Part shown: positions 1-64,000 of the stretch, piece after piece
Layout: every line of letters begins with the position of its first letter
Position numbering within the stretch: position 1 is the stretch's first letter
Assembly (NCBI GenBank): GCA_039819085.1
Contig: JBCBSQ010000010.1
Coordinates: 37,038 to 101,037 of the forward strand
Direction: 5' to 3'
Source of the DNA: Pseudomonadota bacterium
Lineage (GTDB): Bacteria; Pseudomonadota; Alphaproteobacteria; Caulobacterales; Parvularculaceae
Length of the DNA: 64,000 nt
The notes under the pieces: generated by a model
Databases searched by the model: none
What the model saw: the letters and a program-made list of their open reading frames with translations, nothing else
Told to the model about the DNA's origin: nothing
Made by a program: the position numbers and the translations under genes

Positions 1-292
1 AATTGTGGAATTCCGTATGGGCGCAGAAGACAGCGTCCCAGCTTCCGCGCAGTATCCATCAAATGCCGCTCGAACGCCAGTGACGTCTTCGCGAGTGACG
101 ACTAGTCTTGTCTTTCTCTTTTACGCTTAGTCTCGCGCTGATCGCTTGGCTGCGGGGCCGTCGCCGCCGCGCCAAGTCCAGGACGCGCCCCGCCCTGTCG
201 TCTCCGATAGGGCTTCGGGCCTTAACGTGATCCTCGTTTCCGCCGCGTTATTCTTTCGACCCCGGCCGTGCGGGATCTTGAGATAGGGGTAA

Positions 293-1549
293 ATGGCGTT
301 GACGTGCGGAAAATGGTCTTTGTGGAGCCTATCTGCGGCCTTGCCGTTGGCGCTGCTGGCGATCGTGATCGCCTCCGCCGCGCCAGGTGCGTCCGCGCAG
401 AAACGCTCCGAGCCATTGGTCTCGAAGGCGGCGCTCAGCGATGCGATCGAGGCGGGCGTCGGCTATCTCACAAATGCCGTTGATGAGCGGGGCAAGTTCA
501 CCTACCGCATCAATCTCGATCCATCCCTGCCGGTCGAGGAGAAATACAACATCCTGCGGCACGCCGGCGCGATCTACGCCCTCGCGGAGGCCTATGAACG
601 CCAGCCGGACCCGGAGATTCTCGCGGCAATGACGCGGGCGGGCGGCTTCATGAAGGCCGAAGCGATTGCAGGCGTTCCGGGTGAAGAGGACCTGCTCGCG
701 GTCTGGTCCAGAGACAGTCTCAACAAAGCGGGCAAGCCCGAGCAGGCGAAGCTCGGCGGCGCAGGGCTCGGCCTTGTCGCGCTCGTCTCCCTGGAGAGGC
801 TGTCGCCGGGGTCGACCGAGATCGAAGACTTGCGGTCAATCGCGCGATTTATCCTCTTTATGCAGAAAAAAGATGGATCATTCTACTCGAAGTACTATGC
901 CGGGCGCGGACGGGATGACTCCTGGACGTCGCTCTTCTACCCCGGCGAAGCGGCCCTCGGCCTCCTCATGCTCCACGAAATTGATCCAAACCCCGCCTGG
1001 GTCGCCGGCGCGGCGGACGCGCTCGACTTCCTGGCCCGGAGCCGGGAGGGACGTCCGTCCGTTCCGATTGACCATTGGGCGCTGATCGCCAGCGAGCGCC
1101 TCCTCGCACTTGATCAAGGCGACGGCTCGGTCGATCGCGAACTGATAGAGGCGCACGCCGCGCAGATTGTCGAAGAGATCCTCCGTTCACGGCCGGCGCT
1201 GGACGAAAAAGCGCCGATCGCGTCATTCGTCGCCGATGGGCGCACGACGCCGACGGCGACACGCGTTGAAGGGCTTGTCGCCGCCCTCAATATCATTCCG
1301 GAAGATCGCAGGGCGCTGCGCCGGCGTAGTCGTCACGCGATTGAAGAGGGCGTTGCGTTCCTGGTGCGCGCGCAGGTGCGCGACGGCCCCCATCGCGGCG
1401 CGACGCCACGCGCTCTACGACGTTTGAGCCTGACGCCCGACAACGCCAATTTCAATCGCCGCGCGAGCGAGGTCCGCATCGACTATGTGCAACACTCCTT
1501 GAGCGCCTTCATTGGCTTTGAAGACGCCCTCAAGGCCGCAACGCAATAG
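293..1549 (+). CDS. hypothetical secreted protein, possibly alpha/alpha-toroid fold
   Basis: ATG ORF of 418 aa. The N-terminus has a signal-like hydrophobic segment (LWSLSAALPLALLAIVIASAAPGASA). I recognise no catalytic motif. The fold guess rests only on repeated helical segments. Confidence 0.5.
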   Translation: MALTCGKWSLWSLSAALPLALLAIVIASAAPGASAQKRSEPLVSKAALSDAIEAGVGYLTNAVDERGKFTYRINLDPSLPVEEKYNILRHAGAIYALAEAYERQPDPEILAAMTRAGGFMKAEAIAGVPGEEDLLAVWSRDSLNKAGKPEQAKLGGAGLGLVALVSLERLSPGSTEIEDLRSIARFILFMQKKDGSFYSKYYAGRGRDDSWTSLFYPGEAALGLLMLHEIDPNPAWVAGAADALDFLARSREGRPSVPIDHWALIASERLLALDQGDGSVDRELIEAHAAQIVEEILRSRPALDEKAPIASFVADGRTTPTATRVEGLVAALNIIPEDRRALRRRSRHAIEEGVAFLVRAQVRDGPHRGATPRALRRLSLTPDNANFNRRASEVRIDYVQHSLSAFIGFEDALKAATQ

Positions 1550-1659
1550 CCCAAAACCGATGGGCTCGATTTTCGCGGCGCCTCGGCGTACGACGCTTCC
1601 AAGAAACATGACGGTTTGGCGACGAAGCGCGCCGGCGTCCAGGCATTAGGAGCAAGAAC

Positions 1660-2961
1660 ATGGCCGCGGCTGCATCCTGCGCCGTCATCGGCGCGCAATG
1701 GGGCGATGAAGGCAAGGGCAAGATCGTCGACTGGCTGTCGGCGCGGGCTGACGTCGTCGTCCGCTTTCAGGGCGGGCACAACGCCGGCCATACGCTCGTC
1801 ATCGACGGCGAAGTCTACAAGCTCTCCTTGTTGCCGTCTGGCGTCGTGCGGAACGGGACATTTTCTGTCATCGGCTCCGGCGTCGTCGTCGACCCGTTTG
1901 CGCTGTGCGACGAAATCGAGCGGGTGCGTGGCCAGGGGGTCGACATCACGCCTGAGAACCTCGCTGTCGCGGACGCGGCGACGCTGATCCTGCCCTTGCA
2001 TCAGGAGCTTGACGCCTTGCGCGAAGGCGCGACGGCCGGCACCAAGATCGGCACGACCAAGCGCGGCATCGGCCCGGCGTACGAAGACCGCGCGGGACGC
2101 AGAGCTTTGCGAGTGGCGGACCTTCTGCGGCAAGAAACGCTCGCGCCTAAGGTGGAGAACCTTCTGAGCCACCACAACGCGCTGCGGCGCGGGTTCGGGG
2201 TCGATCCGCTGGAGACCTCCGATATTATCTCTATGCTGAATGAGATCGCGCCGAAGATCGCGCCGTTCGCCCAACCTGTTTGGCGTCTGCTCGATCAGGC
2301 GCGCCGGGACCGCAAGCGCATTCTGTTCGAAGGCGCGCAAGGGGTTCTCCTGGATGTCGACCACGGAACATATCCGTACGTGACGTCGTCGAACACCGTG
2401 GCGGGACAGGCCGCGACCGGCTCCGGGCTCGGCCCCGCTTCGGTTGGGTATGTGCTGGGCATCGTCAAGGCCTATACGACGCGTGTCGGCGCGGGACCTT
2501 TCCCCACTGAACAGGACAACGCCATCGGCGAACAGCTCGGCGAACGCGGCCATGAGTTCGGGACTGTGACAGGACGGCGGCGGCGCTGCGGCTGGTTCGA
2601 TGCGGCGCTTGTCAGGCAGTCGTGCCGCGTCGCCGGCGTCGACGGGATCGCGCTGACGAAGCTCGACGTTCTCGACGGTTTCGAGAGATTAGACGTGTGC
2701 GTCGGATATGAGATCGATGGCGCGCGCGTCGACTACTTGCCGGCTGGCGTTGACGCGCAGTCCGCGGTGACGCCTGTCTATGAGACGATGGCGGGATGGT
2801 CGGGCTCAACGGCGTGCGCGCGGTCCTGGGCGGACCTGCCGGCGGAGGCCGTGAAGTATGTCCGCCGCATTGAAGAGCTGATCGAGACGCCGGTGGCGCT
2901 TGTCTCCACAAGCCCGGAGCGCGACGACGTCATCCTGATGAAGGATCCGTTCGAAGGGTAG
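1660..2961 (+). CDS. purA: adenylosuccinate synthetase
   Basis: 433-aa ORF carrying [11 protein letters not shown] (P-loop), GGHNAGHT and [13 protein letters not shown], which are the hallmark PurA motifs. Length is typical for the family. Confidence 0.97.
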
Positions 2962-3052
2962 GCGGCCGACGCTTCTCCTTACGCTTGGCCAATCGCTGCG
3001 GGCGAAGTAAGACGTCGTCGACGGCGTGGGCCATCCAGAGGGGCGGGGCGAC

Positions 3053-4252
3053 ATGAAAAAAGCATTGATTGGCGTGGCGATCCTGGCGCTCGCCGGACTG
3101 ACCGGATGGCGGGCCATCGGCCCGGATTGGCGGGCGCTGATCGCCAACGCGCCGACGGATACGGATCTCCTCTTCTGGTCCGTCGCTGAGCGCGACGCAG
3201 CATTTCGCATGCTCGACCGCGTGCCTTTCGTTAGCCGCACACGGAAAATTGCGACCGGCGACAGCATCCGCGACCTGCCGGACGGCGCGCCTCTTGATCT
3301 CGCCACTGTCGGATTTGAGCTCGACGCCTTCATGGACGCTGCGCGCATCGCTGGGTTTGTCGTTGTCCAGGACGGAGAAGTTCGGCTCGAGCGCTATGGG
3401 CTCGGCTTCGGGCCTGAAGGCCGCTGGACAAGTTTCTCCGTCGCCAAGTCGCTCACCTCGACGCTCGTCGGCGCGGCGGTGCGCGACGGCTACATCAAGA
3501 GCCTCAATGATCCGGTGTCGAATTATGTCGCGGGGCTTCAGGGATCGGCCTATGACGACGTCAGCATTGAGCAGTTGCTGACCATGACGTCGGGGGTCGC
3601 CTGGAACGAGGACTATGAAGATCCGGAATCGGATGTTTCGCAATTCCTGAACCAGAAGCCGGAAGGCGAAGAAGCCGCGATCGTCAGTTACATGAAGAAA
3701 CTGCCGCGCGCGCATCCGCCCGGCGACGTCTGGAACTACTCGACAGGCGAAACCAACCTCATCGGCGTTCTTGTGGCCGAAGCCGTCGGCAAGCCGCTCG
3801 CAACGTATGCGGCGGAAAAAATCTGGACCCCGTTCGGAATGGAGGCGCCGGCGACCTGGACGCTGGCGGCGGACGGGCGCGAGGTCAGCGGTTGCTGCGT
3901 TCAGGCGCGCACGCGCGACTTTGCGCGGATCGGGCTGTTTGCGCTTGAGGGCGGGGCTGGCGTCGTGCCTGACGGCTGGTTTGATCAGGCGGCGACGACG
4001 CAGGTTGACTATGGCGAACCCGGCGAAGGCTATGGGTATCAATGGTGGACCCTGGATGACGGCGCGTTCCGCGCCTTTGGCATTTTCGGTCAGGCGATCT
4101 TCATCGATCCGTCGCGAAGCCTGGTCGTCGCCATGAACGCCAATTGGACGACTGCGCTCGGCTATAAGGATGGCGAGCGGGAGCGACGCGCGGCAGTGTT
4201 CGCAGCTGTGCGCTCAGCGATTGACGCCGAGGCGTCGACCGCGGCCGAGTAG
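3053..4252 (+). CDS. serine hydrolase, beta-lactamase/PBP family
   Basis: Track ORF is 3026..4252. The in-frame ATG at 3053 gives the signal peptide MKKALIGVAILALAGL. An SxxK motif sits in FSVAKSLTS. Confidence 0.85.
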   Translation: MKKALIGVAILALAGLTGWRAIGPDWRALIANAPTDTDLLFWSVAERDAAFRMLDRVPFVSRTRKIATGDSIRDLPDGAPLDLATVGFELDAFMDAARIAGFVVVQDGEVRLERYGLGFGPEGRWTSFSVAKSLTSTLVGAAVRDGYIKSLNDPVSNYVAGLQGSAYDDVSIEQLLTMTSGVAWNEDYEDPESDVSQFLNQKPEGEEAAIVSYMKKLPRAHPPGDVWNYSTGETNLIGVLVAEAVGKPLATYAAEKIWTPFGMEAPATWTLAADGREVSGCCVQARTRDFARIGLFALEGGAGVVPDGWFDQAATTQVDYGEPGEGYGYQWWTLDDGAFRAFGIFGQAIFIDPSRSLVVAMNANWTTALGYKDGERERRAAVFAAVRSAIDAEASTAAE

Positions 4253-4422
4253 CGCGACCAAAGGCGTATGGGCGGCGCACATCGGCGTCTTCCTGGCTTC
4301 GCTCATAGAAATGTGAGCGCAGCGCCCCCGGCGTCATTGTGAATTGCGCCTCGGCGCGCTGGTCGAGCGGCGATCTTTCATGGCATTTACTGACTGAGGC
4401 AGCAGCAAGAAGGCGGCGGGCG

Positions 4423-4884
4423 ATGACGCGAGCAAATTGGGTGCGCGCTGGATTTGCGATGGTTGCGGCGGCGCTATTCGCCTTTGTCGTCGCAAAGCCT
4501 GCGGCGACGTCCGTGGCCGCGGAAAGCGGCGGGCCCGCCGAAGTCGTGGCGGTCACGTTCTCATCCGCCTGGTGCGCGTCCTGCCGTATTCTAAAGCCCC
4601 GCCTTGCGCGCGTGATCCCTGAGTTCGCCGACGCGCCGGTGAAGTTCGTGGAGATTGATTTCAGTTTCGGCGCCGCCGAGGCGGCGCGGGCGATTGCGGT
4701 CGCGGAGGGCGTCGAGGAAGCCTTTGACGATGTCGCGGGCGCGACGGGGTTCACCCTCCTAATTGATCGCGACACAGGCGCCGTGATCGACATGCTGACG
4801 GCGTCCTATCCGGAAAAGGCGATGCGGGCGAGCATCGCGTCGGCGCTTGCGATTGCGGCGCGCACGCCTGCCGAAGCGGACTGA
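4423..4884 (+). CDS. thioredoxin-fold protein with signal anchor
   Basis: Track ORF is 4339..4884. The in-frame ATG at 4423 gives MTRANWVRAGFAMVAAALFAFVVA. A CxxC motif lies in thioredoxin-like context (VAVTFSSAWCASCRILKP). Confidence 0.6.
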   Translation: MTRANWVRAGFAMVAAALFAFVVAKPAATSVAAESGGPAEVVAVTFSSAWCASCRILKPRLARVIPEFADAPVKFVEIDFSFGAAEAARAIAVAEGVEEAFDDVAGATGFTLLIDRDTGAVIDMLTASYPEKAMRASIASALAIAARTPAEAD

Positions 4885-5439
4885 GGCGCCGGTCTTTCCA
4901 TTTATGTCAACGCAGCTTGACGCGCGGCGTCCGATTGGCGGGCGCTTGGTCAGCCCGCCGAAGAGATGCGGGGGGCAGGCCGAATGTTCACCCATGTGCG
5001 AAGCGACAAACGCGAACGCCATGATTTTCCGATGAATCGCCGCCTCTGACGACTTTTTGCAGCGCCGCATAAGACGAAAGTCTGTATGCGAAAAGCACCG
5101 GCTTCTGACGATTTTGCTTGCCCGCGCTTTGTTGCTGGATCACACTCTTTCATGTTCCGAGGGGCGTCCCGCCTGTCGTAAGGATACGACGACTCGTGCG
5201 ACGCGCATCGAACGCGAGAGGCTGTTTGCGCCGATTGACGCGGCCCATCGTCTGAGGACGGAAGGGTGAACGCTGCCGGCGGTGATTGTTTCGGCCAGGG
5301 CGTTATTTTTAGGCGTCATCGAATTGGCGTCGTAACAAGACGTTCCGGAAAAGGCCGGCGCATGAATCGCCCGTGCGGATGAACCCTGACCAGGGCCAGG
5401 CAGAAGGACGCCGGACAAAGCTGATCGCAATCGGCACTG

Positions 5440-5520
5440 CGCGCCAAGGAGCTTGGGCGTCTGGGACTGAGACGGACCCTTTGAACCTGATCCGGGTCAT
5501 GCCGGCGTTAGGGACGGAGC
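5440..5520 (+). promoter_or_regulatory. TPP (THI-box) riboswitch-like element, apparently orphan and lacking a clear P3
   Basis: CTGAGA lies at 5467-5472, followed by ACCCTTTGAACCTGATCCGGgtcatGCCGGCGttAGGGAC. This is near-identical to the core of the thiC-linked element at 13845-13936. I cannot draw a P3 hairpin or a P1. No credible ORF follows for about 470 nt. Confidence 0.45.
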
Positions 5521-5989
5521 AATTGACGACGCGGGGCGCGCAAATGGGTCGCCTGTAGCGGCTCGCTCCACGCGGCGGATGGGAAGGAAGGACGGCGAGA
5601 GTTGGCGGCTTTGCCGCAAACAACCGGCTTCCGGAAAAACCCGCATCCGCGCATGTGGTGAGGGTACGCCCGCTGGATGGCCGGTGACGGCAAGCCTTGC
5701 GATTGGCGGCTCCAGCGCGTTCTACGTCGTCAAGATGAGACCAGAGCCGTTTCCTCCGTCACGCCCGGGCGTGGCGGATGGGAGCGGCTTCTGGCGTTTT
5801 CTACGCCACTTTCACGCAATCCACTTTCACGCAGGGTCGCTTTGACTCCGCCGCTCTTTAAAGTTGGCGGATTGGCCACGCCGGTTCGGTCGTTTGGTGG
5901 GCCTTCTGCGCGAGTTGGCGACAGCCTAGGCTGGCGTTGGAAGCTTATGCTGGCGTAGGAACATGTTGGCCTAGGGAACGGAGGGCGGC

Positions 5990-6526
5990 ATGGACTGGAG
6001 CGCGTTACGGCGCATTGTCACTCAGCTAGATGAGAACGGCCGCTCGGACGTGTTGATCGACGGCGGCCCGGCCAAGACCCTCGCGGTGGAAGAGGCGGGG
6101 CTCGCGGAAATCTGGACGGCGGCGCTCACCGGCGCCGACTTGCAGGCCGGAGAAGACCGTCTTGCTACGGAGGATGTGCGGCTTGAGCCGGGCGCCGGCG
6201 CCGTCAAGGTGAGGTGGTTTACCGTGCCGCCGGAGGACCCGGAAATGTCGGCGGAAGACCGTGAGGCGCAGGCGGCTTTCGGGTTCGCCGCGTGCGGCGC
6301 AAGCGAGGCCCGCGTCGACACGTCGCGACATCCGATGATGCACAAAACGGAGACACTGGACGTCATCATCCTTGTGCGCGGGGAGGTTGATCTTCTCCTG
6401 GACAAAGGCGCGCCGCGCGCAATGAAACCGGGGGATGTCGTCATTCAGCGTGCGACCAATCACGCCTGGATCAATCGCGGTGAAGAGACCGCGTTGCTTG
6501 TCGCCGTATTGATTAGCGCGGCTTAA
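5990..6526 (+). CDS. cupin-domain protein
   Basis: 178-aa ATG ORF with GGAGGG just upstream. The C-terminal beta-barrel-like segment (MKPGDVVIQRATNHAWINRGEE) resembles cupin_2. Confidence 0.65.
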   Translation: MDWSALRRIVTQLDENGRSDVLIDGGPAKTLAVEEAGLAEIWTAALTGADLQAGEDRLATEDVRLEPGAGAVKVRWFTVPPEDPEMSAEDREAQAAFGFAACGASEARVDTSRHPMMHKTETLDVIILVRGEVDLLLDKGAPRAMKPGDVVIQRATNHAWINRGEETALLVAVLISAA

Positions 6527-7532
6527 GCGAAAGCCGTTCCATCAGCGCTTTGGCGGCCGCGTCGCCGCTCTTGAAAGCGTCTTCGGCTTCGGCGCCGAGA
6601 AGCCAGTCGCCTGCGGCGAGCGCCGTTCCGTCATCTGATGACAAAAAGGGCGCGCCGACCGGACGCGCGACGCGGGCGTAGCGCCAGCGATGCGCGCTGG
6701 CGTAGAGGACGGGCGCACCGTCTTCGCCAATCGCGGCAAGGACGAACGGCGTCAACTCGGCGGCGACGTCGTCGCGGTCGCGTTCCAGGTTATCGGCGGA
6801 CCAGTCCGCGCGCGCGTGGGCGACGACGCGCAGCGGCGCGGGCGCGCGGCCGGGCTTTGCGCTTTCAAAGACGATCATTTCAATTGGCCCTTCGACCGGG
6901 ATTGTCCGGGGTGACGGCGCGTCTTTTGTCGCGCCGGCAATCGCGATCATCAGTGTCCAGCAGGGCGTCATGCGCGCCGCGCGCGCGGCGGCCGCAAGGT
7001 CCGGCTCGGCGAGAAGGAGAATGTCCGCCGTCTGCGGCGCCGGCGCAGTGACGATTACAGCGTCTACGGATGGAGTGGCGTGCGGGCGCTCTAGAGCCGG
7101 CGCATCAAGATCGAGACGCCAGCGCGAACCGTCGCGGATTATCGTGCGAACGCGCGTCTGAAATCGGATGTCGAGGCCCGCCGCCGCGGGCGCAAGCAAC
7201 GTGTTCATTCGGGGAACGCCCACCAACGCGGCTGCGTCGACCACATCCGTATTGAACGCCGGCCAGGCGGCCGCGGCGTCCTTTTCCCGCAGCGACTGCA
7301 GGAAACTCGCAAATGACGCCTCCCGCGCGACGATCGCCGGCGCGCCGTGATCGAATTGAAGGCCGTGCGCCGGTCCAGCGTCGCGCACGCGCCGGGTCGC
7401 CAGCCGCCCGCCAACGCCGCGGCTCTTTTCGTAGACGGCGACGACGTAGCCAGCGTCTTCGAGGACTCGCGCGGCGGTGAGGCCAGCCATCCCTGCGCCG
7501 ACCACCGCAATATGGGGTGAGGGTCCGCTCAT
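6513..7532 (-). CDS. NAD(P)/FAD-dependent oxidoreductase (amine-oxidase-like)
   Basis: Track ORF 6513..8567 is over-extended. The in-frame ATG at 7532 gives MSGPSPHIAVVGAGMAGLTAARVLEDAGYVVAVYEKSRGVGGR, a GxGxxG dinucleotide-binding fold. The extension would lie antisense to the next gene. Confidence 0.85.
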   Translation of the reverse strand: MSGPSPHIAVVGAGMAGLTAARVLEDAGYVVAVYEKSRGVGGRLATRRVRDAGPAHGLQFDHGAPAIVAREASFASFLQSLREKDAAAAWPAFNTDVVDAAALVGVPRMNTLLAPAAAGLDIRFQTRVRTIIRDGSRWRLDLDAPALERPHATPSVDAVIVTAPAPQTADILLLAEPDLAAAARAARMTPCWTLMIAIAGATKDAPSPRTIPVEGPIEMIVFESAKPGRAPAPLRVVAHARADWSADNLERDRDDVAAELTPFVLAAIGEDGAPVLYASAHRWRYARVARPVGAPFLSSDDGTALAAGDWLLGAEAEDAFKSGDAAAKALMERLSLKPR

Positions 7533-7634
7533 CTGATCATCCTTATGCGGCCGACGCAAAAGCGGGGCTCTGGTTGGCGCAAACGACGAATAGTTGCTTA
7601 TACTGCCCGCCGAAGAAGGACAGAGGGGCGTTCC

Positions 7635-8945
7635 ATGAAACATTTCGTCGCGGCGTTCGCCATCGCCACGTTCGCCGCAGGGCTCGGTCCCGCCGCGGCT
7701 CAATTGTCGCCGGTAGAGGAGGACATTGTCGCCCGCGTCGAAGCGGACGCCGACGAGGCGATGGCGTTTCTCGAACAAGTGGTCAACGTCAATTCCGGGA
7801 CGATGAATCATGACGGCGTGAAGCGCGTCGGCGAGATGTTTGGCGAACGCTTTGACGGCATCGGCTTTGAGACGGAGTGGATTGACCTGCGCGAGGCGGT
7901 CGACCGCTCCGGACACCTCATTGCGCGCCGCGAGGGCGAGGCCGGCAACCGGCTTCTTCTCATCGGTCATCTTGATACGGTCTTTCCGAAGGACAGCGAT
8001 TTTCAGACATTTGAAATCAAGGGGAACCGCGCGGCCGGCCCTGGCGTCGCCGACATGAAGGGCGGCAATGTTGCGGTGCTTTTTGCGTTGAAGGCGCTCA
8101 GTGAAGCGGGGCTGCTTGACGAAGCGGGCATTGAGGTCGTGTTCACAGGCGATGAGGAAAAAAGCGGCAAGCCGATCTCCATCTCGCGAGAGGCGTTGAT
8201 TGACGCTGCGAAACGGGCCGATGTCGCCTTGAACTTTGAGGGCGGCGAGCGCGGCGCGGCGGTCACCGGCCGACGCGGGTCTTCTTCCTGGGTGCTGACG
8301 ACAACCGGCAATCGACGCCACTCCAGCGGCGTCTTCCGTGATGGCGTGGGGGCTGGCGCGGCGTTCGAAATGGCTCGGATACTGAACGAGTTTTATGAAC
8401 AGCTCGCCGACGAAAAGTTCCTCACCTTCAATCCGGGCGTCGTTTTGGCGGGTACGGATGTTACCTATGACCGCTCGCTTAATCGCGGCGCGTCGGCGGG
8501 CAAGACGAACGTCGTCACGCAAAAGGCCGTCGTCCATGGCGATCTTCGATTTTTGACCGAGACGCAAAAGGAAGAGGCGCGTGAGAAGATGCGCAAGATC
8601 GTCGCCGACAGTCTGCCGGGCACCAGCGCCGAAATCGAGTTCATCGATTCCTACCCGGCGATGACGCCGAGCGATGCGAACATCGCCCTATTGGCGGTGC
8701 TTTCCGATGTCAGCGAGGATCTGGGCGGGGAGACGTTGGCGCCGAACGATCCCGGACGGCGCGGGGCGGCGGATGTGTCTTTCGCGGCGCCGTACGCCGG
8801 CGCGTCGCTGGACGGCCTTGGCGTATATGGTCGCGGCGCCCATGGTCCGAACGAGGAGATGCAGATCGCCAGCCTTGAAAGCGCGACCAAGCGCGCGGCG
8901 ATCCTGATCTACCGCCTGACGAGACCTGACGCGCCCTCGTTTTAG
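7635..8945 (+). CDS. M20-family metallopeptidase (carboxypeptidase G2-like), secreted
   Basis: Track ORF is 7545..8945. ATG 7635 gives the signal peptide MKHFVAAFAIATFAAGLGPAAA. Motifs present: GHLDTVF, GPGVADMKGG and FTGDEE. Confidence 0.85.
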   Translation: MKHFVAAFAIATFAAGLGPAAAQLSPVEEDIVARVEADADEAMAFLEQVVNVNSGTMNHDGVKRVGEMFGERFDGIGFETEWIDLREAVDRSGHLIARREGEAGNRLLLIGHLDTVFPKDSDFQTFEIKGNRAAGPGVADMKGGNVAVLFALKALSEAGLLDEAGIEVVFTGDEEKSGKPISISREALIDAAKRADVALNFEGGERGAAVTGRRGSSSWVLTTTGNRRHSSGVFRDGVGAGAAFEMARILNEFYEQLADEKFLTFNPGVVLAGTDVTYDRSLNRGASAGKTNVVTQKAVVHGDLRFLTETQKEEAREKMRKIVADSLPGTSAEIEFIDSYPAMTPSDANIALLAVLSDVSEDLGGETLAPNDPGRRGAADVSFAAPYAGASLDGLGVYGRGAHGPNEEMQIASLESATKRAAILIYRLTRPDAPSF

Positions 8946-8991
8946 GCGCGCCGCGTCGCCGAATTGGTCAGGTGGACAAGCGGATTGAAAA

Positions 8992-9026
8992 AGCCCCGGC
9001 GACAAGATCGTCCGGGGCTTTCTCAT
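8992..9026. terminator. hairpin between convergent genes (possible bidirectional terminator)
   Basis: AGCCCCGG (8992-8999) pairs with CCGGGGCT (9012-9019). The loop is 12 nt. An A-run lies before the hairpin and a T-rich tract (tttctcatt) after it. Confidence 0.4.
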
Positions 9027-9054
9027 TCGGTGTGGTTGGCTCGATCGCCGCCTC

Positions 9055-9519
9055 CTAGTCATCGGCGGTCTCCTTGATCGAAACCCTCTTTACAGGGACG
9101 ACGGTGGTCTCTGCTGTAACCTCACGGACTTCAGCCGTACTCGGCTGATCCACCGGCTTGTCGTCGTCGCCAATGGCGGCCCTTGCAAGGCCAAGCGCTT
9201 CCAGGCACGCCTCGCCGGCGCAAGTCGCCCTGATGATCAGGACTTCGGCCGCGTCGGGCGGCGTCTCGTTTCGCCCGCTAGGCCCGGTCTTCGCCGCGAT
9301 CGGCGACAGCGTCGGTTTGCCGCCGGCGCCGCTGAAGGCGTTCAAGACTTTCTCCTGGGCCTTGTCGACTTCCTCGCGGGCGAACACGACCGGCCCAGCC
9401 CTGATTTCGGCGAGAAGCCGCTCACCGTGAGCGGTGTCTCCGAAAACGGCGCCGCCGGCGAATGTCGCCGCAAGCGCGGGCGCGGCGATTGCGAACTTGG
9501 CTATCGTTCCCATGACCAT
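9055..9519 (-). CDS. hypothetical small secreted protein
   Basis: Track ORF 9055..10221 is over-extended. ATG 9519 is preceded by AAGGAG and gives the signal-like N-terminus MVMGTIAKFAIAAPALAATFAGGAVFG. No family recognised. Confidence 0.55.
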   Translation of the reverse strand: MVMGTIAKFAIAAPALAATFAGGAVFGDTAHGERLLAEIRAGPVVFAREEVDKAQEKVLNAFSGAGGKPTLSPIAAKTGPSGRNETPPDAAEVLIIRATCAGEACLEALGLARAAIGDDDKPVDQPSTAEVREVTAETTVVPVKRVSIKETADD

Positions 9520-9882
9520 GTCTCCTTTCTTTTCTGGTGCGGAGGGAACATGCGCTGAAAATGGCGGACCCCGCCGCCGCGGACCAAAGACGTTGCGACG
9601 CGTCAATTTAGGACGCGCGCCAGTTTTTGGCGTCGCCAGTCGCGCCGCGCTATCGCGTATCGTTCGCGTTTCGAACACTGCTCGCGCGTGTAGAGGCTGC
9701 GCTGGAACGCGGCGGCTGTCGGCGCAAGCTGGCGGCGCGTCTCGTCCATTGTTGGCGGGATCGCGCAACAACCTCAAATACTCAGCAAAATCAACGACCC
9801 GATTCCAATAAACATGATTGAAACATGTTGCCTTCACGTGCGGCCTTGATAGTCTCGCCAGCTGAATCATGGGGCGGACAAG

Positions 9883-11064
9883 GTGGCGGGGCGGAAAACC
9901 AAGAGACGGCGGCAACTGCACAAGCGGTTGAACCTGATCCGCTTTGCGTTCGGGTTTCGCGATCACGCGTATTTCAAGCCAAAAGACAGCCGCACCGGGA
10001 TCGACCTCGCGCACGGTAATTTCGCGACGGCGTTCAAGGATGCGATCTGGCGGGCCTGGACGCGCGAAGAGCTGTTGAAGGCCTTCGGCGGGGCCGGCGA
10101 CGGGATCAAGTACGATCCCCCCGCCGACGCGACCGTCGACAGGTGGTTGCGCGGCGAAACTGATCCTGGTGCGGATCAATATCCGGGAATCGCCCATGCG
10201 CTGAACTGGATGCTGTCGCATGCGCGAACGTCGCCTGGCTATCTGAAATCAAAGGGCGTCGCCGATGAACCGCTCATCGCCGCGAAGTTCTCATTCGACG
10301 CGGCGAGCGTCGACCCGCGCACTACGTCCGATCGCGAGCTTGCTGAAGACATGGGCTTTGACATCGGCGTTTTCGACGAATGGTGGGATCACGCCGGCGC
10401 CTCGAACCAGGCCTCGAAGCTCAGTCAGGTGGAATCCCGTCTTGTCGGGTTTTACCACTCTTACCGTCTCCATGCGGAGAAAGACGGCGGACTTCAGCAG
10501 GACGTTATTCTCATCAAGGAGAATGACGCAAGGGATGGGCTCCGCGCATTGATGGTCGGCAATAGCGAGCCGCCGTGGCGGGGTGATCTCGTCGTCGGCC
10601 GCAATACGGCGTCGTCCATGTTGATCCGCTCGAATATGTATATCGGCACCCAGGTGAACACCATCTCGCTTGCGCATGTCGAAAAGGCGCCGGGGCTCCT
10701 CTTCGGGTTTCGGTCGCGGATTATCGAAGAGTCGAGCAACTATATCGCCGCCTACCGCATGTTGCTCGTGAGGGCGGAAGAGCCGCGATACCAGGCGTAT
10801 CTGGACGAGGACATCGACGACATAGAGGAAGCCGATGACGGGCGTTTGCTCCGTGAGCTGAGTGGAATGGCGAGGCCAATTGACCTCGCTGCGGAGAGCG
10901 TCAACGAAGAGACCAAGCTCATCGCCGACATTCTGCGCGAGCCGCCGCGCCGCGAAATTGCCGACGTTGAATATGACGACCGCGCATCGCACAATATCTT
11001 TGGGCTGACGCGGCAGGTGCAGGAACTGGCGCGTCGCCGCGCGGCCCGGGTGGTCGCGGCGTGA
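9883..11064 (+). CDS. hypothetical protein, possible N-terminal HTH
   Basis: 393-aa ORF with a GTG start. The segment ATVDRWLRGETDPG resembles the recognition-helix region of XRE-type HTH domains. The remainder matches nothing I recognise. The stop overlaps the next gene's start. Confidence 0.55.
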   Translation: MAGRKTKRRRQLHKRLNLIRFAFGFRDHAYFKPKDSRTGIDLAHGNFATAFKDAIWRAWTREELLKAFGGAGDGIKYDPPADATVDRWLRGETDPGADQYPGIAHALNWMLSHARTSPGYLKSKGVADEPLIAAKFSFDAASVDPRTTSDRELAEDMGFDIGVFDEWWDHAGASNQASKLSQVESRLVGFYHSYRLHAEKDGGLQQDVILIKENDARDGLRALMVGNSEPPWRGDLVVGRNTASSMLIRSNMYIGTQVNTISLAHVEKAPGLLFGFRSRIIEESSNYIAAYRMLLVRAEEPRYQAYLDEDIDDIEEADDGRLLRELSGMARPIDLAAESVNEETKLIADILREPPRREIADVEYDDRASHNIFGLTRQVQELARRRAARVVAA

Positions 11065-11846
11065 GGCGGGACGCCTGGAGCGCGGGCGTAGTCTCTTGCG
11101 TGTTCGCCCTCCTCGTTGTCGCCCTCCTCGCGGTCGGCGTCATCGACGCCCGCGCAGCGGCTGGCGACGACGCAATCTGCCGGCCCGTCTCGCATCGCGG
11201 CGCGCCTTATGTGGTGTGCGAAGTAGATCCCTCCCGGCATGCGGTAAAGCTCTTTCTGAACGATGAGAATGGCTCGCCGCTCGGGCATTTCAGCGCGCTT
11301 GACGATCGCGTTCGCACGGGCGGGGACCGCCTCGTGATGGCGATGAATGGCGGCATGTATCATCGCGACAGATCTCCCGTTGGCCATTATGTGGAAGACG
11401 GAGAAACACGTCTCGGCGTCAATCTGCGGGAAGGGCCCGGCAACTTCCACATGCTCCCGAATGGCGTCTTTTTCGTGACGGAGAGGGGCGCCGGCGTTCT
11501 CGAAAGCGCCGCCTATGACGCCGCCGAACTTGATGTTCTGTACGCGACGCAGTCCGGTCCGATGCTCGTTATTGACGGCGCGCTGCACCCGCGATTTCTG
11601 CCGGACTCTGACAGTTTGAAGCGCCGCAATGGCGTCGGCGCGCGTGAGGACGGCGCGCTAGTATTTGCGGTTTCAGACGCGCCAGTGCGGTTTCACGATT
11701 TCGCGACGCTCTTCCGCGATCGCCTGAACGCGCCGAACGCGCTTTATCTCGATGGAACGATCTCGCGGTTGCATGCGCCTGGCCTTGGCCGCAGCGACCC
11801 CGGCGTCGCCATGGGGCCGATCATCGGCGTTGTCGCCGCCGAATAG
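11061..11846 (+). CDS. phosphodiester glycosidase family protein (DUF2233-like)
   Basis: The GTG start overlaps the upstream stop (GTGA). There is an N-terminal TM segment (VVSCVFALLVVALLAVGVI). The motifs AMNGGMY, PNGVFFV, QSGPMLV and RNGVG are typical of DUF2233/NAGPA-type proteins. Confidence 0.65.
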   Translation: MRRDAWSAGVVSCVFALLVVALLAVGVIDARAAAGDDAICRPVSHRGAPYVVCEVDPSRHAVKLFLNDENGSPLGHFSALDDRVRTGGDRLVMAMNGGMYHRDRSPVGHYVEDGETRLGVNLREGPGNFHMLPNGVFFVTERGAGVLESAAYDAAELDVLYATQSGPMLVIDGALHPRFLPDSDSLKRRNGVGAREDGALVFAVSDAPVRFHDFATLFRDRLNAPNALYLDGTISRLHAPGLGRSDPGVAMGPIIGVVAAE

Positions 11847-11864
11847 GCCGCGCCGTGAGCCCGT

Positions 11865-12689
11865 TCAATCAAGCTTGAAGACGCGCTTTGCGTTGCCGGA
11901 GAGGAATAGGCTTTGCGCTTCTTCGTCAAGCTTAAGGTCCGGCAGCGCCTTCAGGCACCTCGCCGGCGCGAGCATCGGCCAGTTGGAGCCGAACATCACG
12001 CGCGTGCGGCCTTCTTCTTTCAGGAATCTGACGAAATCCGGCGTCAGGCGATGCAGGACATAAGCGGACGTGTCCACATAAAAGTTCGGAAACTTGTGGG
12101 CGACCGAGACGACTTCATCGACCCAGGGAATGCCCACATGGCCGCCGACCACGACCAGCTCCGGAAAGTCAAGCAGCACGTCTTCAAGGTAGGGAATTAG
12201 CCGTCCGGGTTCGGAGCGTCGCAAGGGGCCAGTGTGTCCTACTTGCGTGCAGAACGGAACGCCCGCGTCAATGCATGCCGCATAAACGGGATAAAATCGC
12301 CGGTCGTTCGGCGGCAGATCCCAGAGCCAGGGCAGGGCGCGCACGCCGATGAAGCCGTCATTCGTCCGCCGCCGGATTTCCCTGACCGCGCCCATCGGGT
12401 CTTTCAGGTCAACGCTCAAGACCCCCCGAAACCGGTCCGGCGCCGCGGCGACGTGGCCCGCCACATCGTCGTTCGAAATCAGCGCCCCCGTCGGCCCGGT
12501 CCAGGCGGAGATGATGGTGATCTCAACTCCCGCTTCGTCCATGGCGGCGAGGGTCGCGTCGCGATCAGGCGGCGGCGCGTCATCTGCCTGCCGGTTCCAC
12601 CGATTGAGGCTCGCCATCCAGGGCGCCGCCGCCATTTCAGGCGTCGGGATCTGCGCCCAGGCGTCGATGATCGGGGTCGAGGCGGACAT
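11865..12689 (-). CDS. amidohydrolase-2 family metal-dependent hydrolase
   Basis: 274-aa ORF with TIM-barrel amidohydrolase-like segments (IDAWAQI, GFIGVRALPW, VVGGHVGIPW, FYVDTSAY, VMFGSNWP). Confidence 0.8.
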   Translation of the reverse strand: MSASTPIIDAWAQIPTPEMAAAPWMASLNRWNRQADDAPPPDRDATLAAMDEAGVEITIISAWTGPTGALISNDDVAGHVAAAPDRFRGVLSVDLKDPMGAVREIRRRTNDGFIGVRALPWLWDLPPNDRRFYPVYAACIDAGVPFCTQVGHTGPLRRSEPGRLIPYLEDVLLDFPELVVVGGHVGIPWVDEVVSVAHKFPNFYVDTSAYVLHRLTPDFVRFLKEEGRTRVMFGSNWPMLAPARCLKALPDLKLDEEAQSLFLSGNAKRVFKLD

Positions 12690-12766
12690 CGGGTAGCTCC
12701 GTCTAGGGTTCGACTTATCCTATCCCAAACGCCCGCGCGCGTCCCCGGCGAAGCGCAGCGCGCTTG

Positions 12767-13633
12767 CTACGCTTCGCCGATTTTGTCCTGGGTGCGCGTC
12801 TCAAAATCCGCGGCGCTATGGCGCTCGCGGAGCTGCGCCGACGGATCGCCCCAGGACCTGTTGACCATGCGCCCGCGCTTCGCCGCCGGCCGCGCCGCGA
12901 TCTGGTCGGCCCAGCGCACGACGTTCTTGTATTCGGCGACTTGAAGGAATTCCGCCGCGTCGTACAGGACCCCTTTGACGAGCCCGCCATACCACGGCCA
13001 CACGGCGATATCCGCAATCGTATAGTCCGCGCCCGCCAGGTATTCGCTCTCGGCGAGCCGCCGGTCGAGGACGTCGAGCTGGCGTTTCACCTCCATGGTG
13101 AAGCGATTAATGGGGTATTCAAACTTTTCCGGCGCGTAGGCGTAAAAGTGCCCGAAGCCGCCGCCGAGATAGGGCGCTGAGCCCATCTGCCAGAAGAGCC
13201 AGTTGAACGTTTCCGTCCGCGCCGGGCCGGACGCAGGCAGGAAGGCGCCAAACTTCTCCGCCAGGTGAAGAAGGATTGAGGCGGATTCAAAAACGTGGAG
13301 CGGTTCTGGGCCGGACCGATCGAGAAGCGCCGGGATCTTGGAGTTCGGGTTGATATCGACAAAGCCCGACCCGAACTGATCCCCCTCCTGAATATTGATG
13401 AGCCAGGCGTCATACTCCGCCCCGGCGTGGCCCGCCTCCAGGAGCTCTTCGAACATCACCGTCGCTTTGACGCCGTTCGGCGTCGCGAGCGAATAAAGCT
13501 GAAACGGGTGTTCGCCGACCGGCAGCTCCCTGTCATGGGTCGCGCCTGAGATCGGCCGATTGATCGAGGCGAACTTGCCGCCGCTTTCGGCGTCCCATGT
13601 CCAGACTTTCGGCGGTTCGTAGGCGTCGGCCAT
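12767..13633 (-). CDS. yghU: Nu-class glutathione S-transferase (YghU-like)
   Basis: 288 aa. The N-terminus (PPKVWTWDAESGGKFASINRPISGATHDRELPVGEHPFQLYSLATPNGVK) is very characteristic of YghU-type GSTs. Confidence 0.85.
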   Translation of the reverse strand: MADAYEPPKVWTWDAESGGKFASINRPISGATHDRELPVGEHPFQLYSLATPNGVKATVMFEELLEAGHAGAEYDAWLINIQEGDQFGSGFVDINPNSKIPALLDRSGPEPLHVFESASILLHLAEKFGAFLPASGPARTETFNWLFWQMGSAPYLGGGFGHFYAYAPEKFEYPINRFTMEVKRQLDVLDRRLAESEYLAGADYTIADIAVWPWYGGLVKGVLYDAAEFLQVAEYKNVVRWADQIAARPAAKRGRMVNRSWGDPSAQLRERHSAADFETRTQDKIGEA

Positions 13634-13821
13634 TTGCGCATCCCTTCCGTGGCTGTCTCGCAGTGAAGCGGAACATAGGCGTCAGAGGCGGGAATAACAC
13701 TCACCTCTGCGCGAGCGCCTCGGGACGGCGACCGCGCGAAAAGTGGTCAGGTGATCGGAAGCCCCTATCGATCCCGCGGCGACTTGCCCGCGACGCGATC
13801 GATTGATATCACTGCGACACG

Positions 13822-13966
13822 ACCGAGGGGCGCCGGCGGACCGGCTGAGATCGCGTTCCTACCGCTGCGACGCAGCGCCTGGGACCACGACGCGAGCACC
13901 CTTTGAACCTGATCCGGTTAGCGCCGGCGTAGGGACGGGACGCGATGGAGCCGCTTGCGCTCCATC
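13822..13966 (+). promoter_or_regulatory. TPP riboswitch (THI element) with expression-platform hairpin
   Basis: GGGGCG lies at 13827-13832, a P3-like CCGGcggaCCGG follows, and CTGAGA lies at 13845-13850. Next come a variable insert, then ACCCTTTGAACCTGATCCGGttagcGCCGGCGTAGGGAC (13898-13936). A hairpin follows: GATGGAGC (13944-13951) paired with GCTCCATC (13959-13966). Its 3' arm is complementary to the AGGAGC Shine-Dalgarno at 14003-14008. Confidence 0.8.
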
Positions 13967-14016
13967 GACGGAAATCCTTCGCCGGGCGCGCCAAGAGGAC
14001 ATAGGAGCGCCGAGCG

Positions 14017-14493
14017 ATGCCTTGCAAAACAACTAACCGAGTTGCGTCCGCCTTTGTCGCGGCGGCCCTTGCCGCTGGCGTCACGTCATCCGCATCCGCC
14101 GCCGACCGAGAAGTCATCGTGCCGGACGCGTGGAAGAGGTCCTATGAGGATCTGCACTACGCGCCGGCCGTGCGGGCGGGCGACTTACTCATTCTGTCCG
14201 GCGTCGTCGCGGGCCTTGGTCCTGACCCGGATGATACCGACGCCGCGGCTGGGTACGACCGCGCGTTCAAGGCGATCGGCCAAATCCTGAAGGAGGCGGG
14301 CGCCGATTGGGACGACGTCGTCGAGATCCAGACCTTCCATACGGATCTGCCGGCCCAGATCGCGGAGTTCGGCGCAGTCAAAGACCGCTACATCAAGGAG
14401 CCATACCCCGCCTGGACGGCGATCGACATTGATCGTCTCTACCCGGATCGCGGCCTCGTTGAGATCAAGATCACCGCATATACGGGCGATTGA
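14017..14493 (+). CDS. RidA/YjgF-family protein with signal peptide
   Basis: 158 aa with an AGGAG SD 9 nt upstream. The signal-like N-terminus is RVASAFVAAALAAGVTSSASAAD. The body (AVRAGDLLILSGVVA ... VEIQTFHTD ... PAWTAIDIDRL ... VEIKITAY) matches the endoribonuclease L-PSP/RidA fold pattern. Confidence 0.75.
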   Translation: MPCKTTNRVASAFVAAALAAGVTSSASAADREVIVPDAWKRSYEDLHYAPAVRAGDLLILSGVVAGLGPDPDDTDAAAGYDRAFKAIGQILKEAGADWDDVVEIQTFHTDLPAQIAEFGAVKDRYIKEPYPAWTAIDIDRLYPDRGLVEIKITAYTGD

Positions 14494-14525
14494 TCGCCGC
14501 TTTATTCATCCGGTTTCAACAATAA

Positions 14526-17001
<2,476 letters not shown>

Positions 17002-17002
17002 A

Positions 17003-17050
17003 CCCCCTCCGTCTCGCTTCGCTCGACACCTCCCCCGTGAACGGGGGAGG
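17003..17050 (+). repeat. REP-like element copy A
   Basis: The flank ccccctccgtctcgcttcgctcgacac precedes the hairpin cctccccc-gtgaac-gggggagg. It has the same layout as copy C. Confidence 0.75.
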
Positions 17051-17133
17051 AACGACGCCGTGCAAGATAGTGACGCGTAGGCGCCATATAGTCTTTCCTG
17101 ACAGTAACTCCCGAGCCTGACGGTTCGCGCCTT

Positions 17134-17181
17134 CTTCCCCCATTCATGGGGGAAGTCCCGAGCGGCGCGAGGGGATGGGGG
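17134..17181 (-). repeat. REP-like element copy B (inverted orientation)
   Basis: The hairpin cttccccc-attcat-gggggaag precedes the flank gtcccgagcggcgcgaggggatggggg. The loop is the reverse complement of the atgaat loop in copies C and D. It abuts the DUF559 stop codon. Confidence 0.75.
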
Positions 17182-17182
17182 T

Positions 17183-17572
17183 CTACTGACTGTCAGCCTC
17201 GCCCCGGCTTTTCAATTCGGCCACGCGCATCCGCGCCTCGTAGAGGATCGTCTCCAGAACGCCGTCCAAGTTCTCGAACGCCTCATGGTTCCAGAACCGC
17301 AGCACGCGCCAACCCTGTTCCTCCAGAAATGCATCGCGGCGGGCGTCTCGCGCCGGCGCATCGTCGCGGCCGTGCTGGTCGCCGTCGAGTTCGACGATAA
17401 GCCGCGCCTCGACGCAGGCGAAGTCGGCGATGTAAGGCCCGACCGTATGCTGACGACGGAAGCGGAAGCCGCCGAGCTGTCTGTTCCGCAGCTTCGCCCA
17501 GAGCCTTCGTTCCGCTGGCGGCATGTCCTTGCGGAGCGCTTTCGCGTTTGGGTGCGGTTTGCGAAGGGGCAT
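17183..17572 (-). CDS. DUF559 endonuclease-like domain protein
   Basis: Track ORF is 17183..17620, and I prefer ATG 17572 (MPLRKPHPNAK). The pattern ERRLWAKLRNRQLGGFRFRRQHTVGPYIADFACVEARLIVELDGDQH ... GWRVLRFWN is the classic DUF559 pattern. Confidence 0.85.
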   Translation of the reverse strand: MPLRKPHPNAKALRKDMPPAERRLWAKLRNRQLGGFRFRRQHTVGPYIADFACVEARLIVELDGDQHGRDDAPARDARRDAFLEEQGWRVLRFWNHEAFENLDGVLETILYEARMRVAELKSRGEADSQ

Positions 17573-17602
17573 CGAATTCAGAATTCTTGACGCCCGTCCA
17601 AT

Positions 17603-17669
17603 CGTCAATTGGGGCCCCACCCGTCAATTGGGGCCCCACCCGTCAATTGGGGCCCCAACCCCAATTGAC
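17603..17669. repeat. 3 x 19-bp tandem repeat ending in an 11-bp-stem hairpin
   Basis: cgtcaattggggccccacc occurs at 17603-17621 and 17622-17640, and at 17641-17659 with 1 mismatch. gtcaattgggg (17642-17652) pairs with ccccaattgac (17659-17669). Confidence 0.9.
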
Positions 17670-17670
17670 C

Positions 17671-17717
17671 CCCCTCAGTCTCGCTACGCGAGACAGCTCC
17701 CCCATGAATGGGGGAGC
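17671..17717 (+). repeat. REP-like element copy C
   Basis: The flank cccctcagtctcgctacgcgagaca precedes the hairpin gctccccc-atgaat-gggggagc (17696-17717). Confidence 0.75.
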
Positions 17718-17805
17718 GCTTTTCTTTTCCCTTTTGGGCGCATTGAACGGGTCATCTGCGAAGCCCGTCATCACGTACCCACCCCATCAACAAAGGAGCC
17801 GCGCC

Positions 17806-18393
17806 ATGATCTCTTCCACCACCAAACTCATCCTCTCCGCGCTCGCCCTCGGCGTCGCGGCGCTGGCGGCGGCCGAAGAAGGCGCGCCCGCGTCGGAAAC
17901 GCACGCCGTCGAGAGCGCGCATGACTTCACGCTGACGGCGATCGACGGCGCGCCGATGCCGCTCAAAGGGTTCGCCGGCAAGACGCTGCTGGTGGTGAAC
18001 ACGGCGAGCCTTTGCGGCTACACGGATCAATATGGCGGGCTGCAGGCGCTTTATGCGACCTATCAGGACCGGGGGCTCGTCGTCATCGGCGTCCCGTCGA
18101 ATGACTTTGGCGGGCAGGAGCCGGGCAAGGCGGGCGAGATCAAGGACTTCTGCGAAACGAACTTCAATGTGCGCTTTCCCCTGGCCGACAAAACCGTCGT
18201 CCGGGGCGAGGGCGCGCATCCGTTCTACGCCTGGGCGCGCGAGACGCTGGGGCCCGACAACGCCCCGAAATGGAATTTCCATAAATATCTTGTGGGGCCG
18301 GACGGCGCGCTTCTCGCCGGGTTTCCATCCTCTGTGGAGCCGACGTCGGCGCGCCTGAAGGACGCGATTGAGAGGGCGCTGCCGGGCGCGTGA
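17806..18393 (+). CDS. glutathione peroxidase (Cys type), secreted
   Basis: Track ORF 17548..18393 is over-extended across the repeats. ATG 17806 is preceded by AAAGGAG. Motifs: LLVVNTASLCGYT, LVVIGVPSNDFGGQEPG, WNFHKYLV. Confidence 0.92.
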   Translation: MISSTTKLILSALALGVAALAAAEEGAPASETHAVESAHDFTLTAIDGAPMPLKGFAGKTLLVVNTASLCGYTDQYGGLQALYATYQDRGLVVIGVPSNDFGGQEPGKAGEIKDFCETNFNVRFPLADKTVVRGEGAHPFYAWARETLGPDNAPKWNFHKYLVGPDGALLAGFPSSVEPTSARLKDAIERALPGA

Positions 18394-18396
18394 CGC

Positions 18397-19110
18397 CTAA
18401 AGATTGGTCCCGACAATCGCGAGGCCCAAGACCAGCAACAAGCCATAGACCGCTTTCGACAGCGCCTTGACGGGAAGGCGCCCGGCGATCCGTTTGCCGA
18501 TGATTGTCGCGGCGAGGATGCCGGGGACGCTCAAGGCGAAGATCGTCAGGATCTCCTGCGTCCAGAGGCCGGACAGCCCGTGGCCGACGACAATCATCAG
18601 ATACGTCGGGGTAAAGAACGCCTGCGTCACCGCGACGAACTTCTCGTGCGGCCAGGAGCGCATCGCGGAATAGACGACGACCGGCGGGCCGCTGGTGTTG
18701 TAGGCGCCGCCGAGGACGCCCCCGACGAACCCGAAGCCATAGCGCCAGAGCCCGCTTTTCAGTTGCGGCGGCCTTGGGCTGAGGAGCGCATAGACGGCGA
18801 AGGCGGCAATCGTCCCCCCAAGGATCAACAAAACGATCTGCTGCGGCGCGCGGGCGAGCAGCAGGATCCCGAACGGGATCCCGACGAGCGCCGACCCGAT
18901 AAGGCCGATCGCCTCGGCGAAATGCACGTCCTTGCGGTTCTGATAGAGCATGATCGCGGACAGCGTGAAGGCTGAGAGCGCGACGAGGGCGGAGGCGTCC
19001 TTCACGTCCATCAGGAGCGCGAGGATCGGCATCGCGGTGAGCGCGAAGCCGAAGCCGACTGCGCCTTGGACAAGCGCGGCGATGGAAATCAGAAAGGCGG
19101 CGAGGAGCAT
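18397..19110 (-). CDS. TauE/SafE-family sulfite/anion exporter
   Basis: 237 aa with about 7 hydrophobic helices. The family-typical Gly-rich segment GFVGGVLGGAYNTSGPPVV is present. Confidence 0.8.
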   Translation of the reverse strand: MLLAAFLISIAALVQGAVGFGFALTAMPILALLMDVKDASALVALSAFTLSAIMLYQNRKDVHFAEAIGLIGSALVGIPFGILLLARAPQQIVLLILGGTIAAFAVYALLSPRPPQLKSGLWRYGFGFVGGVLGGAYNTSGPPVVVYSAMRSWPHEKFVAVTQAFFTPTYLMIVVGHGLSGLWTQEILTIFALSVPGILAATIIGKRIAGRLPVKALSKAVYGLLLVLGLAIVGTNL

Positions 19111-19315
19111 GAGGTCTCGTTGACGGGCGTGTGTGGAAAGGCGAAAGGGAGCGTCTTTTCTATGCCCGCAGCTGGAGAATAAGGGAATGGCTGATGCGGA
19201 GCGGTCTCGGCATCGTGAGGGATCCTGATGCGGTTTTGTCGATCGGGTTTCGTTCTAGAGGCGCGGCGGTCTTCTGGACGCGCTAGTTAAAACGCGCCAC
19301 GGAAAAGAGGAAAGA

Positions 19316-20527
19316 ATGACGACACGCGAATTTGACATCATTGTCTGGGGCGCCACCGGTTTCACCGGGCGGCTCGTGACGGAGTATCTGGCGGGTGAAT
19401 ATGGGGTCGGCGGCGAGCTTAAATGGGCCGTCGCCGGACGAAGCCCGGAGAAACTCGCCGCTGTGATGGCGGAGGTCGGCGCGACCGAGGCGCCGCGGGT
19501 CATTGCGGATGCCGGCGATCCGGCGAGCCTTGACGAGATGGCGCGCCGCGCAAAAGTCGTGCTGACGACCGTTGGTCCCTACCAGAAATATGGCGAGCCG
19601 TTGGTCGCCGCCTGCGCCGCGGCGGGTACGGATTATGTGGATCTGTGCGGCGAGCCGCCCTTTATGCGCCGGATGATCGACGCCTATTCAGACAAGGCGC
19701 TTGAGACAGGCGCGCGCATCGTCCATTCCTGCGGTTTTGATTCCATTCCGTTCGATCTCGGCGTTTACTACGTGCAAAAACTGTACGCCGACGCCTATGG
19801 CGCGCCCGCGCGGGACGTGAAATGCCGTGTTCTCGATATGCGCGGGGGCATGTCCGGCGGCACCGCGGCGAGCGCCGTCGCCACGCTGGAGCTCGCCGAG
19901 GCCGACGCGCAGGTGCGTGATGTGATGCGGGACGTCTACGCGCTTGCGCCGGATCCATCCGCGACGCGTCCGCGTCAGCCGAATGTCCGTACACCGCACT
20001 ATGACGCGGACGCCGGCGTATGGGCCGCGCCGTTCATCATGGCGGACATCAATATGCGGAACGTCCATCGCTCCAACATGCTGATGGAATACGCCTATGG
20101 GCGGGATTTCAGGTATTCCGAGATGATGGCCGCGCCGAACGCGGCTGCGGCCTACGCGATCGCCGGCGGCATGGGCGCCTTCGGGGCGGGGCTCGCCTTC
20201 GCGCCGACGCGCGCGCTTCTCAAGAGCGCCATCCTGCCGAAGCCTGGCGAGGGGCCGTCAAAACGTCAGCGGGAAGCTGGCTACTTCAAGGCGCTTTTCA
20301 TTGCGAAAGGAGAGGGCGGCGCAATGGCGAAAGCGATGGTCACGGGCGACCGCGATCCCGGTTACGGCTCCACGTCGAAAATGATTTCCGAGGCGGCCGC
20401 ATGCCTGGCGCTGGACCTGCCAAAGGGGTCGAACGCAGGCGGCGTCACAACCCCCGCCGCCGCTATGGGAGATGCGCTTATCGAACGCTTGACGGCGCGG
20501 GCGGGTCTGACATTCGGTTCGGCGTGA
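19316..20527 (+). CDS. saccharopine-dehydrogenase-like NAD(P)-binding oxidoreductase
   Basis: 403 aa with a good SD (AGAGGAAAG). The N-terminal Rossmann motif is FDIIVWGATGFTGRLV, followed by VVLTTVGPYQKYG. Confidence 0.8.
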   Translation: MTTREFDIIVWGATGFTGRLVTEYLAGEYGVGGELKWAVAGRSPEKLAAVMAEVGATEAPRVIADAGDPASLDEMARRAKVVLTTVGPYQKYGEPLVAACAAAGTDYVDLCGEPPFMRRMIDAYSDKALETGARIVHSCGFDSIPFDLGVYYVQKLYADAYGAPARDVKCRVLDMRGGMSGGTAASAVATLELAEADAQVRDVMRDVYALAPDPSATRPRQPNVRTPHYDADAGVWAAPFIMADINMRNVHRSNMLMEYAYGRDFRYSEMMAAPNAAAAYAIAGGMGAFGAGLAFAPTRALLKSAILPKPGEGPSKRQREAGYFKALFIAKGEGGAMAKAMVTGDRDPGYGSTSKMISEAAACLALDLPKGSNAGGVTTPAAAMGDALIERLTARAGLTFGSA

Positions 20528-20656
20528 AGGGCGCGCCGCACTTGAGGCGCCGCATGAAGGCCCGCCGCTTCAACGTTGATTGACTTAGTCCCGTGCGAAG
20601 GAAGGCGGTCTATGCTGCATGCTTCAGTGGCGGATTCGTCATCAAGTCGAGGTTTG

Positions 20657-20685
20657 GTGACAAAAGTGCTTGTAAAGTGTAATAT
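20657..20685 (+). promoter_or_regulatory. candidate sigma70-type promoter of cspA
   Basis: GTGACA (20657-20662), a 17-nt spacer and TAATAT (20680-20685). This would give a 5' UTR of about 140 nt, as is usual for cold-shock genes. Confidence 0.35.
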
Positions 20686-20831
20686 CGTCGCATCGAAGAC
20701 ACGTTTTGCTGCTGAACGGCCAAGAACCCTTCCGACGGGCGACGCCTAGCTACGACCAAGACCTGTTGCTCGATACCCAAGGGGGCGCAATCCCGCGCTC
20801 CTGTCGCGCCAAGATCGAAGGAGATCTCCGT

Positions 20832-21035
20832 ATGGCGACCGGTACCGTGAAGTGGTTCAACACCGAAAAAGGCTATGGCTTCATTCAGCCAGACGAAGGC
20901 GGCAAAGACGTGTTCGTGCATGTTTCCGCTGTGCAGCGGGCCGGCCTTCAGTCCCTTAAGGACGGCCAGAAGGTCGAGTATGAAATTGCGACTGAACGCG
21001 GTCGCGAAGCGGCGTCTGACTTGAAAGCGCTGTAG
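20832..21035 (+). CDS. cspA: cold-shock protein
   Basis: Track ORF is 20706..21035. ATG 20832 follows GAAGGAG. The sequence [34 protein letters not shown] contains the RNP1/RNP2 motifs. Confidence 0.95.
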
Positions 21036-21182
21036 CGCGTCTTGGCCGGCGGCGCCGCGTCGACCGAGCGCCTGAACGCGAAGGTCGCGCCGAGACGGAA
21101 TCGCTGAGCCGGCTGGCGCCCATGACCCTCAAACTGGCGACTTGCTAAATCGCTATTCTAAAACTGGCCACAAAGTGACGAA

Positions 21183-21212
21183 AGTCCGGATAGTTCCTAT
21201 CCGGACTTTTTT
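21183..21212 (+). terminator. Rho-independent terminator
   Basis: agtccggatag / ttc / ctatccggact forms an 11-bp stem, followed by a run of T (21207-21212). Confidence 0.75.
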
Positions 21213-21269
21213 GTGCGCGGCGCCAGTCTTTTTGCTCGACGCAAGGCGCCGCATTTCAGGCGGCATCCG

Positions 21270-23381
21270 CTAGCGGTTGAAGTGGTAAGCGTCCATGCGA
21301 TCCCGCGCGACCCGGCGCGAACGCGTGAAGATGAACGCCCCGGCAAGCGCCATGACGATCAGTATGCCCACCCGGACGATGTCGACGCCGCCGTCCTGCG
21401 GCTCAGCGCCTCCGGGCGGCGGCGGCGGCGGCGTTTCAATGCTCTCCCGCATATCGTCAGGTTCCGTCTGCGCATCCTGAACCGGCTCGTCTTCCGATGG
21501 CGGCAGAGGCTCTAAAGGGGTTTCCTCTATCGGATCGGTCGGCTGCGCGTCCGGCGATGCAGGGTCTTCGGGTTCCGGCTCGGCGGTGGGTTCTGGAGCC
21601 GGTTCCGGTTGAGGCTGGGGCTCTGGGGGCGCCGCCGGCTCCGCCTCGACCGCCTCAGGTTCCTCAGCAGGCGGTTCTTCCGCAGGCGCTGCTTCTTCTA
21701 CTTCTTCTTCCGGCGTCGGGGCCGGTTCAGTTGACGGCGCCTCTTCCTCTGGTTCGGAAGTCGCTTCAGGGGCGTCTTCCTGCGGTGCGGCCGGCGTCGC
21801 TTCGGCCTCGTCCTCAATGGCTGGTTCTTCGCCAGCAGCCTCTTCGGCGTCTTCCGCCTCTTCGGCTTCGGCGGCCTCGACGTCTACGTCTTCAGGCGGA
21901 CAAATCGGGACGCCGTCGGCGGTCGTCTCCGCGGCGGCCTCAGCGTCTTCATCATCCGCGCCGGCGGCGGTCGCCGCTGCGGTGGGGACGCACTCGACCG
22001 CGTCCGCGGCGTCTTCGGCTGCAGCGTCGTCCGTCTCTTCGGCTTCAGGCGCCTCTGGCGCCGCGTCCTCGGCGGTTTGCTCGCCTTCGGCAACGTCTTC
22101 CGCAGGTTCCGCCGAGGGTTCTGCTTCCGCCGGGTCCTCTTCGTCGCCAGGCCTGTCTTCGGACGGCGCATCCTCCGATGGCGTCTCGTCCGCGCTGTCG
22201 CCGCCGGTCATGTTATCCAGCGCTTCGCGGCCTTCTTCGATTGCGCCGCTTTCCGCCGCCGCGCCGGCCGCGCTGGCGCCGCCGACGGCCGCGCCCGCGT
22301 TGCCGACATTCCGGGCATCATTGATTTCGCGATTGCCGGCGCGCGTCGCGTCCCGGTCATTGGCCTCAAGCCGCCCCGGCGGGATCGACTTGCGTGTGTC
22401 CGCGAGCGCTTCGTCGAGCGCGTTCATGGTCGCTGAGTTCACCGCGCCAGTGATCTCAAGGCCATTCTCGCGCTGGAAGTTGGCGACTGCGCGTTCCGTA
22501 TTGACGCCGAAAACGCCGTCTTCCGCGCCGGCGTTATAGCCAAGGAGATTGAGCGCGCGCTGCACTTCACGCACGTCCGATCCGCGCTCGCCGAGCGACA
22601 GCCCATCCGGCTGATCCGGCAGCGCCTCGTTGCGCCGGCCCTCATAGTCATCTGCGCCTTGATCAATGCGCTGCGGATTGCGGACAAGGTCCAGCACCCT
22701 CCGTGTCCAGACGATGCGCTCTGATTCGCCATGGGCGGGCGCGCTCGTCTCCGGATTGCCGCGATTGATCCCGCGTGAGACCGCGCGCACATCGTTCTGG
22801 TCCGCATACGACCCAAGGCCGAGATTATTGAAGTAAGACGCCGCGATCTCGATCGATTTCTTGAGGTTGCGCTCCAGGATCTCCGGATCGCGCTCAAGGT
22901 CGTAACCGGCGATTTCTCCAAAGCGGCGATAATTGTCGCGGCCCGTCAGCTGGAAGAAGCCGCGGCCGCGATAGCGCCAGCCGTCGCCGGAGGCTTCATC
23001 GCCATTGCCGAGGCGGTTCGCATAAACGCGATTGGCGATCTTGCGCGGGTTTCGCTCATACCGCTGCGCCTCGCGGATGCCCCCCGGGAAGTGGCGCGGG
23101 AAGATCTGCATCAGACGTTCCGCGCTGTAGTTCAGGTTCTCGGTCTTGTACTTCAGGAAGCCGGTTTCGATCAGGCCTTGCGCGATGAAGTGAGCGATGC
23201 GCAACGCGGTGTCGATGTTGTTGTCGAGAAAGACTTTCTGAGAGCGCAGGATCGCGGTGATGTATTGCCCGCGCGTCGTAAAGCTCTGCCAGAACGTGCC
23301 GCCGGGCAGAAGCCGCACCAACTTGTTGAAGTTGATCTTGCCGATGTCCTTGATGTCGAAGAACTCTTTATCGTCCGCCAT
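21270..23381 (-). CDS. GH19-type muramidase/chitinase-like domain + PG_binding_1 + long acidic low-complexity linker + C-terminal TM anchor
   Basis: 703 aa with the SD GAGGGGAG. GH19-like blocks are AHFIAQGLIETGF and RGRGFFQLTGRDNY. The PG-binding repeat is GSDVREVQRALNLLGYNAGAEDGVFGVNTERAVANFQ. More than 300 aa of E/A/P/D-rich sequence follows. The C-terminal helix is IVRVGILIVMALAGAFIF, followed by TRSRRVARDR. Confidence 0.8.
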   Translation of the reverse strand: MADDKEFFDIKDIGKINFNKLVRLLPGGTFWQSFTTRGQYITAILRSQKVFLDNNIDTALRIAHFIAQGLIETGFLKYKTENLNYSAERLMQIFPRHFPGGIREAQRYERNPRKIANRVYANRLGNGDEASGDGWRYRGRGFFQLTGRDNYRRFGEIAGYDLERDPEILERNLKKSIEIAASYFNNLGLGSYADQNDVRAVSRGINRGNPETSAPAHGESERIVWTRRVLDLVRNPQRIDQGADDYEGRRNEALPDQPDGLSLGERGSDVREVQRALNLLGYNAGAEDGVFGVNTERAVANFQRENGLEITGAVNSATMNALDEALADTRKSIPPGRLEANDRDATRAGNREINDARNVGNAGAAVGGASAAGAAAESGAIEEGREALDNMTGGDSADETPSEDAPSEDRPGDEEDPAEAEPSAEPAEDVAEGEQTAEDAAPEAPEAEETDDAAAEDAADAVECVPTAAATAAGADDEDAEAAAETTADGVPICPPEDVDVEAAEAEEAEDAEEAAGEEPAIEDEAEATPAAPQEDAPEATSEPEEEAPSTEPAPTPEEEVEEAAPAEEPPAEEPEAVEAEPAAPPEPQPQPEPAPEPTAEPEPEDPASPDAQPTDPIEETPLEPLPPSEDEPVQDAQTEPDDMRESIETPPPPPPGGAEPQDGGVDIVRVGILIVMALAGAFIFTRSRRVARDRMDAYHFNR

Positions 23382-23407
23382 CGCTCCCCTCGTCCCCGCT
23401 TTGTCTT

Positions 23408-23450
23408 TCGCAGATCAGCTCTGGTCCCGTCGCAGATCGGCCCTGGTCCC
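23408..23450. repeat. 2 x 21-bp direct repeat upstream of the GH19 gene
   Basis: tcgcagatcagctctggtccc (23408-23428) and tcgcagatcggccctggtccc (23430-23450). They differ at 2 positions and lie 27-70 bp upstream of the start at 23381. Confidence 0.85.
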
Positions 23451-23653
23451 TTCATTCCCGGGCCGAAGGGCCGGCCAGGCGCTGGCCCAAGGGCCGTCCA
23501 GGCGGCGAAACCGTGGCGCGCCGCGCGGACACTAGCATTTTCCTTAACGAAGATGGCGCCTTTTTGGTCGCCGCACGAGCCACAATTCCGCTAGTTTCTG
23601 AGTGGATGTTGCGTTGCGACGACGCCTTCCGCTTCCATCAAAAGGGGTAGTTC

Positions 23654-24256
23654 ATGCGCAGATCGACAGCTTTTACGCGAATCATCCGCTTTGCCGCCGC
23701 GTCGGCCGCTCTTTTCGCCAGCGTCGATCTCGCCGCCAAGGAGCAAAGCGCGAGCGATGATGCGCCTCCCGCCTGCGCGGAAGACGCCTCGCCCTATCGC
23801 GACTTTGATTTCTGGATCGGCGTCTGGGACGTGGCGCTGCCGGACGGGACGCGCGCCGGTGAGAACATCATCACCACGGTCGACGGCGGCTGCACGCTGT
23901 TAGAGGACTGGATCAGCGCGAATGACGGAGAAGGCCTCAGCCTCAGCTTCGTCGACGCGGCGACCGGCAAGTGGCGCCAGGTCTGGTCGAGCCCGGGCGT
24001 GACAATTGACTATTCGGGCGGTCTTGACGGCGCGGCGATGGCGCTCGAAGGAACCATCGCTTACGCCGAGACGCGCGAAACATTTCCGTTCCGCGGTCGC
24101 TGGACGCCGCTCGATGACGGAACGGTTCTGCAGGAGTTCTGGCAGTTCAATCCGGAATCGGACGAATGGGACGTTTGGTTCGCTGGCGTCTACACGAGGC
24201 GCGCGGGCGAAGACGGCGCGTCGATCGGGTCGACGGACGAAGATCTTGAAGGGTGA
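23654..24256 (+). CDS. hypothetical secreted protein
   Basis: 200 aa. SD-like AAAAGGGG is present. The signal peptide is RIIRFAAASAALFASVDLAA. The body is beta-rich (FDFWIGVWDV ...). No family assigned with confidence. Confidence 0.55.
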   Translation: MRRSTAFTRIIRFAAASAALFASVDLAAKEQSASDDAPPACAEDASPYRDFDFWIGVWDVALPDGTRAGENIITTVDGGCTLLEDWISANDGEGLSLSFVDAATGKWRQVWSSPGVTIDYSGGLDGAAMALEGTIAYAETRETFPFRGRWTPLDDGTVLQEFWQFNPESDEWDVWFAGVYTRRAGEDGASIGSTDEDLEG

Positions 24257-24282
24257 GGAACCTTTCTTTCAGGGGATGGAAA

Positions 24283-26082
24283 ATGAAGTTGCTTCGTGAG
24301 GCTTTTGACGCGGTGGTTCTCGCGCTTGCGGCGGCTCTTTCCGCCCCGGTCGCGGCCGAGGAGGCGCCCGAAATGGTCCGTTCCGATATGGTCCGCAACA
24401 AGAACGCCGCCGCGCGGGAGGCGACGCGCGCGCTTGAGGCGCTCGTTGCGGGCGAGGAAAGCGGCCAGCCGCTCGCCGGCGCGGCGCTCGCGATTCTGAA
24501 GGGGGATGACGTTATCTACGCCGCCGCCGCCGGGTGCGCGGAGTTCAAGCCGCCGACGCCGGACCGCGCCCAGGCCTGCGCGCGTCCGATGACGCCGCAG
24601 ACGAAGGCGCGTGTCGCGTCCGTCTCGAAAGTCGCCGTCGCCCTCGCCGCGGCGCGCCTCGCCGAGGAGGGACGCATCGATCTCGATGCGCCGATTACGG
24701 AGTATCTATCCTGGCCGCAGTCGCCGAAAGGCGCGCGCGTCACCATACGGCGGATGCTCGCCCATGTGGCCGGCGTCAGAGATCCGGTGGCGTACTGGGC
24801 CGTCGCGCCGAAGTTGATGGCCGAACGGTTCAAGGCGGAACCCGCCCTCTTCGCGGCGCCGACCAGGGAAGACGTCTTTGCCTACGCAAACATCAATTAC
24901 GGCCTCATCGCAGGCGCAATCGAGCGCGCGACGGGCGCCCGCTTCGATGAGGCGGTTGCGGACCTTGTCTTGAAGCCGACGGGGCTTGACGCAGGGTTCA
25001 ACTGGTCAGGCGTGTCAGAGGCGGCGCGAACGGAAGGCGCCGCGCTTTATCGGTGGTCTGATGAAGAAGGCGGATGGGCCGCGCAGATCGATGGATCAAC
25101 GCAAAGGCTGGCGCCCCCGCCCTACTTTCCCGCCGCAGAAGGTCTGGACCGAGACGCCTATCTGAAGGAGTATCGGCCCGGCGACAACTCGACGCTCTTC
25201 TCGCCCCAAGGGGGGTTGCGCGCGTCGGCCGAGGATATCGCGCGGCTCATTCGCGCAGCCAGCGCAGTTGAGGCGATTGCGACTCCGGTCTGGCGGGCCG
25301 ACAAGTCGGGCGGCAATCGCGCCGAGGGAAATGACTGGGCGAAGGCGTTCGCCGCCGGCATGGAAATCAATGAGGATGACGTCGCGGTTGCGCCCGGGCG
25401 CACGCTTATCGGCCATGCGGGCGAGGCCTACGGATTATATAGCGGCGCCTGGCGCATTCTCGACGGTTCGGCTTATGAAAACACGCCGACGTCCGACGAC
25501 GACCTGACGATTGGTTTCCTTGTTACGGGCGTGAAGGGCGCGCCTGCGCCGGGGTCAGGCGGGGCGTTCAATCGTCCGACCCAGGATATGATGAGGATTG
25601 CGCTTCGCGCAGCCGACGCGATGACAGGCGCGGAGGGCGCGGCGGCGGCGGAGGAAGACCATCCGGAGGCGCGCCCGTTTCAAAAGGGCCGGGACGCCGC
25701 ATTTGACGTCGACAGCGCGCTGCGGGAGGCGGCGCAATCCGGCAAGACCGTTGCGCTCGTGCTCGGCGCGAACTGGTGTCATGACAGCCGCGGGCTCGCC
25801 GGTCGATTGCGGCAGCCGCAATTTGCGTCGCTCATCGATCGGGGGTTTCACCTCGTCTATGTCGATGTGGGCCAGCGGGATCGGAACATCGATATCGCGC
25901 GGCGTTTCGGAATTGACGAGCTGAAGGGCACGCCGACGGTGCTCTTCGTTTCACCCGAAGGCGCGCTTCTTAATCCGGATACGGTCCATGATTGGCGAAA
26001 CGCCGCCTCGCGCACGCGCCAGGAGACCCTAGATTACTTTGCGCAGTTTGCGCCGCGTCCGGCGGATTCCCGATCCCATTAG
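24283..26082 (+). CDS. beta-lactamase-fold serine hydrolase fused to a C-terminal thioredoxin-like domain
   Basis: Track ORF is 24253..26082. ATG 24283 gives the signal peptide MKLLREAFDAVVLALAAALSAPVAA. The SxxK motif is in RVASVSKVAVA. The C-terminal ~130 aa (KTVALVLGANWCHDSRGL ... GTPTVLFVSPEG) look thioredoxin-fold but carry a single Cys. Confidence 0.75.
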   Translation: MKLLREAFDAVVLALAAALSAPVAAEEAPEMVRSDMVRNKNAAAREATRALEALVAGEESGQPLAGAALAILKGDDVIYAAAAGCAEFKPPTPDRAQACARPMTPQTKARVASVSKVAVALAAARLAEEGRIDLDAPITEYLSWPQSPKGARVTIRRMLAHVAGVRDPVAYWAVAPKLMAERFKAEPALFAAPTREDVFAYANINYGLIAGAIERATGARFDEAVADLVLKPTGLDAGFNWSGVSEAARTEGAALYRWSDEEGGWAAQIDGSTQRLAPPPYFPAAEGLDRDAYLKEYRPGDNSTLFSPQGGLRASAEDIARLIRAASAVEAIATPVWRADKSGGNRAEGNDWAKAFAAGMEINEDDVAVAPGRTLIGHAGEAYGLYSGAWRILDGSAYENTPTSDDDLTIGFLVTGVKGAPAPGSGGAFNRPTQDMMRIALRAADAMTGAEGAAAAEEDHPEARPFQKGRDAAFDVDSALREAAQSGKTVALVLGANWCHDSRGLAGRLRQPQFASLIDRGFHLVYVDVGQRDRNIDIARRFGIDELKGTPTVLFVSPEGALLNPDTVHDWRNAASRTRQETLDYFAQFAPRPADSRSH

Positions 26083-26570
26083 AGAGTTTTGGCCATGGCG
26101 AAACGGCGCAGGCGCGCGCCGCCAAGCGGTACGGTTTCCTCTTGCGTGACCTGAAAGCCCATAGCGGCGAAGGCCGGCGCGGCCATCAGGCTCGCATGTG
26201 TCGTCAGTAGACGAAGCGGATGGCGGCGCGCTTCGGCTTCTAAAGCGTCGTAAAGCGTGCGGAAGACGCCGCGACCGCGGGCGGACGGACGAATATACGC
26301 AAAATCAACATAGCCGTCGGGCCTGAGGCTCATGAAACCGATGATGCGGCCATCCGTCTCGGCCAGCCGAATCCGTTGCCCCTGGAGCCTCGCCGCCCAA
26401 TCCGCCCCCTTGCGAGGATGCGGGACCCAGGCGCGGCGTTGATGCTCCGTATAGGGGCTATCGCCATGCCGCACAGCATCGAACATGACGTCGCCGAGCT
26501 CGGTGAAGTCGCGCAAGAGAGCCCAGCGATATGAAATGGCGTTGGTCAATTTCGGTTGCCTCGCGGCCAT
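26079..26570 (-). CDS. GNAT-family N-acetyltransferase
   Basis: Track ORF 26079..26681 would overlap sbcC, so I prefer ATG 26570. The acetyl-CoA-binding-type segment is YIRPSARGRGVFRTLYDALE. Confidence 0.75.
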   Translation of the reverse strand: MAARQPKLTNAISYRWALLRDFTELGDVMFDAVRHGDSPYTEHQRRAWVPHPRKGADWAARLQGQRIRLAETDGRIIGFMSLRPDGYVDFAYIRPSARGRGVFRTLYDALEAEARRHPLRLLTTHASLMAAPAFAAMGFQVTQEETVPLGGARLRRFAMAKTL

Positions 26571-26628
26571 GGGGGTCGTCAAACAACTTCCCGTAGTTTG
26601 CGCGGGGGGGCGCCTCGCCGCACCGCCA

Positions 26629-29600
26629 TCAGACCGCGCCTTTCTCTTCGACAGTGCTGCCCGTGAGGCCTTTGCGGACATAAAAGCCGTTCGGGATCGC
26701 TTCCTGCACCAGCGGAACGTGGGAAATCAGGCCGACCGCACGTGATTGCCTGACCAGGCTGTTCAGAACCTGCAGGACCTGATCGAGCGTGCCCGAGCCG
26801 TCTTCAGTGTCAAGGCTCCCGAAGCCTTCATCGATGAAAATAGTATCGAGACGGACTTTTCCATTCGCCGCCTCCACGATGTCAGCGAGACCGAGCGCAA
26901 GCGACAGCGCCGCAATGAACGTCTCGCCGCCGGATAGAGTGTCCGTCGCTCTCGATTTGCCTGTGTGAACGTCGAAGACCCGTATGCCGAGGCCGCGACT
27001 GCCCCGGCCGCTCTCGGCGTCCCGCTCTAGTTTGTACCGGGAGGACGTCATGGGGCCGAGACGAAGATTAGCGGCCTCCAGAACGCGATCAAACATGGCG
27101 CCGATCGCATAGATCTCCAGTTTGAGCTTGAACGGATTTTCGCCGTTCGCGAGGGCTGCGACTTTGCGCAATGGACCCGAGGCGGCTTCCGTCTCGTCAA
27201 GCTTGCGCATTTCCGCCTGGAGTTTTTCCCGAAGCTTCATCAGCTGCTTGACGCGATTGTCCGCGGTGGTCTTTGCTTCAGTCGCATTGGCGAGCGATTT
27301 TTTCGCTTCTTCATGCGCCTCCGTCGCACTCTGAAGATCAGGACGCGTTAGGTCTTTGATCGCCGCCCTTGCCGCGCTGGCGGCGCCTTGCGCCTCGTTC
27401 AACCGACGTTCGAACTCTTTGACTGATGCGCTGTCCGACTGAATTGTCGCGATGGCCGCCTTGAGTGATTGATATACCTCGTTTGTAAGCTCCGTCTCGG
27501 CGAGACGCTTGCGGAATGTTCCGGCGGCGGTTTCGAGCCGTGTTTGTGATTCAATCAGTGAACGTTTTGCGCCCTTGAGGTTTTCTTCTGCGGAGATCGC
27601 GTTGTCCCGCGTCGAGCGAGCGAGCTTCTGGGCGCGTTCTTTCGCGGTGATGAGGCCTTCGAGTGTTCGCGACGCGTCATTGAGGGCCGAGGCGAGCGCA
27701 TCGTCCGTCCTCAGCGCTTCCGGGATGTCAGCGAGTTTCCCGTCGCGGGTCGTTCTGGCCTCAATCGCCGCATTCCGGCGTTGATCCAACGCCCCGCGGA
27801 GCCGTTCGGTTTCCTGTTCGAGCCTTGCGATCCGCCGGTCCAGCGACTCGATCCCCGCCTCCTCCTGATTGATGTCCGTGGCCGGACCAAGCGTCTCCAG
27901 GCTCGCGTCGATCTGACGGACCTTTTCAACAATGGCCGCGACTGTCTCCGCCGGCCGGTCCAGCGAGGCGAGGCGCTCTTTGCGTTCAGCGAGCGCCGCT
28001 TCAAGGCCGGCGAGCTTTGCGCCGGCCTTGCGGGCGGTCTGTTCGGCCTCTTGAAGCCCGCCGCGCGCATCCCGGAACGCCCTGTCCAGGCTGGCGTTCC
28101 CGATCTCGCCCGTTGCGGGTTCGGGGTGGTCGATTGATCCGCACACGGGGCAGGGGGCGTCATCCTCCAGGGTCGCGGCGAGGCGCACGGCATGGGCGGC
28201 GGCGAGGGCCGTCTCGGCCGCTTCTAGCGCGGTTCGAGCCCTGTCTTCGGCCTTCGACAACTCATCCGACGCATCGCTCTGTTGGCGGAAAGCTTCTTGC
28301 GCCGACGTAACGTCGGCTCGCGCCTTTTCATAGGTCTGCGCCGTAGCCTTTTGGGCAAGAAACTCAGCATGCGCCTTTATTAGCTCGCCGCGCTCCGCTT
28401 CAGTTGCTCGCGCCGTCTTCAGCGCGCCTGTCCGTTTGATCCGCGTATCGCGTAGTTGCTCGAGTTGCAGCTTGCATTTCTCGAATTCCGACTTGGCGAC
28501 GCGTTCGGCCGCAAGCGCAATCTCAACAGCGTCGGCGCTCTGCGACGCCGCCCTGAGGCGCTCCGCATACCGCTCAAGATCGTCCCTGCGCTTGCGGGCG
28601 GCGTCCACCTCAGGGGACCGAGCCTCTTCCTTTTTCTGGGCGTTGGCGGCTGCGTCGGCTTTCTGTTTCGCCTGGGCTTGCGCCGCTGTCGCCTCAGCGA
28701 CGCGCTTCTCCGCATCGATGGCGTTCTGCTTCGCGGCGATCGCCTGCTCCTCAACATCGAGGAGCAATCGAGCGCGTTCGGCCTTCTTCACCTGGTCAGC
28801 GAGGGCGGCGACGTCAGCCTTCTGAGACATAAGGGCGCCAAGTTCGGCTTGCGCTTTTTCAGCTGCGACGAACCTGGTCTCGAGCGCTTCGGCCCGCCTG
28901 CGTCCTTCTTCCGCCGCCTCCGCCTTCGACCTTGCGTCCGCTTCGGCGGAGGCGTGCGTCGTCAAGTCCTGATCGGCTGCCTCTATCCCGGCAAGCAGCG
29001 CGTCGACGCTCTCGAACCCTTCCGCATCCAGCAGTCCGGCGCAAGCAGTACGTATGTCACGCACATGCTGTTCGGCTTTGCTCGCCTGCTCTTTCAGGTC
29101 GGCCATGAGGGACTGATAGACCGAGACGTCGAAAAGTTCGCGCAGGATCGACTGACGTTCAATCGTCTTGGCGGAGAGGAATTTCTCGAAACGGCCCTGC
29201 GGCAGAAGGACGATCTGTCGAAACTGGTCTGCGCCGTACCCCAGAATTTCCACAATCGCCGCATCAACGTCCCGGACCTTCTTTTCGGCGAGAATTTTGC
29301 CGCGCCTGTCCGCTGTGATGTCATCAGTGGAGAGCCCTGTCGCGTCGAACAGAAAGGCCTCATGCTGGCTGCGGGTCTCGCCTTCGCCGCGTTGTTTCGG
29401 ACGCATCTGGTCGGGCTGGCGAACGACGACGAACCGCCGTTCGCCCACGTCGAAAACGAACTCGACTTCCGTGATGAGGGTCGCGGCCGCGTGGTCCGAG
29501 CGAAGCGAGGCGCGGTCCTGTTCCGCCTTCGACGCTTCGCCGAAGAGCGCAAACGTCATGCCACTGAAGATCGTCGATTTGCCCGAGCCTGTCCGGCCAT

Positions 29601-29700
29601 AAATGCCGAACAGCCCGACGTCGACCGCGCGGCGGAAATCGATGACTTCCCGGCTGGCGTAAGGCCCGAAGGCCTGAAGGGTCAGTCGGACAGGCCTCAT
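26629..29700 (-). CDS. sbcC: exonuclease SbcC (SMC-like ATPase)
   Basis: 1023 aa. Motifs: Walker A GRTGSGKST, a long coiled coil, the zinc hook CPVCGS, the signature LSGGETF and Walker B IFIDEGFGSLD. Its start overlaps the sbcD stop. Confidence 0.92.
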   Translation of the reverse strand: MRPVRLTLQAFGPYASREVIDFRRAVDVGLFGIYGRTGSGKSTIFSGMTFALFGEASKAEQDRASLRSDHAAATLITEVEFVFDVGERRFVVVRQPDQMRPKQRGEGETRSQHEAFLFDATGLSTDDITADRRGKILAEKKVRDVDAAIVEILGYGADQFRQIVLLPQGRFEKFLSAKTIERQSILRELFDVSVYQSLMADLKEQASKAEQHVRDIRTACAGLLDAEGFESVDALLAGIEAADQDLTTHASAEADARSKAEAAEEGRRRAEALETRFVAAEKAQAELGALMSQKADVAALADQVKKAERARLLLDVEEQAIAAKQNAIDAEKRVAEATAAQAQAKQKADAAANAQKKEEARSPEVDAARKRRDDLERYAERLRAASQSADAVEIALAAERVAKSEFEKCKLQLEQLRDTRIKRTGALKTARATEAERGELIKAHAEFLAQKATAQTYEKARADVTSAQEAFRQQSDASDELSKAEDRARTALEAAETALAAAHAVRLAATLEDDAPCPVCGSIDHPEPATGEIGNASLDRAFRDARGGLQEAEQTARKAGAKLAGLEAALAERKERLASLDRPAETVAAIVEKVRQIDASLETLGPATDINQEEAGIESLDRRIARLEQETERLRGALDQRRNAAIEARTTRDGKLADIPEALRTDDALASALNDASRTLEGLITAKERAQKLARSTRDNAISAEENLKGAKRSLIESQTRLETAAGTFRKRLAETELTNEVYQSLKAAIATIQSDSASVKEFERRLNEAQGAASAARAAIKDLTRPDLQSATEAHEEAKKSLANATEAKTTADNRVKQLMKLREKLQAEMRKLDETEAASGPLRKVAALANGENPFKLKLEIYAIGAMFDRVLEAANLRLGPMTSSRYKLERDAESGRGSRGLGIRVFDVHTGKSRATDTLSGGETFIAALSLALGLADIVEAANGKVRLDTIFIDEGFGSLDTEDGSGTLDQVLQVLNSLVRQSRAVGLISHVPLVQEAIPNGFYVRKGLTGSTVEEKGAV

Positions 29701-30839
29701 TCCGTGTCCTCTTTGAGGCGCAGGCGCGCCAATGACGCCGCGACGGCTTCCTGTTCCGCATCTGACGTCTCTTCGCCGCTGACGTCTGTGAGAAAGCTTC
29801 GAACAACCTCCGTCGGCTCCGCCGCGGCGAGCATGCTTCCGTCAACGGATTTAATTTCGAGAGGACGCTCGTCGCGTTCATAGACAAGCTCACAGGCGTT
29901 CGGAAACACCTCCCGAAGGCGCTTCATGCCGTCAATGACCGGCGCGTCGTCAGTGAGCGTCGCCTTCACAAAATCAGTCGACGGATCAGACAGCAGAAGG
30001 TCCGCATGCGCCCCACGCAGGACCCGCGCGCGCCTGATCGGCTTGAAGGGCAAGGTTTCAACGGCGGCCTGACCGGCGGCGTCAATCTCGATCAGGCTCA
30101 TCGACTTTTCTGAGTCGGCCTCATCGAAACCGAACGCCAGCGGCGAACCGGAATACCTGATATGGTCGGCCCCTGCGGTCTGCGACCGATGAAGATGTCC
30201 GAGCGCGACATAATGGGCGCCGTCAAAGATTGATGGTCGGACCGTTTCGATCCCGCCCACTCGCGTCAGGGAGCGTTCACTGTCGCTCACCGAACCGCCT
30301 GCGACAAAGGCGTGCGCAACGATGATCCACCGCGCGCCTTCGGGGACGTAGGCGCGGGCCGCTTCGATCTGCGCGATCAAAACGTCTTCCGGCGTTTCGA
30401 TCGCCTCGCTGGCGAAGCATTCGCGCGCGGCGTATTCATAGGCGAAAGGCAACGCCGAAATCGCGACGGCGCCGTGTTCGTCCTTTAGCAGGAGAGGCGG
30501 TTCTTCCGCGCTGATGGCGCCGCGGATCAGCCAGCGGGACCGATCCGCTGTGATGGCTGACAGGTCGATGCGATCGCCGGAGTCATGATTGCCGGCGATC
30601 ATCGCGACCGCCGCCGCCGTCTCCGATTCGATCCTGCGCAAGAAGGCGTTGAATTGCCGAACGGCGCTCTGGGCGGGCGACGGACGGTCAAAGACGTCTC
30701 CGGCGACAATCAGGACGCCGACATTATGCGCCTTGACCGCGTCGATAATCTGCGAGAGCGCCGCCTCGTGATCTTCCTCAAGCGAGATTCCGTTGAATTG
30801 GCGCCCGAGATGCAGATCGGATGTATGCAAGAGCTTCAT
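29697..30839 (-). CDS. sbcD: exonuclease SbcD (Mre11-like phosphoesterase)
   Basis: Track ORF 29697..31151 runs through the tRNA gene. ATG 30839 gives MKLLHTSDLHLGRQF, followed by AGDVFD and GNHD. Confidence 0.93.
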   Translation of the reverse strand: MKLLHTSDLHLGRQFNGISLEEDHEAALSQIIDAVKAHNVGVLIVAGDVFDRPSPAQSAVRQFNAFLRRIESETAAAVAMIAGNHDSGDRIDLSAITADRSRWLIRGAISAEEPPLLLKDEHGAVAISALPFAYEYAARECFASEAIETPEDVLIAQIEAARAYVPEGARWIIVAHAFVAGGSVSDSERSLTRVGGIETVRPSIFDGAHYVALGHLHRSQTAGADHIRYSGSPLAFGFDEADSEKSMSLIEIDAAGQAAVETLPFKPIRRARVLRGAHADLLLSDPSTDFVKATLTDDAPVIDGMKRLREVFPNACELVYERDERPLEIKSVDGSMLAAAEPTEVVRSFLTDVSGEETSDAEQEAVAASLARLRLKEDTE

Positions 30840-31051
30840 GCCGTCTCTCGTACCCTGATTTACGCAACGAAGACCGGGCTTCGCGCGGTCAGCGCGCCCC
30901 ATCGGAGACGCGAGCGCAGCGAGGCGTCGTGAGATGTAACAATGGTCTAGCTGGAGGAGAGTGTTCGCACCGCATGGCCACAAGCCGCGACTGCGGCTCT
31001 GCCGGTCAGCCTGCCTTCGCGGAGCGCCTTTGGCGCGTGAGCGGAAACGAT

Positions 31052-31127
<76 letters not shown>

Positions 31128-31212
31128 GAGACCGGCGCGCAAGGCGAGCATCCGTCGGCCTCGCGCGTTTGGGAAAAAGTGTCCTAACGAGGCGGCCCAT
31201 GCCCCGCAAGGG

Positions 31213-31264
31213 AAAAAGCCCGCGACGCCGTGCGGAACCGTGAGGAAGGGGCGTCATTGCGGGC
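31213..31264 (-). terminator. probable Rho-independent terminator of the FYDLN gene
   Basis: On the minus strand the structure reads GCCCGC-aat-GACGCC ... GGCGTC-GCGGGC followed by TTTTT. The loop is long (20 nt). Confidence 0.5.
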
Positions 31265-31288
31265 GTCGCGCGCCGCGTTTCGGCCTCC

Positions 31289-31696
31289 TCAGGTCTCGTC
31301 GTCGTCGCCGCCGGTGACGATCCCGGACACGTCTTCATTGTCATCGTCATTGTCGAGCAGCGCGTCATCGTCTTCATCGTCATCGTCGATATCGATGTCG
31401 ATGTCGCTCATGCCTTCGATGTCTTCTTCCTCTTCGTCGAGGGCCGCCTTTCGATTGGAGGTCGCTTCGGCGTTTTCTTCATCGGCCGCCTCGAGCGAAG
31501 TCTCGGTCGTCGGCTTTTCCGTCTTCTCTTCTTCCTGCGGCGTGTCGTCAGGACGCGGCTTGCGCGGCTTCAGCAACGGTTCCGGCACGAATTCATGGCC
31601 GCATTTCGGGCACTCCGCCGGCTCCTTGTTGAGGTCATAGAAGCGCGCGCCGCAATTCGGGCAGTCGCGTTTGACGCCAAGTTCCTGTTTGCTCAC
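31289..31696 (-). CDS. FYDLN_acid (TIGR02300-type) zinc-ribbon protein with acidic tail
   Basis: Track ORF 31289..32137 is over-extended. The GTG at 31696 gives (M)SKQELGVKRDCPNCGARFYDLNKEPAECPKCGHEF, the family-typical N-terminus. The C-terminus is D/E-rich. Confidence 0.75.
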   Translation of the reverse strand: MSKQELGVKRDCPNCGARFYDLNKEPAECPKCGHEFVPEPLLKPRKPRPDDTPQEEEKTEKPTTETSLEAADEENAEATSNRKAALDEEEEDIEGMSDIDIDIDDDDEDDDALLDNDDDNEDVSGIVTGGDDDET

Positions 31697-31806
31697 GGGA
31701 GGGTCTTTCTCGCTGGGCGCGCGGGTCAAAAGCGCGCGAAAAAGCGGTCTGTTGCCACGTGGACGCGGCGCTGTCAAAACTCGACGCCCAATTCGCGAGG
31801 GACGGC

Positions 31807-33213
31807 ATGAACGAGCCGCAAGACGCCAGCCAGCGCAACGCAGAAATCGCCGACAGCGCCGCGCCGCCGCTTCTCGGGCGATGGCGATCGCGTCGCGGCG
31901 GCGCCTTGCGCGGGGTTGCGCGCGCGCCAGGCGACAAGTCCATCTCACACCGCGCGTTGATACTTGGCGCGCTTGCTGAGGGCGAGACCGACATTGTCGG
32001 CCTCCTGCAATCGGATGATGTGTTGCGGACCGCCGCGGCGATGCGCGCGCTCGGCGCCCGCATAGAACGAGACGGGCGCGGCGAGGACGCGCGCTGGCGC
32101 GTTTCAGGCGCCGCGTGGCGCGCGCCCGGCCAGCCATTGTACTTCGGCAATTCCGGCACCGGCTGCCGCCTTGTGATGGGGGCGGTCGCTGGTCAGGGCG
32201 TGACGGCGGCGTTTGACGGGGACGCCTCCTTGCGCGCGCGGCCGATGCGCCGCATCGCCGACCCGCTGGAGCTGATGGGCGCGCGCATCGAAATGGAAGA
32301 CGGACGCCTGCCGTTGACGGTCAGCGTGAGCGACGCCGGGTTGACGGGCGTCGCATACGAACTGCCGGTCGCCTCCGCGCAAGTGAAGTCGGCCGCCCTT
32401 CTCGCAGGGCTCGGCGCGTCCGGAGAAACGGTCATTCAAGAGTCGACGCTGACCCGCGACCATACCGAACGCATGCTGACGGCCTTCGGGATTGCGCTCG
32501 ACATCGAAACCGCCGGGACAGGTCGGCGCATCCGCCTCGCTGGCGGTCAGACGCTGAGCCCCGCGTCCATCAATGTCGCGGGCGATCCCTCCTCGGCCGC
32601 ATTTCCGATCGTCGCCGCGCTCATTACGCCGGACTCGGACGTCTGCATCCGGAACGTCCTGATGAACCCGGCGCGGATCGGTCTTTATCAGACCTTGCGT
32701 GAAATGGGCGCGGACCTTGAGGTTGAAGACGAGCGAACCGTCAGCGGCGAACCGGTGGCTGACATGCGCGCGCGGCATTCGGCGTTGAAGGGCGTTGCGG
32801 TGCCGGCCTCGCGCGCGCCGTCCATGATCGATGAATACCCGATCCTCGCGGTCGCCGCCGCGTTCGCTGACGGCGACGTCTATATGCCTGGTATTGAGGA
32901 ATTGCGCGTGAAAGAGACGGACCGCATCGACGCCGTCGTCGCCATGCTGAAGGCCGCGGGCGTAGAGACCGAGGCGGGGCCGGATTTCCTCCGGGTGATG
33001 AGCGCCACATCAGGGAGCAAGGGCGGAGCGCCGAAAGGCGGCGCGCGCGTCGAGACGCGCCACGATCATCGCATCGCAATGTCGGCGCTCGTTCTGGGGC
33101 TCGGCGCGGATGAGCCTGTCGAAATCGATGACGCGTCGATGATCGCGACGAGCTTCCCGGACTTTGCAGTCCTCATGCGAAGTCTCGGCGCTGATCTTGC
33201 GCCGTCAGCTTAA
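31807..33213 (+). CDS. aroA: 3-phosphoshikimate 1-carboxyvinyltransferase
   Basis: Track ORF is 31759..33213 and ATG 31807 is preferred. Motifs: PGDKSISHRALILGALAEGET, FGNSGTGCRL, VKETDRI. Confidence 0.93.
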   Translation: MNEPQDASQRNAEIADSAAPPLLGRWRSRRGGALRGVARAPGDKSISHRALILGALAEGETDIVGLLQSDDVLRTAAAMRALGARIERDGRGEDARWRVSGAAWRAPGQPLYFGNSGTGCRLVMGAVAGQGVTAAFDGDASLRARPMRRIADPLELMGARIEMEDGRLPLTVSVSDAGLTGVAYELPVASAQVKSAALLAGLGASGETVIQESTLTRDHTERMLTAFGIALDIETAGTGRRIRLAGGQTLSPASINVAGDPSSAAFPIVAALITPDSDVCIRNVLMNPARIGLYQTLREMGADLEVEDERTVSGEPVADMRARHSALKGVAVPASRAPSMIDEYPILAVAAAFADGDVYMPGIEELRVKETDRIDAVVAMLKAAGVETEAGPDFLRVMSATSGSKGGAPKGGARVETRHDHRIAMSALVLGLGADEPVEIDDASMIATSFPDFAVLMRSLGADLAPSA

Positions 33214-34134
33214 GTGGGTTTCGAACCAGGCGAGCGTGCGCTCCCAGGAGAGCTTGGCGGCGGCCTCGTCATAACGGGGCGTTGTGTCATTGTGGAAGCC
33301 ATGATTCGTGTCAGGATAATAATAGGCTTCGAACGTGACGCCGGCCTTCCTTAAGGCCTCGCGATAGGCGGGCCAGCCGGAATTCACCCGCTCGTCATTC
33401 TCCGCATAATGAAGAAGAAGCGCCGCGCCGATCGCGCTTGCGTCTTTCGGGTCGGCCTGCCGGCCGTAATAGGGAACCGAGCAGGCCATGTCAGGGTAGG
33501 CGACTGCGAGCGCATTGCAGACGCCGCCGCCATAGCAGAACCCGACTGCGCCGATCCTGTCCGTCGTTTCTTCAAGCGATCCCAGATGTTCAAATCCGGC
33601 GAAGAAGTCGTTCATGAGCTTCTCGCCGTCCATCGACCTCTGCATGGCGCGGCCGTCATCGTCATTGCCCGGATAGCCGCCAATCGGCGAAAGGCCGTCC
33701 GGGGCGAGGGCGACGTACCCCGCCTTGGCGACGCGGCGCGCCACATCCTCTATGTACGGGTTCAGGCCGCGATTTTCGTGGACGACGAGGACGCCGCCTT
33801 GAGGAGTGGTCATGTCGGCGGGGCGCGCGAGAAGCCCCTCTATTTCGCCGTGGCCTTCGGGCGAGTCATATTTGATTCGATCAGTGACGATATCCGGATC
33901 GTCCGGCGCCACCTGCCGCGCCAAAGCGTAGTTCGGTTGCAACGCCGCCAGGACGCCCGCCGCCGCGCCCGCCCCCACGAGCGCGCCGGCCCGATCAAGG
34001 AAGTCCCGCTTGGTCAGGCGCCCATGGACGTACCCGTCATAGATCTCGAGGAGTTTCGGATCGAAGTCCGCAGCGGTTTTGCGGCGCGTCCCCTGCCGGC
34101 CGTTTGTCGCGGCGGCGGATGATCGTTCAGTCAT
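33205..34134 (-). CDS. dienelactone hydrolase family protein (Tat-type leader)
   Basis: 309 aa with SD AAAGGAG. The leader (TKRDFLDRAGALVGAGAAAGVLAA) is Tat-like. The nucleophile context is GAVGFCYGG. HENRGLN and NHGFHND are also present. Confidence 0.85.
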   Translation of the reverse strand: MTERSSAAATNGRQGTRRKTAADFDPKLLEIYDGYVHGRLTKRDFLDRAGALVGAGAAAGVLAALQPNYALARQVAPDDPDIVTDRIKYDSPEGHGEIEGLLARPADMTTPQGGVLVVHENRGLNPYIEDVARRVAKAGYVALAPDGLSPIGGYPGNDDDGRAMQRSMDGEKLMNDFFAGFEHLGSLEETTDRIGAVGFCYGGGVCNALAVAYPDMACSVPYYGRQADPKDASAIGAALLLHYAENDERVNSGWPAYREALRKAGVTFEAYYYPDTNHGFHNDTTPRYDEAAAKLSWERTLAWFETHLS

Positions 34135-34175
34135 CGGCGGCTCCTTTCTGGCGCGCGTCGTGATGTGATTGACGA

Positions 34176-35744
34176 CTACTTTCCAACCGCGTCCTTCACG
34201 AAGTCGCGCAGGTCTTTGGCGTATTTTTCAAGCGAGGCTGGGTGAACATACATCATGTGGCCGGCTTCGTAATACTCGGTTGTGATCCGCGCGCGCTCCT
34301 CTGCTGTGAGGTCCATGTGGTCCACAAAATAGTCCGTCGCGCCATAAGGAGTCGCCAGGTCGTAATACCCCTGCTGAATCAACACCTTCATTGTCGGGTT
34401 CTGTTTCATGGCGTGTTCAAAGTCGACCCCGGTGTTCGGCGCGGTCTGCGACCAGCCGGCGCCGCCGGGCGCGGCGTGCGACCAGTCCCATTTCCCGAAC
34501 ACGCCGCCGGAGATCTTGTACTTCTTGTCCGCGCCGAATTTCAGCGTACCCGTCATATAGTCGAGGAACGCCGCGGTGTAGGCCGCCCGCACTGTTGAGA
34601 AGTAGGGGTCATAGTCCATGCTCTCCGCTAGCGGACGAACATGGGCGCCGATGAAGCGCGAATCGATCCGGCCGACGGTCTTGCCGGTCTTGCGCATCAG
34701 CTCCTTCAGGAACTGCTGATGGTTCACCCGCAGGTTCGCCATCAGCCAGTATTCCTTGTCGAGGCCCGTGTAGCCGGCGAGCTGCTCGGCGATCGCGTCG
34801 CGTTCGGCGTCCGGCAGGCGGTTGCCCCGACGCAGCGCGAGGAGATACGGGCCGGCGGCGAACTCGTCGACTTCCGCAAGGAACGGGCGCAATTCCTCAG
34901 GGCGCGCATCAAGCGCTTCGTGATACCACGCGGTCGCCGCGAAGGTCGAAAGGAACAGCGTGTGGGCGAGATCCATCGCTTCGCCGTCGGCCCCTGCCGT
35001 GTAGTCCATGAAGGGCGAGACGAGGACGACGCCGGCGAGGTCCATGTTATGCCGCGTCAGGAGCCTATAGGTCGTCACGCCCGCGCGCATGCCGCCATAG
35101 CTCTCGCCCAGCATGAATTTTGGGGACAGCCAGCGGCCGTTCTCGGTCGTGAAGCGGGCCATGAATTCGGCCGCCGCGTCGCCGTCCTGGTCGACGCCCC
35201 AATAGTCCTCGCCCTTCGTCTCGCCGAGAAGCTCCGTATACCCGGTGCCGACCGGATCCATCATGACGAGGTCGGCGACGTCGAGGACGGAGTGCTCATT
35301 GTTCACGTGGGCGTAGGGCGCGGGGCCGGTGTGCGCGCCGTCGGCGAGCGCGACCCGGCGCGGTCCGAGAACGCCCATATGCAGCCACATGGAGGCTGAG
35401 CCCGGGCCGCCATTATAGGCGAAGACGATGGGCCGCTTTGCGACGTCGTCAACGTCCGTACGGCGATAATACGTGTAGCCGAAGGTCGCTTTCGCCTCGC
35501 CCTTGTCGTCCAGCATGGGCATGAGGCCGACCGTCGCTTCGTAGGGTATCGCCGCGCCGCCGATCGATACTGAACCGGTGGTGACGGATTTCTCGTGCTC
35601 GGGCGCTTCTTTCTTCTCTTCGCTTTCCTGCGCCTCGCCGTTTTCAGTCTCCGCGAAGGCGGCGGCGGGGCCGGCGGGCGCGAGGAGGGCGGCGGCGGCG
35701 ATGAGAGCGAGCGTCCCGCGGCGAGAGGTCGGACGGCGGATCAT
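34176..35744 (-). CDS. S10-family serine carboxypeptidase-like protein, secreted
   Basis: Track ORF is 34176..36044. ATG 35744 gives [31 protein letters not shown]. The nucleophile motif is LGESYGGMRA. NGGPGSAS is also present. Confidence 0.8.
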   Translation of the reverse strand: MIRRPTSRRGTLALIAAAALLAPAGPAAAFAETENGEAQESEEKKEAPEHEKSVTTGSVSIGGAAIPYEATVGLMPMLDDKGEAKATFGYTYYRRTDVDDVAKRPIVFAYNGGPGSASMWLHMGVLGPRRVALADGAHTGPAPYAHVNNEHSVLDVADLVMMDPVGTGYTELLGETKGEDYWGVDQDGDAAAEFMARFTTENGRWLSPKFMLGESYGGMRAGVTTYRLLTRHNMDLAGVVLVSPFMDYTAGADGEAMDLAHTLFLSTFAATAWYHEALDARPEELRPFLAEVDEFAAGPYLLALRRGNRLPDAERDAIAEQLAGYTGLDKEYWLMANLRVNHQQFLKELMRKTGKTVGRIDSRFIGAHVRPLAESMDYDPYFSTVRAAYTAAFLDYMTGTLKFGADKKYKISGGVFGKWDWSHAAPGGAGWSQTAPNTGVDFEHAMKQNPTMKVLIQQGYYDLATPYGATDYFVDHMDLTAEERARITTEYYEAGHMMYVHPASLEKYAKDLRDFVKDAVGK

Positions 35745-35924
35745 GTGGCGGTTTCCCTTATTCGGCGAACTCGTCCCGGCGCAGCTCGCGCAAGGCCCGT
35801 TGGCGATGCGGGCAAGCGGAGCGTCGCCGGGCCTTAGGGTCAAGCGCGACATGTAGCGGTCGCCTTTGACGCGGCGGTTTGCCGCCGCTTGGCCCATCCG
35901 TCGGGGCCTTGTATGCGTTGCGGT

Positions 35925-36608
35925 ATGCCGACTGCTCCTTCCTCCGAACCAACAAAGCCGAAAGTCATCGCCCTTGACGGCCCCGCGGCGAGCGGCAAGG
36001 GCACCCTCGCGCGGCGTCTCGCCGCGCATTACGGCTTTGCCCATCTCGACACAGGCGTTCTTTATCGCGGCGTCGCCTGGATGATGATGAATGACGGCTG
36101 GGACACAGGCGACGCAGACGCCGCGGGCCGTTATGCGCGCGCCTTCAGCCTGGATCAGATCGAGGGCGCGCCGATCCGCTCGCGCGAAGTGGGGGCGGGC
36201 GCCTCAAAGGTGGCGGCGGTGCCGGCGGTGCGCGCGGCGCTGCTTCAGTTTCAGCGCAGGTTCGCGTCGAACCCGCCGGGCGGCGCGGCTGGCGCGATCC
36301 TTGACGGACGGGACATCGGCACGGTCGTCTGCCCCGACGCCTGCGTGAAGTTCTTCATCACTGCGAGCCCCGAGGCGCGGGCGAAGCGCCGCTGGCTGGA
36401 GCTGCGCGAGGAAAAGCCGGACCTCACCGAAGCGGCGATCCTTGAGGACATCAGGGAGCGCGACGCCCGCGACGCGGCCCGCAAGGACGCGCCCATGAAG
36501 CCGTCGGAAGACGCGGAAATCATCAACACCACCGACCTAACCGAAGAGGCCGTGTCCGCGGCCGCGCAGGCGATTATCGACGACGCGTTCGCCCGGAAAT
36601 CCGACTAG
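35925..36608 (+). CDS. cmk: cytidylate kinase
   Basis: Track ORF starts at TTG 35889 and ATG 35925 is preferred. The P-loop is VIALDGPAASGKGT. DTGVLYR and ILDGRDIGTVV are also present. Confidence 0.92.
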   Translation: MPTAPSSEPTKPKVIALDGPAASGKGTLARRLAAHYGFAHLDTGVLYRGVAWMMMNDGWDTGDADAAGRYARAFSLDQIEGAPIRSREVGAGASKVAAVPAVRAALLQFQRRFASNPPGGAAGAILDGRDIGTVVCPDACVKFFITASPEARAKRRWLELREEKPDLTEAAILEDIRERDARDAARKDAPMKPSEDAEIINTTDLTEEAVSAAAQAIIDDAFARKSD

Positions 36609-36673
36609 TCATCGCCTAGCGCGCGGGCGTCCTCGGCGGTACACTCCTCAGTGGGATCAAGTCGGGGGAAGAG

Positions 36674-39600
36674 ATGGGGCGAGATCTACCGGAGATTCTG
36701 GGCGTCGCCGTGGCGGCGGCGTTCCTTGCGGCGCTTGTTTTCGGCGCGGGGGTCGAGACGCCGCAATTTTCCGCGCGGCCTGACGCGCCGAAAAATGACG
36801 GCTGGGGTGGCAAGTCGCTGATGTTCGCGCCGGCGCGGCCGGACCCCATGGGCTTTGAGCGCGGGATCGCGCCGAGCCGCGGCCAGGCCTGGACGGATGC
36901 GGCCGCAGCGTATTTCGGCGACGACGTCGACGGGCCATTGGTGCGCGCCGCGGCGGAGGGCGAAGCGGCCCCCACTGGCGACGTCGACCGCAAGCCGCGC
37001 CTCCGGATTGACACCGACATGCACGGCGCTGCGATTCTGTCGCTGGACGTCGACGCTGCGGGCCGCTTTGCGGTGACGGGTAGCTACGACAAGACGGCGC
37101 GGGTCTGGGCCATTCCACAGAAGGAAGGCGAGCCGTTCCGCCTGTTGAACGTCCTGCGGCCGCCCATCGGCGATGGAAATGAAGGCCGGATCGACGCGGT
37201 CGCCATCTCGCCGGACGGGTCCCTCATCGCCATGGGCGGCTGGACGGGTAAAACCGGTCATCCAAAACAAGTCTATCTTTTTGATCGCGTTAGCGGACGA
37301 ATGGTGGGGCGCCTTGGCGGTTTGCCGCAGGTCATTGATTCGCTGGCCTTTGCGCCGGACGGCGGCACGCTGGTCGCTGGTCTCGCCGACTCTTTCGGCG
37401 TGCGCGCCTGGCGGCGCGACGATGCGGGTGGCTGGCGCCGTTCGTCGGTCGAAGGGCAAATGGACTTTGGCGGGGATGTCTACGCGCTGGATTTCGCCGA
37501 CCGCGGCGACGGCGACTGGCGTTTGGCGGTCGGGTCCTACGACGGCGATGTGCGCCTTTATGATTCTAATTTGGAACTGATCGCGCGTGCGCCTGGAATC
37601 GAGTCCGGCGACAGGATCTACCGCGTGCGGTTTGACCCGTCCGGCGGTCGCCTCGCCGTTACCGCCACAAACCGGCCGGCGATCGCGGTGCTGTCTGGCG
37701 AAGATCTCAGTCCGCTTTACCGTCCGTCGGTGGAGCGCGTTTCTTCGTTTGACAACCTGACGAAAGTCGCCTGGTCAAATGATGGGCGGCAGTTGTTTGC
37801 CGCCGGCAACGCGTCAGCATTCTTCAACGGGTCGGACGACGATGAGCTTTACGTTCGTGTATACGAAGACGGCGGTCGCGAGGTGGTCGGTGATTTCCCT
37901 ATATCGCAGGACACTGTACAGGGGCTCTCCGCCTTCGAAGCGAACCGCGTTTTGGTCGCGTCCGCAGACCCGCAGCTTGCAATTCTTAGGCCGCCAGGTG
38001 AAGTCGTGGCGCGCGCCGGCGCGGCGAAAATCGACGTGCGCGGGACGGCCGGAAAACGAGAGAATAATGAACGCGACCTGCGCCTGTCGCCAGATGGGCT
38101 CGTTGTCAGCCTGCCATTTTATACCGAACGCGCGCCGACTTGGCGTTTCGATCTGACATTGCGATCAGTAGAGGCGTTCGATGGCGATGACGCCGCATTG
38201 GCGCCGCCGGCGTTAGTCGATGACATCACCCAGGTGGAGAATTGGCTTCCGACTGCAGCCGCCTCGGCCACGGTGAATAGCGCGGGAATCGAACTGGCGC
38301 CGTTCGAAGAGACCTACGCTCTCGCCCATGCGCCGATGGACGAGACATTTTTATTGGGGACGAATTTCAATCTACGCCGCGTCGGGCCCGATGGCGAGAC
38401 GATCTGGGTCGAGCCGGCGCATGGGGTTGCCTGGCAAGTGAACGTCACGCCGGACGGCCGCTTCGCCGTGGCGGCGTTCGGCGACGGCACGGTGCGCTGG
38501 TATGATTATGAGACGGGCGAGGAGCGCTTGGCGCTTTACGTCGTCAATGAACCGGAGGCGGAAAACCCGCGCTGGGTCGCCTGGACGCCGTCGGGATATT
38601 ACGACGCCGCTCCGGGGGCGGAGGATCTCATCGGCTGGCATGTCAATCAGGCCAAGGATAAAGAGAGCCTGTTCTACCCCGCCAGCCGTTTCCGGGAACT
38701 GTTTTACCGGCCCGATATCGTCGAAATGGCGCTTGATGATCGCGCTCCATGCATTTCCTGGGTCCCGCTAAGCTGTGACCGGCAACCGGCCTGGGCGAAA
38801 AACCGCTTCGGCGTCACGCCGCCGCAGGTGTATCCGCGGCCCAGCCTGGCGGAGCTGCAAGCGCTCTTCCCGCCGATTGTGACGGTCTACGGTCAGGAGA
38901 CGCTCCCAAATGGCGACGTCGTTGTGGAGTACGAGGTCGACAATCCGTTTGACGCGCCGGTGGAGCTCGACGTCTTTGTGGATGGTGAGAAACGATCCGC
39001 CTCAGGCGCCCGCAACGTGGCCGGATCAGGACGTCAGCGGACCACCATCGCCCGCGGCGCCTGCGCAAGCGACGGCATCATCCTCATTGCCCGGAGCAAT
39101 GGCCGCGCCTCGCCGGAAGCGCGCGCCCCGCGCGGCGCGGCGGCCATTGACGGCCAATCGTTTGCGGATCTTTGCGCCGCGGACGCCGCAGCGAAACCGT
39201 TCCTGAACGCGCTTCTTGTCGGCGTCAGCGATTACGAAAACGATGACCTTGATCTATCGTTCGCTGACAATGACGCGCGCGATTTCGGGGCAATCCTCTC
39301 TGCGCAAACGTCCCGCGCGTTCGCCGGCGGCGAAGTCCGCGTCCTCACCGCCAGCGGCGAAGAGCCCGGCGCGGCGAAAGCGACGCGTGCGAACATTCTC
39401 GCTGCGTTCGATGATTTCGTAGCCACGTCAAAATCGAAACAGCATGTTGTGAACGTCGTCTTCTTTGCCGGGCACGGCGTGCGAGAAGACCTAAAGGGGT
39501 ACTATCTCCTGCCGTCCGACGCGAAGCTCAACGATCTCTATAGTTCGGCGATCAGTGTCGATGATCTCACCAAGGCGGTGAGAAACGCGGATGGACTGAA

Positions 39601-40012
39601 GGTCGTCTTCCTCGACGCCTGCTATTCCGGGTTCGACGAAGAGGGCGACAGCCTCGATCTCTTCGATATTCAGGGCGTCTCAAACATTCTCGGCGGATCG
39701 GACGTGCGCGCGGAAGTGTTCGCCTCCTCCACCGGCGCGCAGCAGTCATTCGAGCACCCCTCCTGGAGCAACGGCGCGTTCACTGAAGCGCTCCTGGAGT
39801 TGTTCACCGGGGACGCGTCAGCGCCCTTGGACGACGAACTCGCGCTGAAACTCCAAAGCGTGCGGGTGAACCGTCGGGTTGAGAATTCGGAGCTTCACGA
39901 CTGGCTGAAAAACCGGGTGCGGCGGCTCGCGGCGGAGGAAGAGCTCGGCGCTCAGACGCCCACCTATCAGGCGCTCAATCCGGGCGACGTCATTTTCGCA
40001 GAGGTGGATTGA
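36674..40012 (+). CDS. membrane-anchored WD40 beta-propeller / caspase-like (peptidase C14) fusion protein
   Basis: 1112 aa. The N-terminal helix is ILGVAVAAAFLAALVFGAGV. WD40 blades include FAVTGSYDKTARVWAI, LAVGSYDGDVRLYD and FAVAAFGDGTVRWYD. The C-terminal caspase dyad contexts are VVFFAGHG and VVFLDACYSGF. Confidence 0.85.
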   Translation: MGRDLPEILGVAVAAAFLAALVFGAGVETPQFSARPDAPKNDGWGGKSLMFAPARPDPMGFERGIAPSRGQAWTDAAAAYFGDDVDGPLVRAAAEGEAAPTGDVDRKPRLRIDTDMHGAAILSLDVDAAGRFAVTGSYDKTARVWAIPQKEGEPFRLLNVLRPPIGDGNEGRIDAVAISPDGSLIAMGGWTGKTGHPKQVYLFDRVSGRMVGRLGGLPQVIDSLAFAPDGGTLVAGLADSFGVRAWRRDDAGGWRRSSVEGQMDFGGDVYALDFADRGDGDWRLAVGSYDGDVRLYDSNLELIARAPGIESGDRIYRVRFDPSGGRLAVTATNRPAIAVLSGEDLSPLYRPSVERVSSFDNLTKVAWSNDGRQLFAAGNASAFFNGSDDDELYVRVYEDGGREVVGDFPISQDTVQGLSAFEANRVLVASADPQLAILRPPGEVVARAGAAKIDVRGTAGKRENNERDLRLSPDGLVVSLPFYTERAPTWRFDLTLRSVEAFDGDDAALAPPALVDDITQVENWLPTAAASATVNSAGIELAPFEETYALAHAPMDETFLLGTNFNLRRVGPDGETIWVEPAHGVAWQVNVTPDGRFAVAAFGDGTVRWYDYETGEERLALYVVNEPEAENPRWVAWTPSGYYDAAPGAEDLIGWHVNQAKDKESLFYPASRFRELFYRPDIVEMALDDRAPCISWVPLSCDRQPAWAKNRFGVTPPQVYPRPSLAELQALFPPIVTVYGQETLPNGDVVVEYEVDNPFDAPVELDVFVDGEKRSASGARNVAGSGRQRTTIARGACASDGIILIARSNGRASPEARAPRGAAAIDGQSFADLCAADAAAKPFLNALLVGVSDYENDDLDLSFADNDARDFGAILSAQTSRAFAGGEVRVLTASGEEPGAAKATRANILAAFDDFVATSKSKQHVVNVVFFAGHGVREDLKGYYLLPSDAKLNDLYSSAISVDDLTKAVRNADGLKVVFLDACYSGFDEEGDSLDLFDIQGVSNILGGSDVRAEVFASSTGAQQSFEHPSWSNGAFTEALLELFTGDASAPLDDELALKLQSVRVNRRVENSELHDWLKNRVRRLAAEEELGAQTPTYQALNPGDVIFAEVD

Positions 40013-40240
40013 CGCGCGCCAGTTTCCGGCGGGCGAACTCGCCGTGATCGATTCCGGCTTGCGCGCCGCCTCTCGCCCGCCTATATGGCGGCGGCTCCCG
40101 AAAACGACGGGAACGGGCGGCGTGACTGCGCCGCCGCGGCCGATCTGACCCAACGCGCCTGCGCTGCCGGGTCAAATCCAAAATCGGCCGGCGCGCCTGA
40201 GCGATGAATTCCGGCGCTGACGCTGATCTATTTCGGCATG

Positions 40241-40268
40241 ATGACTGTCGCGAAATGACTATCGCGAA
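40241..40268. repeat. 2 x 14-bp tandem repeat in the rpsA upstream region
   Basis: atgactgtcgcgaa is followed immediately by atgactatcgcgaa. Each copy contains the palindrome tcgcga. The pair lies about 160-190 nt upstream of the rpsA start. Confidence 0.7.
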
Positions 40269-40429
40269 TTAACGTCCGCCGCGAAGGCCGCATCGCGCGG
40301 CGCGTCGCGTTTGCGCGCGTTCGTTAGCAGTCATCTTCGATAGCGGTGATCGTCGCCAGTCCATTAAACCCGAAACCTCTAGCAAGCCGTCCGCGACAGG
40401 ACGGATGAAACAACCAGGAACCGACCAAC

Positions 40430-42148
40430 TTGTCTGAAGCAACCAACCTCAACCCGAGCATCGACGATTTCGCCGAAATGCTCGAAGCCTCCCTCGTCGA
40501 CCGCCGCCAGTTTGAAGACACGGTGGTCAAAGGCGTCGTCACCGCCATCGAAAAGGACATGGCCGTCGTCGACGTCGGCCTGAAAACCGAAGGCCGCGTG
40601 CCGCTGAAGGAGTTCTCCCAGCCGGGTCAGGACGTCTCGCTGAAGGTCGGCGACACGGTCGAGGTCTATGTGGACCGCGTGGAGAACGCGCTCGGCGAAG
40701 CGGTCATCAGCCGCGACAAGGCCCGCCGCGAAGAGGCGTGGGAGCGCCTTGAGCAGCAGTATAATGACGAAGAGCGCGTCGAGGGCGTCATCTTCAACCG
40801 GGTGAAAGGCGGCTTTACGGTCGATCTTGGCGGCGCCGTGGCGTTCCTGCCGGGCTCTCAGGTGGACATCCGGCCGGTGCGTGACGCCGGACCGCTGATG
40901 AACATGCCGCAGCCATTCAAGATCCTGAAAATGGACCGCCGCCGCGGGAACATCGTCGTGTCGCGCCGATCGATCCTTGAAGAGGACCGCGCGGAACATC
41001 GCCAGGAGGTCGTCCGCGAACTGAACGAGGGGGATGAGCGCGAAGGCGTCGTCAAGAACATCACCGATTACGGCGCGTTCGTCGAGCTGGCGCCGGGCGT
41101 CGACGGGCTGTTGCACGTCACCGACATGTCGTGGAGCCGCGTCAACCACCCGTCAGAGGTTCTCGGCGTCAACGACACCGTCCGTATCAAGATCATCAAG
41201 ATCAATCCGGAGACCCACCGCATCTCGCTCGGGATGAAGCAGCTGACCCCGGATCCATGGGAAGGCGTTGCTGCGAAGTATCCGATCGACGCCAAGTTCA
41301 AGGGCAAGGTCACGAACATCACCGATTACGGCGCGTTCGTCGAGCTGGAGGACGGCATTGAAGGCCTCGTCCACGTCTCGGAGATGAGCTGGGTGAAGAA
41401 GAACGTGCACCCGGGCAAGATCGTCTCCACCTCTCAGGAAGTCGAAGTGATGATCCTTGAGGTGGACGAGAACAAGCGGCGGATTTCGCTTGGCCTCAAG
41501 CAGTGCCTCAACAATCCGTGGGAGCTGTTCGCCGAAGAGCATCCGATCGGCTCCGTCATCGAAGGCGAAGTCAAGAACATCACCGAGTTCGGCCTCTTTG
41601 TCGGCCTCACCGAGGACATGGACGGCATGGTCCATCTCTCGGACCTCGACTGGGACCGCTCCGGCGAAGACGCGATCAAGGACTACAACAAGGGCGACAT
41701 GGTGAAGGCCAAGGTGCTCGACGTTGATCCGGACAAGGAACGCATCTCGCTTGGCGTCAAGCAGGTCGGCTCTGATCCGATCGACACGGTCGAGGGCGGC
41801 GTGCGCAAGGGCGCTGACGTCACTTGCACCGTCACGGCGATTGAGTCCGGCGGCATTGAGGTGCAGGTCGGCGGCGAGGGCGGTCCGAAAGCGTTCATCC
41901 GCAAGTCGGATCTTTCCAAGGACCGCAACGAGCAGCGCCCGGATCGGTTCGCTGTCGGCGACAAGGTCGATGCGCGGGTCACCGCTTTCGACAAGACCTC
42001 GCGGCGGATCTCGCTGTCCATTAAGGCGCGCGAAGTGGCCGAGGAGAAAGAAGCCGTCGAACAGTACGGCTCAGCCGACGCCGGCGCTTCGCTTGGCGAC
42101 ATCCTCGGCGCGGCGCTGAAGGATTCCGAAGACGACGGCAAAGAATAG
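40430..42148 (+). CDS. rpsA: 30S ribosomal protein S1
   Basis: 572 aa with six S1 (OB-fold) repeats (e.g. GVVKNITDYGAFVEL, GKVTNITDYGAFVEL, GEVKNITEFGLFVGL). The start codon is TTG, and no in-frame ATG lies upstream. Confidence 0.97.
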   Translation: MSEATNLNPSIDDFAEMLEASLVDRRQFEDTVVKGVVTAIEKDMAVVDVGLKTEGRVPLKEFSQPGQDVSLKVGDTVEVYVDRVENALGEAVISRDKARREEAWERLEQQYNDEERVEGVIFNRVKGGFTVDLGGAVAFLPGSQVDIRPVRDAGPLMNMPQPFKILKMDRRRGNIVVSRRSILEEDRAEHRQEVVRELNEGDEREGVVKNITDYGAFVELAPGVDGLLHVTDMSWSRVNHPSEVLGVNDTVRIKIIKINPETHRISLGMKQLTPDPWEGVAAKYPIDAKFKGKVTNITDYGAFVELEDGIEGLVHVSEMSWVKKNVHPGKIVSTSQEVEVMILEVDENKRRISLGLKQCLNNPWELFAEEHPIGSVIEGEVKNITEFGLFVGLTEDMDGMVHLSDLDWDRSGEDAIKDYNKGDMVKAKVLDVDPDKERISLGVKQVGSDPIDTVEGGVRKGADVTCTVTAIESGGIEVQVGGEGGPKAFIRKSDLSKDRNEQRPDRFAVGDKVDARVTAFDKTSRRISLSIKAREVAEEKEAVEQYGSADAGASLGDILGAALKDSEDDGKE

Positions 42149-42174
42149 GCGACATTCCGCTTGATCGAACGAAC

Positions 42175-42204
42175 GCGCGCCGGCTTGCCGGCGCGCTTTT
42201 TTTT
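42175..42204 (+). terminator. Rho-independent terminator of rpsA
   Basis: gcgcgccgg-cttg-ccggcgcgc followed by T8. Confidence 0.8.
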
Positions 42205-42251
42205 GCGCGGGCGCGATGATGATGGACGTCCGCGGCGGCGATCGACCGCGC

Positions 42252-42281
42252 AAAAAAAAAGCGCCGCCCGGCGGCGACGCT
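42252..42281 (-). terminator. Rho-independent terminator of the 117-aa membrane-protein gene
   Basis: On the minus strand a GC hairpin (gcgtcgccgcc-ggg-cggcgc) is followed by T9 (an A-run at 42252-42260 on the plus strand). Confidence 0.7.
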
Positions 42282-42332
42282 TTCCTCACTCGTCTTTTGG
42301 CCGCGACCCGCGCTGCGGCGGACCGCCACTCG

Positions 42333-42686
42333 TCAGATGAGGTAGCGGTAGATTGAATAGGCCGTCAGCCAGAAGAAGGCGTAGGCGGCGAGCGTCAGGC
42401 CGGCCCCATGGGTCGCTTCGCCGATGGTGTCGCGCGACGCGAGATTGTGGGCGACGAGACGCGAGCCGATGAAGGCGCCCAGCAAGGGGTAGAACCCGAT
42501 GGCGAAGAACAAAATGTCCAGCGACATCGTCACCGCCGTGCGGTTCGCGTCGAAGAGGCCGAAGACCGGCAGCATCGAGGCGAGAAACCAGGTCGCAAGG
42601 ATTGGCGTCGCGACCGTCCACTGCACCAGAAGGTTTATTTCGTCTTTCAGGCCGACGGTCCGTCCCTGTACCGCGTATTCTGTCAT
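42333..42686 (-). CDS. small integral membrane protein (3 predicted helices)
   Basis: 117-aa ATG ORF with three hydrophobic segments and its own terminator. No family recognised. Confidence 0.6.
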   Translation of the reverse strand: MTEYAVQGRTVGLKDEINLLVQWTVATPILATWFLASMLPVFGLFDANRTAVTMSLDILFFAIGFYPLLGAFIGSRLVAHNLASRDTIGEATHGAGLTLAAYAFFWLTAYSIYRYLI

Positions 42687-43084
42687 GGCGTTCGATTTTC
42701 CTCTTTTGCCCGCTCGCCTTCGGATCTTCCCGCGGGTAACCCTTTCGTCCCGCGGGGTAAGCCTTGCGCGAGTTTCAGTCCGTTGGTCCCGTCGCGAACC
42801 GCGATGGCGTCGACATTAGATCTCGCGAGACTAACTTCCGCGAGCACGCGCCGCCACACCCGAGAACGCTTACTCTCAACTGCGCGATGCGAAGATCGCG
42901 GTTTCCAAAACCGGCCGAGCCGCACCTGGCGACTCAGCTCTTGAGTGTCCGCCTGCCGTCCGATCAGCCGGAGCCTGGACGACAGGCTCGAGCGCCCGTT
43001 GGGGTAAGGTGTCGGGGTCGACAGGGCGCCGTTCGAATGTCCGTCCGCGACGGGCGTTGCACCATGTGGGCCCGTAGCGACGCG

Positions 43085-43133
43085 TTACGTCAAGAATGAT
43101 TGACGTAAAGCTGGATTGTCAAGCTGTTTTGAC
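43085..43133. promoter_or_regulatory. two GTCAA-N6-TTGAC palindromes (candidate operator pair)
   Basis: ttacgtcaa-gaatga-ttgacgtaa (43085-43108) has perfect 9-bp arms. gtcaa-gctgtt-ttgac lies at 43118-43133. The centres are 29 bp apart. Confidence 0.3.
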
Positions 43134-43161
43134 GTCGTTGTGACGCTGGCTCCAGATCGGG

Positions 43162-45636
43162 TCAAAGGGGATCGCCCAGGCATCCCATCCTGACATCGAC
43201 GCGCCTGTTTAATGGTTCGCGAACGCCGTCAGGCGTCGGTTTTGCGGGTTGCGTCTCCCCCACAGCCTCCATGCTGATTTCCGTCAGGTCGACGCCAAGG
43301 AACTGCATATAGGCGCGGATGGCGTTCGCCCGCTTAGCTGACAAGGACAGATTGTACGCCGCCTCGCCGCTTGAATCCGCGTGGCCGATCAACTCAATGC
43401 TGGAACGTCCTGCGCGACAGCTCCAAGGAGCATCCTGATATCGCGCATTCGCTTCCCGAATTAAGTTCAACGCCTCTGGTCCTAGCACGAACTGATTGAA
43501 ATCGAAGTAGACAGAAAAGACAAACGGGTCCGGCTGAAATGGATCGGCGCTCCGACGTTGCTCTACGGCGTCCTGCGCCCCACCATTTACGACCCGCGCA
43601 TAGACCGCGCCGCCGCGCTCAAAGCCATAGGCGATCGGCATAAAGATGATCGCAACAACCAGAAAAATCACTGCGCCGATATAATCGAGGGGCCTTTGGT
43701 TGATGTCGAATGCGCGCTGAATAAGGCGGCTCACCGGCCCGAGGCGCAAGAAGCCCCGCGCAAAGGTTGAGTAGACGACGAACCCCCAGACCCAGAATGT
43801 CGTGGAGAACGTTGTGAATAAGAAACCAAAGCGGAGCCGGTCGGTGATGGTCCACTCGTTAGTCGACTTCACGAAAACGCCGGTGAAGAGATCGACCGTT
43901 TCGCGCAAGGCGGTCTGAAAAAAGCCGAGATAGGTCGACGCGTCGTTGCGGTGATAGGAAGAGGCGTCGGGGTCCGCCCCCTGCAGCGCTTGAATCGTAT
44001 CGGTGCTGAGGAAGAAGAGCTGGTAGTTGGAGGGGTACTTATAAACAAGCACCAAGAAGGCGAAGAAGAACAGGAACGAGACCGTCGTTGTCGCCAGAAC
44101 GTCGAACAAGAGGACGCCGATACTGTTTAGCCCGAGCCGGCGACCGTAACGCAGGATGTAGCGCGACTCCGTCACCGAGAACCAGTCGAAGACGGCGTTG
44201 GTCAACAGGATGGTGCCGAGAACGCCAAGGATAATCGCTCCTTCGCGCAGCCCGTAATACTCGAAGTAGAAGCGGATCACTTCGAAGATCGGCGCGATGA
44301 GGTCAGGGAACAGCAGCACAACCGCGCCGAACCAGCCGAGGCTGATAAGGATGCTGCGGATGAGGCTCGGCAAGGTGACGAGGCCAAAGCGCTTCTTGAA
44401 GCCGTAGACACGCTCAAACTGATTGAAAAATGGCTCAATGAGCGCGTTGGCGTCGTTGCGTTCCGCCGTCGATAAGAGCCAATCCGCGATGTCTCTACGG
44501 CCTTCAGGCGTCATCCGCGCCTGCAGCGCGCGCAGCAGCATGAAGCTGAACGCGCCAAGAACGAGGACCCGCGCCCACCAGGGGGTCTGATTGGCCATGA
44601 ACGCGCCAGCCGCCGACAACGCCGGACCGAAGCCTTTTACAAAGGCGTCCGCGTTGAAGCTCTCCGACGTCGCGCCGCCGCCGCTCCCCGTGCCCTCAAG
44701 GACGGCGTCCGGTGGCGGTTCAAGGCCAGTCGTCGCCTGCAAAACATCGCTTGCGGCGAGGATAGAGGTGATCCTCTTGGCGGAATTGTATTGGCCGGGG
44801 CCAAGCGTATTCGGGCCGCCGTAGTGGAGCCCCAAGACGCCGCGGCCGAGTTCGGCGAATACCGGCGCGCCCGAGCTGCCCGGCAAGGTGTCGCACGAAT
44901 GCGCGATCCGGTCGCTCGTGAACGTGAAACTGCGCGGCACGCGGCAATTCGATCGCGTGACGTGCTTCGGCCGGCCGAGCGGGTGGTGGAAGACCATGAG
45001 CGATGCGCCTGGCGTGGGGTCTTCGGCGAGAATTCGCACGGCGCCAAAGCGATCCGAAGGCCGCCCCTCAACGCGCAGAATGGCGTAGTCGAGGTCCTTG
45101 TTCGTCTCCACCGGCGACGGGTCGACGACGTAACGCACGACCGTCGTTTCGTCCGCGCCGTCATAGAAACCCATCACCAGGTTGAGGCCGGTGATCGGCC
45201 CATACTTTGGGTCGCCAGGGATGCAATGGTGGTTCGTTAAGATGAGGTCGGGCGCGATAATGGAGGCGGTGCAGGTCCGCATGCCGTTAAAGCCATGCAG
45301 AATGTCGAGCCGGCCGACAGGGGCGCTGAGGCGCCGTAAATCGGAACCAGGTCCATAGTCGGCCAGCGGCTCAAACCGCGCCCTATCTCCAAGCACCGCT
45401 TCGAGCCGCTCAAGGTCTTCGGTGCTTTGATTGAATTCGAGATTGTTCTTGCCGAACTGCTCAGCCGAAAACAGGAACTCCTGCAGCGCCGCATCAGCCC
45501 CATCAGAGGCCAGCGCTCGGGCGCACAGCGCAATCCAGAGCATTGCCGCAAACACTTGGCGGAGCGCAAAACCACGTGGCGCGATTGCGCGAACCCCGCG
45601 ACTGCGCAACGCGCGCTTTTCAATGCTTGGTGGCAT
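43162..45636 (-). CDS. trypsin-fold serine protease + polytopic membrane module + OmpA_C-like domain fusion
   Basis: Track ORF starts at TTG 45654. I prefer ATG 45636, which is preceded by GGTGAGGTGG. The signal-like N-terminus is FAAMLWIALCARALA. The triad contexts are LILTNHHC, LDYAILRV and LPGSSGAPVF. About eight hydrophobic helices follow. The OmpA_C motifs are NLSLSAKRANAIRAYM and NRRVDVRM. Confidence 0.8.
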   Translation of the reverse strand: MPPSIEKRALRSRGVRAIAPRGFALRQVFAAMLWIALCARALASDGADAALQEFLFSAEQFGKNNLEFNQSTEDLERLEAVLGDRARFEPLADYGPGSDLRRLSAPVGRLDILHGFNGMRTCTASIIAPDLILTNHHCIPGDPKYGPITGLNLVMGFYDGADETTVVRYVVDPSPVETNKDLDYAILRVEGRPSDRFGAVRILAEDPTPGASLMVFHHPLGRPKHVTRSNCRVPRSFTFTSDRIAHSCDTLPGSSGAPVFAELGRGVLGLHYGGPNTLGPGQYNSAKRITSILAASDVLQATTGLEPPPDAVLEGTGSGGGATSESFNADAFVKGFGPALSAAGAFMANQTPWWARVLVLGAFSFMLLRALQARMTPEGRRDIADWLLSTAERNDANALIEPFFNQFERVYGFKKRFGLVTLPSLIRSILISLGWFGAVVLLFPDLIAPIFEVIRFYFEYYGLREGAIILGVLGTILLTNAVFDWFSVTESRYILRYGRRLGLNSIGVLLFDVLATTTVSFLFFFAFLVLVYKYPSNYQLFFLSTDTIQALQGADPDASSYHRNDASTYLGFFQTALRETVDLFTGVFVKSTNEWTITDRLRFGFLFTTFSTTFWVWGFVVYSTFARGFLRLGPVSRLIQRAFDINQRPLDYIGAVIFLVVAIIFMPIAYGFERGGAVYARVVNGGAQDAVEQRRSADPFQPDPFVFSVYFDFNQFVLGPEALNLIREANARYQDAPWSCRAGRSSIELIGHADSSGEAAYNLSLSAKRANAIRAYMQFLGVDLTEISMEAVGETQPAKPTPDGVREPLNRRVDVRMGCLGDPL

Positions 45637-45772
45637 CCCCACCTCACCCCCCAATCAAGCCTTTTGACGTTAAGGCCAAGGCCTAGACAATGCAAAGTCG
45701 GGCGAGGTTTGGCGCGGGCCTTGGGCATCGGCTCGGCTTAGAGCCGTCGCTGAACCTTAAAAGGAGTCGAAT

Positions 45773-46663
45773 TTGCCTGAATTGCCTGAAGTGGAGACGG
45801 TCCGGCGCGGGCTGGCGCCAGCGTTCGAAGGCGCGCGCGTCACCGCCGTTCGGCTAAGGCGCGCGGATCTTCGGTTTCCCTTCCCTGACCGTTTTCAGGA
45901 GCGCCTTGAAGGCGCGCGCGTCGACGCGCTCGGACGTCGTGGAAAGTACCTGGTCGCCGCCTTGTCCTCTGGGGAGAGCCTGATCATGCACCTTGGCATG
46001 TCGGGCCGGTTCACCGTCGCCGGGCGCGGCGTCGAAGCCGAAAAAGGCGCGGGCGAACAGATGGCTCGTGCGGCGTTCCACTATGCGGCGGGCGGTGATC
46101 CGCGACACGACCACGTCGCATTCGACCTTGACGGTCCGAATGGCGGATGCGTGGTCACCTACAATGACCCAAGGCGTTTCGGCTTCATGGACCTTGTCCC
46201 AGGCGGGGATCTTGAGGTCTGTCGCCACTTTGCCGGCATGGGGCCGGAGCCCTTGTCGGCGGCGTTCTCGGACGCCTATTTCGCCGACCGATTGAGAGGC
46301 GGCGGGTCGCCGATCAAGACGGCGCTTCTCGACCAGCGCGTCGTCGCCGGCGTCGGTAATATCTACGCGTGCGAGGCGCTCTATCGCGCCGGCGTCTCCC
46401 CGCGCCGGCGCGCGGGGACGGTCCCAGGCGCGCGCTCGCGTCGTCTTCGCATGGCGATTGTCGACGTCCTTGAAGAGGCGATCGTCGCCGGCGGCTCAAG
46501 CCTGCGGGACTTTGCGGCGACGGACGGCGGCCTTGGTTACTTCCAGCACGCTTTCGCAGTCTACGACCGGGCCGGAGAGCCATGCCGCCGCTGCGGCGGC
46601 GTGATCACTCGGATAACGCAATCAGGGCGCTCCACCTTCTTTTGCGGCGGTTGCCAACGCTAA
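45773..46663 (+). CDS. mutM: formamidopyrimidine-DNA glycosylase
   Basis: A TTG start follows AAGGAG. The N-terminus (M)[13 protein letters not shown] carries the catalytic Pro2. The C-terminal zinc finger is [25 protein letters not shown]. Confidence 0.95.
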
Positions 46664-46823
46664 TGCGCCGAGGCCTGATTCCGTCGTTGACGGCCCCTTG
46701 TTCGGCCGATATACGCCGGGGCTTCCGATTGCGCGGGCGGGCCGTCCTGTTCCGCGCCATGACATCACCGTCGCAAGACAACACTGTCGCAAGACAACAC
46801 CGTTGAAGGTCTGCTCAAGGTCC

Positions 46824-47090
46824 ATGGCCAACACCACGTCCGCTAAGAAGATGGTGCGCAAAATCGCCAAGCGCACGGAAGTGAACAAAGCGCGTCGCTC
46901 GCGCGTGCGCACCTATCTGCGCCGGCTAGAGGATGCGATTAACGCCGGCGACAAGGCGGCCGCCGACGCGGCGTTTCGCGCTGCGCAACCGGAGCTTCAC
47001 CGCGCCGTCACCAAGGGCGTGGTTCACAAGCGCACCGCAGCGCGAAAGCTCTCCCGGCTGTCGGCTCGCGTAAAGGCGATCTCCGCTTAG
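46824..47090 (+). CDS. rpsT: 30S ribosomal protein S20
   Basis: Track ORF is 46698..47090. ATG 46824 gives [30 protein letters not shown], the typical S20 N-terminus. Length is 88 aa. Confidence 0.95.
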
Positions 47091-47873
47091 CGCATGCGCG
47101 TCGCGGCGGTCGCCGCCCGCTCTTTTCGCCTTCCGACGTCGCATGGCGACGGCCACTGCGATAAGGCGATGCATCGCCGCTGACGGCTTCAGCCGTATGC
47201 GGAATGATCTGCGAGTATCACCAAAAATCTGCCTAAATTGCAGGCGGCGTGTTGCGCGGCGCCGTTGTTTCGCGCACTAAATGCCCGCGCACCGCGTGCG
47301 CGCTGCTGCGTCTGCGCTTGTGGGAATCTTATTGTCGAGGGCGTCGTTTCGGTAACCGCTTGAATTTCTCGCGAAAAGGGATTTGCAAGAGAAAAATGTC
47401 AGGTCGAATCGCCATAAAGTCGAGTATTTCAGCTTGCGCGCCCGAATTTGATTAGTCATATTCTCTTCATAACTCATGCGGGGCGTACGGATTATTCTTG
47501 GGGGTCCCGCGGTTCAGGTAACAGTTCTTTTTGAAGCTCGTGGGCTCGCCGTGCGGCGGCGATTGCGGGTTTCGCGTAAATCCGGGCGCGTTAAGGGGCT
47601 ATCAACATGATCTACGCTGTCGCCATTCGGTTCATAGGGTGCGGACTGAATATTAATTTTCCGGCGGCGCGAAATACGGATTTCAATCCCCTCCGGTTTT
47701 TGTAGCTACGTACTGTTTTGGTTGGGCGGCCGGTTACTCAAAGGTCGCTTCTGACGCACGCCTTCTCGGGCGTTTGATTCTCGAATTTCGTTGTTGTCGT
47801 CGCCGGCGCCTGCCTTGGCGCTGAACTCTTCTTGCGTGCGCGCGTTCCTGCGCGCAGTTCCAAATTCTTGGGG

Positions 47874-49292
47874 ATGGACATGGTCGATCGGTTAAATGGG
47901 CAAAATAATTTGGATACAGAGCGGTTTGCGGTTTTTCGGGGGCTTTTGCGATCGCGATTCGGCGACGCGGTGTTCCGTTCCTGGATGTACGACCTTGCGA
48001 TTCAGGAGGCCTCGGGCGAGGAGGTGACCTTGACGACGGAATCGCCGGTCATTGCGGACAGGCTGAATCAGCAATACCGCCATGGCATGCTGAAGATCTG
48101 GAACGCCGGCGTGGCGCCGGTCAAGTCAATGTCGATCAAGACGCGCGCGCGCCTGAAACCCTCGTCGGAGCGCGCCATGCGAAAGGCGCAAGCCGGTGGC
48201 GCCGCCGCCGCGACGTTCTTCGATACGGGACGCGGGCCAAGAACCGAAGCGCGGGCGCAGATCGGATCCAGCATAGACCCTCTGGCGCGGCTTGAAGGGT
48301 TTGCGGTCGACGCGACGAACCGCACCGCCTATCTCGCGATCGAACGCGCGCTCAACGCGAATGGCCGCGGCGGCGTCATTTACCTCAGCGGTCCGTCCGG
48401 ATGCGGAAAAACCCACCTGATGTGCGGCCTTGCGCACGCCTGGCGGGAACGCCGCCCGGATGATCAAATCGCCTATTTCTCTTACGCCGACTTCAGGGAG
48501 GAGGTGGCGCCCGCGGCGCGCGCCAACAAGCTGCAGGCGGTGCACAAGAAGCTCTTCGCCTGCGAGGCGCTGATGATCGACGATCTCCACCTCTTGCACG
48601 GCTGCCGCCGCACCCAGGAGGAAATCCTGGTGCTGATGGATGTTTTTCGCACAGCCGGAAAGCAACTCATCATCTCCGGCGGGGTGGACACCGAAGAGCT
48701 AAAAGAGCGCGGCATTAGCGAGCGACTTGCGGACCGGCTCGCTGGCGGCTTGCCGGTGGTGATCGAGCCGGCGGGAGATGATCTGCGTATCGAAATTCTC
48801 GCCAGACACCGCGCTGCGTCCGACGCGCAGTGCATTCTTGGAGACGATATTCTTGAGTTTGTCGCGCGCCAGTTCAGGCGCAGCATTAGGGAGGCGATCG
48901 GAGCTATGAACCAGCTTTTGTTGGAATACGGACAAGAAGCGCGGCAGGTGAGTTTCGATGAGGCGCGCGCGTCATTGCGTCCTCGCCTGAAGACAGGCGT
49001 TGAAGCGGTGACGCTGGAGGACCTGCTGGCGGAGTCGGCGACGGCGTTCGGCCTAAGCCATGAGGAGATGGTCGGTCGATCACAGCCGCAGCGGATTGTG
49101 CGCGGACGGCACGCCTTCAATATGATCGGCCGCGATTCGCTGACGGAATCCTTCCCCCGCCTCGCCGCCGTTCTGCGCCGCGACCACACGACGATCATGT
49201 CGTCCTACGACCGCGCGCACGCGCTGCATGATCGCGACGCAGTCTTTCGGGAGAAAGTCGCGGCGATCAGAGAGGCTCTCGGCCTCTCCTGA
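47874..49292 (+). CDS. dnaA: chromosomal replication initiator DnaA
   Basis: Track ORF starts at TTG 47832 and ATG 47874 (MDMVDRL) is preferred. The AAA+ Walker A is GPSGCGKTHL. Other motifs are LMIDDLH and the domain IV segment RRDHTTIMSSYDR. Confidence 0.95.
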   Translation: MDMVDRLNGQNNLDTERFAVFRGLLRSRFGDAVFRSWMYDLAIQEASGEEVTLTTESPVIADRLNQQYRHGMLKIWNAGVAPVKSMSIKTRARLKPSSERAMRKAQAGGAAAATFFDTGRGPRTEARAQIGSSIDPLARLEGFAVDATNRTAYLAIERALNANGRGGVIYLSGPSGCGKTHLMCGLAHAWRERRPDDQIAYFSYADFREEVAPAARANKLQAVHKKLFACEALMIDDLHLLHGCRRTQEEILVLMDVFRTAGKQLIISGGVDTEELKERGISERLADRLAGGLPVVIEPAGDDLRIEILARHRAASDAQCILGDDILEFVARQFRRSIREAIGAMNQLLLEYGQEARQVSFDEARASLRPRLKTGVEAVTLEDLLAESATAFGLSHEEMVGRSQPQRIVRGRHAFNMIGRDSLTESFPRLAAVLRRDHTTIMSSYDRAHALHDRDAVFREKVAAIREALGLS

Positions 49293-49722
49293 CTTGGCGC
49301 CCGGATCAGCGCCCGCGCCGATGCACGGCGCGGGGCCCGCAAGACGGCCTCAATTCTCATCTTACCGCAGTGACGCGGCCGCATCGCCGGACTGGCGAAG
49401 CGGCCGTTTGGGTGCTAGTTTCGTGAACCGATCGCGTCGCCCATTTCGGGCGAGGTCGGCGTGCGCTCGCACCTAATTTTGCGCGCCCAGGTTCTTCTTG
49501 CGCCCGGGTCTTTAAAGCCGGCGGTCCATGGCTCGTTTTTGCGCCAACCCTCCGGCGTTTTTTGACCCTTCGCGCTGCGAGAGTGGCTCGCGCCCTCGAT
49601 GCGGGCCGGCGTCGCGATTGGCGGAAGACAGGCGCGCGGCGCCCGGTCGAACGCGGCGGCATCCGGCGCGTCCGGTCTCGGGTCGCGATTGATTTCGGGC
49701 GAGCGGGCGATGGCGGGCGAGC

Positions 49723-49798
49723 GGGCGACACATGAGGCGAAGGGCGACACATGAGGCGAAGGGCGACAGGTGAAGCAAAGGGCGACAAGTGAGGCGAC
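49723..49798. repeat. 4 x 19-bp tandem repeat upstream of dnaN
   Basis: gggcgacacatgaggcgaa occurs twice exactly (49723-49741 and 49742-49760). Two diverged copies follow: gggcgacaggtgaagcaaa and gggcgacaagtgaggcgac. Further GGGCGA units lie at 49698-49722. The array ends 43 nt before the dnaN ATG. Confidence 0.9.
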
Positions 49799-49841
49799 CA
49801 GGGAAACGGTCACAGTAGCGGCCGGGGAAGATCGAGAATAA

Positions 49842-50960
49842 ATGAAGGTCACGATTGAAAAGTCGGCGTTCGCGAAGGCGCTTGGCCATGTCCAAAGCGT
49901 TGTCGAGCGGCGCAACACCATCCCGATACTGGCCAATGTGCTGTTGCAGGCCGAAGGCGGCGGGTTGACCCTGATCGCGACGGACCTAGACATCGAGGCG
50001 GCGGAAACCGCGCCGGCTGAAGTCGACCGTCCAGGCGCGACGACCGCTTCCGCGCTGACCCTTTACGACATCGTCCGCAAGCTGCCGGACGGCGCGCAGG
50101 TGCGTCTTGAGCTTTCTGAGGAGCACGGACGGCTTTTGGTCGCTGCCGGCAGGTCGGAATTCTCCTTGGCGGTGCTGCCGGGCGACGATTTTCCGACCCT
50201 CGCGGCGGATGAGATGGCGACGCGCTTTAAGATGCCGACGGAGGACTTGCGGCGGATTCTGGCGAAGTCGAAATTCGCGATGTCCCAGGAGGAAACGCGC
50301 TACTATTTGAATGGCGTTTATCTGCACCCGGTCGAAGGCGGCGACGGCGGCGTCTACCGCGCCGCAGCGACGGACGGCCATCGCCTGGCGAGGATTGACG
50401 CGCCGCTGCCGGACGGCGCGGCCGCAGCGCCTGGCGTCATCGTCCCGCGCAAAGCGGTGCTGGAGCTTGGCCGGCTCCTTGAAGACGCTGAGGAGACCGT
50501 CGACGTCTCGGTCTCAGAGACGAAGATACGCTTTGAGTTCGCCGCCGGGAGGCTGACGTCAAAGCTCGTCGATGGGACGTTTCCGGACTATGAGCGGGTG
50601 ATCCCCAAGGACAATCCCAACCGTCTTCAGCTGGATGCGGGCGAGTTTTCAAAGGCGGTTGACAGGGTCGCCACCGTCTCGGCCGACCGAACCCGGTCCG
50701 TCAAGCTCGCCCTTGATCGCGATCGGCTCCGCCTGACGGTGAACAATCCGGAGGCTGGCAGCGCGCTTGAGGAGGTCTCGGTCGACTTCGATGGCGAACC
50801 GCTCGAAATTGGATTCAACGCCCGGTATCTTCTGGACGTCGCCGCGCAGATTGAAGGCGACGGCATGACCGTGCGGCTTGCCGACCCTTCCTCGCCGACG
50901 GTGATCATGGACGACGCGGATGTGCGCGCGCTTTACGTGCTCATGCCTTTGCGCGTTTGA
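49842..50960 (+). CDS. dnaN: DNA polymerase III beta sliding clamp
   Basis: 372 aa. The typical N-terminus is MKVTIEKSAFAKALGHVQSVVERRNTIPILANVLL. The three-domain length is typical, and the gene sits in the conserved position after dnaA. Confidence 0.96.
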   Translation: MKVTIEKSAFAKALGHVQSVVERRNTIPILANVLLQAEGGGLTLIATDLDIEAAETAPAEVDRPGATTASALTLYDIVRKLPDGAQVRLELSEEHGRLLVAAGRSEFSLAVLPGDDFPTLAADEMATRFKMPTEDLRRILAKSKFAMSQEETRYYLNGVYLHPVEGGDGGVYRAAATDGHRLARIDAPLPDGAAAAPGVIVPRKAVLELGRLLEDAEETVDVSVSETKIRFEFAAGRLTSKLVDGTFPDYERVIPKDNPNRLQLDAGEFSKAVDRVATVSADRTRSVKLALDRDRLRLTVNNPEAGSALEEVSVDFDGEPLEIGFNARYLLDVAAQIEGDGMTVRLADPSSPTVIMDDADVRALYVLMPLRV

Positions 50961-51119
50961 CGGGAAAGCGGTTCGGCGCGGATGACGCCGTCTTTGATGT
51001 GCGCGCTCTGGGAGGTGGCGCTCTGGCCGCGGGGCCCTGCTTGGGGACGGCCGGGCGATGCGTCTTCCGACGGCGCCCGAAGGCGCAAACGTCGCCGCGC
51101 GTGATTGATTGAAGGAGCG

Positions 51120-52364
51120 ATGGCTTCGATGGAGATGGCGGCGCGCGCGATAGACCTTGCGGCGGCGAATACGGACCGCCCCGCCCGGGGTGGCCGGTCC
51201 GCGCCGGCGCGCGCCTCGTTTCGGCGCCTTCAGCTCACGGATTTTCGCTCCTATGAGCGCCTTGACGTCGCGTTTGACGGGCGGCCCGCCTATTTCATCG
51301 GCGCGAATGGGGCGGGGAAGACAAATCTCCTTGAGGCGTTGTCGCTGTTCGGCCCCGGGCGGGGTCTGCGCGGCGCGCGGCTCGACGACCTCGCGCGTGA
51401 AGGCGGCGCGGGCCGCTGGGCGGCGGCGGCGGAATTCGACGCCGGCGATGGAGATTTGCAGGATACGGATGGGTTTCGCCGTCTTGGTGTCGGCTGCGAA
51501 CGCAAGGTCGACGGCGGCGCGTCGCGCATGTGTCGCCTTGACGGCGCGCCGGCGCGTGGCCCAATCGCGTTTGCCGATCTCTTGCGGTTCTCCTGGCTGA
51601 CGCCGGCGCAGGATGGGCTCTTTACGGCGGCGGCGGGGGATCGGCGAAAGTTCCTTGATCGGATCGCGCAGACCCGTGACGCAAGTCATGCGCGCGCGGC
51701 GAACGACTTCGAGGCGACGGCGCGCCAGCGGCAGACTTTGCTTGATGAGCGCAGGTTCGACGACGCCTGGCTGACGGCGCTTGAGACTTCAATGGCGGAG
51801 GCGGCGGTCGCGGTCGCGGCGGCCCGGCGGGAGGCGGCGGCCTCGCTCGCGGCCTATGACGCCTCTGGCTTCGCAGGGGGCGCGTTTCCGGCGGCTGAGA
51901 TCGCGCTTGAAGGCGATCTGGAAACGGCGCTTGACGGCGCCCCGGCCGCGGACGTTGAAGACCAGTACATCAGTGAGCTGAAGACCCGTCGACGGCTCGA
52001 CGCCGAGGCGGGCCGCGCGACAATGGGTCCGCATCGCTCGGACATGGTGGTCCGGCACCGCGAGAAAGGAACGCTGGCGCGGCTTTGCTCGACCGGTGAG
52101 CAGAAAGCGCTCCTGATCGGCCTTGTCCTCGCCAACGCGTGCGCGCTTGCGCGCGCCTCCGGCGCGGCGCCGCTGATCCTTTTGTTTGATGAAATCGCAG
52201 CGCATCTGGATCCGGACCGCCGCGCGGCCTTGTTCAATGTTCTCGGCGGCGTCGGGTTTCAATGCTTTATGACCGGTACGGATGATCATCTGTTTGAGGC
52301 GTGGGGCGAACGGGCGCAAGGATTTCGCGTGGCGGCCGGGACGGTTTCGGAGATCCGCGGTTAG
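51120..52364 (+). CDS. recF: DNA replication/repair protein RecF
   Basis: Track ORF starts at TTG 51105. ATG 51120 follows GAAGGAG. Walker A is GANGAGKTNLLEA. The signature-like motif is STGEQKALL and Walker B is LLFDEIAAHLD. Confidence 0.92.
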   Translation: MASMEMAARAIDLAAANTDRPARGGRSAPARASFRRLQLTDFRSYERLDVAFDGRPAYFIGANGAGKTNLLEALSLFGPGRGLRGARLDDLAREGGAGRWAAAAEFDAGDGDLQDTDGFRRLGVGCERKVDGGASRMCRLDGAPARGPIAFADLLRFSWLTPAQDGLFTAAAGDRRKFLDRIAQTRDASHARAANDFEATARQRQTLLDERRFDDAWLTALETSMAEAAVAVAAARREAAASLAAYDASGFAGGAFPAAEIALEGDLETALDGAPAADVEDQYISELKTRRRLDAEAGRATMGPHRSDMVVRHREKGTLARLCSTGEQKALLIGLVLANACALARASGAAPLILLFDEIAAHLDPDRRAALFNVLGGVGFQCFMTGTDDHLFEAWGERAQGFRVAAGTVSEIRG

Positions 52365-52371
52365 GAGTTGA

Positions 52372-54885
<2,514 letters not shown>

Positions 54886-54971
54886 GGCGCGCATTTGCGC
54901 GCAAATTCACTTGACGAGTTGCGCGAACCAGCGCCCGTCTTGCTGCAGTGCAGTAGGATGGGAGCGGAGCG

Positions 54972-55847
54972 ATGCAGGACGGTGCAGGCGGCGCGGGGGT
55001 CGCGCAATTGGCGGGGACGGCGGAAAACCTTATGGAGCCGGAAACGGTCGCCGGCCTCATCGAAATGGGCGTCGATTGGGGGCTGACGGCGCTCGGCGCG
55101 CTTGTCGTTTTGATCATCGGTCTTTTGGTCGCAGGCCGACTCAAGAAGGTCACGATAAACGCCGTCAATCGGGCGCCGAACCTTGATGAGACATTGGCGC
55201 GGTTCTTCGGGTCAATCGTCTATTACCTTATCATCGCGTTTGTCGTCATCGCTGTTCTTTCGATGTTCGGCATCCAGACGACGGGACTTGCCGCGCTCAT
55301 CGGCGCCGCCGGCCTCGCCATTGGCCTCGCCTTGCAGGGAACGCTCGGGCATGTGGCGTCGGGCGTCATGTTGCTTGCGTTCCGGCCTTTTCGCATTGGC
55401 GATTACGTCGAGGTCGCAGGCCACGCCGGGACGGTGAAGGAGATTGGGCTTTTCACGACTGAGCTTGCGACGCCCGACAATGTCAAGATCATTGTGCCGA
55501 ATGGCGACGTCTATGGCGGCGCGATCATGAACTATTCCGCCCACGACACGCGCCGCGTCGACTTCGTCATGGGGATTTCCTATGAGGACGACATCAACAA
55601 GGCGATGGCGAGTTTGCATACGGTCATAGACGCCGACGCGCGCGTTCTTGCGGAGCCCGCCCGTCAGGTGGTGGTGGGCAATCTCGGAGACAGCTCCGTC
55701 GACATTATTGTGCGCGTGTGGTGCGCTTCGGGCGACTACTGGGGCCTGAAGTTCGATCTCACGAAAGCGTTCAAGGAACGGTTCGACGCGGACGGCGTTT
55801 CCATTCCGTATCCGACCCAAACGCTTTACCAGCACGCAGCCGCGTAG
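54972..55847 (+). CDS. small-conductance mechanosensitive channel (MscS family)
   Basis: 291 aa with three N-terminal helices, then the MscS beta-domain pattern FRPFRIGDYVEVAGHAGTVKEIGLFTTELATPDNVKIIVPNG. Confidence 0.85.
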   Translation: MQDGAGGAGVAQLAGTAENLMEPETVAGLIEMGVDWGLTALGALVVLIIGLLVAGRLKKVTINAVNRAPNLDETLARFFGSIVYYLIIAFVVIAVLSMFGIQTTGLAALIGAAGLAIGLALQGTLGHVASGVMLLAFRPFRIGDYVEVAGHAGTVKEIGLFTTELATPDNVKIIVPNGDVYGGAIMNYSAHDTRRVDFVMGISYEDDINKAMASLHTVIDADARVLAEPARQVVVGNLGDSSVDIIVRVWCASGDYWGLKFDLTKAFKERFDADGVSIPYPTQTLYQHAAA

Positions 55848-55853
55848 GGGCGC

Positions 55854-57194
55854 CTAGTCGATGGGCGCGAGGTCGTGGACGCCGCGCGGAAGCATGATCT
55901 TCCGGTCCATGGCCTCGATCCTGCGCGCGTCGCCCGCGCCGACGATGCGGAAAAACTCAATCCAGCCGCCGCTCTTTGGCGCGTCATGATCCTGAAAGAC
56001 GGCGACGGCGAGCCGATCCCCGTCGGCGTCGAAGACAGCGTCTTCCGGCAGGACGCCGCGAAACTTGAGCGGTTCGCCAAGCGTGCGCAGCGCGCCGGTG
56101 GCGTCGTCGACCGCGACAAGCGACAGGGAAGAGGCGCTCCGCCCTCTGAAGATCGACAGGAGACCGCCCGGTAGATAAGTCCGCTCCATATTGACGGCGA
56201 CGAGAAGGTCGCCTTTGCGGTTGAGCTCAATCGCCTCGGGGCTCTTTGAGACTTTGGCGGCGGCGACGATCCCGCGCGCCGGATCATCCGGCGCCAGGGC
56301 GAAGGAGAGGATTTCGCCGCGGCCATTGAAGACGGCGTCGGTCGGGCGCGGCCCCCAGGCGACGTCGGTGACGATGAGGTGTCGGCCGGTCCTCGTCCAG
56401 CGCGCGACGGAGAGCCAACGCGCCGTCTCGGTCGGGTCTTCGGCCTTTGCGGCGACTGGCGCGCCGGCTGCGTCAACGTCAAAGCGCACGAGGCCCACCG
56501 CGCGGTTGTTGAAGACGAGCGCCGCGGCGCGGCCGCCGGGATGAATGACGCCATAGGTCGCGCCGGCGTCGATCGCTCGGTCGGCGTAGGTCGGAACGTC
56601 GAGGTCGAATACGCGCGGCGCGCCGCTCGGCAGACCATCGATTAAAGGAATGACCGCCGCTTCGCCGTCCGCGCGCCCGCACGCGACGAGAAGCCAGCCA
56701 CCTGACGGCGCGACGTCCACGGACATCGCCTTGTCACAGGCTTTCGTCACCGAAACAACACTTCCCGTCTCGACATTTACGGTCGTGAGGTCGCCGGCGA
56801 TGGGGACGTCTTCAAAGACGCTGTCGACTTTCTCGATTGACCGGTCGACCTGCGCTCGGCTCGTTACGACATAGGCGTAGCGCCCGTCGGCTGAGACCGC
56901 GAGCGAGCCCGGCCAACCCATCACCGTGTTCGACGCGGGCGCGCGTTGAGGCGCCTCGGTCGCGGCGGGGTTGAGGAGGAATATCTGGTCGGCGCTTCCC
57001 TCGATTGGGTGAAGCTCGCCATTGGCGTATGCGGTCGCCGCCATGTCGGCGTCAGCGATCGCCAGGAGCCGCGATCCCGTCCAGCCGTCGACCGGTTGCG
57101 CTTGCGCAGGCGCGGAGGTGATGTTCATGGGGCCCATGGCGCAGGCGACGACCGTGAGCATCCCAGCGATCGGCGTATGGCGTTGAAAGGTCAT
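55854..57194 (-). CDS. hypothetical secreted beta-propeller-like protein
   Basis: 446 aa with SD GAGGAG. The signal peptide is IAGMLTVVACAMGPMNITSAPAQA. Repeated beta-strand/turn units occur (e.g. SLAVSADGRYAYVV, DADGDRLAVAVF). No precise family assigned. Confidence 0.55.
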   Translation of the reverse strand: MTFQRHTPIAGMLTVVACAMGPMNITSAPAQAQPVDGWTGSRLLAIADADMAATAYANGELHPIEGSADQIFLLNPAATEAPQRAPASNTVMGWPGSLAVSADGRYAYVVTSRAQVDRSIEKVDSVFEDVPIAGDLTTVNVETGSVVSVTKACDKAMSVDVAPSGGWLLVACGRADGEAAVIPLIDGLPSGAPRVFDLDVPTYADRAIDAGATYGVIHPGGRAAALVFNNRAVGLVRFDVDAAGAPVAAKAEDPTETARWLSVARWTRTGRHLIVTDVAWGPRPTDAVFNGRGEILSFALAPDDPARGIVAAAKVSKSPEAIELNRKGDLLVAVNMERTYLPGGLLSIFRGRSASSLSLVAVDDATGALRTLGEPLKFRGVLPEDAVFDADGDRLAVAVFQDHDAPKSGGWIEFFRIVGAGDARRIEAMDRKIMLPRGVHDLAPID

Positions 57195-57237
57195 CGTCGG
57201 CGCGCTCCTCGTTCCGCTTTTGGCTTGGAGGGCAGTT

Positions 57238-57256
57238 TAATACGAATGTCGTATTA
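57238..57256. promoter_or_regulatory. 8-3-8 perfect palindrome, candidate MarR operator
   Basis: taatacga-atg-tcgtatta. It lies in the 120-nt gap between the marR-type gene (stop 57315) and the downstream propeller gene (start 57194). Confidence 0.4.
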
Positions 57257-57314
57257 TTCAATCATCGTACTTTAGGCCGAGCGCATTCCTTGTTTTGGTG
57301 ATTCATTGGCGACG

Positions 57315-57776
57315 TCAGGCGTCTCGCGCCGCGTCGTCCGCCTCCGCTGACAGACGCTCCGCGATCTGAGTCATGTAGCGCACGAACGCTGCGCGATTGC
57401 GTTCGGGCAACGCCGCCAGCATGCGCCGCATATTGTCGCGTTCTTCTTCGATGATTTGCGCATAAGCCTCAGCGCCGTCAGCGGTCAGCTTCAATTCAAT
57501 CGCGCGGCGGTCGCTGTCGGCGCGCGAGCGCTCCACAAGTCCAATACGCACGAGACGGTCGACGACGCTCGTCGCGGTGGTGGGCGCGGCGCCAAGATAG
57601 GCGGCGAGGGCTTTCGCCGGCGCGCCCGGATTATCGGCGATAAAGCGCAAAGTCGCGATGTCGGTGGGGTGTTCGCGAAACCGGCTGTGCATGTTCGGGA
57701 TCGCCGGCTCCATAACTTTCAGGATACGCAGCAATTCCGTGGTGGCGAGGCGGAGGCCTTCAACGTCGTCTTCCAT
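57315..57776 (-). CDS. MarR-family transcriptional regulator
   Basis: 153 aa with a winged-helix pattern (DIATLRFIADNPGAPAKALAAYLGAAPTTATSVVDRLVRIGLVERSRADSDRRAIEL). Confidence 0.88.
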   Translation of the reverse strand: MEDDVEGLRLATTELLRILKVMEPAIPNMHSRFREHPTDIATLRFIADNPGAPAKALAAYLGAAPTTATSVVDRLVRIGLVERSRADSDRRAIELKLTADGAEAYAQIIEEERDNMRRMLAALPERNRAAFVRYMTQIAERLSAEADDAARDA

Positions 57777-57817
57777 CGCGGCAATTTAGGGTGTGAACGC
57801 CGAGCGGTTCAAATCAT

Positions 57818-58780
57818 TTACGATGGAGCGGCGAAGACGCCCGCAATCAGCGAGCCGATCTCCGCGTGCGCCGCTTCGATGTCTTCGCGCGGCCTTTCGC
57901 CGGCGTCGATGTAGGCGGCGAAGAAGACGGGTCCCGCGCCCGGCGGCGTTGCGAACCCGACATCATTGACGGCGCCGTTAAAGCTCGTGCCGGTTTTGTC
58001 AGCGACGGTCCAGTCTGCGGGCAGGCCCTTGCGCACCCGCGTTTGGCCGGTCGGGCTGTCGGTCATCCAGGCCCGGACGAGTTCCGCTTCGGGCGTCCTG
58101 TTGGACGGCGCCTCGAAGAGGAGGCGCAAGATGAGGCCGGTCATGGCGACGGGCGTCGTCGTGTCGCGCGGATCGCCGGGCAGGTTTTCGTTCAGCTCAA
58201 GCTCCCAGCGGTCGAGGCGGGTGACGTCGTCGCCGACGGCGCGCAGGGCTTCGGTAAACCCCGCAGGACCGCCGATGCGCGCCAGCAGAAGGTTCGCCGC
58301 TGGATTATCGCTGACGCGGGCCGCGGCGCGGGCGACGTCTTCGAGCGTCAGTGATCGCCCCTGTTCAAGCGCCGGCTTTGTCACCGGCGCATACGACACA
58401 AGGTCCTCAACGCCATAGGGGATCGTCTCGCCCCAGTCGCCGCCGGCCTCCCGTTGCGCGCGCAAGGCGAAGAGCGCGGCGAGCCATTTGAAGGTGGAGC
58501 ACATGGCGAAGCGCTCGTCGATGCGTCGCCCGAATGCCCGCGCGTCGCCCGGTTTCATGACATGTACGCCGACGCGCCCATCCAATTGCGCTTCTATTCG
58601 GGCGAGCGCGTGTTCCGCGTCCGCCGGCGACATCTGGGACGACGCCTCGCCGCCAGGGTTGCATCCGGCGAGGCCGATCGTTGCGGCGCCTCCGGCGAGC
58701 GCGCGGCGGCGGGTGATGAGGTCATCCAAGGCCCGGTTCCTCTCAATTGGCCGCGACTTCGCTGCGGGCGACCGTTTCAT
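57818..58780 (-). CDS. class A beta-lactamase (Tat/lipoprotein-like leader)
   Basis: All four class A motifs are present in order: STFK (CSTFKWLAA), SDN (RVSDNPAAN), ExxLN (WELELNE) and KTG (DKTGTS). The leader is RRRALAGGAATIGLAGC. The start overlaps the upstream stop (ATGA). Confidence 0.85.
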   Translation of the reverse strand: MKRSPAAKSRPIERNRALDDLITRRRALAGGAATIGLAGCNPGGEASSQMSPADAEHALARIEAQLDGRVGVHVMKPGDARAFGRRIDERFAMCSTFKWLAALFALRAQREAGGDWGETIPYGVEDLVSYAPVTKPALEQGRSLTLEDVARAAARVSDNPAANLLLARIGGPAGFTEALRAVGDDVTRLDRWELELNENLPGDPRDTTTPVAMTGLILRLLFEAPSNRTPEAELVRAWMTDSPTGQTRVRKGLPADWTVADKTGTSFNGAVNDVGFATPPGAGPVFFAAYIDAGERPREDIEAAHAEIGSLIAGVFAAPS

Positions 58781-59727
58781 CCGGCGTAGGCGGCAAGAAC
58801 CCCTGCGACCGTCAAGACGGAGGCCGCTGTCGTAACGGCGATGGCTGCGGCGGCTTCGCGGGCGTATACGCCATACTGGCTCGCCATGACAAATGATCCG
58901 ACGCCGGAGGGAACGAGCGCGAACAGCATAGCCGGCCCGGCGATCGCCTGATCGTCGACGAGGCCCGTCAGCTTTAGCCCGACAAACATGACGGCCGGCA
59001 GCGCGATCATCTTCACCACGAAAACCGCCGCCACCTTGCCGCCGACATCACGCAGGGGCGGCAAGGGCGTCGTCGCCAGGAAAAGGCCCATGGAGACGAG
59101 CGCCGTCGGGCCTGCGGCGCGGCCAAGAATGGATAGGAACGTCTCAATCGGCTGAGGGATCGCGTTCGGCGCGCCAGCGGCGGCGAGCGACGCGCGGGCG
59201 AGGGAGACTGCGACGCCTGCGAGCATCGCGACGACGAGCGGATTGCGGAGCGGCGCCAGGAAATAATCCGTCAGCCGCTTATTTGGGTTTGCGTCCATCA
59301 GCGCCGCCCCGACGGCGATGACGAAGACCCCTTCCACCAGCATCAGGCTGACGAAGGCCGGCGCCCAACCTTCGATGGAAAGCGCGATCGGCAGGCCAAG
59401 GAACACCGCGTTGCCGAGCGTTGAGGCGAAGGCGTGCGCGCCGGCCACAGCGGGCGACAGGCTGAAGACGAAGCGTCCAGTGGCGTAGCCGACGGCGAGG
59501 GCGGCCGCGGCGGCGAGCGCATAGACGCCGGCCAGCGTCGCCGTCTCTTCGCCGAGCGGCGCGGCGCCGGCGACGAGGCCGAAGAGCGCGGCCGGCATGG
59601 TGAGGCGAAAGACGAAGCGGTTGAGGGCCGCAACGTCATCGGCGGAAAGAATGCGCCGCCGTCCGGCGAGGAACCCGGCGGTGATCACGGCGAAGACGGG
59701 CAGGGCGACGGCGAGGACGGCGGACAT
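58777..59727 (-). CDS. auxin-efflux-carrier (AEC) family transporter
   Basis: Track ORF is 58777..59949. ATG 59727 gives MSAVLAVALPVFAVITAGFLAGRR, a typical AEC N-terminus. About 10 hydrophobic helices are present. Confidence 0.8.
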   Translation of the reverse strand: MSAVLAVALPVFAVITAGFLAGRRRILSADDVAALNRFVFRLTMPAALFGLVAGAAPLGEETATLAGVYALAAAAALAVGYATGRFVFSLSPAVAGAHAFASTLGNAVFLGLPIALSIEGWAPAFVSLMLVEGVFVIAVGAALMDANPNKRLTDYFLAPLRNPLVVAMLAGVAVSLARASLAAAGAPNAIPQPIETFLSILGRAAGPTALVSMGLFLATTPLPPLRDVGGKVAAVFVVKMIALPAVMFVGLKLTGLVDDQAIAGPAMLFALVPSGVGSFVMASQYGVYAREAAAAIAVTTAASVLTVAGVLAAYAG

Positions 59728-60203
59728 AAGGGAGGCTGCGCTAACTCTTGTTCGTGCAATCGGCGAGAGGCTCTTGTCAGGCGAGGCGCCCTTGTTCGGC
59801 GAGATGCGCCGGGCAACCGATACGGCCCTGCGACAGACGCTAATTGTAAGGGCCGAAGACTGCGGCGGGCCGCCGCCCGGCCTCGCCGATAACGCCAGGA
59901 GATGCAAGCGACGCAAGCCGCTTTTTCGCGCATCCGTCTGATGGCTCAATGCTCATTTCGGAGGAGAAAGCGCCGGACAGGACGGCTTCGCCGACCAGAC
60001 GCCCGGGGGCTGGGGGCGATGGGTAACCGGTTGGCTGGCTGACGTGGCCGCCCTGTTCGGACATGGTCGAGCGTTACGGGCAATTCTGGCCGGGTGATGG
60101 CCGAAAGAGGCGATTTTGTGGTCGCCGTTTCGCCTGACGCAAATGTGAGGCAGGATTGGCTAAGGGCTTGCCAAGCCGGCGCATGCGGGGGCACGCTTTG
60201 AAG

Positions 60204-60596
60204 ATGAAAACCCATGAGCACGCGGCGCGTCTCGGCGGCCAGTCAGTGGACGCAGCGCAAACGGCCGCGTCTTCCGGCGGCAGGCGCCGCGCGCCTGATC
60301 CGGTTTCATTCGACCGCGCGGAGTTAAACCGCATCCTCAACGTCTACGGCCAGTTCGTGGCCGCCGGCGAGTGGTGCGATTACGCCATCGACCATTTGAA
60401 GGACGCGGCGGTCTTTTCGATCTTCCGTCGCACGAGCGAGGCGCCGCTGTACCGCATCGAGAAGCGACCGTCGCTCGCCCGCCGCCAAGGCGCGTGGGCC
60501 GTGGTCGCCATGACCGGCGCGATCCTGAAGCGCGGCCACGACCTTGGCCAAGTCCTTCGCGTGTTTGACAAACAGCGCCTGAAGCTTGCCGACTGA
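60204..60596 (+). CDS. DUF2794-domain protein
   Basis: The start is uncertain (60156 or 60204). The conserved block is VSFDRAELNRILNVYGQFVAAGEWCDYAIDHLKDAAVFSIFRRTSEAPLYRIEK. Confidence 0.65.
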   Translation: MKTHEHAARLGGQSVDAAQTAASSGGRRRAPDPVSFDRAELNRILNVYGQFVAAGEWCDYAIDHLKDAAVFSIFRRTSEAPLYRIEKRPSLARRQGAWAVVAMTGAILKRGHDLGQVLRVFDKQRLKLAD

Positions 60597-60699
60597 GGGG
60601 CTTCGTCGAGGCGACCGCCCGCCGCGCGATCCGAAGGCGCCGCAGCGACGAGCCTGACGCGCCGCTCACCTGACGCGCCAATTCGGCGACGATGGCTGC

Positions 60700-61170
60700 T
60701 TACTTGGCGCCGCCCTGACACGCCGCGCAGGACCCCGAAAGCTCAATCACGCGATGGCCGATGGAAAAGCCGAGCTCCTTTGCGTCGGCCGCCAACAACC
60801 GTTCGAGCTTCTTGTTTTCGATTTCGGAAGATGATCCGCAGTCGTTGCAGACAAAGTGGACGCAAGCGTGCTCCTCCGCCGGATGCGAACAGGCCACATA
60901 GGCGTTCCGGCTTTCAATGCGCGCCGCAACGCCCTGGCCGCAGAGAAAGTCGAGCGTGCGATAGATGCTCGCCGGGGAGATGGTTCGACCGAGCGTTTCA
61001 GACAGCTCATCTCTTAGCTCGTACGCGCCGATAGGGCGCGCCGCCGTCCAAAGCGCGGTCAACACCGCCTCGCGCAGAGGGGTCACCTGCGCGCCGCGCA
61101 AGCGGCAAACGTCGATGGCCGATTGGATTCCTTCGTGAAGCGAAGTCTCGTCGTCCCTGGAGTGCGTCAT
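60700..61170 (-). CDS. zur: Fur-family regulator, probably Zur
   Basis: 156 aa with a winged helix ([13 protein letters not shown]) and metal sites ([19 protein letters not shown] ... CAACQ). It is divergent from a COG0523 GTPase gene, which is why I call it Zur. Confidence 0.8.
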
Positions 61171-61191
61171 CTGGAAACCGGCGTCTTATCG

Positions 61192-61208
61192 ATGCAACAT
61201 TGTTGCAT
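61192..61208. promoter_or_regulatory. perfect 17-bp palindrome, candidate Zur box
   Basis: atgcaaca-t-tgttgcat lies in the zur/COG0523 divergent intergenic region, 22 nt from the zur start codon. Confidence 0.5.
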
Positions 61209-61279
61209 TGGCTGATACAAGCTACTACCGCTTCGAACAAGTCGATCACCGCATTCAGGCCAGAGGAGACGCCAAGCCC

Positions 61280-62512
61280 ATGTCCGCTACGACGTCCGCT
61301 ACGACTGATGAACGCCTTCCCGTTACGGTCCTTTCCGGCTTCCTGGGGGCGGGGAAGACCACCTTGCTGAACCGCGTCCTCAACAATCGCGATGGCCGCA
61401 AGGTGGCGGTCATCGTCAACGACATGTCCGAAGTGAACATCGACGCGGATCTGGTCCGCGCCGGTTCGGAGCTCAGCCGGACCGATGAGACGCTCGTCGA
61501 AATGTCGAACGGGTGCATCTGCTGCACCTTGCGGGATGACCTCCTCGCCGAGGTCAAGCGCCTAGCCGGGGAGGGGCGGTTTGACTATCTCCTCATCGAA
61601 TCGACGGGCATTTCCGAACCCCTGCCTGTCGCCGCGACGTTCGATTTCCGTACGGAGGAGGGTGAAAGCCTCTCTGACGTTGCGCGCATCGACACCATGG
61701 TGACCGTCGTCGACGCCGTGAATCTCCTCAAGGACTTTTCGAGCCATGATTTTCTTCGCGATCGCGGAGAGGTCATGGGCGAAGAAGATGAGCGCACGCT
61801 TGTGCATCTGCTCACTGATCAAATCGAATTCGCTGATATCGTCATTCTGAACAAGGTGAAGGACGCCCGCCCGGAACAGGTCGACGCGGCGCGCAAGATC
61901 ATTCGAAGCCTGAACGCGGATGTCCGGATTATCGAAACGAACTACTCCGAAGTGCCAACGGATGAGATCCTCGACACGGGTCTGTTTGACTTCGAGAAGG
62001 CGCATGAGCACCCGATGTGGGCCAAAGAGCTTTACGGCTACGCCGACCATACGCCGGAGACGGAAGAATATGGCGTGACGTCCTATGTCTATCGCGCGCG
62101 CCGCCCCTTCCAGCCGGAGGCGATCCACAAATTGCTGAACGGCCCGCTGCCCGGCGTCATCCGCGCCAAGGGGCATTTCTGGATCGCGACGCGGCCCGAT
62201 TGGGTGGCGGAGTTCTCTTTGGCCGGCGCGCTCTCGAGCGTCGCGCCGCTCGGCACATGGTGGGCGAGCGTGCCGCGCGAACGCTGGCCTCAAGGGGACG
62301 GGATCGACGCCTACATCCAGGACAACTGGGAAGAGCCGCTCGGCGATCGACGCCAGGAGATCGTCTTTATCGGCGCCGGGATCGACTGGCCGGCTCTGAA
62401 GGCGCGCCTCGACGCCGCTTTGATCCCTGAAAAAATGGCGTATGCGCCGGACGCCGCGCCGAATATGCCTGACCCGTTCCCGCTTTGGCGCAGAGCGGAG
62501 CCGGCTGCGTAG
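61280..62512 (+). CDS. COG0523 (CobW/ZigA-type) zinc metallochaperone GTPase
   Basis: Track ORF starts at TTG 61208. ATG 61280 follows GAGGAG. The P-loop is [12 protein letters not shown], the metal motif is GCICCTL, and a CobW C-terminal domain is present. Confidence 0.88.
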
Positions 62513-62589
62513 CGCGGCTTTTATTGGGCGCGCCTCAGTCGAGCGCGCGCCTGCGACCCATCCCCGACCATCCGTACACGTTGCGCGGC

Positions 62590-63849
62590 TTAAAGCCCTC
62601 GCCGGAAGGCGTTCGCGAGATCAACGCCATTGGCGTCGCGGCAACGGGGGCCGAGGAGCGCTTCGGCCGGAGGCGTGAAGGCGGGCGCCGTCGGGTCCGG
62701 CACATTGTGTCCACCGCCGCGCGCTTCGTAGTAGGTCACCGCGGGGTCGCCGCCGGCCGCAAGATACTCGGTCTCCACGATGAGGCAGCCGTCGCCCGGC
62801 GCGGCGTCAATCAAGGTCCGCGTGGTCGTCAGGGAAGGATCTGGGTTCGTCGCCTCAATAAAGTAGTCAACTGTCGCCGGCACGGACCGGGTCGGCGCGC
62901 CGTCGCCTGCGACAGGTCCGCCCCCAAACAAAATCAACTGATCGAGCGTCCCATTGAGCAGCATGATCGGCGTCGGCGCGGCTGGATCGGGGATCGTCTC
63001 CTGGGGCAGCGCCGCAATGAAGGCCGCTGCGCCCTCGAACCGAGTTGGCGTTTCGATCAGCATCGTCATGGACATGATGCCGCCATTCGAGGAGCCCGTC
63101 ACGAAGACGCTGTTCGGATCGTAATCGCGGCCCGCGTCCGCGGCGTCGAGTACGGACAATAAGAACCCGACATCGTCTTCCAGCGAGGTGCGGCCGGTGT
63201 CGTCGTCGCGGATGTCGTTCCAGCTCTGCTCATCGCCGATCCCGTCGAGCAACGTCTCGTTAAAACCGTTCGGGACGATCAGCAGGAACCCGTCGCGGTC
63301 GGCGAGATCGAGCCAGCGGCTGGTGGTGCGTTCGGGCAGGAGGATCGTGCGCATGCTCTGGCCGCCGCCATGCAGCAGCACGACCGCAGGATCGCCGCGC
63401 TCATAGTCCGCAGGCGTATAGACGGAAAAGGCGCGCTCAAACCCGTCAAACTCCGATCGGACTTCAACGACTTCGTCGTCAGGCGCCTGGCTTACGGCGA
63501 CGTCCACTGTATCGGTGTCGCGCGCGCCGTCATCGTCCGTCACTGTCACTGAAAACGTGAGCGTCTCCGCGCCGTCGACCAGCGGCGGCTCGATAACGGC
63601 GGCCGCCTGATCGGGGTTCACGATAAACGCTTGCGGCCCGCTCACTTGCATCCACTCGAATGACACGATCGATCCGTCGGCGTCCGAGCTGTCGCCGGCG
63701 TTCAGCGTGACCGCGCTGCCCTCAATCACCGCCGCATCGGCGCCGGCGTCAGCCGCGGGGCTTTCATTCGGCTCCGGCGCGGGCGCGTCGCTGTCGCTGC
63801 ACGCGGCGAGGAGAAAGAATGCTGTCGCCAATATCGGTCGTTTCGCCAT
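62590..63849 (-). CDS. lipoprotein: Ig/PKD-like domain + PHB-depolymerase-family esterase
   Basis: Track ORF is 62590..63915. ATG 63849 gives the lipobox leader MAKRPILATAFFLLAACS. The PKD-like segment is VTLNAGDSSDADGSIVSFEWMQVSGP. The esterase blocks are VVLLHGGGQS and VFVTGSSNGG. Confidence 0.7.
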   Translation of the reverse strand: MAKRPILATAFFLLAACSDSDAPAPEPNESPAADAGADAAVIEGSAVTLNAGDSSDADGSIVSFEWMQVSGPQAFIVNPDQAAAVIEPPLVDGAETLTFSVTVTDDDGARDTDTVDVAVSQAPDDEVVEVRSEFDGFERAFSVYTPADYERGDPAVVLLHGGGQSMRTILLPERTTSRWLDLADRDGFLLIVPNGFNETLLDGIGDEQSWNDIRDDDTGRTSLEDDVGFLLSVLDAADAGRDYDPNSVFVTGSSNGGIMSMTMLIETPTRFEGAAAFIAALPQETIPDPAAPTPIMLLNGTLDQLILFGGGPVAGDGAPTRSVPATVDYFIEATNPDPSLTTTRTLIDAAPGDGCLIVETEYLAAGGDPAVTYYEARGGGHNVPDPTAPAFTPPAEALLGPRCRDANGVDLANAFRRGL

Positions 63850-64000
63850 TGCCAACTCCCTACGCAACGTTTCGGCTTCATTTGCTAACGCGATTTCACG
63901 ACAATTCCGTCGCAAAACCTGACAATGCCCGCCGGCGGGGCCAGCTTGCCGGTCCGCTAGCGCGCAGCCGCCGAACTTTCCTTTAACAGCGCGCGCAGGT

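Follow-up and report, generated by a model that had tools for sequence, protein, structure and literature searches.

A predicted membrane-tethered WD40/beta-sandwich/caspase-family protease encoded in the cmk-rpsA spacer of an alphaproteobacterium

Why should a gene for a caspase-type protease lie between the genes for cytidylate kinase (cmk) and ribosomal protein S1 (rpsA), and what could its product do there? Bacterial caspase-type proteases are usually treated as cytoplasmic effectors of cell death or immunity, and the initial annotation of this locus described a giant sensor-protease, potentially for suicide or defence, inserted into a translation-gene cluster at an unusual location. We examined this gene within the window, that is, the whole 64-kb stretch of DNA analysed; all positions below are on the + strand unless stated otherwise.

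The ORF list and Pfam searches confirmed a complete ORF at 36674-40012, which encodes a membrane-tethered WD40/beta-sandwich/Peptidase_C14 protein of 1112 aa plus stop, large only and not giant. Its ATG start codon is immediately preceded by the purine-rich GGGGGAAGAG. The product was identical to P0001, named 'MAG: caspase family protein [Pseudomonadota bacterium]' by NCBI; this name predates our analysis, and the kind of protein was already known. On the same strand, the ORF is flanked upstream by cmk (35889-36608; Cytidylate_kin, 176 bits), whose listed TTG probably lies 5' of the true start, and downstream by rpsA (40430-42148; six S1 domains, 347 bits). A conserved aroA-cmk-rpsA neighbourhood had been assumed. 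Indeed, cmk and rpsA flank the ORF, but aroA and cmk are not adjacent, with two minus-strand genes between them, one dienelactone hydrolase-like (DLH-like) and one Peptidase_S10-like. The neighbours beyond cmk and rpsA are these DLH-like and S10-like genes and genes for a small membrane protein and a Trypsin_2-OmpA protein.

The two spacers were examined by folding and a terminator scan. The 65-nt spacer between cmk and the ORF (36609-36673) did not fold more stably than its shuffled counterparts (z = +0.54), and no terminator-like site was found in it, in agreement with the earlier remark that neither a hairpin nor a T-run follows cmk. The 417-nt spacer between the ORF and rpsA (40013-40429) contained GC-rich hairpins without a T-tract, and a strong terminator-like hairpin was located 3' of rpsA (42175-42196). 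A promoter for the ORF was looked for and none was identifiable. With a gap of 65 nt and no terminator, it is plausible that the ORF is co-transcribed with cmk; its expression would then arise by read-through from the cmk promoter.

The cmk-rpsA interval was compared with that of related genomes. The ORF was absent from 80 of 80 related loci, and the distance of 3821 nt observed here contrasts with 200-330 nt in all the closest Parvularculaceae-type relatives. In this Parvularculaceae-type alphaproteobacterium, the ORF is thus a lineage-specific insertion of a single gene between cmk and rpsA, and this part of the initial annotation held. The location itself was not unusual, since the gap exceeded 500 nt in 13 of 67 alphaproteobacterial loci and all ten of these wide gaps that were inspected contained unrelated accessory ORFs; therefore, the spacer tolerates insertions and is a recurrent landing site. 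In the same genome, the aroA-cmk spacer has been invaded too. The adjacency to rpsA would accordingly be no sign of a functional link to translation, and may be an accident of an insertion-tolerant spacer.

We also considered whether the ORF is cargo of a mobile element or genomic island. Its GC3 (0.737, against 0.769 +/- 0.036 in the neighbours) and codon score (-1.048, against -1.004 +/- 0.075) were native-like and within 1 SD of the neighbours, repeats around it were at chance level only, and no integrase, transposase or other mobility gene was found across the 64-kb window. Hence, this origin was rejected.

The domain borders were determined from an AF2 model together with profile and Foldseek searches, and the order is anchor, tether, propellers, linker, beta-sandwich and caspase-fold domain. 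The N-terminal hydrophobic helix noticed earlier (aa 8-27, positions 36695-36754; ILGVAVAAAFLAALVFGAGV, hydropathy 2.82) was modelled as helical at aa 8-23 and is predicted to be a signal anchor or an uncleaved signal sequence. It is followed by a Pro/Ala/Gly-rich disordered tether (aa 28-107, 36755-36994) with a pLDDT <50 over most of its length, and homolog alignments begin only at aa ~100. The WD40-type beta-propeller region (aa 109-660, 36998-38653) matched Pfam WD40 (67.1 bits; gathering cut-off, 27) and propeller families, and the WD40 motifs quoted in the initial annotation were present. This region was modelled, mostly with a pLDDT >85, as about 46 strands in roughly 11-12 blades; its best Foldseek matches were two-propeller proteins (2ymu, Aip1 1nr0/1pgu, PWP2 and Apaf-1), and it probably forms two tandem propellers.

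A family-signature junction motif without a Pfam model, RWVAWTPSGYYDA..GWH.N...FYPASRFR..FYRPD, lies at aa 633-685 (38570-38728), and W634, W637, G641, Y643, W655, N658, F673 and P680 were invariant or near-invariant in a 50-sequence family alignment (A1). In the AF2 model, a short helical linker separates the propeller region from an Ig/Fn3-like beta-sandwich (aa 733-810, 38870-39103; strands at aa 735-808). A Pfam search with this module gave no match, and the profile matches to Fn3-like modules (3pe9, E=0.1; 3pdd, E=0.05) and the Ig-like Foldseek matches were weak.

The C-terminal part was assigned to the caspase/hemoglobinase fold (Peptidase_C14, p20 with a contiguous p10-like part; aa 843-1100, 39200-39973). 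Peptidase_C14 (PF00656) scored 61.0 bits over aa 846-1100 (gathering cut-off, 21.4), and the C-terminal model had a pLDDT of 77.7. Foldseek returned 3BIJ (1.1e-8, TMt 0.62), MALT1 (1.2e-8), AtMC9, AtMC4 and caspases 7/9/3, with E values of 1e-8 to 1e-5. In the profile search against PDB, 3BIJ was again the best match (1.1e-5), and Yca1 and TbMCA2 were also found, the metacaspases at E 4e-4 to 5e-3. The His/Cys dyad proposed earlier was borne out: His934 (codon 39473-39475; FAGHG in VVFFAGHG) was invariant in A1 and in a second alignment, A2, and Cys983 (39620-39622; LDACYSG in VVFLDACYSGF) was conserved in >=90% of the A1 sequences and invariant in A2. C14 membership demands such a dyad at the ends of strands beta3 and beta4, within GHG and D-x-C-x-S-G motifs, and the two residues conform to this. 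In the profile alignment they coincide with the catalytic dyads of TbMCA2, Yca1 and GSU0716; TbMCA2 was crystallised as the C213A construct, so its Cys position reads FDC[A]HSG. Family-level conservation also covered Gly933, Gly935, Asp867 and Asp981.

Asp867 (39272-39274; motif ADNDA) and Asp981 (39614-39616; D-x-C) were invariant in both A1 and A2. The S1 residues of TbMCA2 are Cys92, Asp95, Ser156 and Asp211, and metacaspases have Arg/Lys specificity (PMC4357240). Asp867 and Asp981 are predicted to be the equivalents of Asp95 and Asp211, although the profile alignment behind this assignment is weak (E about 5e-4 against TbMCA2). Because they align with the acidic metacaspase S1 pocket, the protease is predicted to cleave after Arg/Lys. 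An acidic S1 pocket is one mark of the metacaspase/orthocaspase subgroup (C14B-like, basic P1 specificity); others are Arg/Lys cleavage itself and a need for calcium and/or autoprocessing.

The protein is a further member of a very large, uncharacterised bacterial family, namely apparently exported WD40/beta-sandwich/C14 proteins of ~960-1100 aa with no curated name. Among the candidates scored, 759 matched the window protein; hundreds of proteins were full-length-type homologs, sharing 33-40% identity with it across 87-92% of its length. The Pfam-less middle module was matched by at least 2868 representative clusters at 50% identity, 1097 of them at E <= 1e-10, and for most matches listed from these clusters, it was the junction motif that matched best. 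Homologs along nearly the full length have the same domain order, junction motif and beta-sandwich included. We found no experimental study of any family member in the literature consulted.

Prokaryotic metacaspases are fused to WD40 more often than to any other domain, and both an extracellular location and N-terminal TM helices or signal peptides were described for them earlier (PMC3501461). Export was judged here from hydropathy, visual inspection of signals and homology. A strongly hydrophobic N-terminal segment was observed in 96 of 120 homologs; the propeller-start motif was detectable in 81 of these 96 and began a median of 13 residues after the segment. Most of the remaining homologs were visibly truncated or narrowly below the hydropathy threshold. 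A subgroup of 1350-1400 aa carried lipobox-like '..SC' signals, and the nearest subfamily (P0121, P0125, P0126, P0128 and P0130) had a basic n-region, a hydrophobic helix, a 70-90 aa linker and the propeller, a helix-plus-linker design that the window protein shares. In the window protein, the helix looks like an anchor and not a cleaved signal because it is 20 residues long, and the flanking charges (1 K/R on the N side, 2 K/R on the C side) are ambiguous under the positive-inside rule. Its own sequence thus leaves the topology ambiguous, and the family signals indicate that an extracytoplasmic location is most likely.

No STAND NTPase was found in family members, no conserved partner gene was found across the eight family gene contexts examined, and no defence island, gasdermin or mobile-element gene was found within the 64-kb window. 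Together with the family export signals, these results suggest that the body of the protein most likely lies outside the cytoplasm, and they point to a family of extracytoplasmic proteases and not to a cytoplasmic sensor or suicide protease as initially proposed. Two general considerations count against this: canonical WD40 repeats are unusual among exported bacterial proteins, and a catalytic thiol in the periplasm must be kept reduced. Gingipains and clostripain are clan CD enzymes able to work outside the cell.

Taken together, we propose, with a probability of about 0.62, that the ORF encodes an inner-membrane-tethered C14 (clan CD) cysteine endopeptidase of the caspase/metacaspase family, most likely facing the periplasm, in an insertion-tolerant spacer. 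The helix at aa 8-27 would be an N-in signal anchor, a reading suggested because the rest of the family starts with cleavable Sec-type or lipobox-like signals directly ahead of the same propeller, and the propellers and the protease would be outside the cytoplasm. The propellers may bind proteins and form a platform on which envelope or extracellular protein substrates are selected for, or presented to, the protease, which is expected to cut them after Arg/Lys.

A released extracellular Arg/Lys protease is a possible but tentative alternative. In that case, cleavage of the tether or passage through the outer membrane would free an enzyme that serves to acquire nutrients, to antagonise other bacteria, or to process and release surface adhesins as gingipains or LapG/LapA do. 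The export evidence is shared with the tethered enzyme, and gingipain R is a secreted Arg-specific clan CD enzyme (PMC4357240). Furthermore, three tandem paralogs at locus L087 adjoin OEP/ABC/AprE-HlyD type I secretion-like genes, a giant cadherin/RTX protein and an OEP are encoded within 10 kb of P0130, which is of the same subfamily as the window protein, and tandem expansion of paralogs, as in Nitrospira and L087, is typical for extracellular enzymes. However, such T1SS/adhesin neighbours occurred in 2 of 8 contexts only and are common genes, neither a T1SS, an RTX adhesin nor a secretion-signal feature was found in the 64-kb window, and the window protein carries a long hydrophobic anchor and not a cleavable signal.

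We consider it unlikely that the body remains in the cytoplasm, with propellers sensing a phage or stress ligand and the caspase domain cleaving cell targets in abortive infection or programmed cell death. Repeat-fused caspase-like proteases, WD40 fusions included, do act in bacterial defence, for example in association with gasdermins; the homolog P0024 is located amid toxin-antitoxin genes, and the positive-inside count of the window protein is compatible with a C-in topology. However, the family starts with Sec-type or lipobox-like signals. The PADLOC 'caspase' model matched at 1.5e-9, but over the generic catalytic core only, and the score of 68.9 bits for NCBIfam caspase_w_EACC1 (NF047832) fell short of the cut-off of 140, so that membership was rejected. 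In addition, neither the protein nor its neighbours contained an NTPase, a gasdermin, TIR, EACC1 or another effector, a conserved partner was lacking in the eight contexts, and the window is core chromosome without a defence island. The ORF product seems to be an accessory protease of the envelope with nothing exceptional about it, and not a device for suicide or defence.

A further reading extends the proposed tethered enzyme to the whole family and is, in our estimate, improbable. The family could carry out surveillance or processing in the periplasm or at the cell surface. Its propellers would capture a specific protein of the envelope or of foreign origin (for example an adhesin, a component of a phage or predator, or an outer-membrane protein that has misfolded), and the caspase domain would cut it after Arg/Lys. 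If true, this would be the first physiological role for a caspase homolog outside the bacterial cytoplasm, and the ORF here would be wired to growth-rate-controlled transcription via cmk-rpsA. A non-catalytic scaffold whose propellers organise an envelope complex is very improbable: the residues after the catalytic Cys in the window subfamily are C-Y-S-G, C-F-S-N or C-Y-S-D and not the usual C-H-S-G, and pseudo-orthocaspases exist (PMC6426788), but pseudo-variants are described there as typically swapping His/Cys for Tyr/Ser, which the window protein does not do, and His934, Cys983, Gly933, Gly935, Asp867 and Asp981 are all kept.

Finally, the protein was compared with known systems. It resembles WD40 orthocaspases and prokaryotic metacaspase-like proteases (MEROPS C14B-like) in its fold, GHG/D-x-C dyad, acidic S1 residues and single-chain p20 + p10-like arrangement. 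In the described cyanobacterial examples, the caspase domain is N-terminal and WD40 is C-terminal, often with NACHT between them, whereas the window protein has the reversed order (signal/anchor, propellers, beta-sandwich, caspase), lacks an NTPase and has a body that is predicted to lie outside the cytoplasm. The caspase-like protein GSU0716 of Geobacter sulfurreducens (PDB 3BIJ), solved by structural genomics, was the top sequence-profile and structural match, and its GHG and DSCHSG motifs align; however, it is a 285-residue stand-alone domain without propeller, beta-sandwich or anchor. TbMCA2, Yca1, AtMC4, AtMC9 and the paracaspase MALT1 are monomeric single-chain enzymes preferring basic P1 that have the fold, dyad and S1 acids in common with the window protein; they differ in being eukaryotic and cytosolic and in their other accessory domains, and they resemble the window protein only marginally in sequence (E 4e-4 to 5e-3).

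Gingipain R/K (C25) and clostripain (C11) are Arg/Lys-specific clan CD enzymes, extracellular or periplasm-transiting, with a working mode similar to that proposed here. In gingipains, an Ig-like domain accompanies the catalytic domain, and secretion is by T9SS, a different route. Both enzymes belong to other MEROPS families, and no C25 or C11 match was observed among the significant profile or Foldseek matches. The gasdermin-activating and defence proteases (C14 or CHAT with WD40, TPR, LRR or NACHT) likewise fuse a caspase-type domain to repeats, but they act in the cytoplasm and have a gasdermin or other effector gene next to them as their defining feature, whereas the ORF has cmk and rpsA as neighbours, no effector and family export signals. 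Under the definition of a gasdermin gene within about 3 genes of the protease, a gasdermin-protease operon was rejected, since the same-strand flanks are cmk and rpsA and no gasdermin gene is nearby. A STAND/NLR-type caspase conflict system was also rejected, as the protein had no NACHT, NB-ARC or AAA match and the AF2 model contained no such domain.

These findings remove the apparent oddity of the locus, which seems to hold an accessory envelope-protease gene rather than a death or defence switch within translation genes. Thousands of WD40/beta-sandwich/C14 clusters seem to be exported; the window protein is one more member of this blind spot, into which its predicted periplasmic location, Arg/Lys specificity and Cys983 dependence offer a testable way. 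Within the family, the homolog P0131 carries a PDZ_2 domain between the signal sequence and the propeller.

The open reading frame (ORF) at 36674-40012 on the plus strand is uninterrupted and encodes 1112 aa from an ATG immediately preceded by a purine-rich GGGGGAAGAG stretch. The identical NCBI entry (P0001) carries the name 'MAG: caspase family protein [Pseudomonadota bacterium]'. Upstream lies cmk (plus strand, ending at 36608; Cytidylate_kin, 176 bits) and downstream rpsA (plus strand, starting at 40430; six S1 domains, 347 bits), with spacers of 65 nt and 417 nt, respectively. The peptide motifs that the initial annotation had quoted from this protein were all found in the ORF, and its assignment of WD40 and caspase domains was borne out by Pfam: WD40 scored 67.1 bits (cut-off 27) and Peptidase_C14 61.0 bits (cut-off 21.4), the latter at aa 846-1100.

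An AlphaFold2 model of the protein was built from the alignment of 50 family sequences (mean pLDDT 77.2, pTM 0.73). It showed a helix at aa 8-23, within a 20-residue hydrophobic stretch (aa 8-27), followed by a Pro/Ala/Gly-rich tether of low confidence to about aa 107. The region of aa 109-669 contains some 46 beta-strands; a partly helical linker (aa 670-730), a beta-sandwich (aa 735-808), and an alpha/beta domain (aa 843-1100) follow. When the full model was compared with the PDB using Foldseek, the matches were mostly tandem double-propeller proteins (2ymu, Aip1 1nr0/1pgu, PWP2, Apaf-1), and we interpret the strand-rich region as about 11-12 blades, probably in two propellers. Since WD40 dominated these full-length matches, a second model was made of aa 725-1112 (pLDDT 77.7). 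This model matched the caspase/hemoglobinase fold, with GSU0716 (3BIJ, 1.1e-8), MALT1, Arabidopsis metacaspases 9 and 4, and caspases 7, 9, and 3 as Foldseek hits. The beta-sandwich had no Pfam match and only weak Ig/Fn3-like matches in profile and Foldseek searches. The domain architecture is close to certain, and the closest full-length relatives (32-40% identity, aligned over 87-92% of the protein) have the identical domain order.

The N-termini of the homologs were compared. A typical family member begins with a basic n-region, a hydrophobic core of 10-15 residues, and an Ala-rich end, and the conserved propeller start 'EPP.EP.LRIE.G.HT' follows within about 13 residues of this signal. A strict hydropathy threshold was passed by 96 of 120 N-termini; those below it included several clear signal peptides just under the threshold and a few truncated gene calls. 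A subgroup of 1350-1400 aa carries lipobox-like '..SC' signals, and in P0131, a more distant member, a PDZ_2 domain (41.8 bits) lies between the signal sequence and the propeller. The closest subfamily (homologs P0121, P0125, P0126, P0128, and P0130) shares the design of the protein studied here, namely a basic n-region, a hydrophobic helix of about 18-20 residues, a linker of 70-90 residues, and the propeller. Because the homologs carry signal-peptide, lipobox-like, or anchor designs, the family looks exported; accordingly, the hydrophobic helix is most likely an N-in signal anchor, and a periplasmic location of the propellers and the protease is considered quite probable. The basic residues flanking the helix (one K/R on the N side, two on the C side) are ambiguous in this respect.

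A 2012 survey of prokaryotic caspase homologs found WD40 to be the domain most often fused to them (10.9% of sequences), noted frequent N-terminal transmembrane helices that were possibly signal peptides, and regarded some of the proteins as likely extracellular (PMC3501461). Beyond this survey, no literature on exported WD40-caspase proteins was found. With its NCBI caspase label and the WD40-metacaspase fusions of possible extracellular location catalogued in 2012, the protein is a member of a known but functionally unexplored kind. A variant of the periplasmic reading, in which the protease would be released and act extracellularly or process adhesins, is regarded as rather unlikely.

The suicide or defence role raised in the initial annotation would instead make the protein a cytoplasmic sensor for defence or cell death. 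A PADLOC match was obtained, but it corresponded to the generic caspase core. The protein differs from STAND-caspase conflict systems in having no NTPase domain and from gasdermin-protease operons in having no adjacent gasdermin gene. Furthermore, its score with the NCBIfam EACC1-type caspase model was 68.9, far under the cut-off of 140. These points argue against a defence or death sensor, which appears improbable. By analogy, the protein would work most like gingipains and similar secreted clan CD peptidases, but it lies outside their families.

In the family alignment, G933, H934, G935, and D981 were invariant and C983 was conserved to at least 90%; conservation of these positions was equally high in an alignment of the C-terminal domain. 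A single-sequence phmmer search of the PDB with the caspase domain gave no match. The family profile reached the solved structures of GSU0716 (1.1e-5), yeast Yca1 (4e-4), Trypanosoma brucei MCA2 (TbMCA2; 5e-4), AtMC4, and MALT1, so that 3BIJ and the metacaspases were found by the profile only. Profile, dyad, and fold all agreed on C14 membership, and the reading of the protein as a pseudo-enzyme scaffold, set beside the intact dyad, is highly improbable.

When the profile was aligned with TbMCA2, the Asp of 'kDA' (D867) fell on N-D, the His of 'GHG' (H934) on G-H-G, and 'D-x-C' (D981, C983) on D-C-[C]. The proposed S1 pocket of TbMCA2 comprises Cys92, Asp95, Ser156, and Asp211, and metacaspases accept Arg or Lys at P1 (PMC4357240). 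The acidic S1 pocket, as judged from sequence, places the protein in the metacaspase/orthocaspase-like subgroup. From the homology to the TbMCA2 pocket and the Arg/Lys preference of metacaspases, the protein is predicted to cut after basic residues; this specificity, reached through a weak alignment, is somewhat favoured. After the catalytic Cys (39620-39631, aa 983-986), the subfamily of the protein studied here has C-Y-S-G, C-F-S-N, or C-Y-S-D, and the family-typical form is C-H-S/A-G.

The protein thus combines a hydrophobic helix that looks like a membrane anchor with propellers, a beta-sandwich, and a C14 domain whose dyad is intact and whose predicted S1 pocket is acidic, and it belongs to a very large family with export signals. 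In the model that we prefer, its body would be periplasmic, with a flexible tether of about 80 residues linking it to the inner membrane, and the propellers would bind partner proteins, presenting them to the Arg/Lys-specific protease. The targets may be envelope or extracellular proteins, a substrate class that is a guess, and the proximity to rpsA would have no functional meaning. We assign this overall picture a probability of about 0.6.

The size of the family was examined by an exhaustive search of 1.84 billion representative proteins with the Pfam-less middle module (aa 620-845), which matched 2868 clusters at E <= 1e-3, of which 1097 reached E <= 1e-10. Eight genomic contexts of family members were looked at. 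In Nitrospira, tandem paralogs had an FGE-sulfatase gene close by, and in Rhodoferax an ECF sigma gene and a C14-FGE-sulfatase gene were present. Other contexts contained a C14-FGE-sulfatase gene with a thioredoxin-like gene, a patch rich in toxin-antitoxin genes, a Ser/Thr kinase immediately upstream with DUF4384 downstream, and an MFS transporter with a PIN-domain gene. In context L087 (20-8731 and 8767-13116), the closest subfamily is represented by three tandem paralogs; the first is cut by the contig end, and the remaining two are P0121 and P0126. They adjoin genes for an AprE/HlyD-type adaptor, an ABC transporter, and an OEP, which together resemble a type I secretion set. In context L088 (1-4889 and 10001-17453), P0130 lay just upstream of rlpA-like, dacC, tmk, holB, and tatD genes, a further case of a family gene at the edge of a core housekeeping cluster; an OEP gene and a giant cadherin/RTX protein were 5-10 kb away.

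FGE-sulfatase-domain genes occurred near family members in three of the eight contexts (L081, 1031-1948; L082, 12711-14150; L086, 817-2535), some of them joined to a second Peptidase_C14 domain and others not, and their FGE-sulfatase domains were mutually homologous. Type I secretion or OEP neighbours occurred in two. The neighbours of about 1500 aa in L082 and L086 showed no homology to each other, and the window holds no counterpart of the recurring neighbours, including FGE-sulfatase. A conserved partner gene defining a system was rejected, since none was common to all eight contexts and the recurrences were too inconsistent.

As for the position of the gene, a scan of the genome collection with the protein's own octapeptides returned no relative. 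When 185,579 species-representative genomes were scanned with the rpsA of the window, 80 loci were obtained, the best of which came from Parvularculaceae-type alphaproteobacteria (S1 identity 92%, 90%, and 84-87%), and the window genes were compared with these loci by tblastn. In 67 loci cmk preceded a codirectional rpsA, and the median distance between the two genes was 231 nt. The gap was 200-330 nt in all of roughly ten closest relatives, whereas it is 3821 nt in the window, and none of the 80 loci encoded this WD40-caspase protein within +/-10 kb. These results support the earlier proposal that the gene was inserted, and show a lineage-specific single-gene insertion. Its GC3 (0.737 vs 0.769 +/- 0.036 for the neighbours) and codon score (-1.048 vs -1.004 +/- 0.075) were indistinguishable from those of the neighbours, so the gene was either acquired long ago or came from a donor of similar composition. 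Direct and inverted repeats flanking the gene were short and at chance level, so they were dismissed as mobile-element marks, and no mobility genes were found within the 64-kb window. Mapping of the insertion borders by BLASTN and MAFFT against the closest relatives was abandoned, since the coding ends alone aligned and the spacers were too diverged.

The claim that the location is unusual did not hold. The cmk-rpsA gap exceeded 500 nt in 13 of the 67 loci, and the ten looked at, from other alphaproteobacterial lineages (L012, L044, L045, L055, L067, L069, L074, and L077-L079) contained unrelated ORFs of 1-4 kb, which by sequence reading resemble a TetR-like regulator, nitroreductase-like and BLUF-like proteins, short-chain dehydrogenases, and an aldo-keto reductase. 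For the family as a whole, the reversed order of the domains and the prevalence of export signals are noteworthy, but they do not set this locus apart. The aroA-cmk-rpsA neighbourhood described initially was confirmed in part: cmk and rpsA flank the ORF on its strand, but aroA (31759-33213) does not adjoin cmk. Two minus-strand genes intervene (33205-36044), a dienelactone hydrolase-like gene and a Peptidase_S10-like gene, probably secreted hydrolases. The former has an N-terminal YqhI-like segment and the latter a signal-like N-terminus. Both were absent from all 80 loci and thus represent a second insertion in this conserved gene cluster. In locus L002, 4.7 kb separates aroA and cmk.

The 65-nt spacer after cmk had no terminator-like site and folded no better than shuffled controls (z = +0.54), in agreement with the initial remark that no hairpin follows cmk; read-through from cmk into the ORF is therefore plausible. 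The S10-like gene and cmk are oriented divergently, and cmk must therefore be served by a promoter of its own. Within the 126 nt that follow the ORF stop, GC-rich hairpins were found (z = -1.77; 11 of 200 shuffles folded equally well), but no T-tract; a strong terminator-like site occurs only behind rpsA (42175-42196). A sigma-70 consensus scan gave 0 sites against 0.9 expected, the consensus being uninformative for an alphaproteobacterium. A search for a retained rpsA promoter in the 417-nt spacer by comparison with relatives was dropped, as the spacers were too diverged to align.

The wider window is core chromosome, with purA, thiC and its TPP riboswitch, sbcCD, aroA, cmk, rpsA, fpg, and dnaA-dnaN-recF-gyrB. 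The genes fpg, dnaA, dnaN, recF, and gyrB stand in a row at 45773-54882, 6-15 kb downstream of rpsA, which puts the cmk-rpsA locus within the dnaA region, a frequent site of the chromosomal replication origin. An Rfam scan gave no match close to the WD40-C14 locus; the TPP riboswitch (13816-13952, 57.2 bits) precedes thiC (14538-16463). Just upstream of aroA, a tRNA gene (31055-31127, minus strand) overlaps the 5' end of a mechanically called sbcD-like ORF. Two genes downstream of rpsA, on the minus strand (43162-45654), lies the gene for an 830-aa protein that has a trypsin-like protease domain (Trypsin_2) at its N-terminus and an OmpA-family peptidoglycan-binding domain at its C-terminus, with a long, hydrophobic region of several helices between them. 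For an envelope protease, this architecture is unusual.
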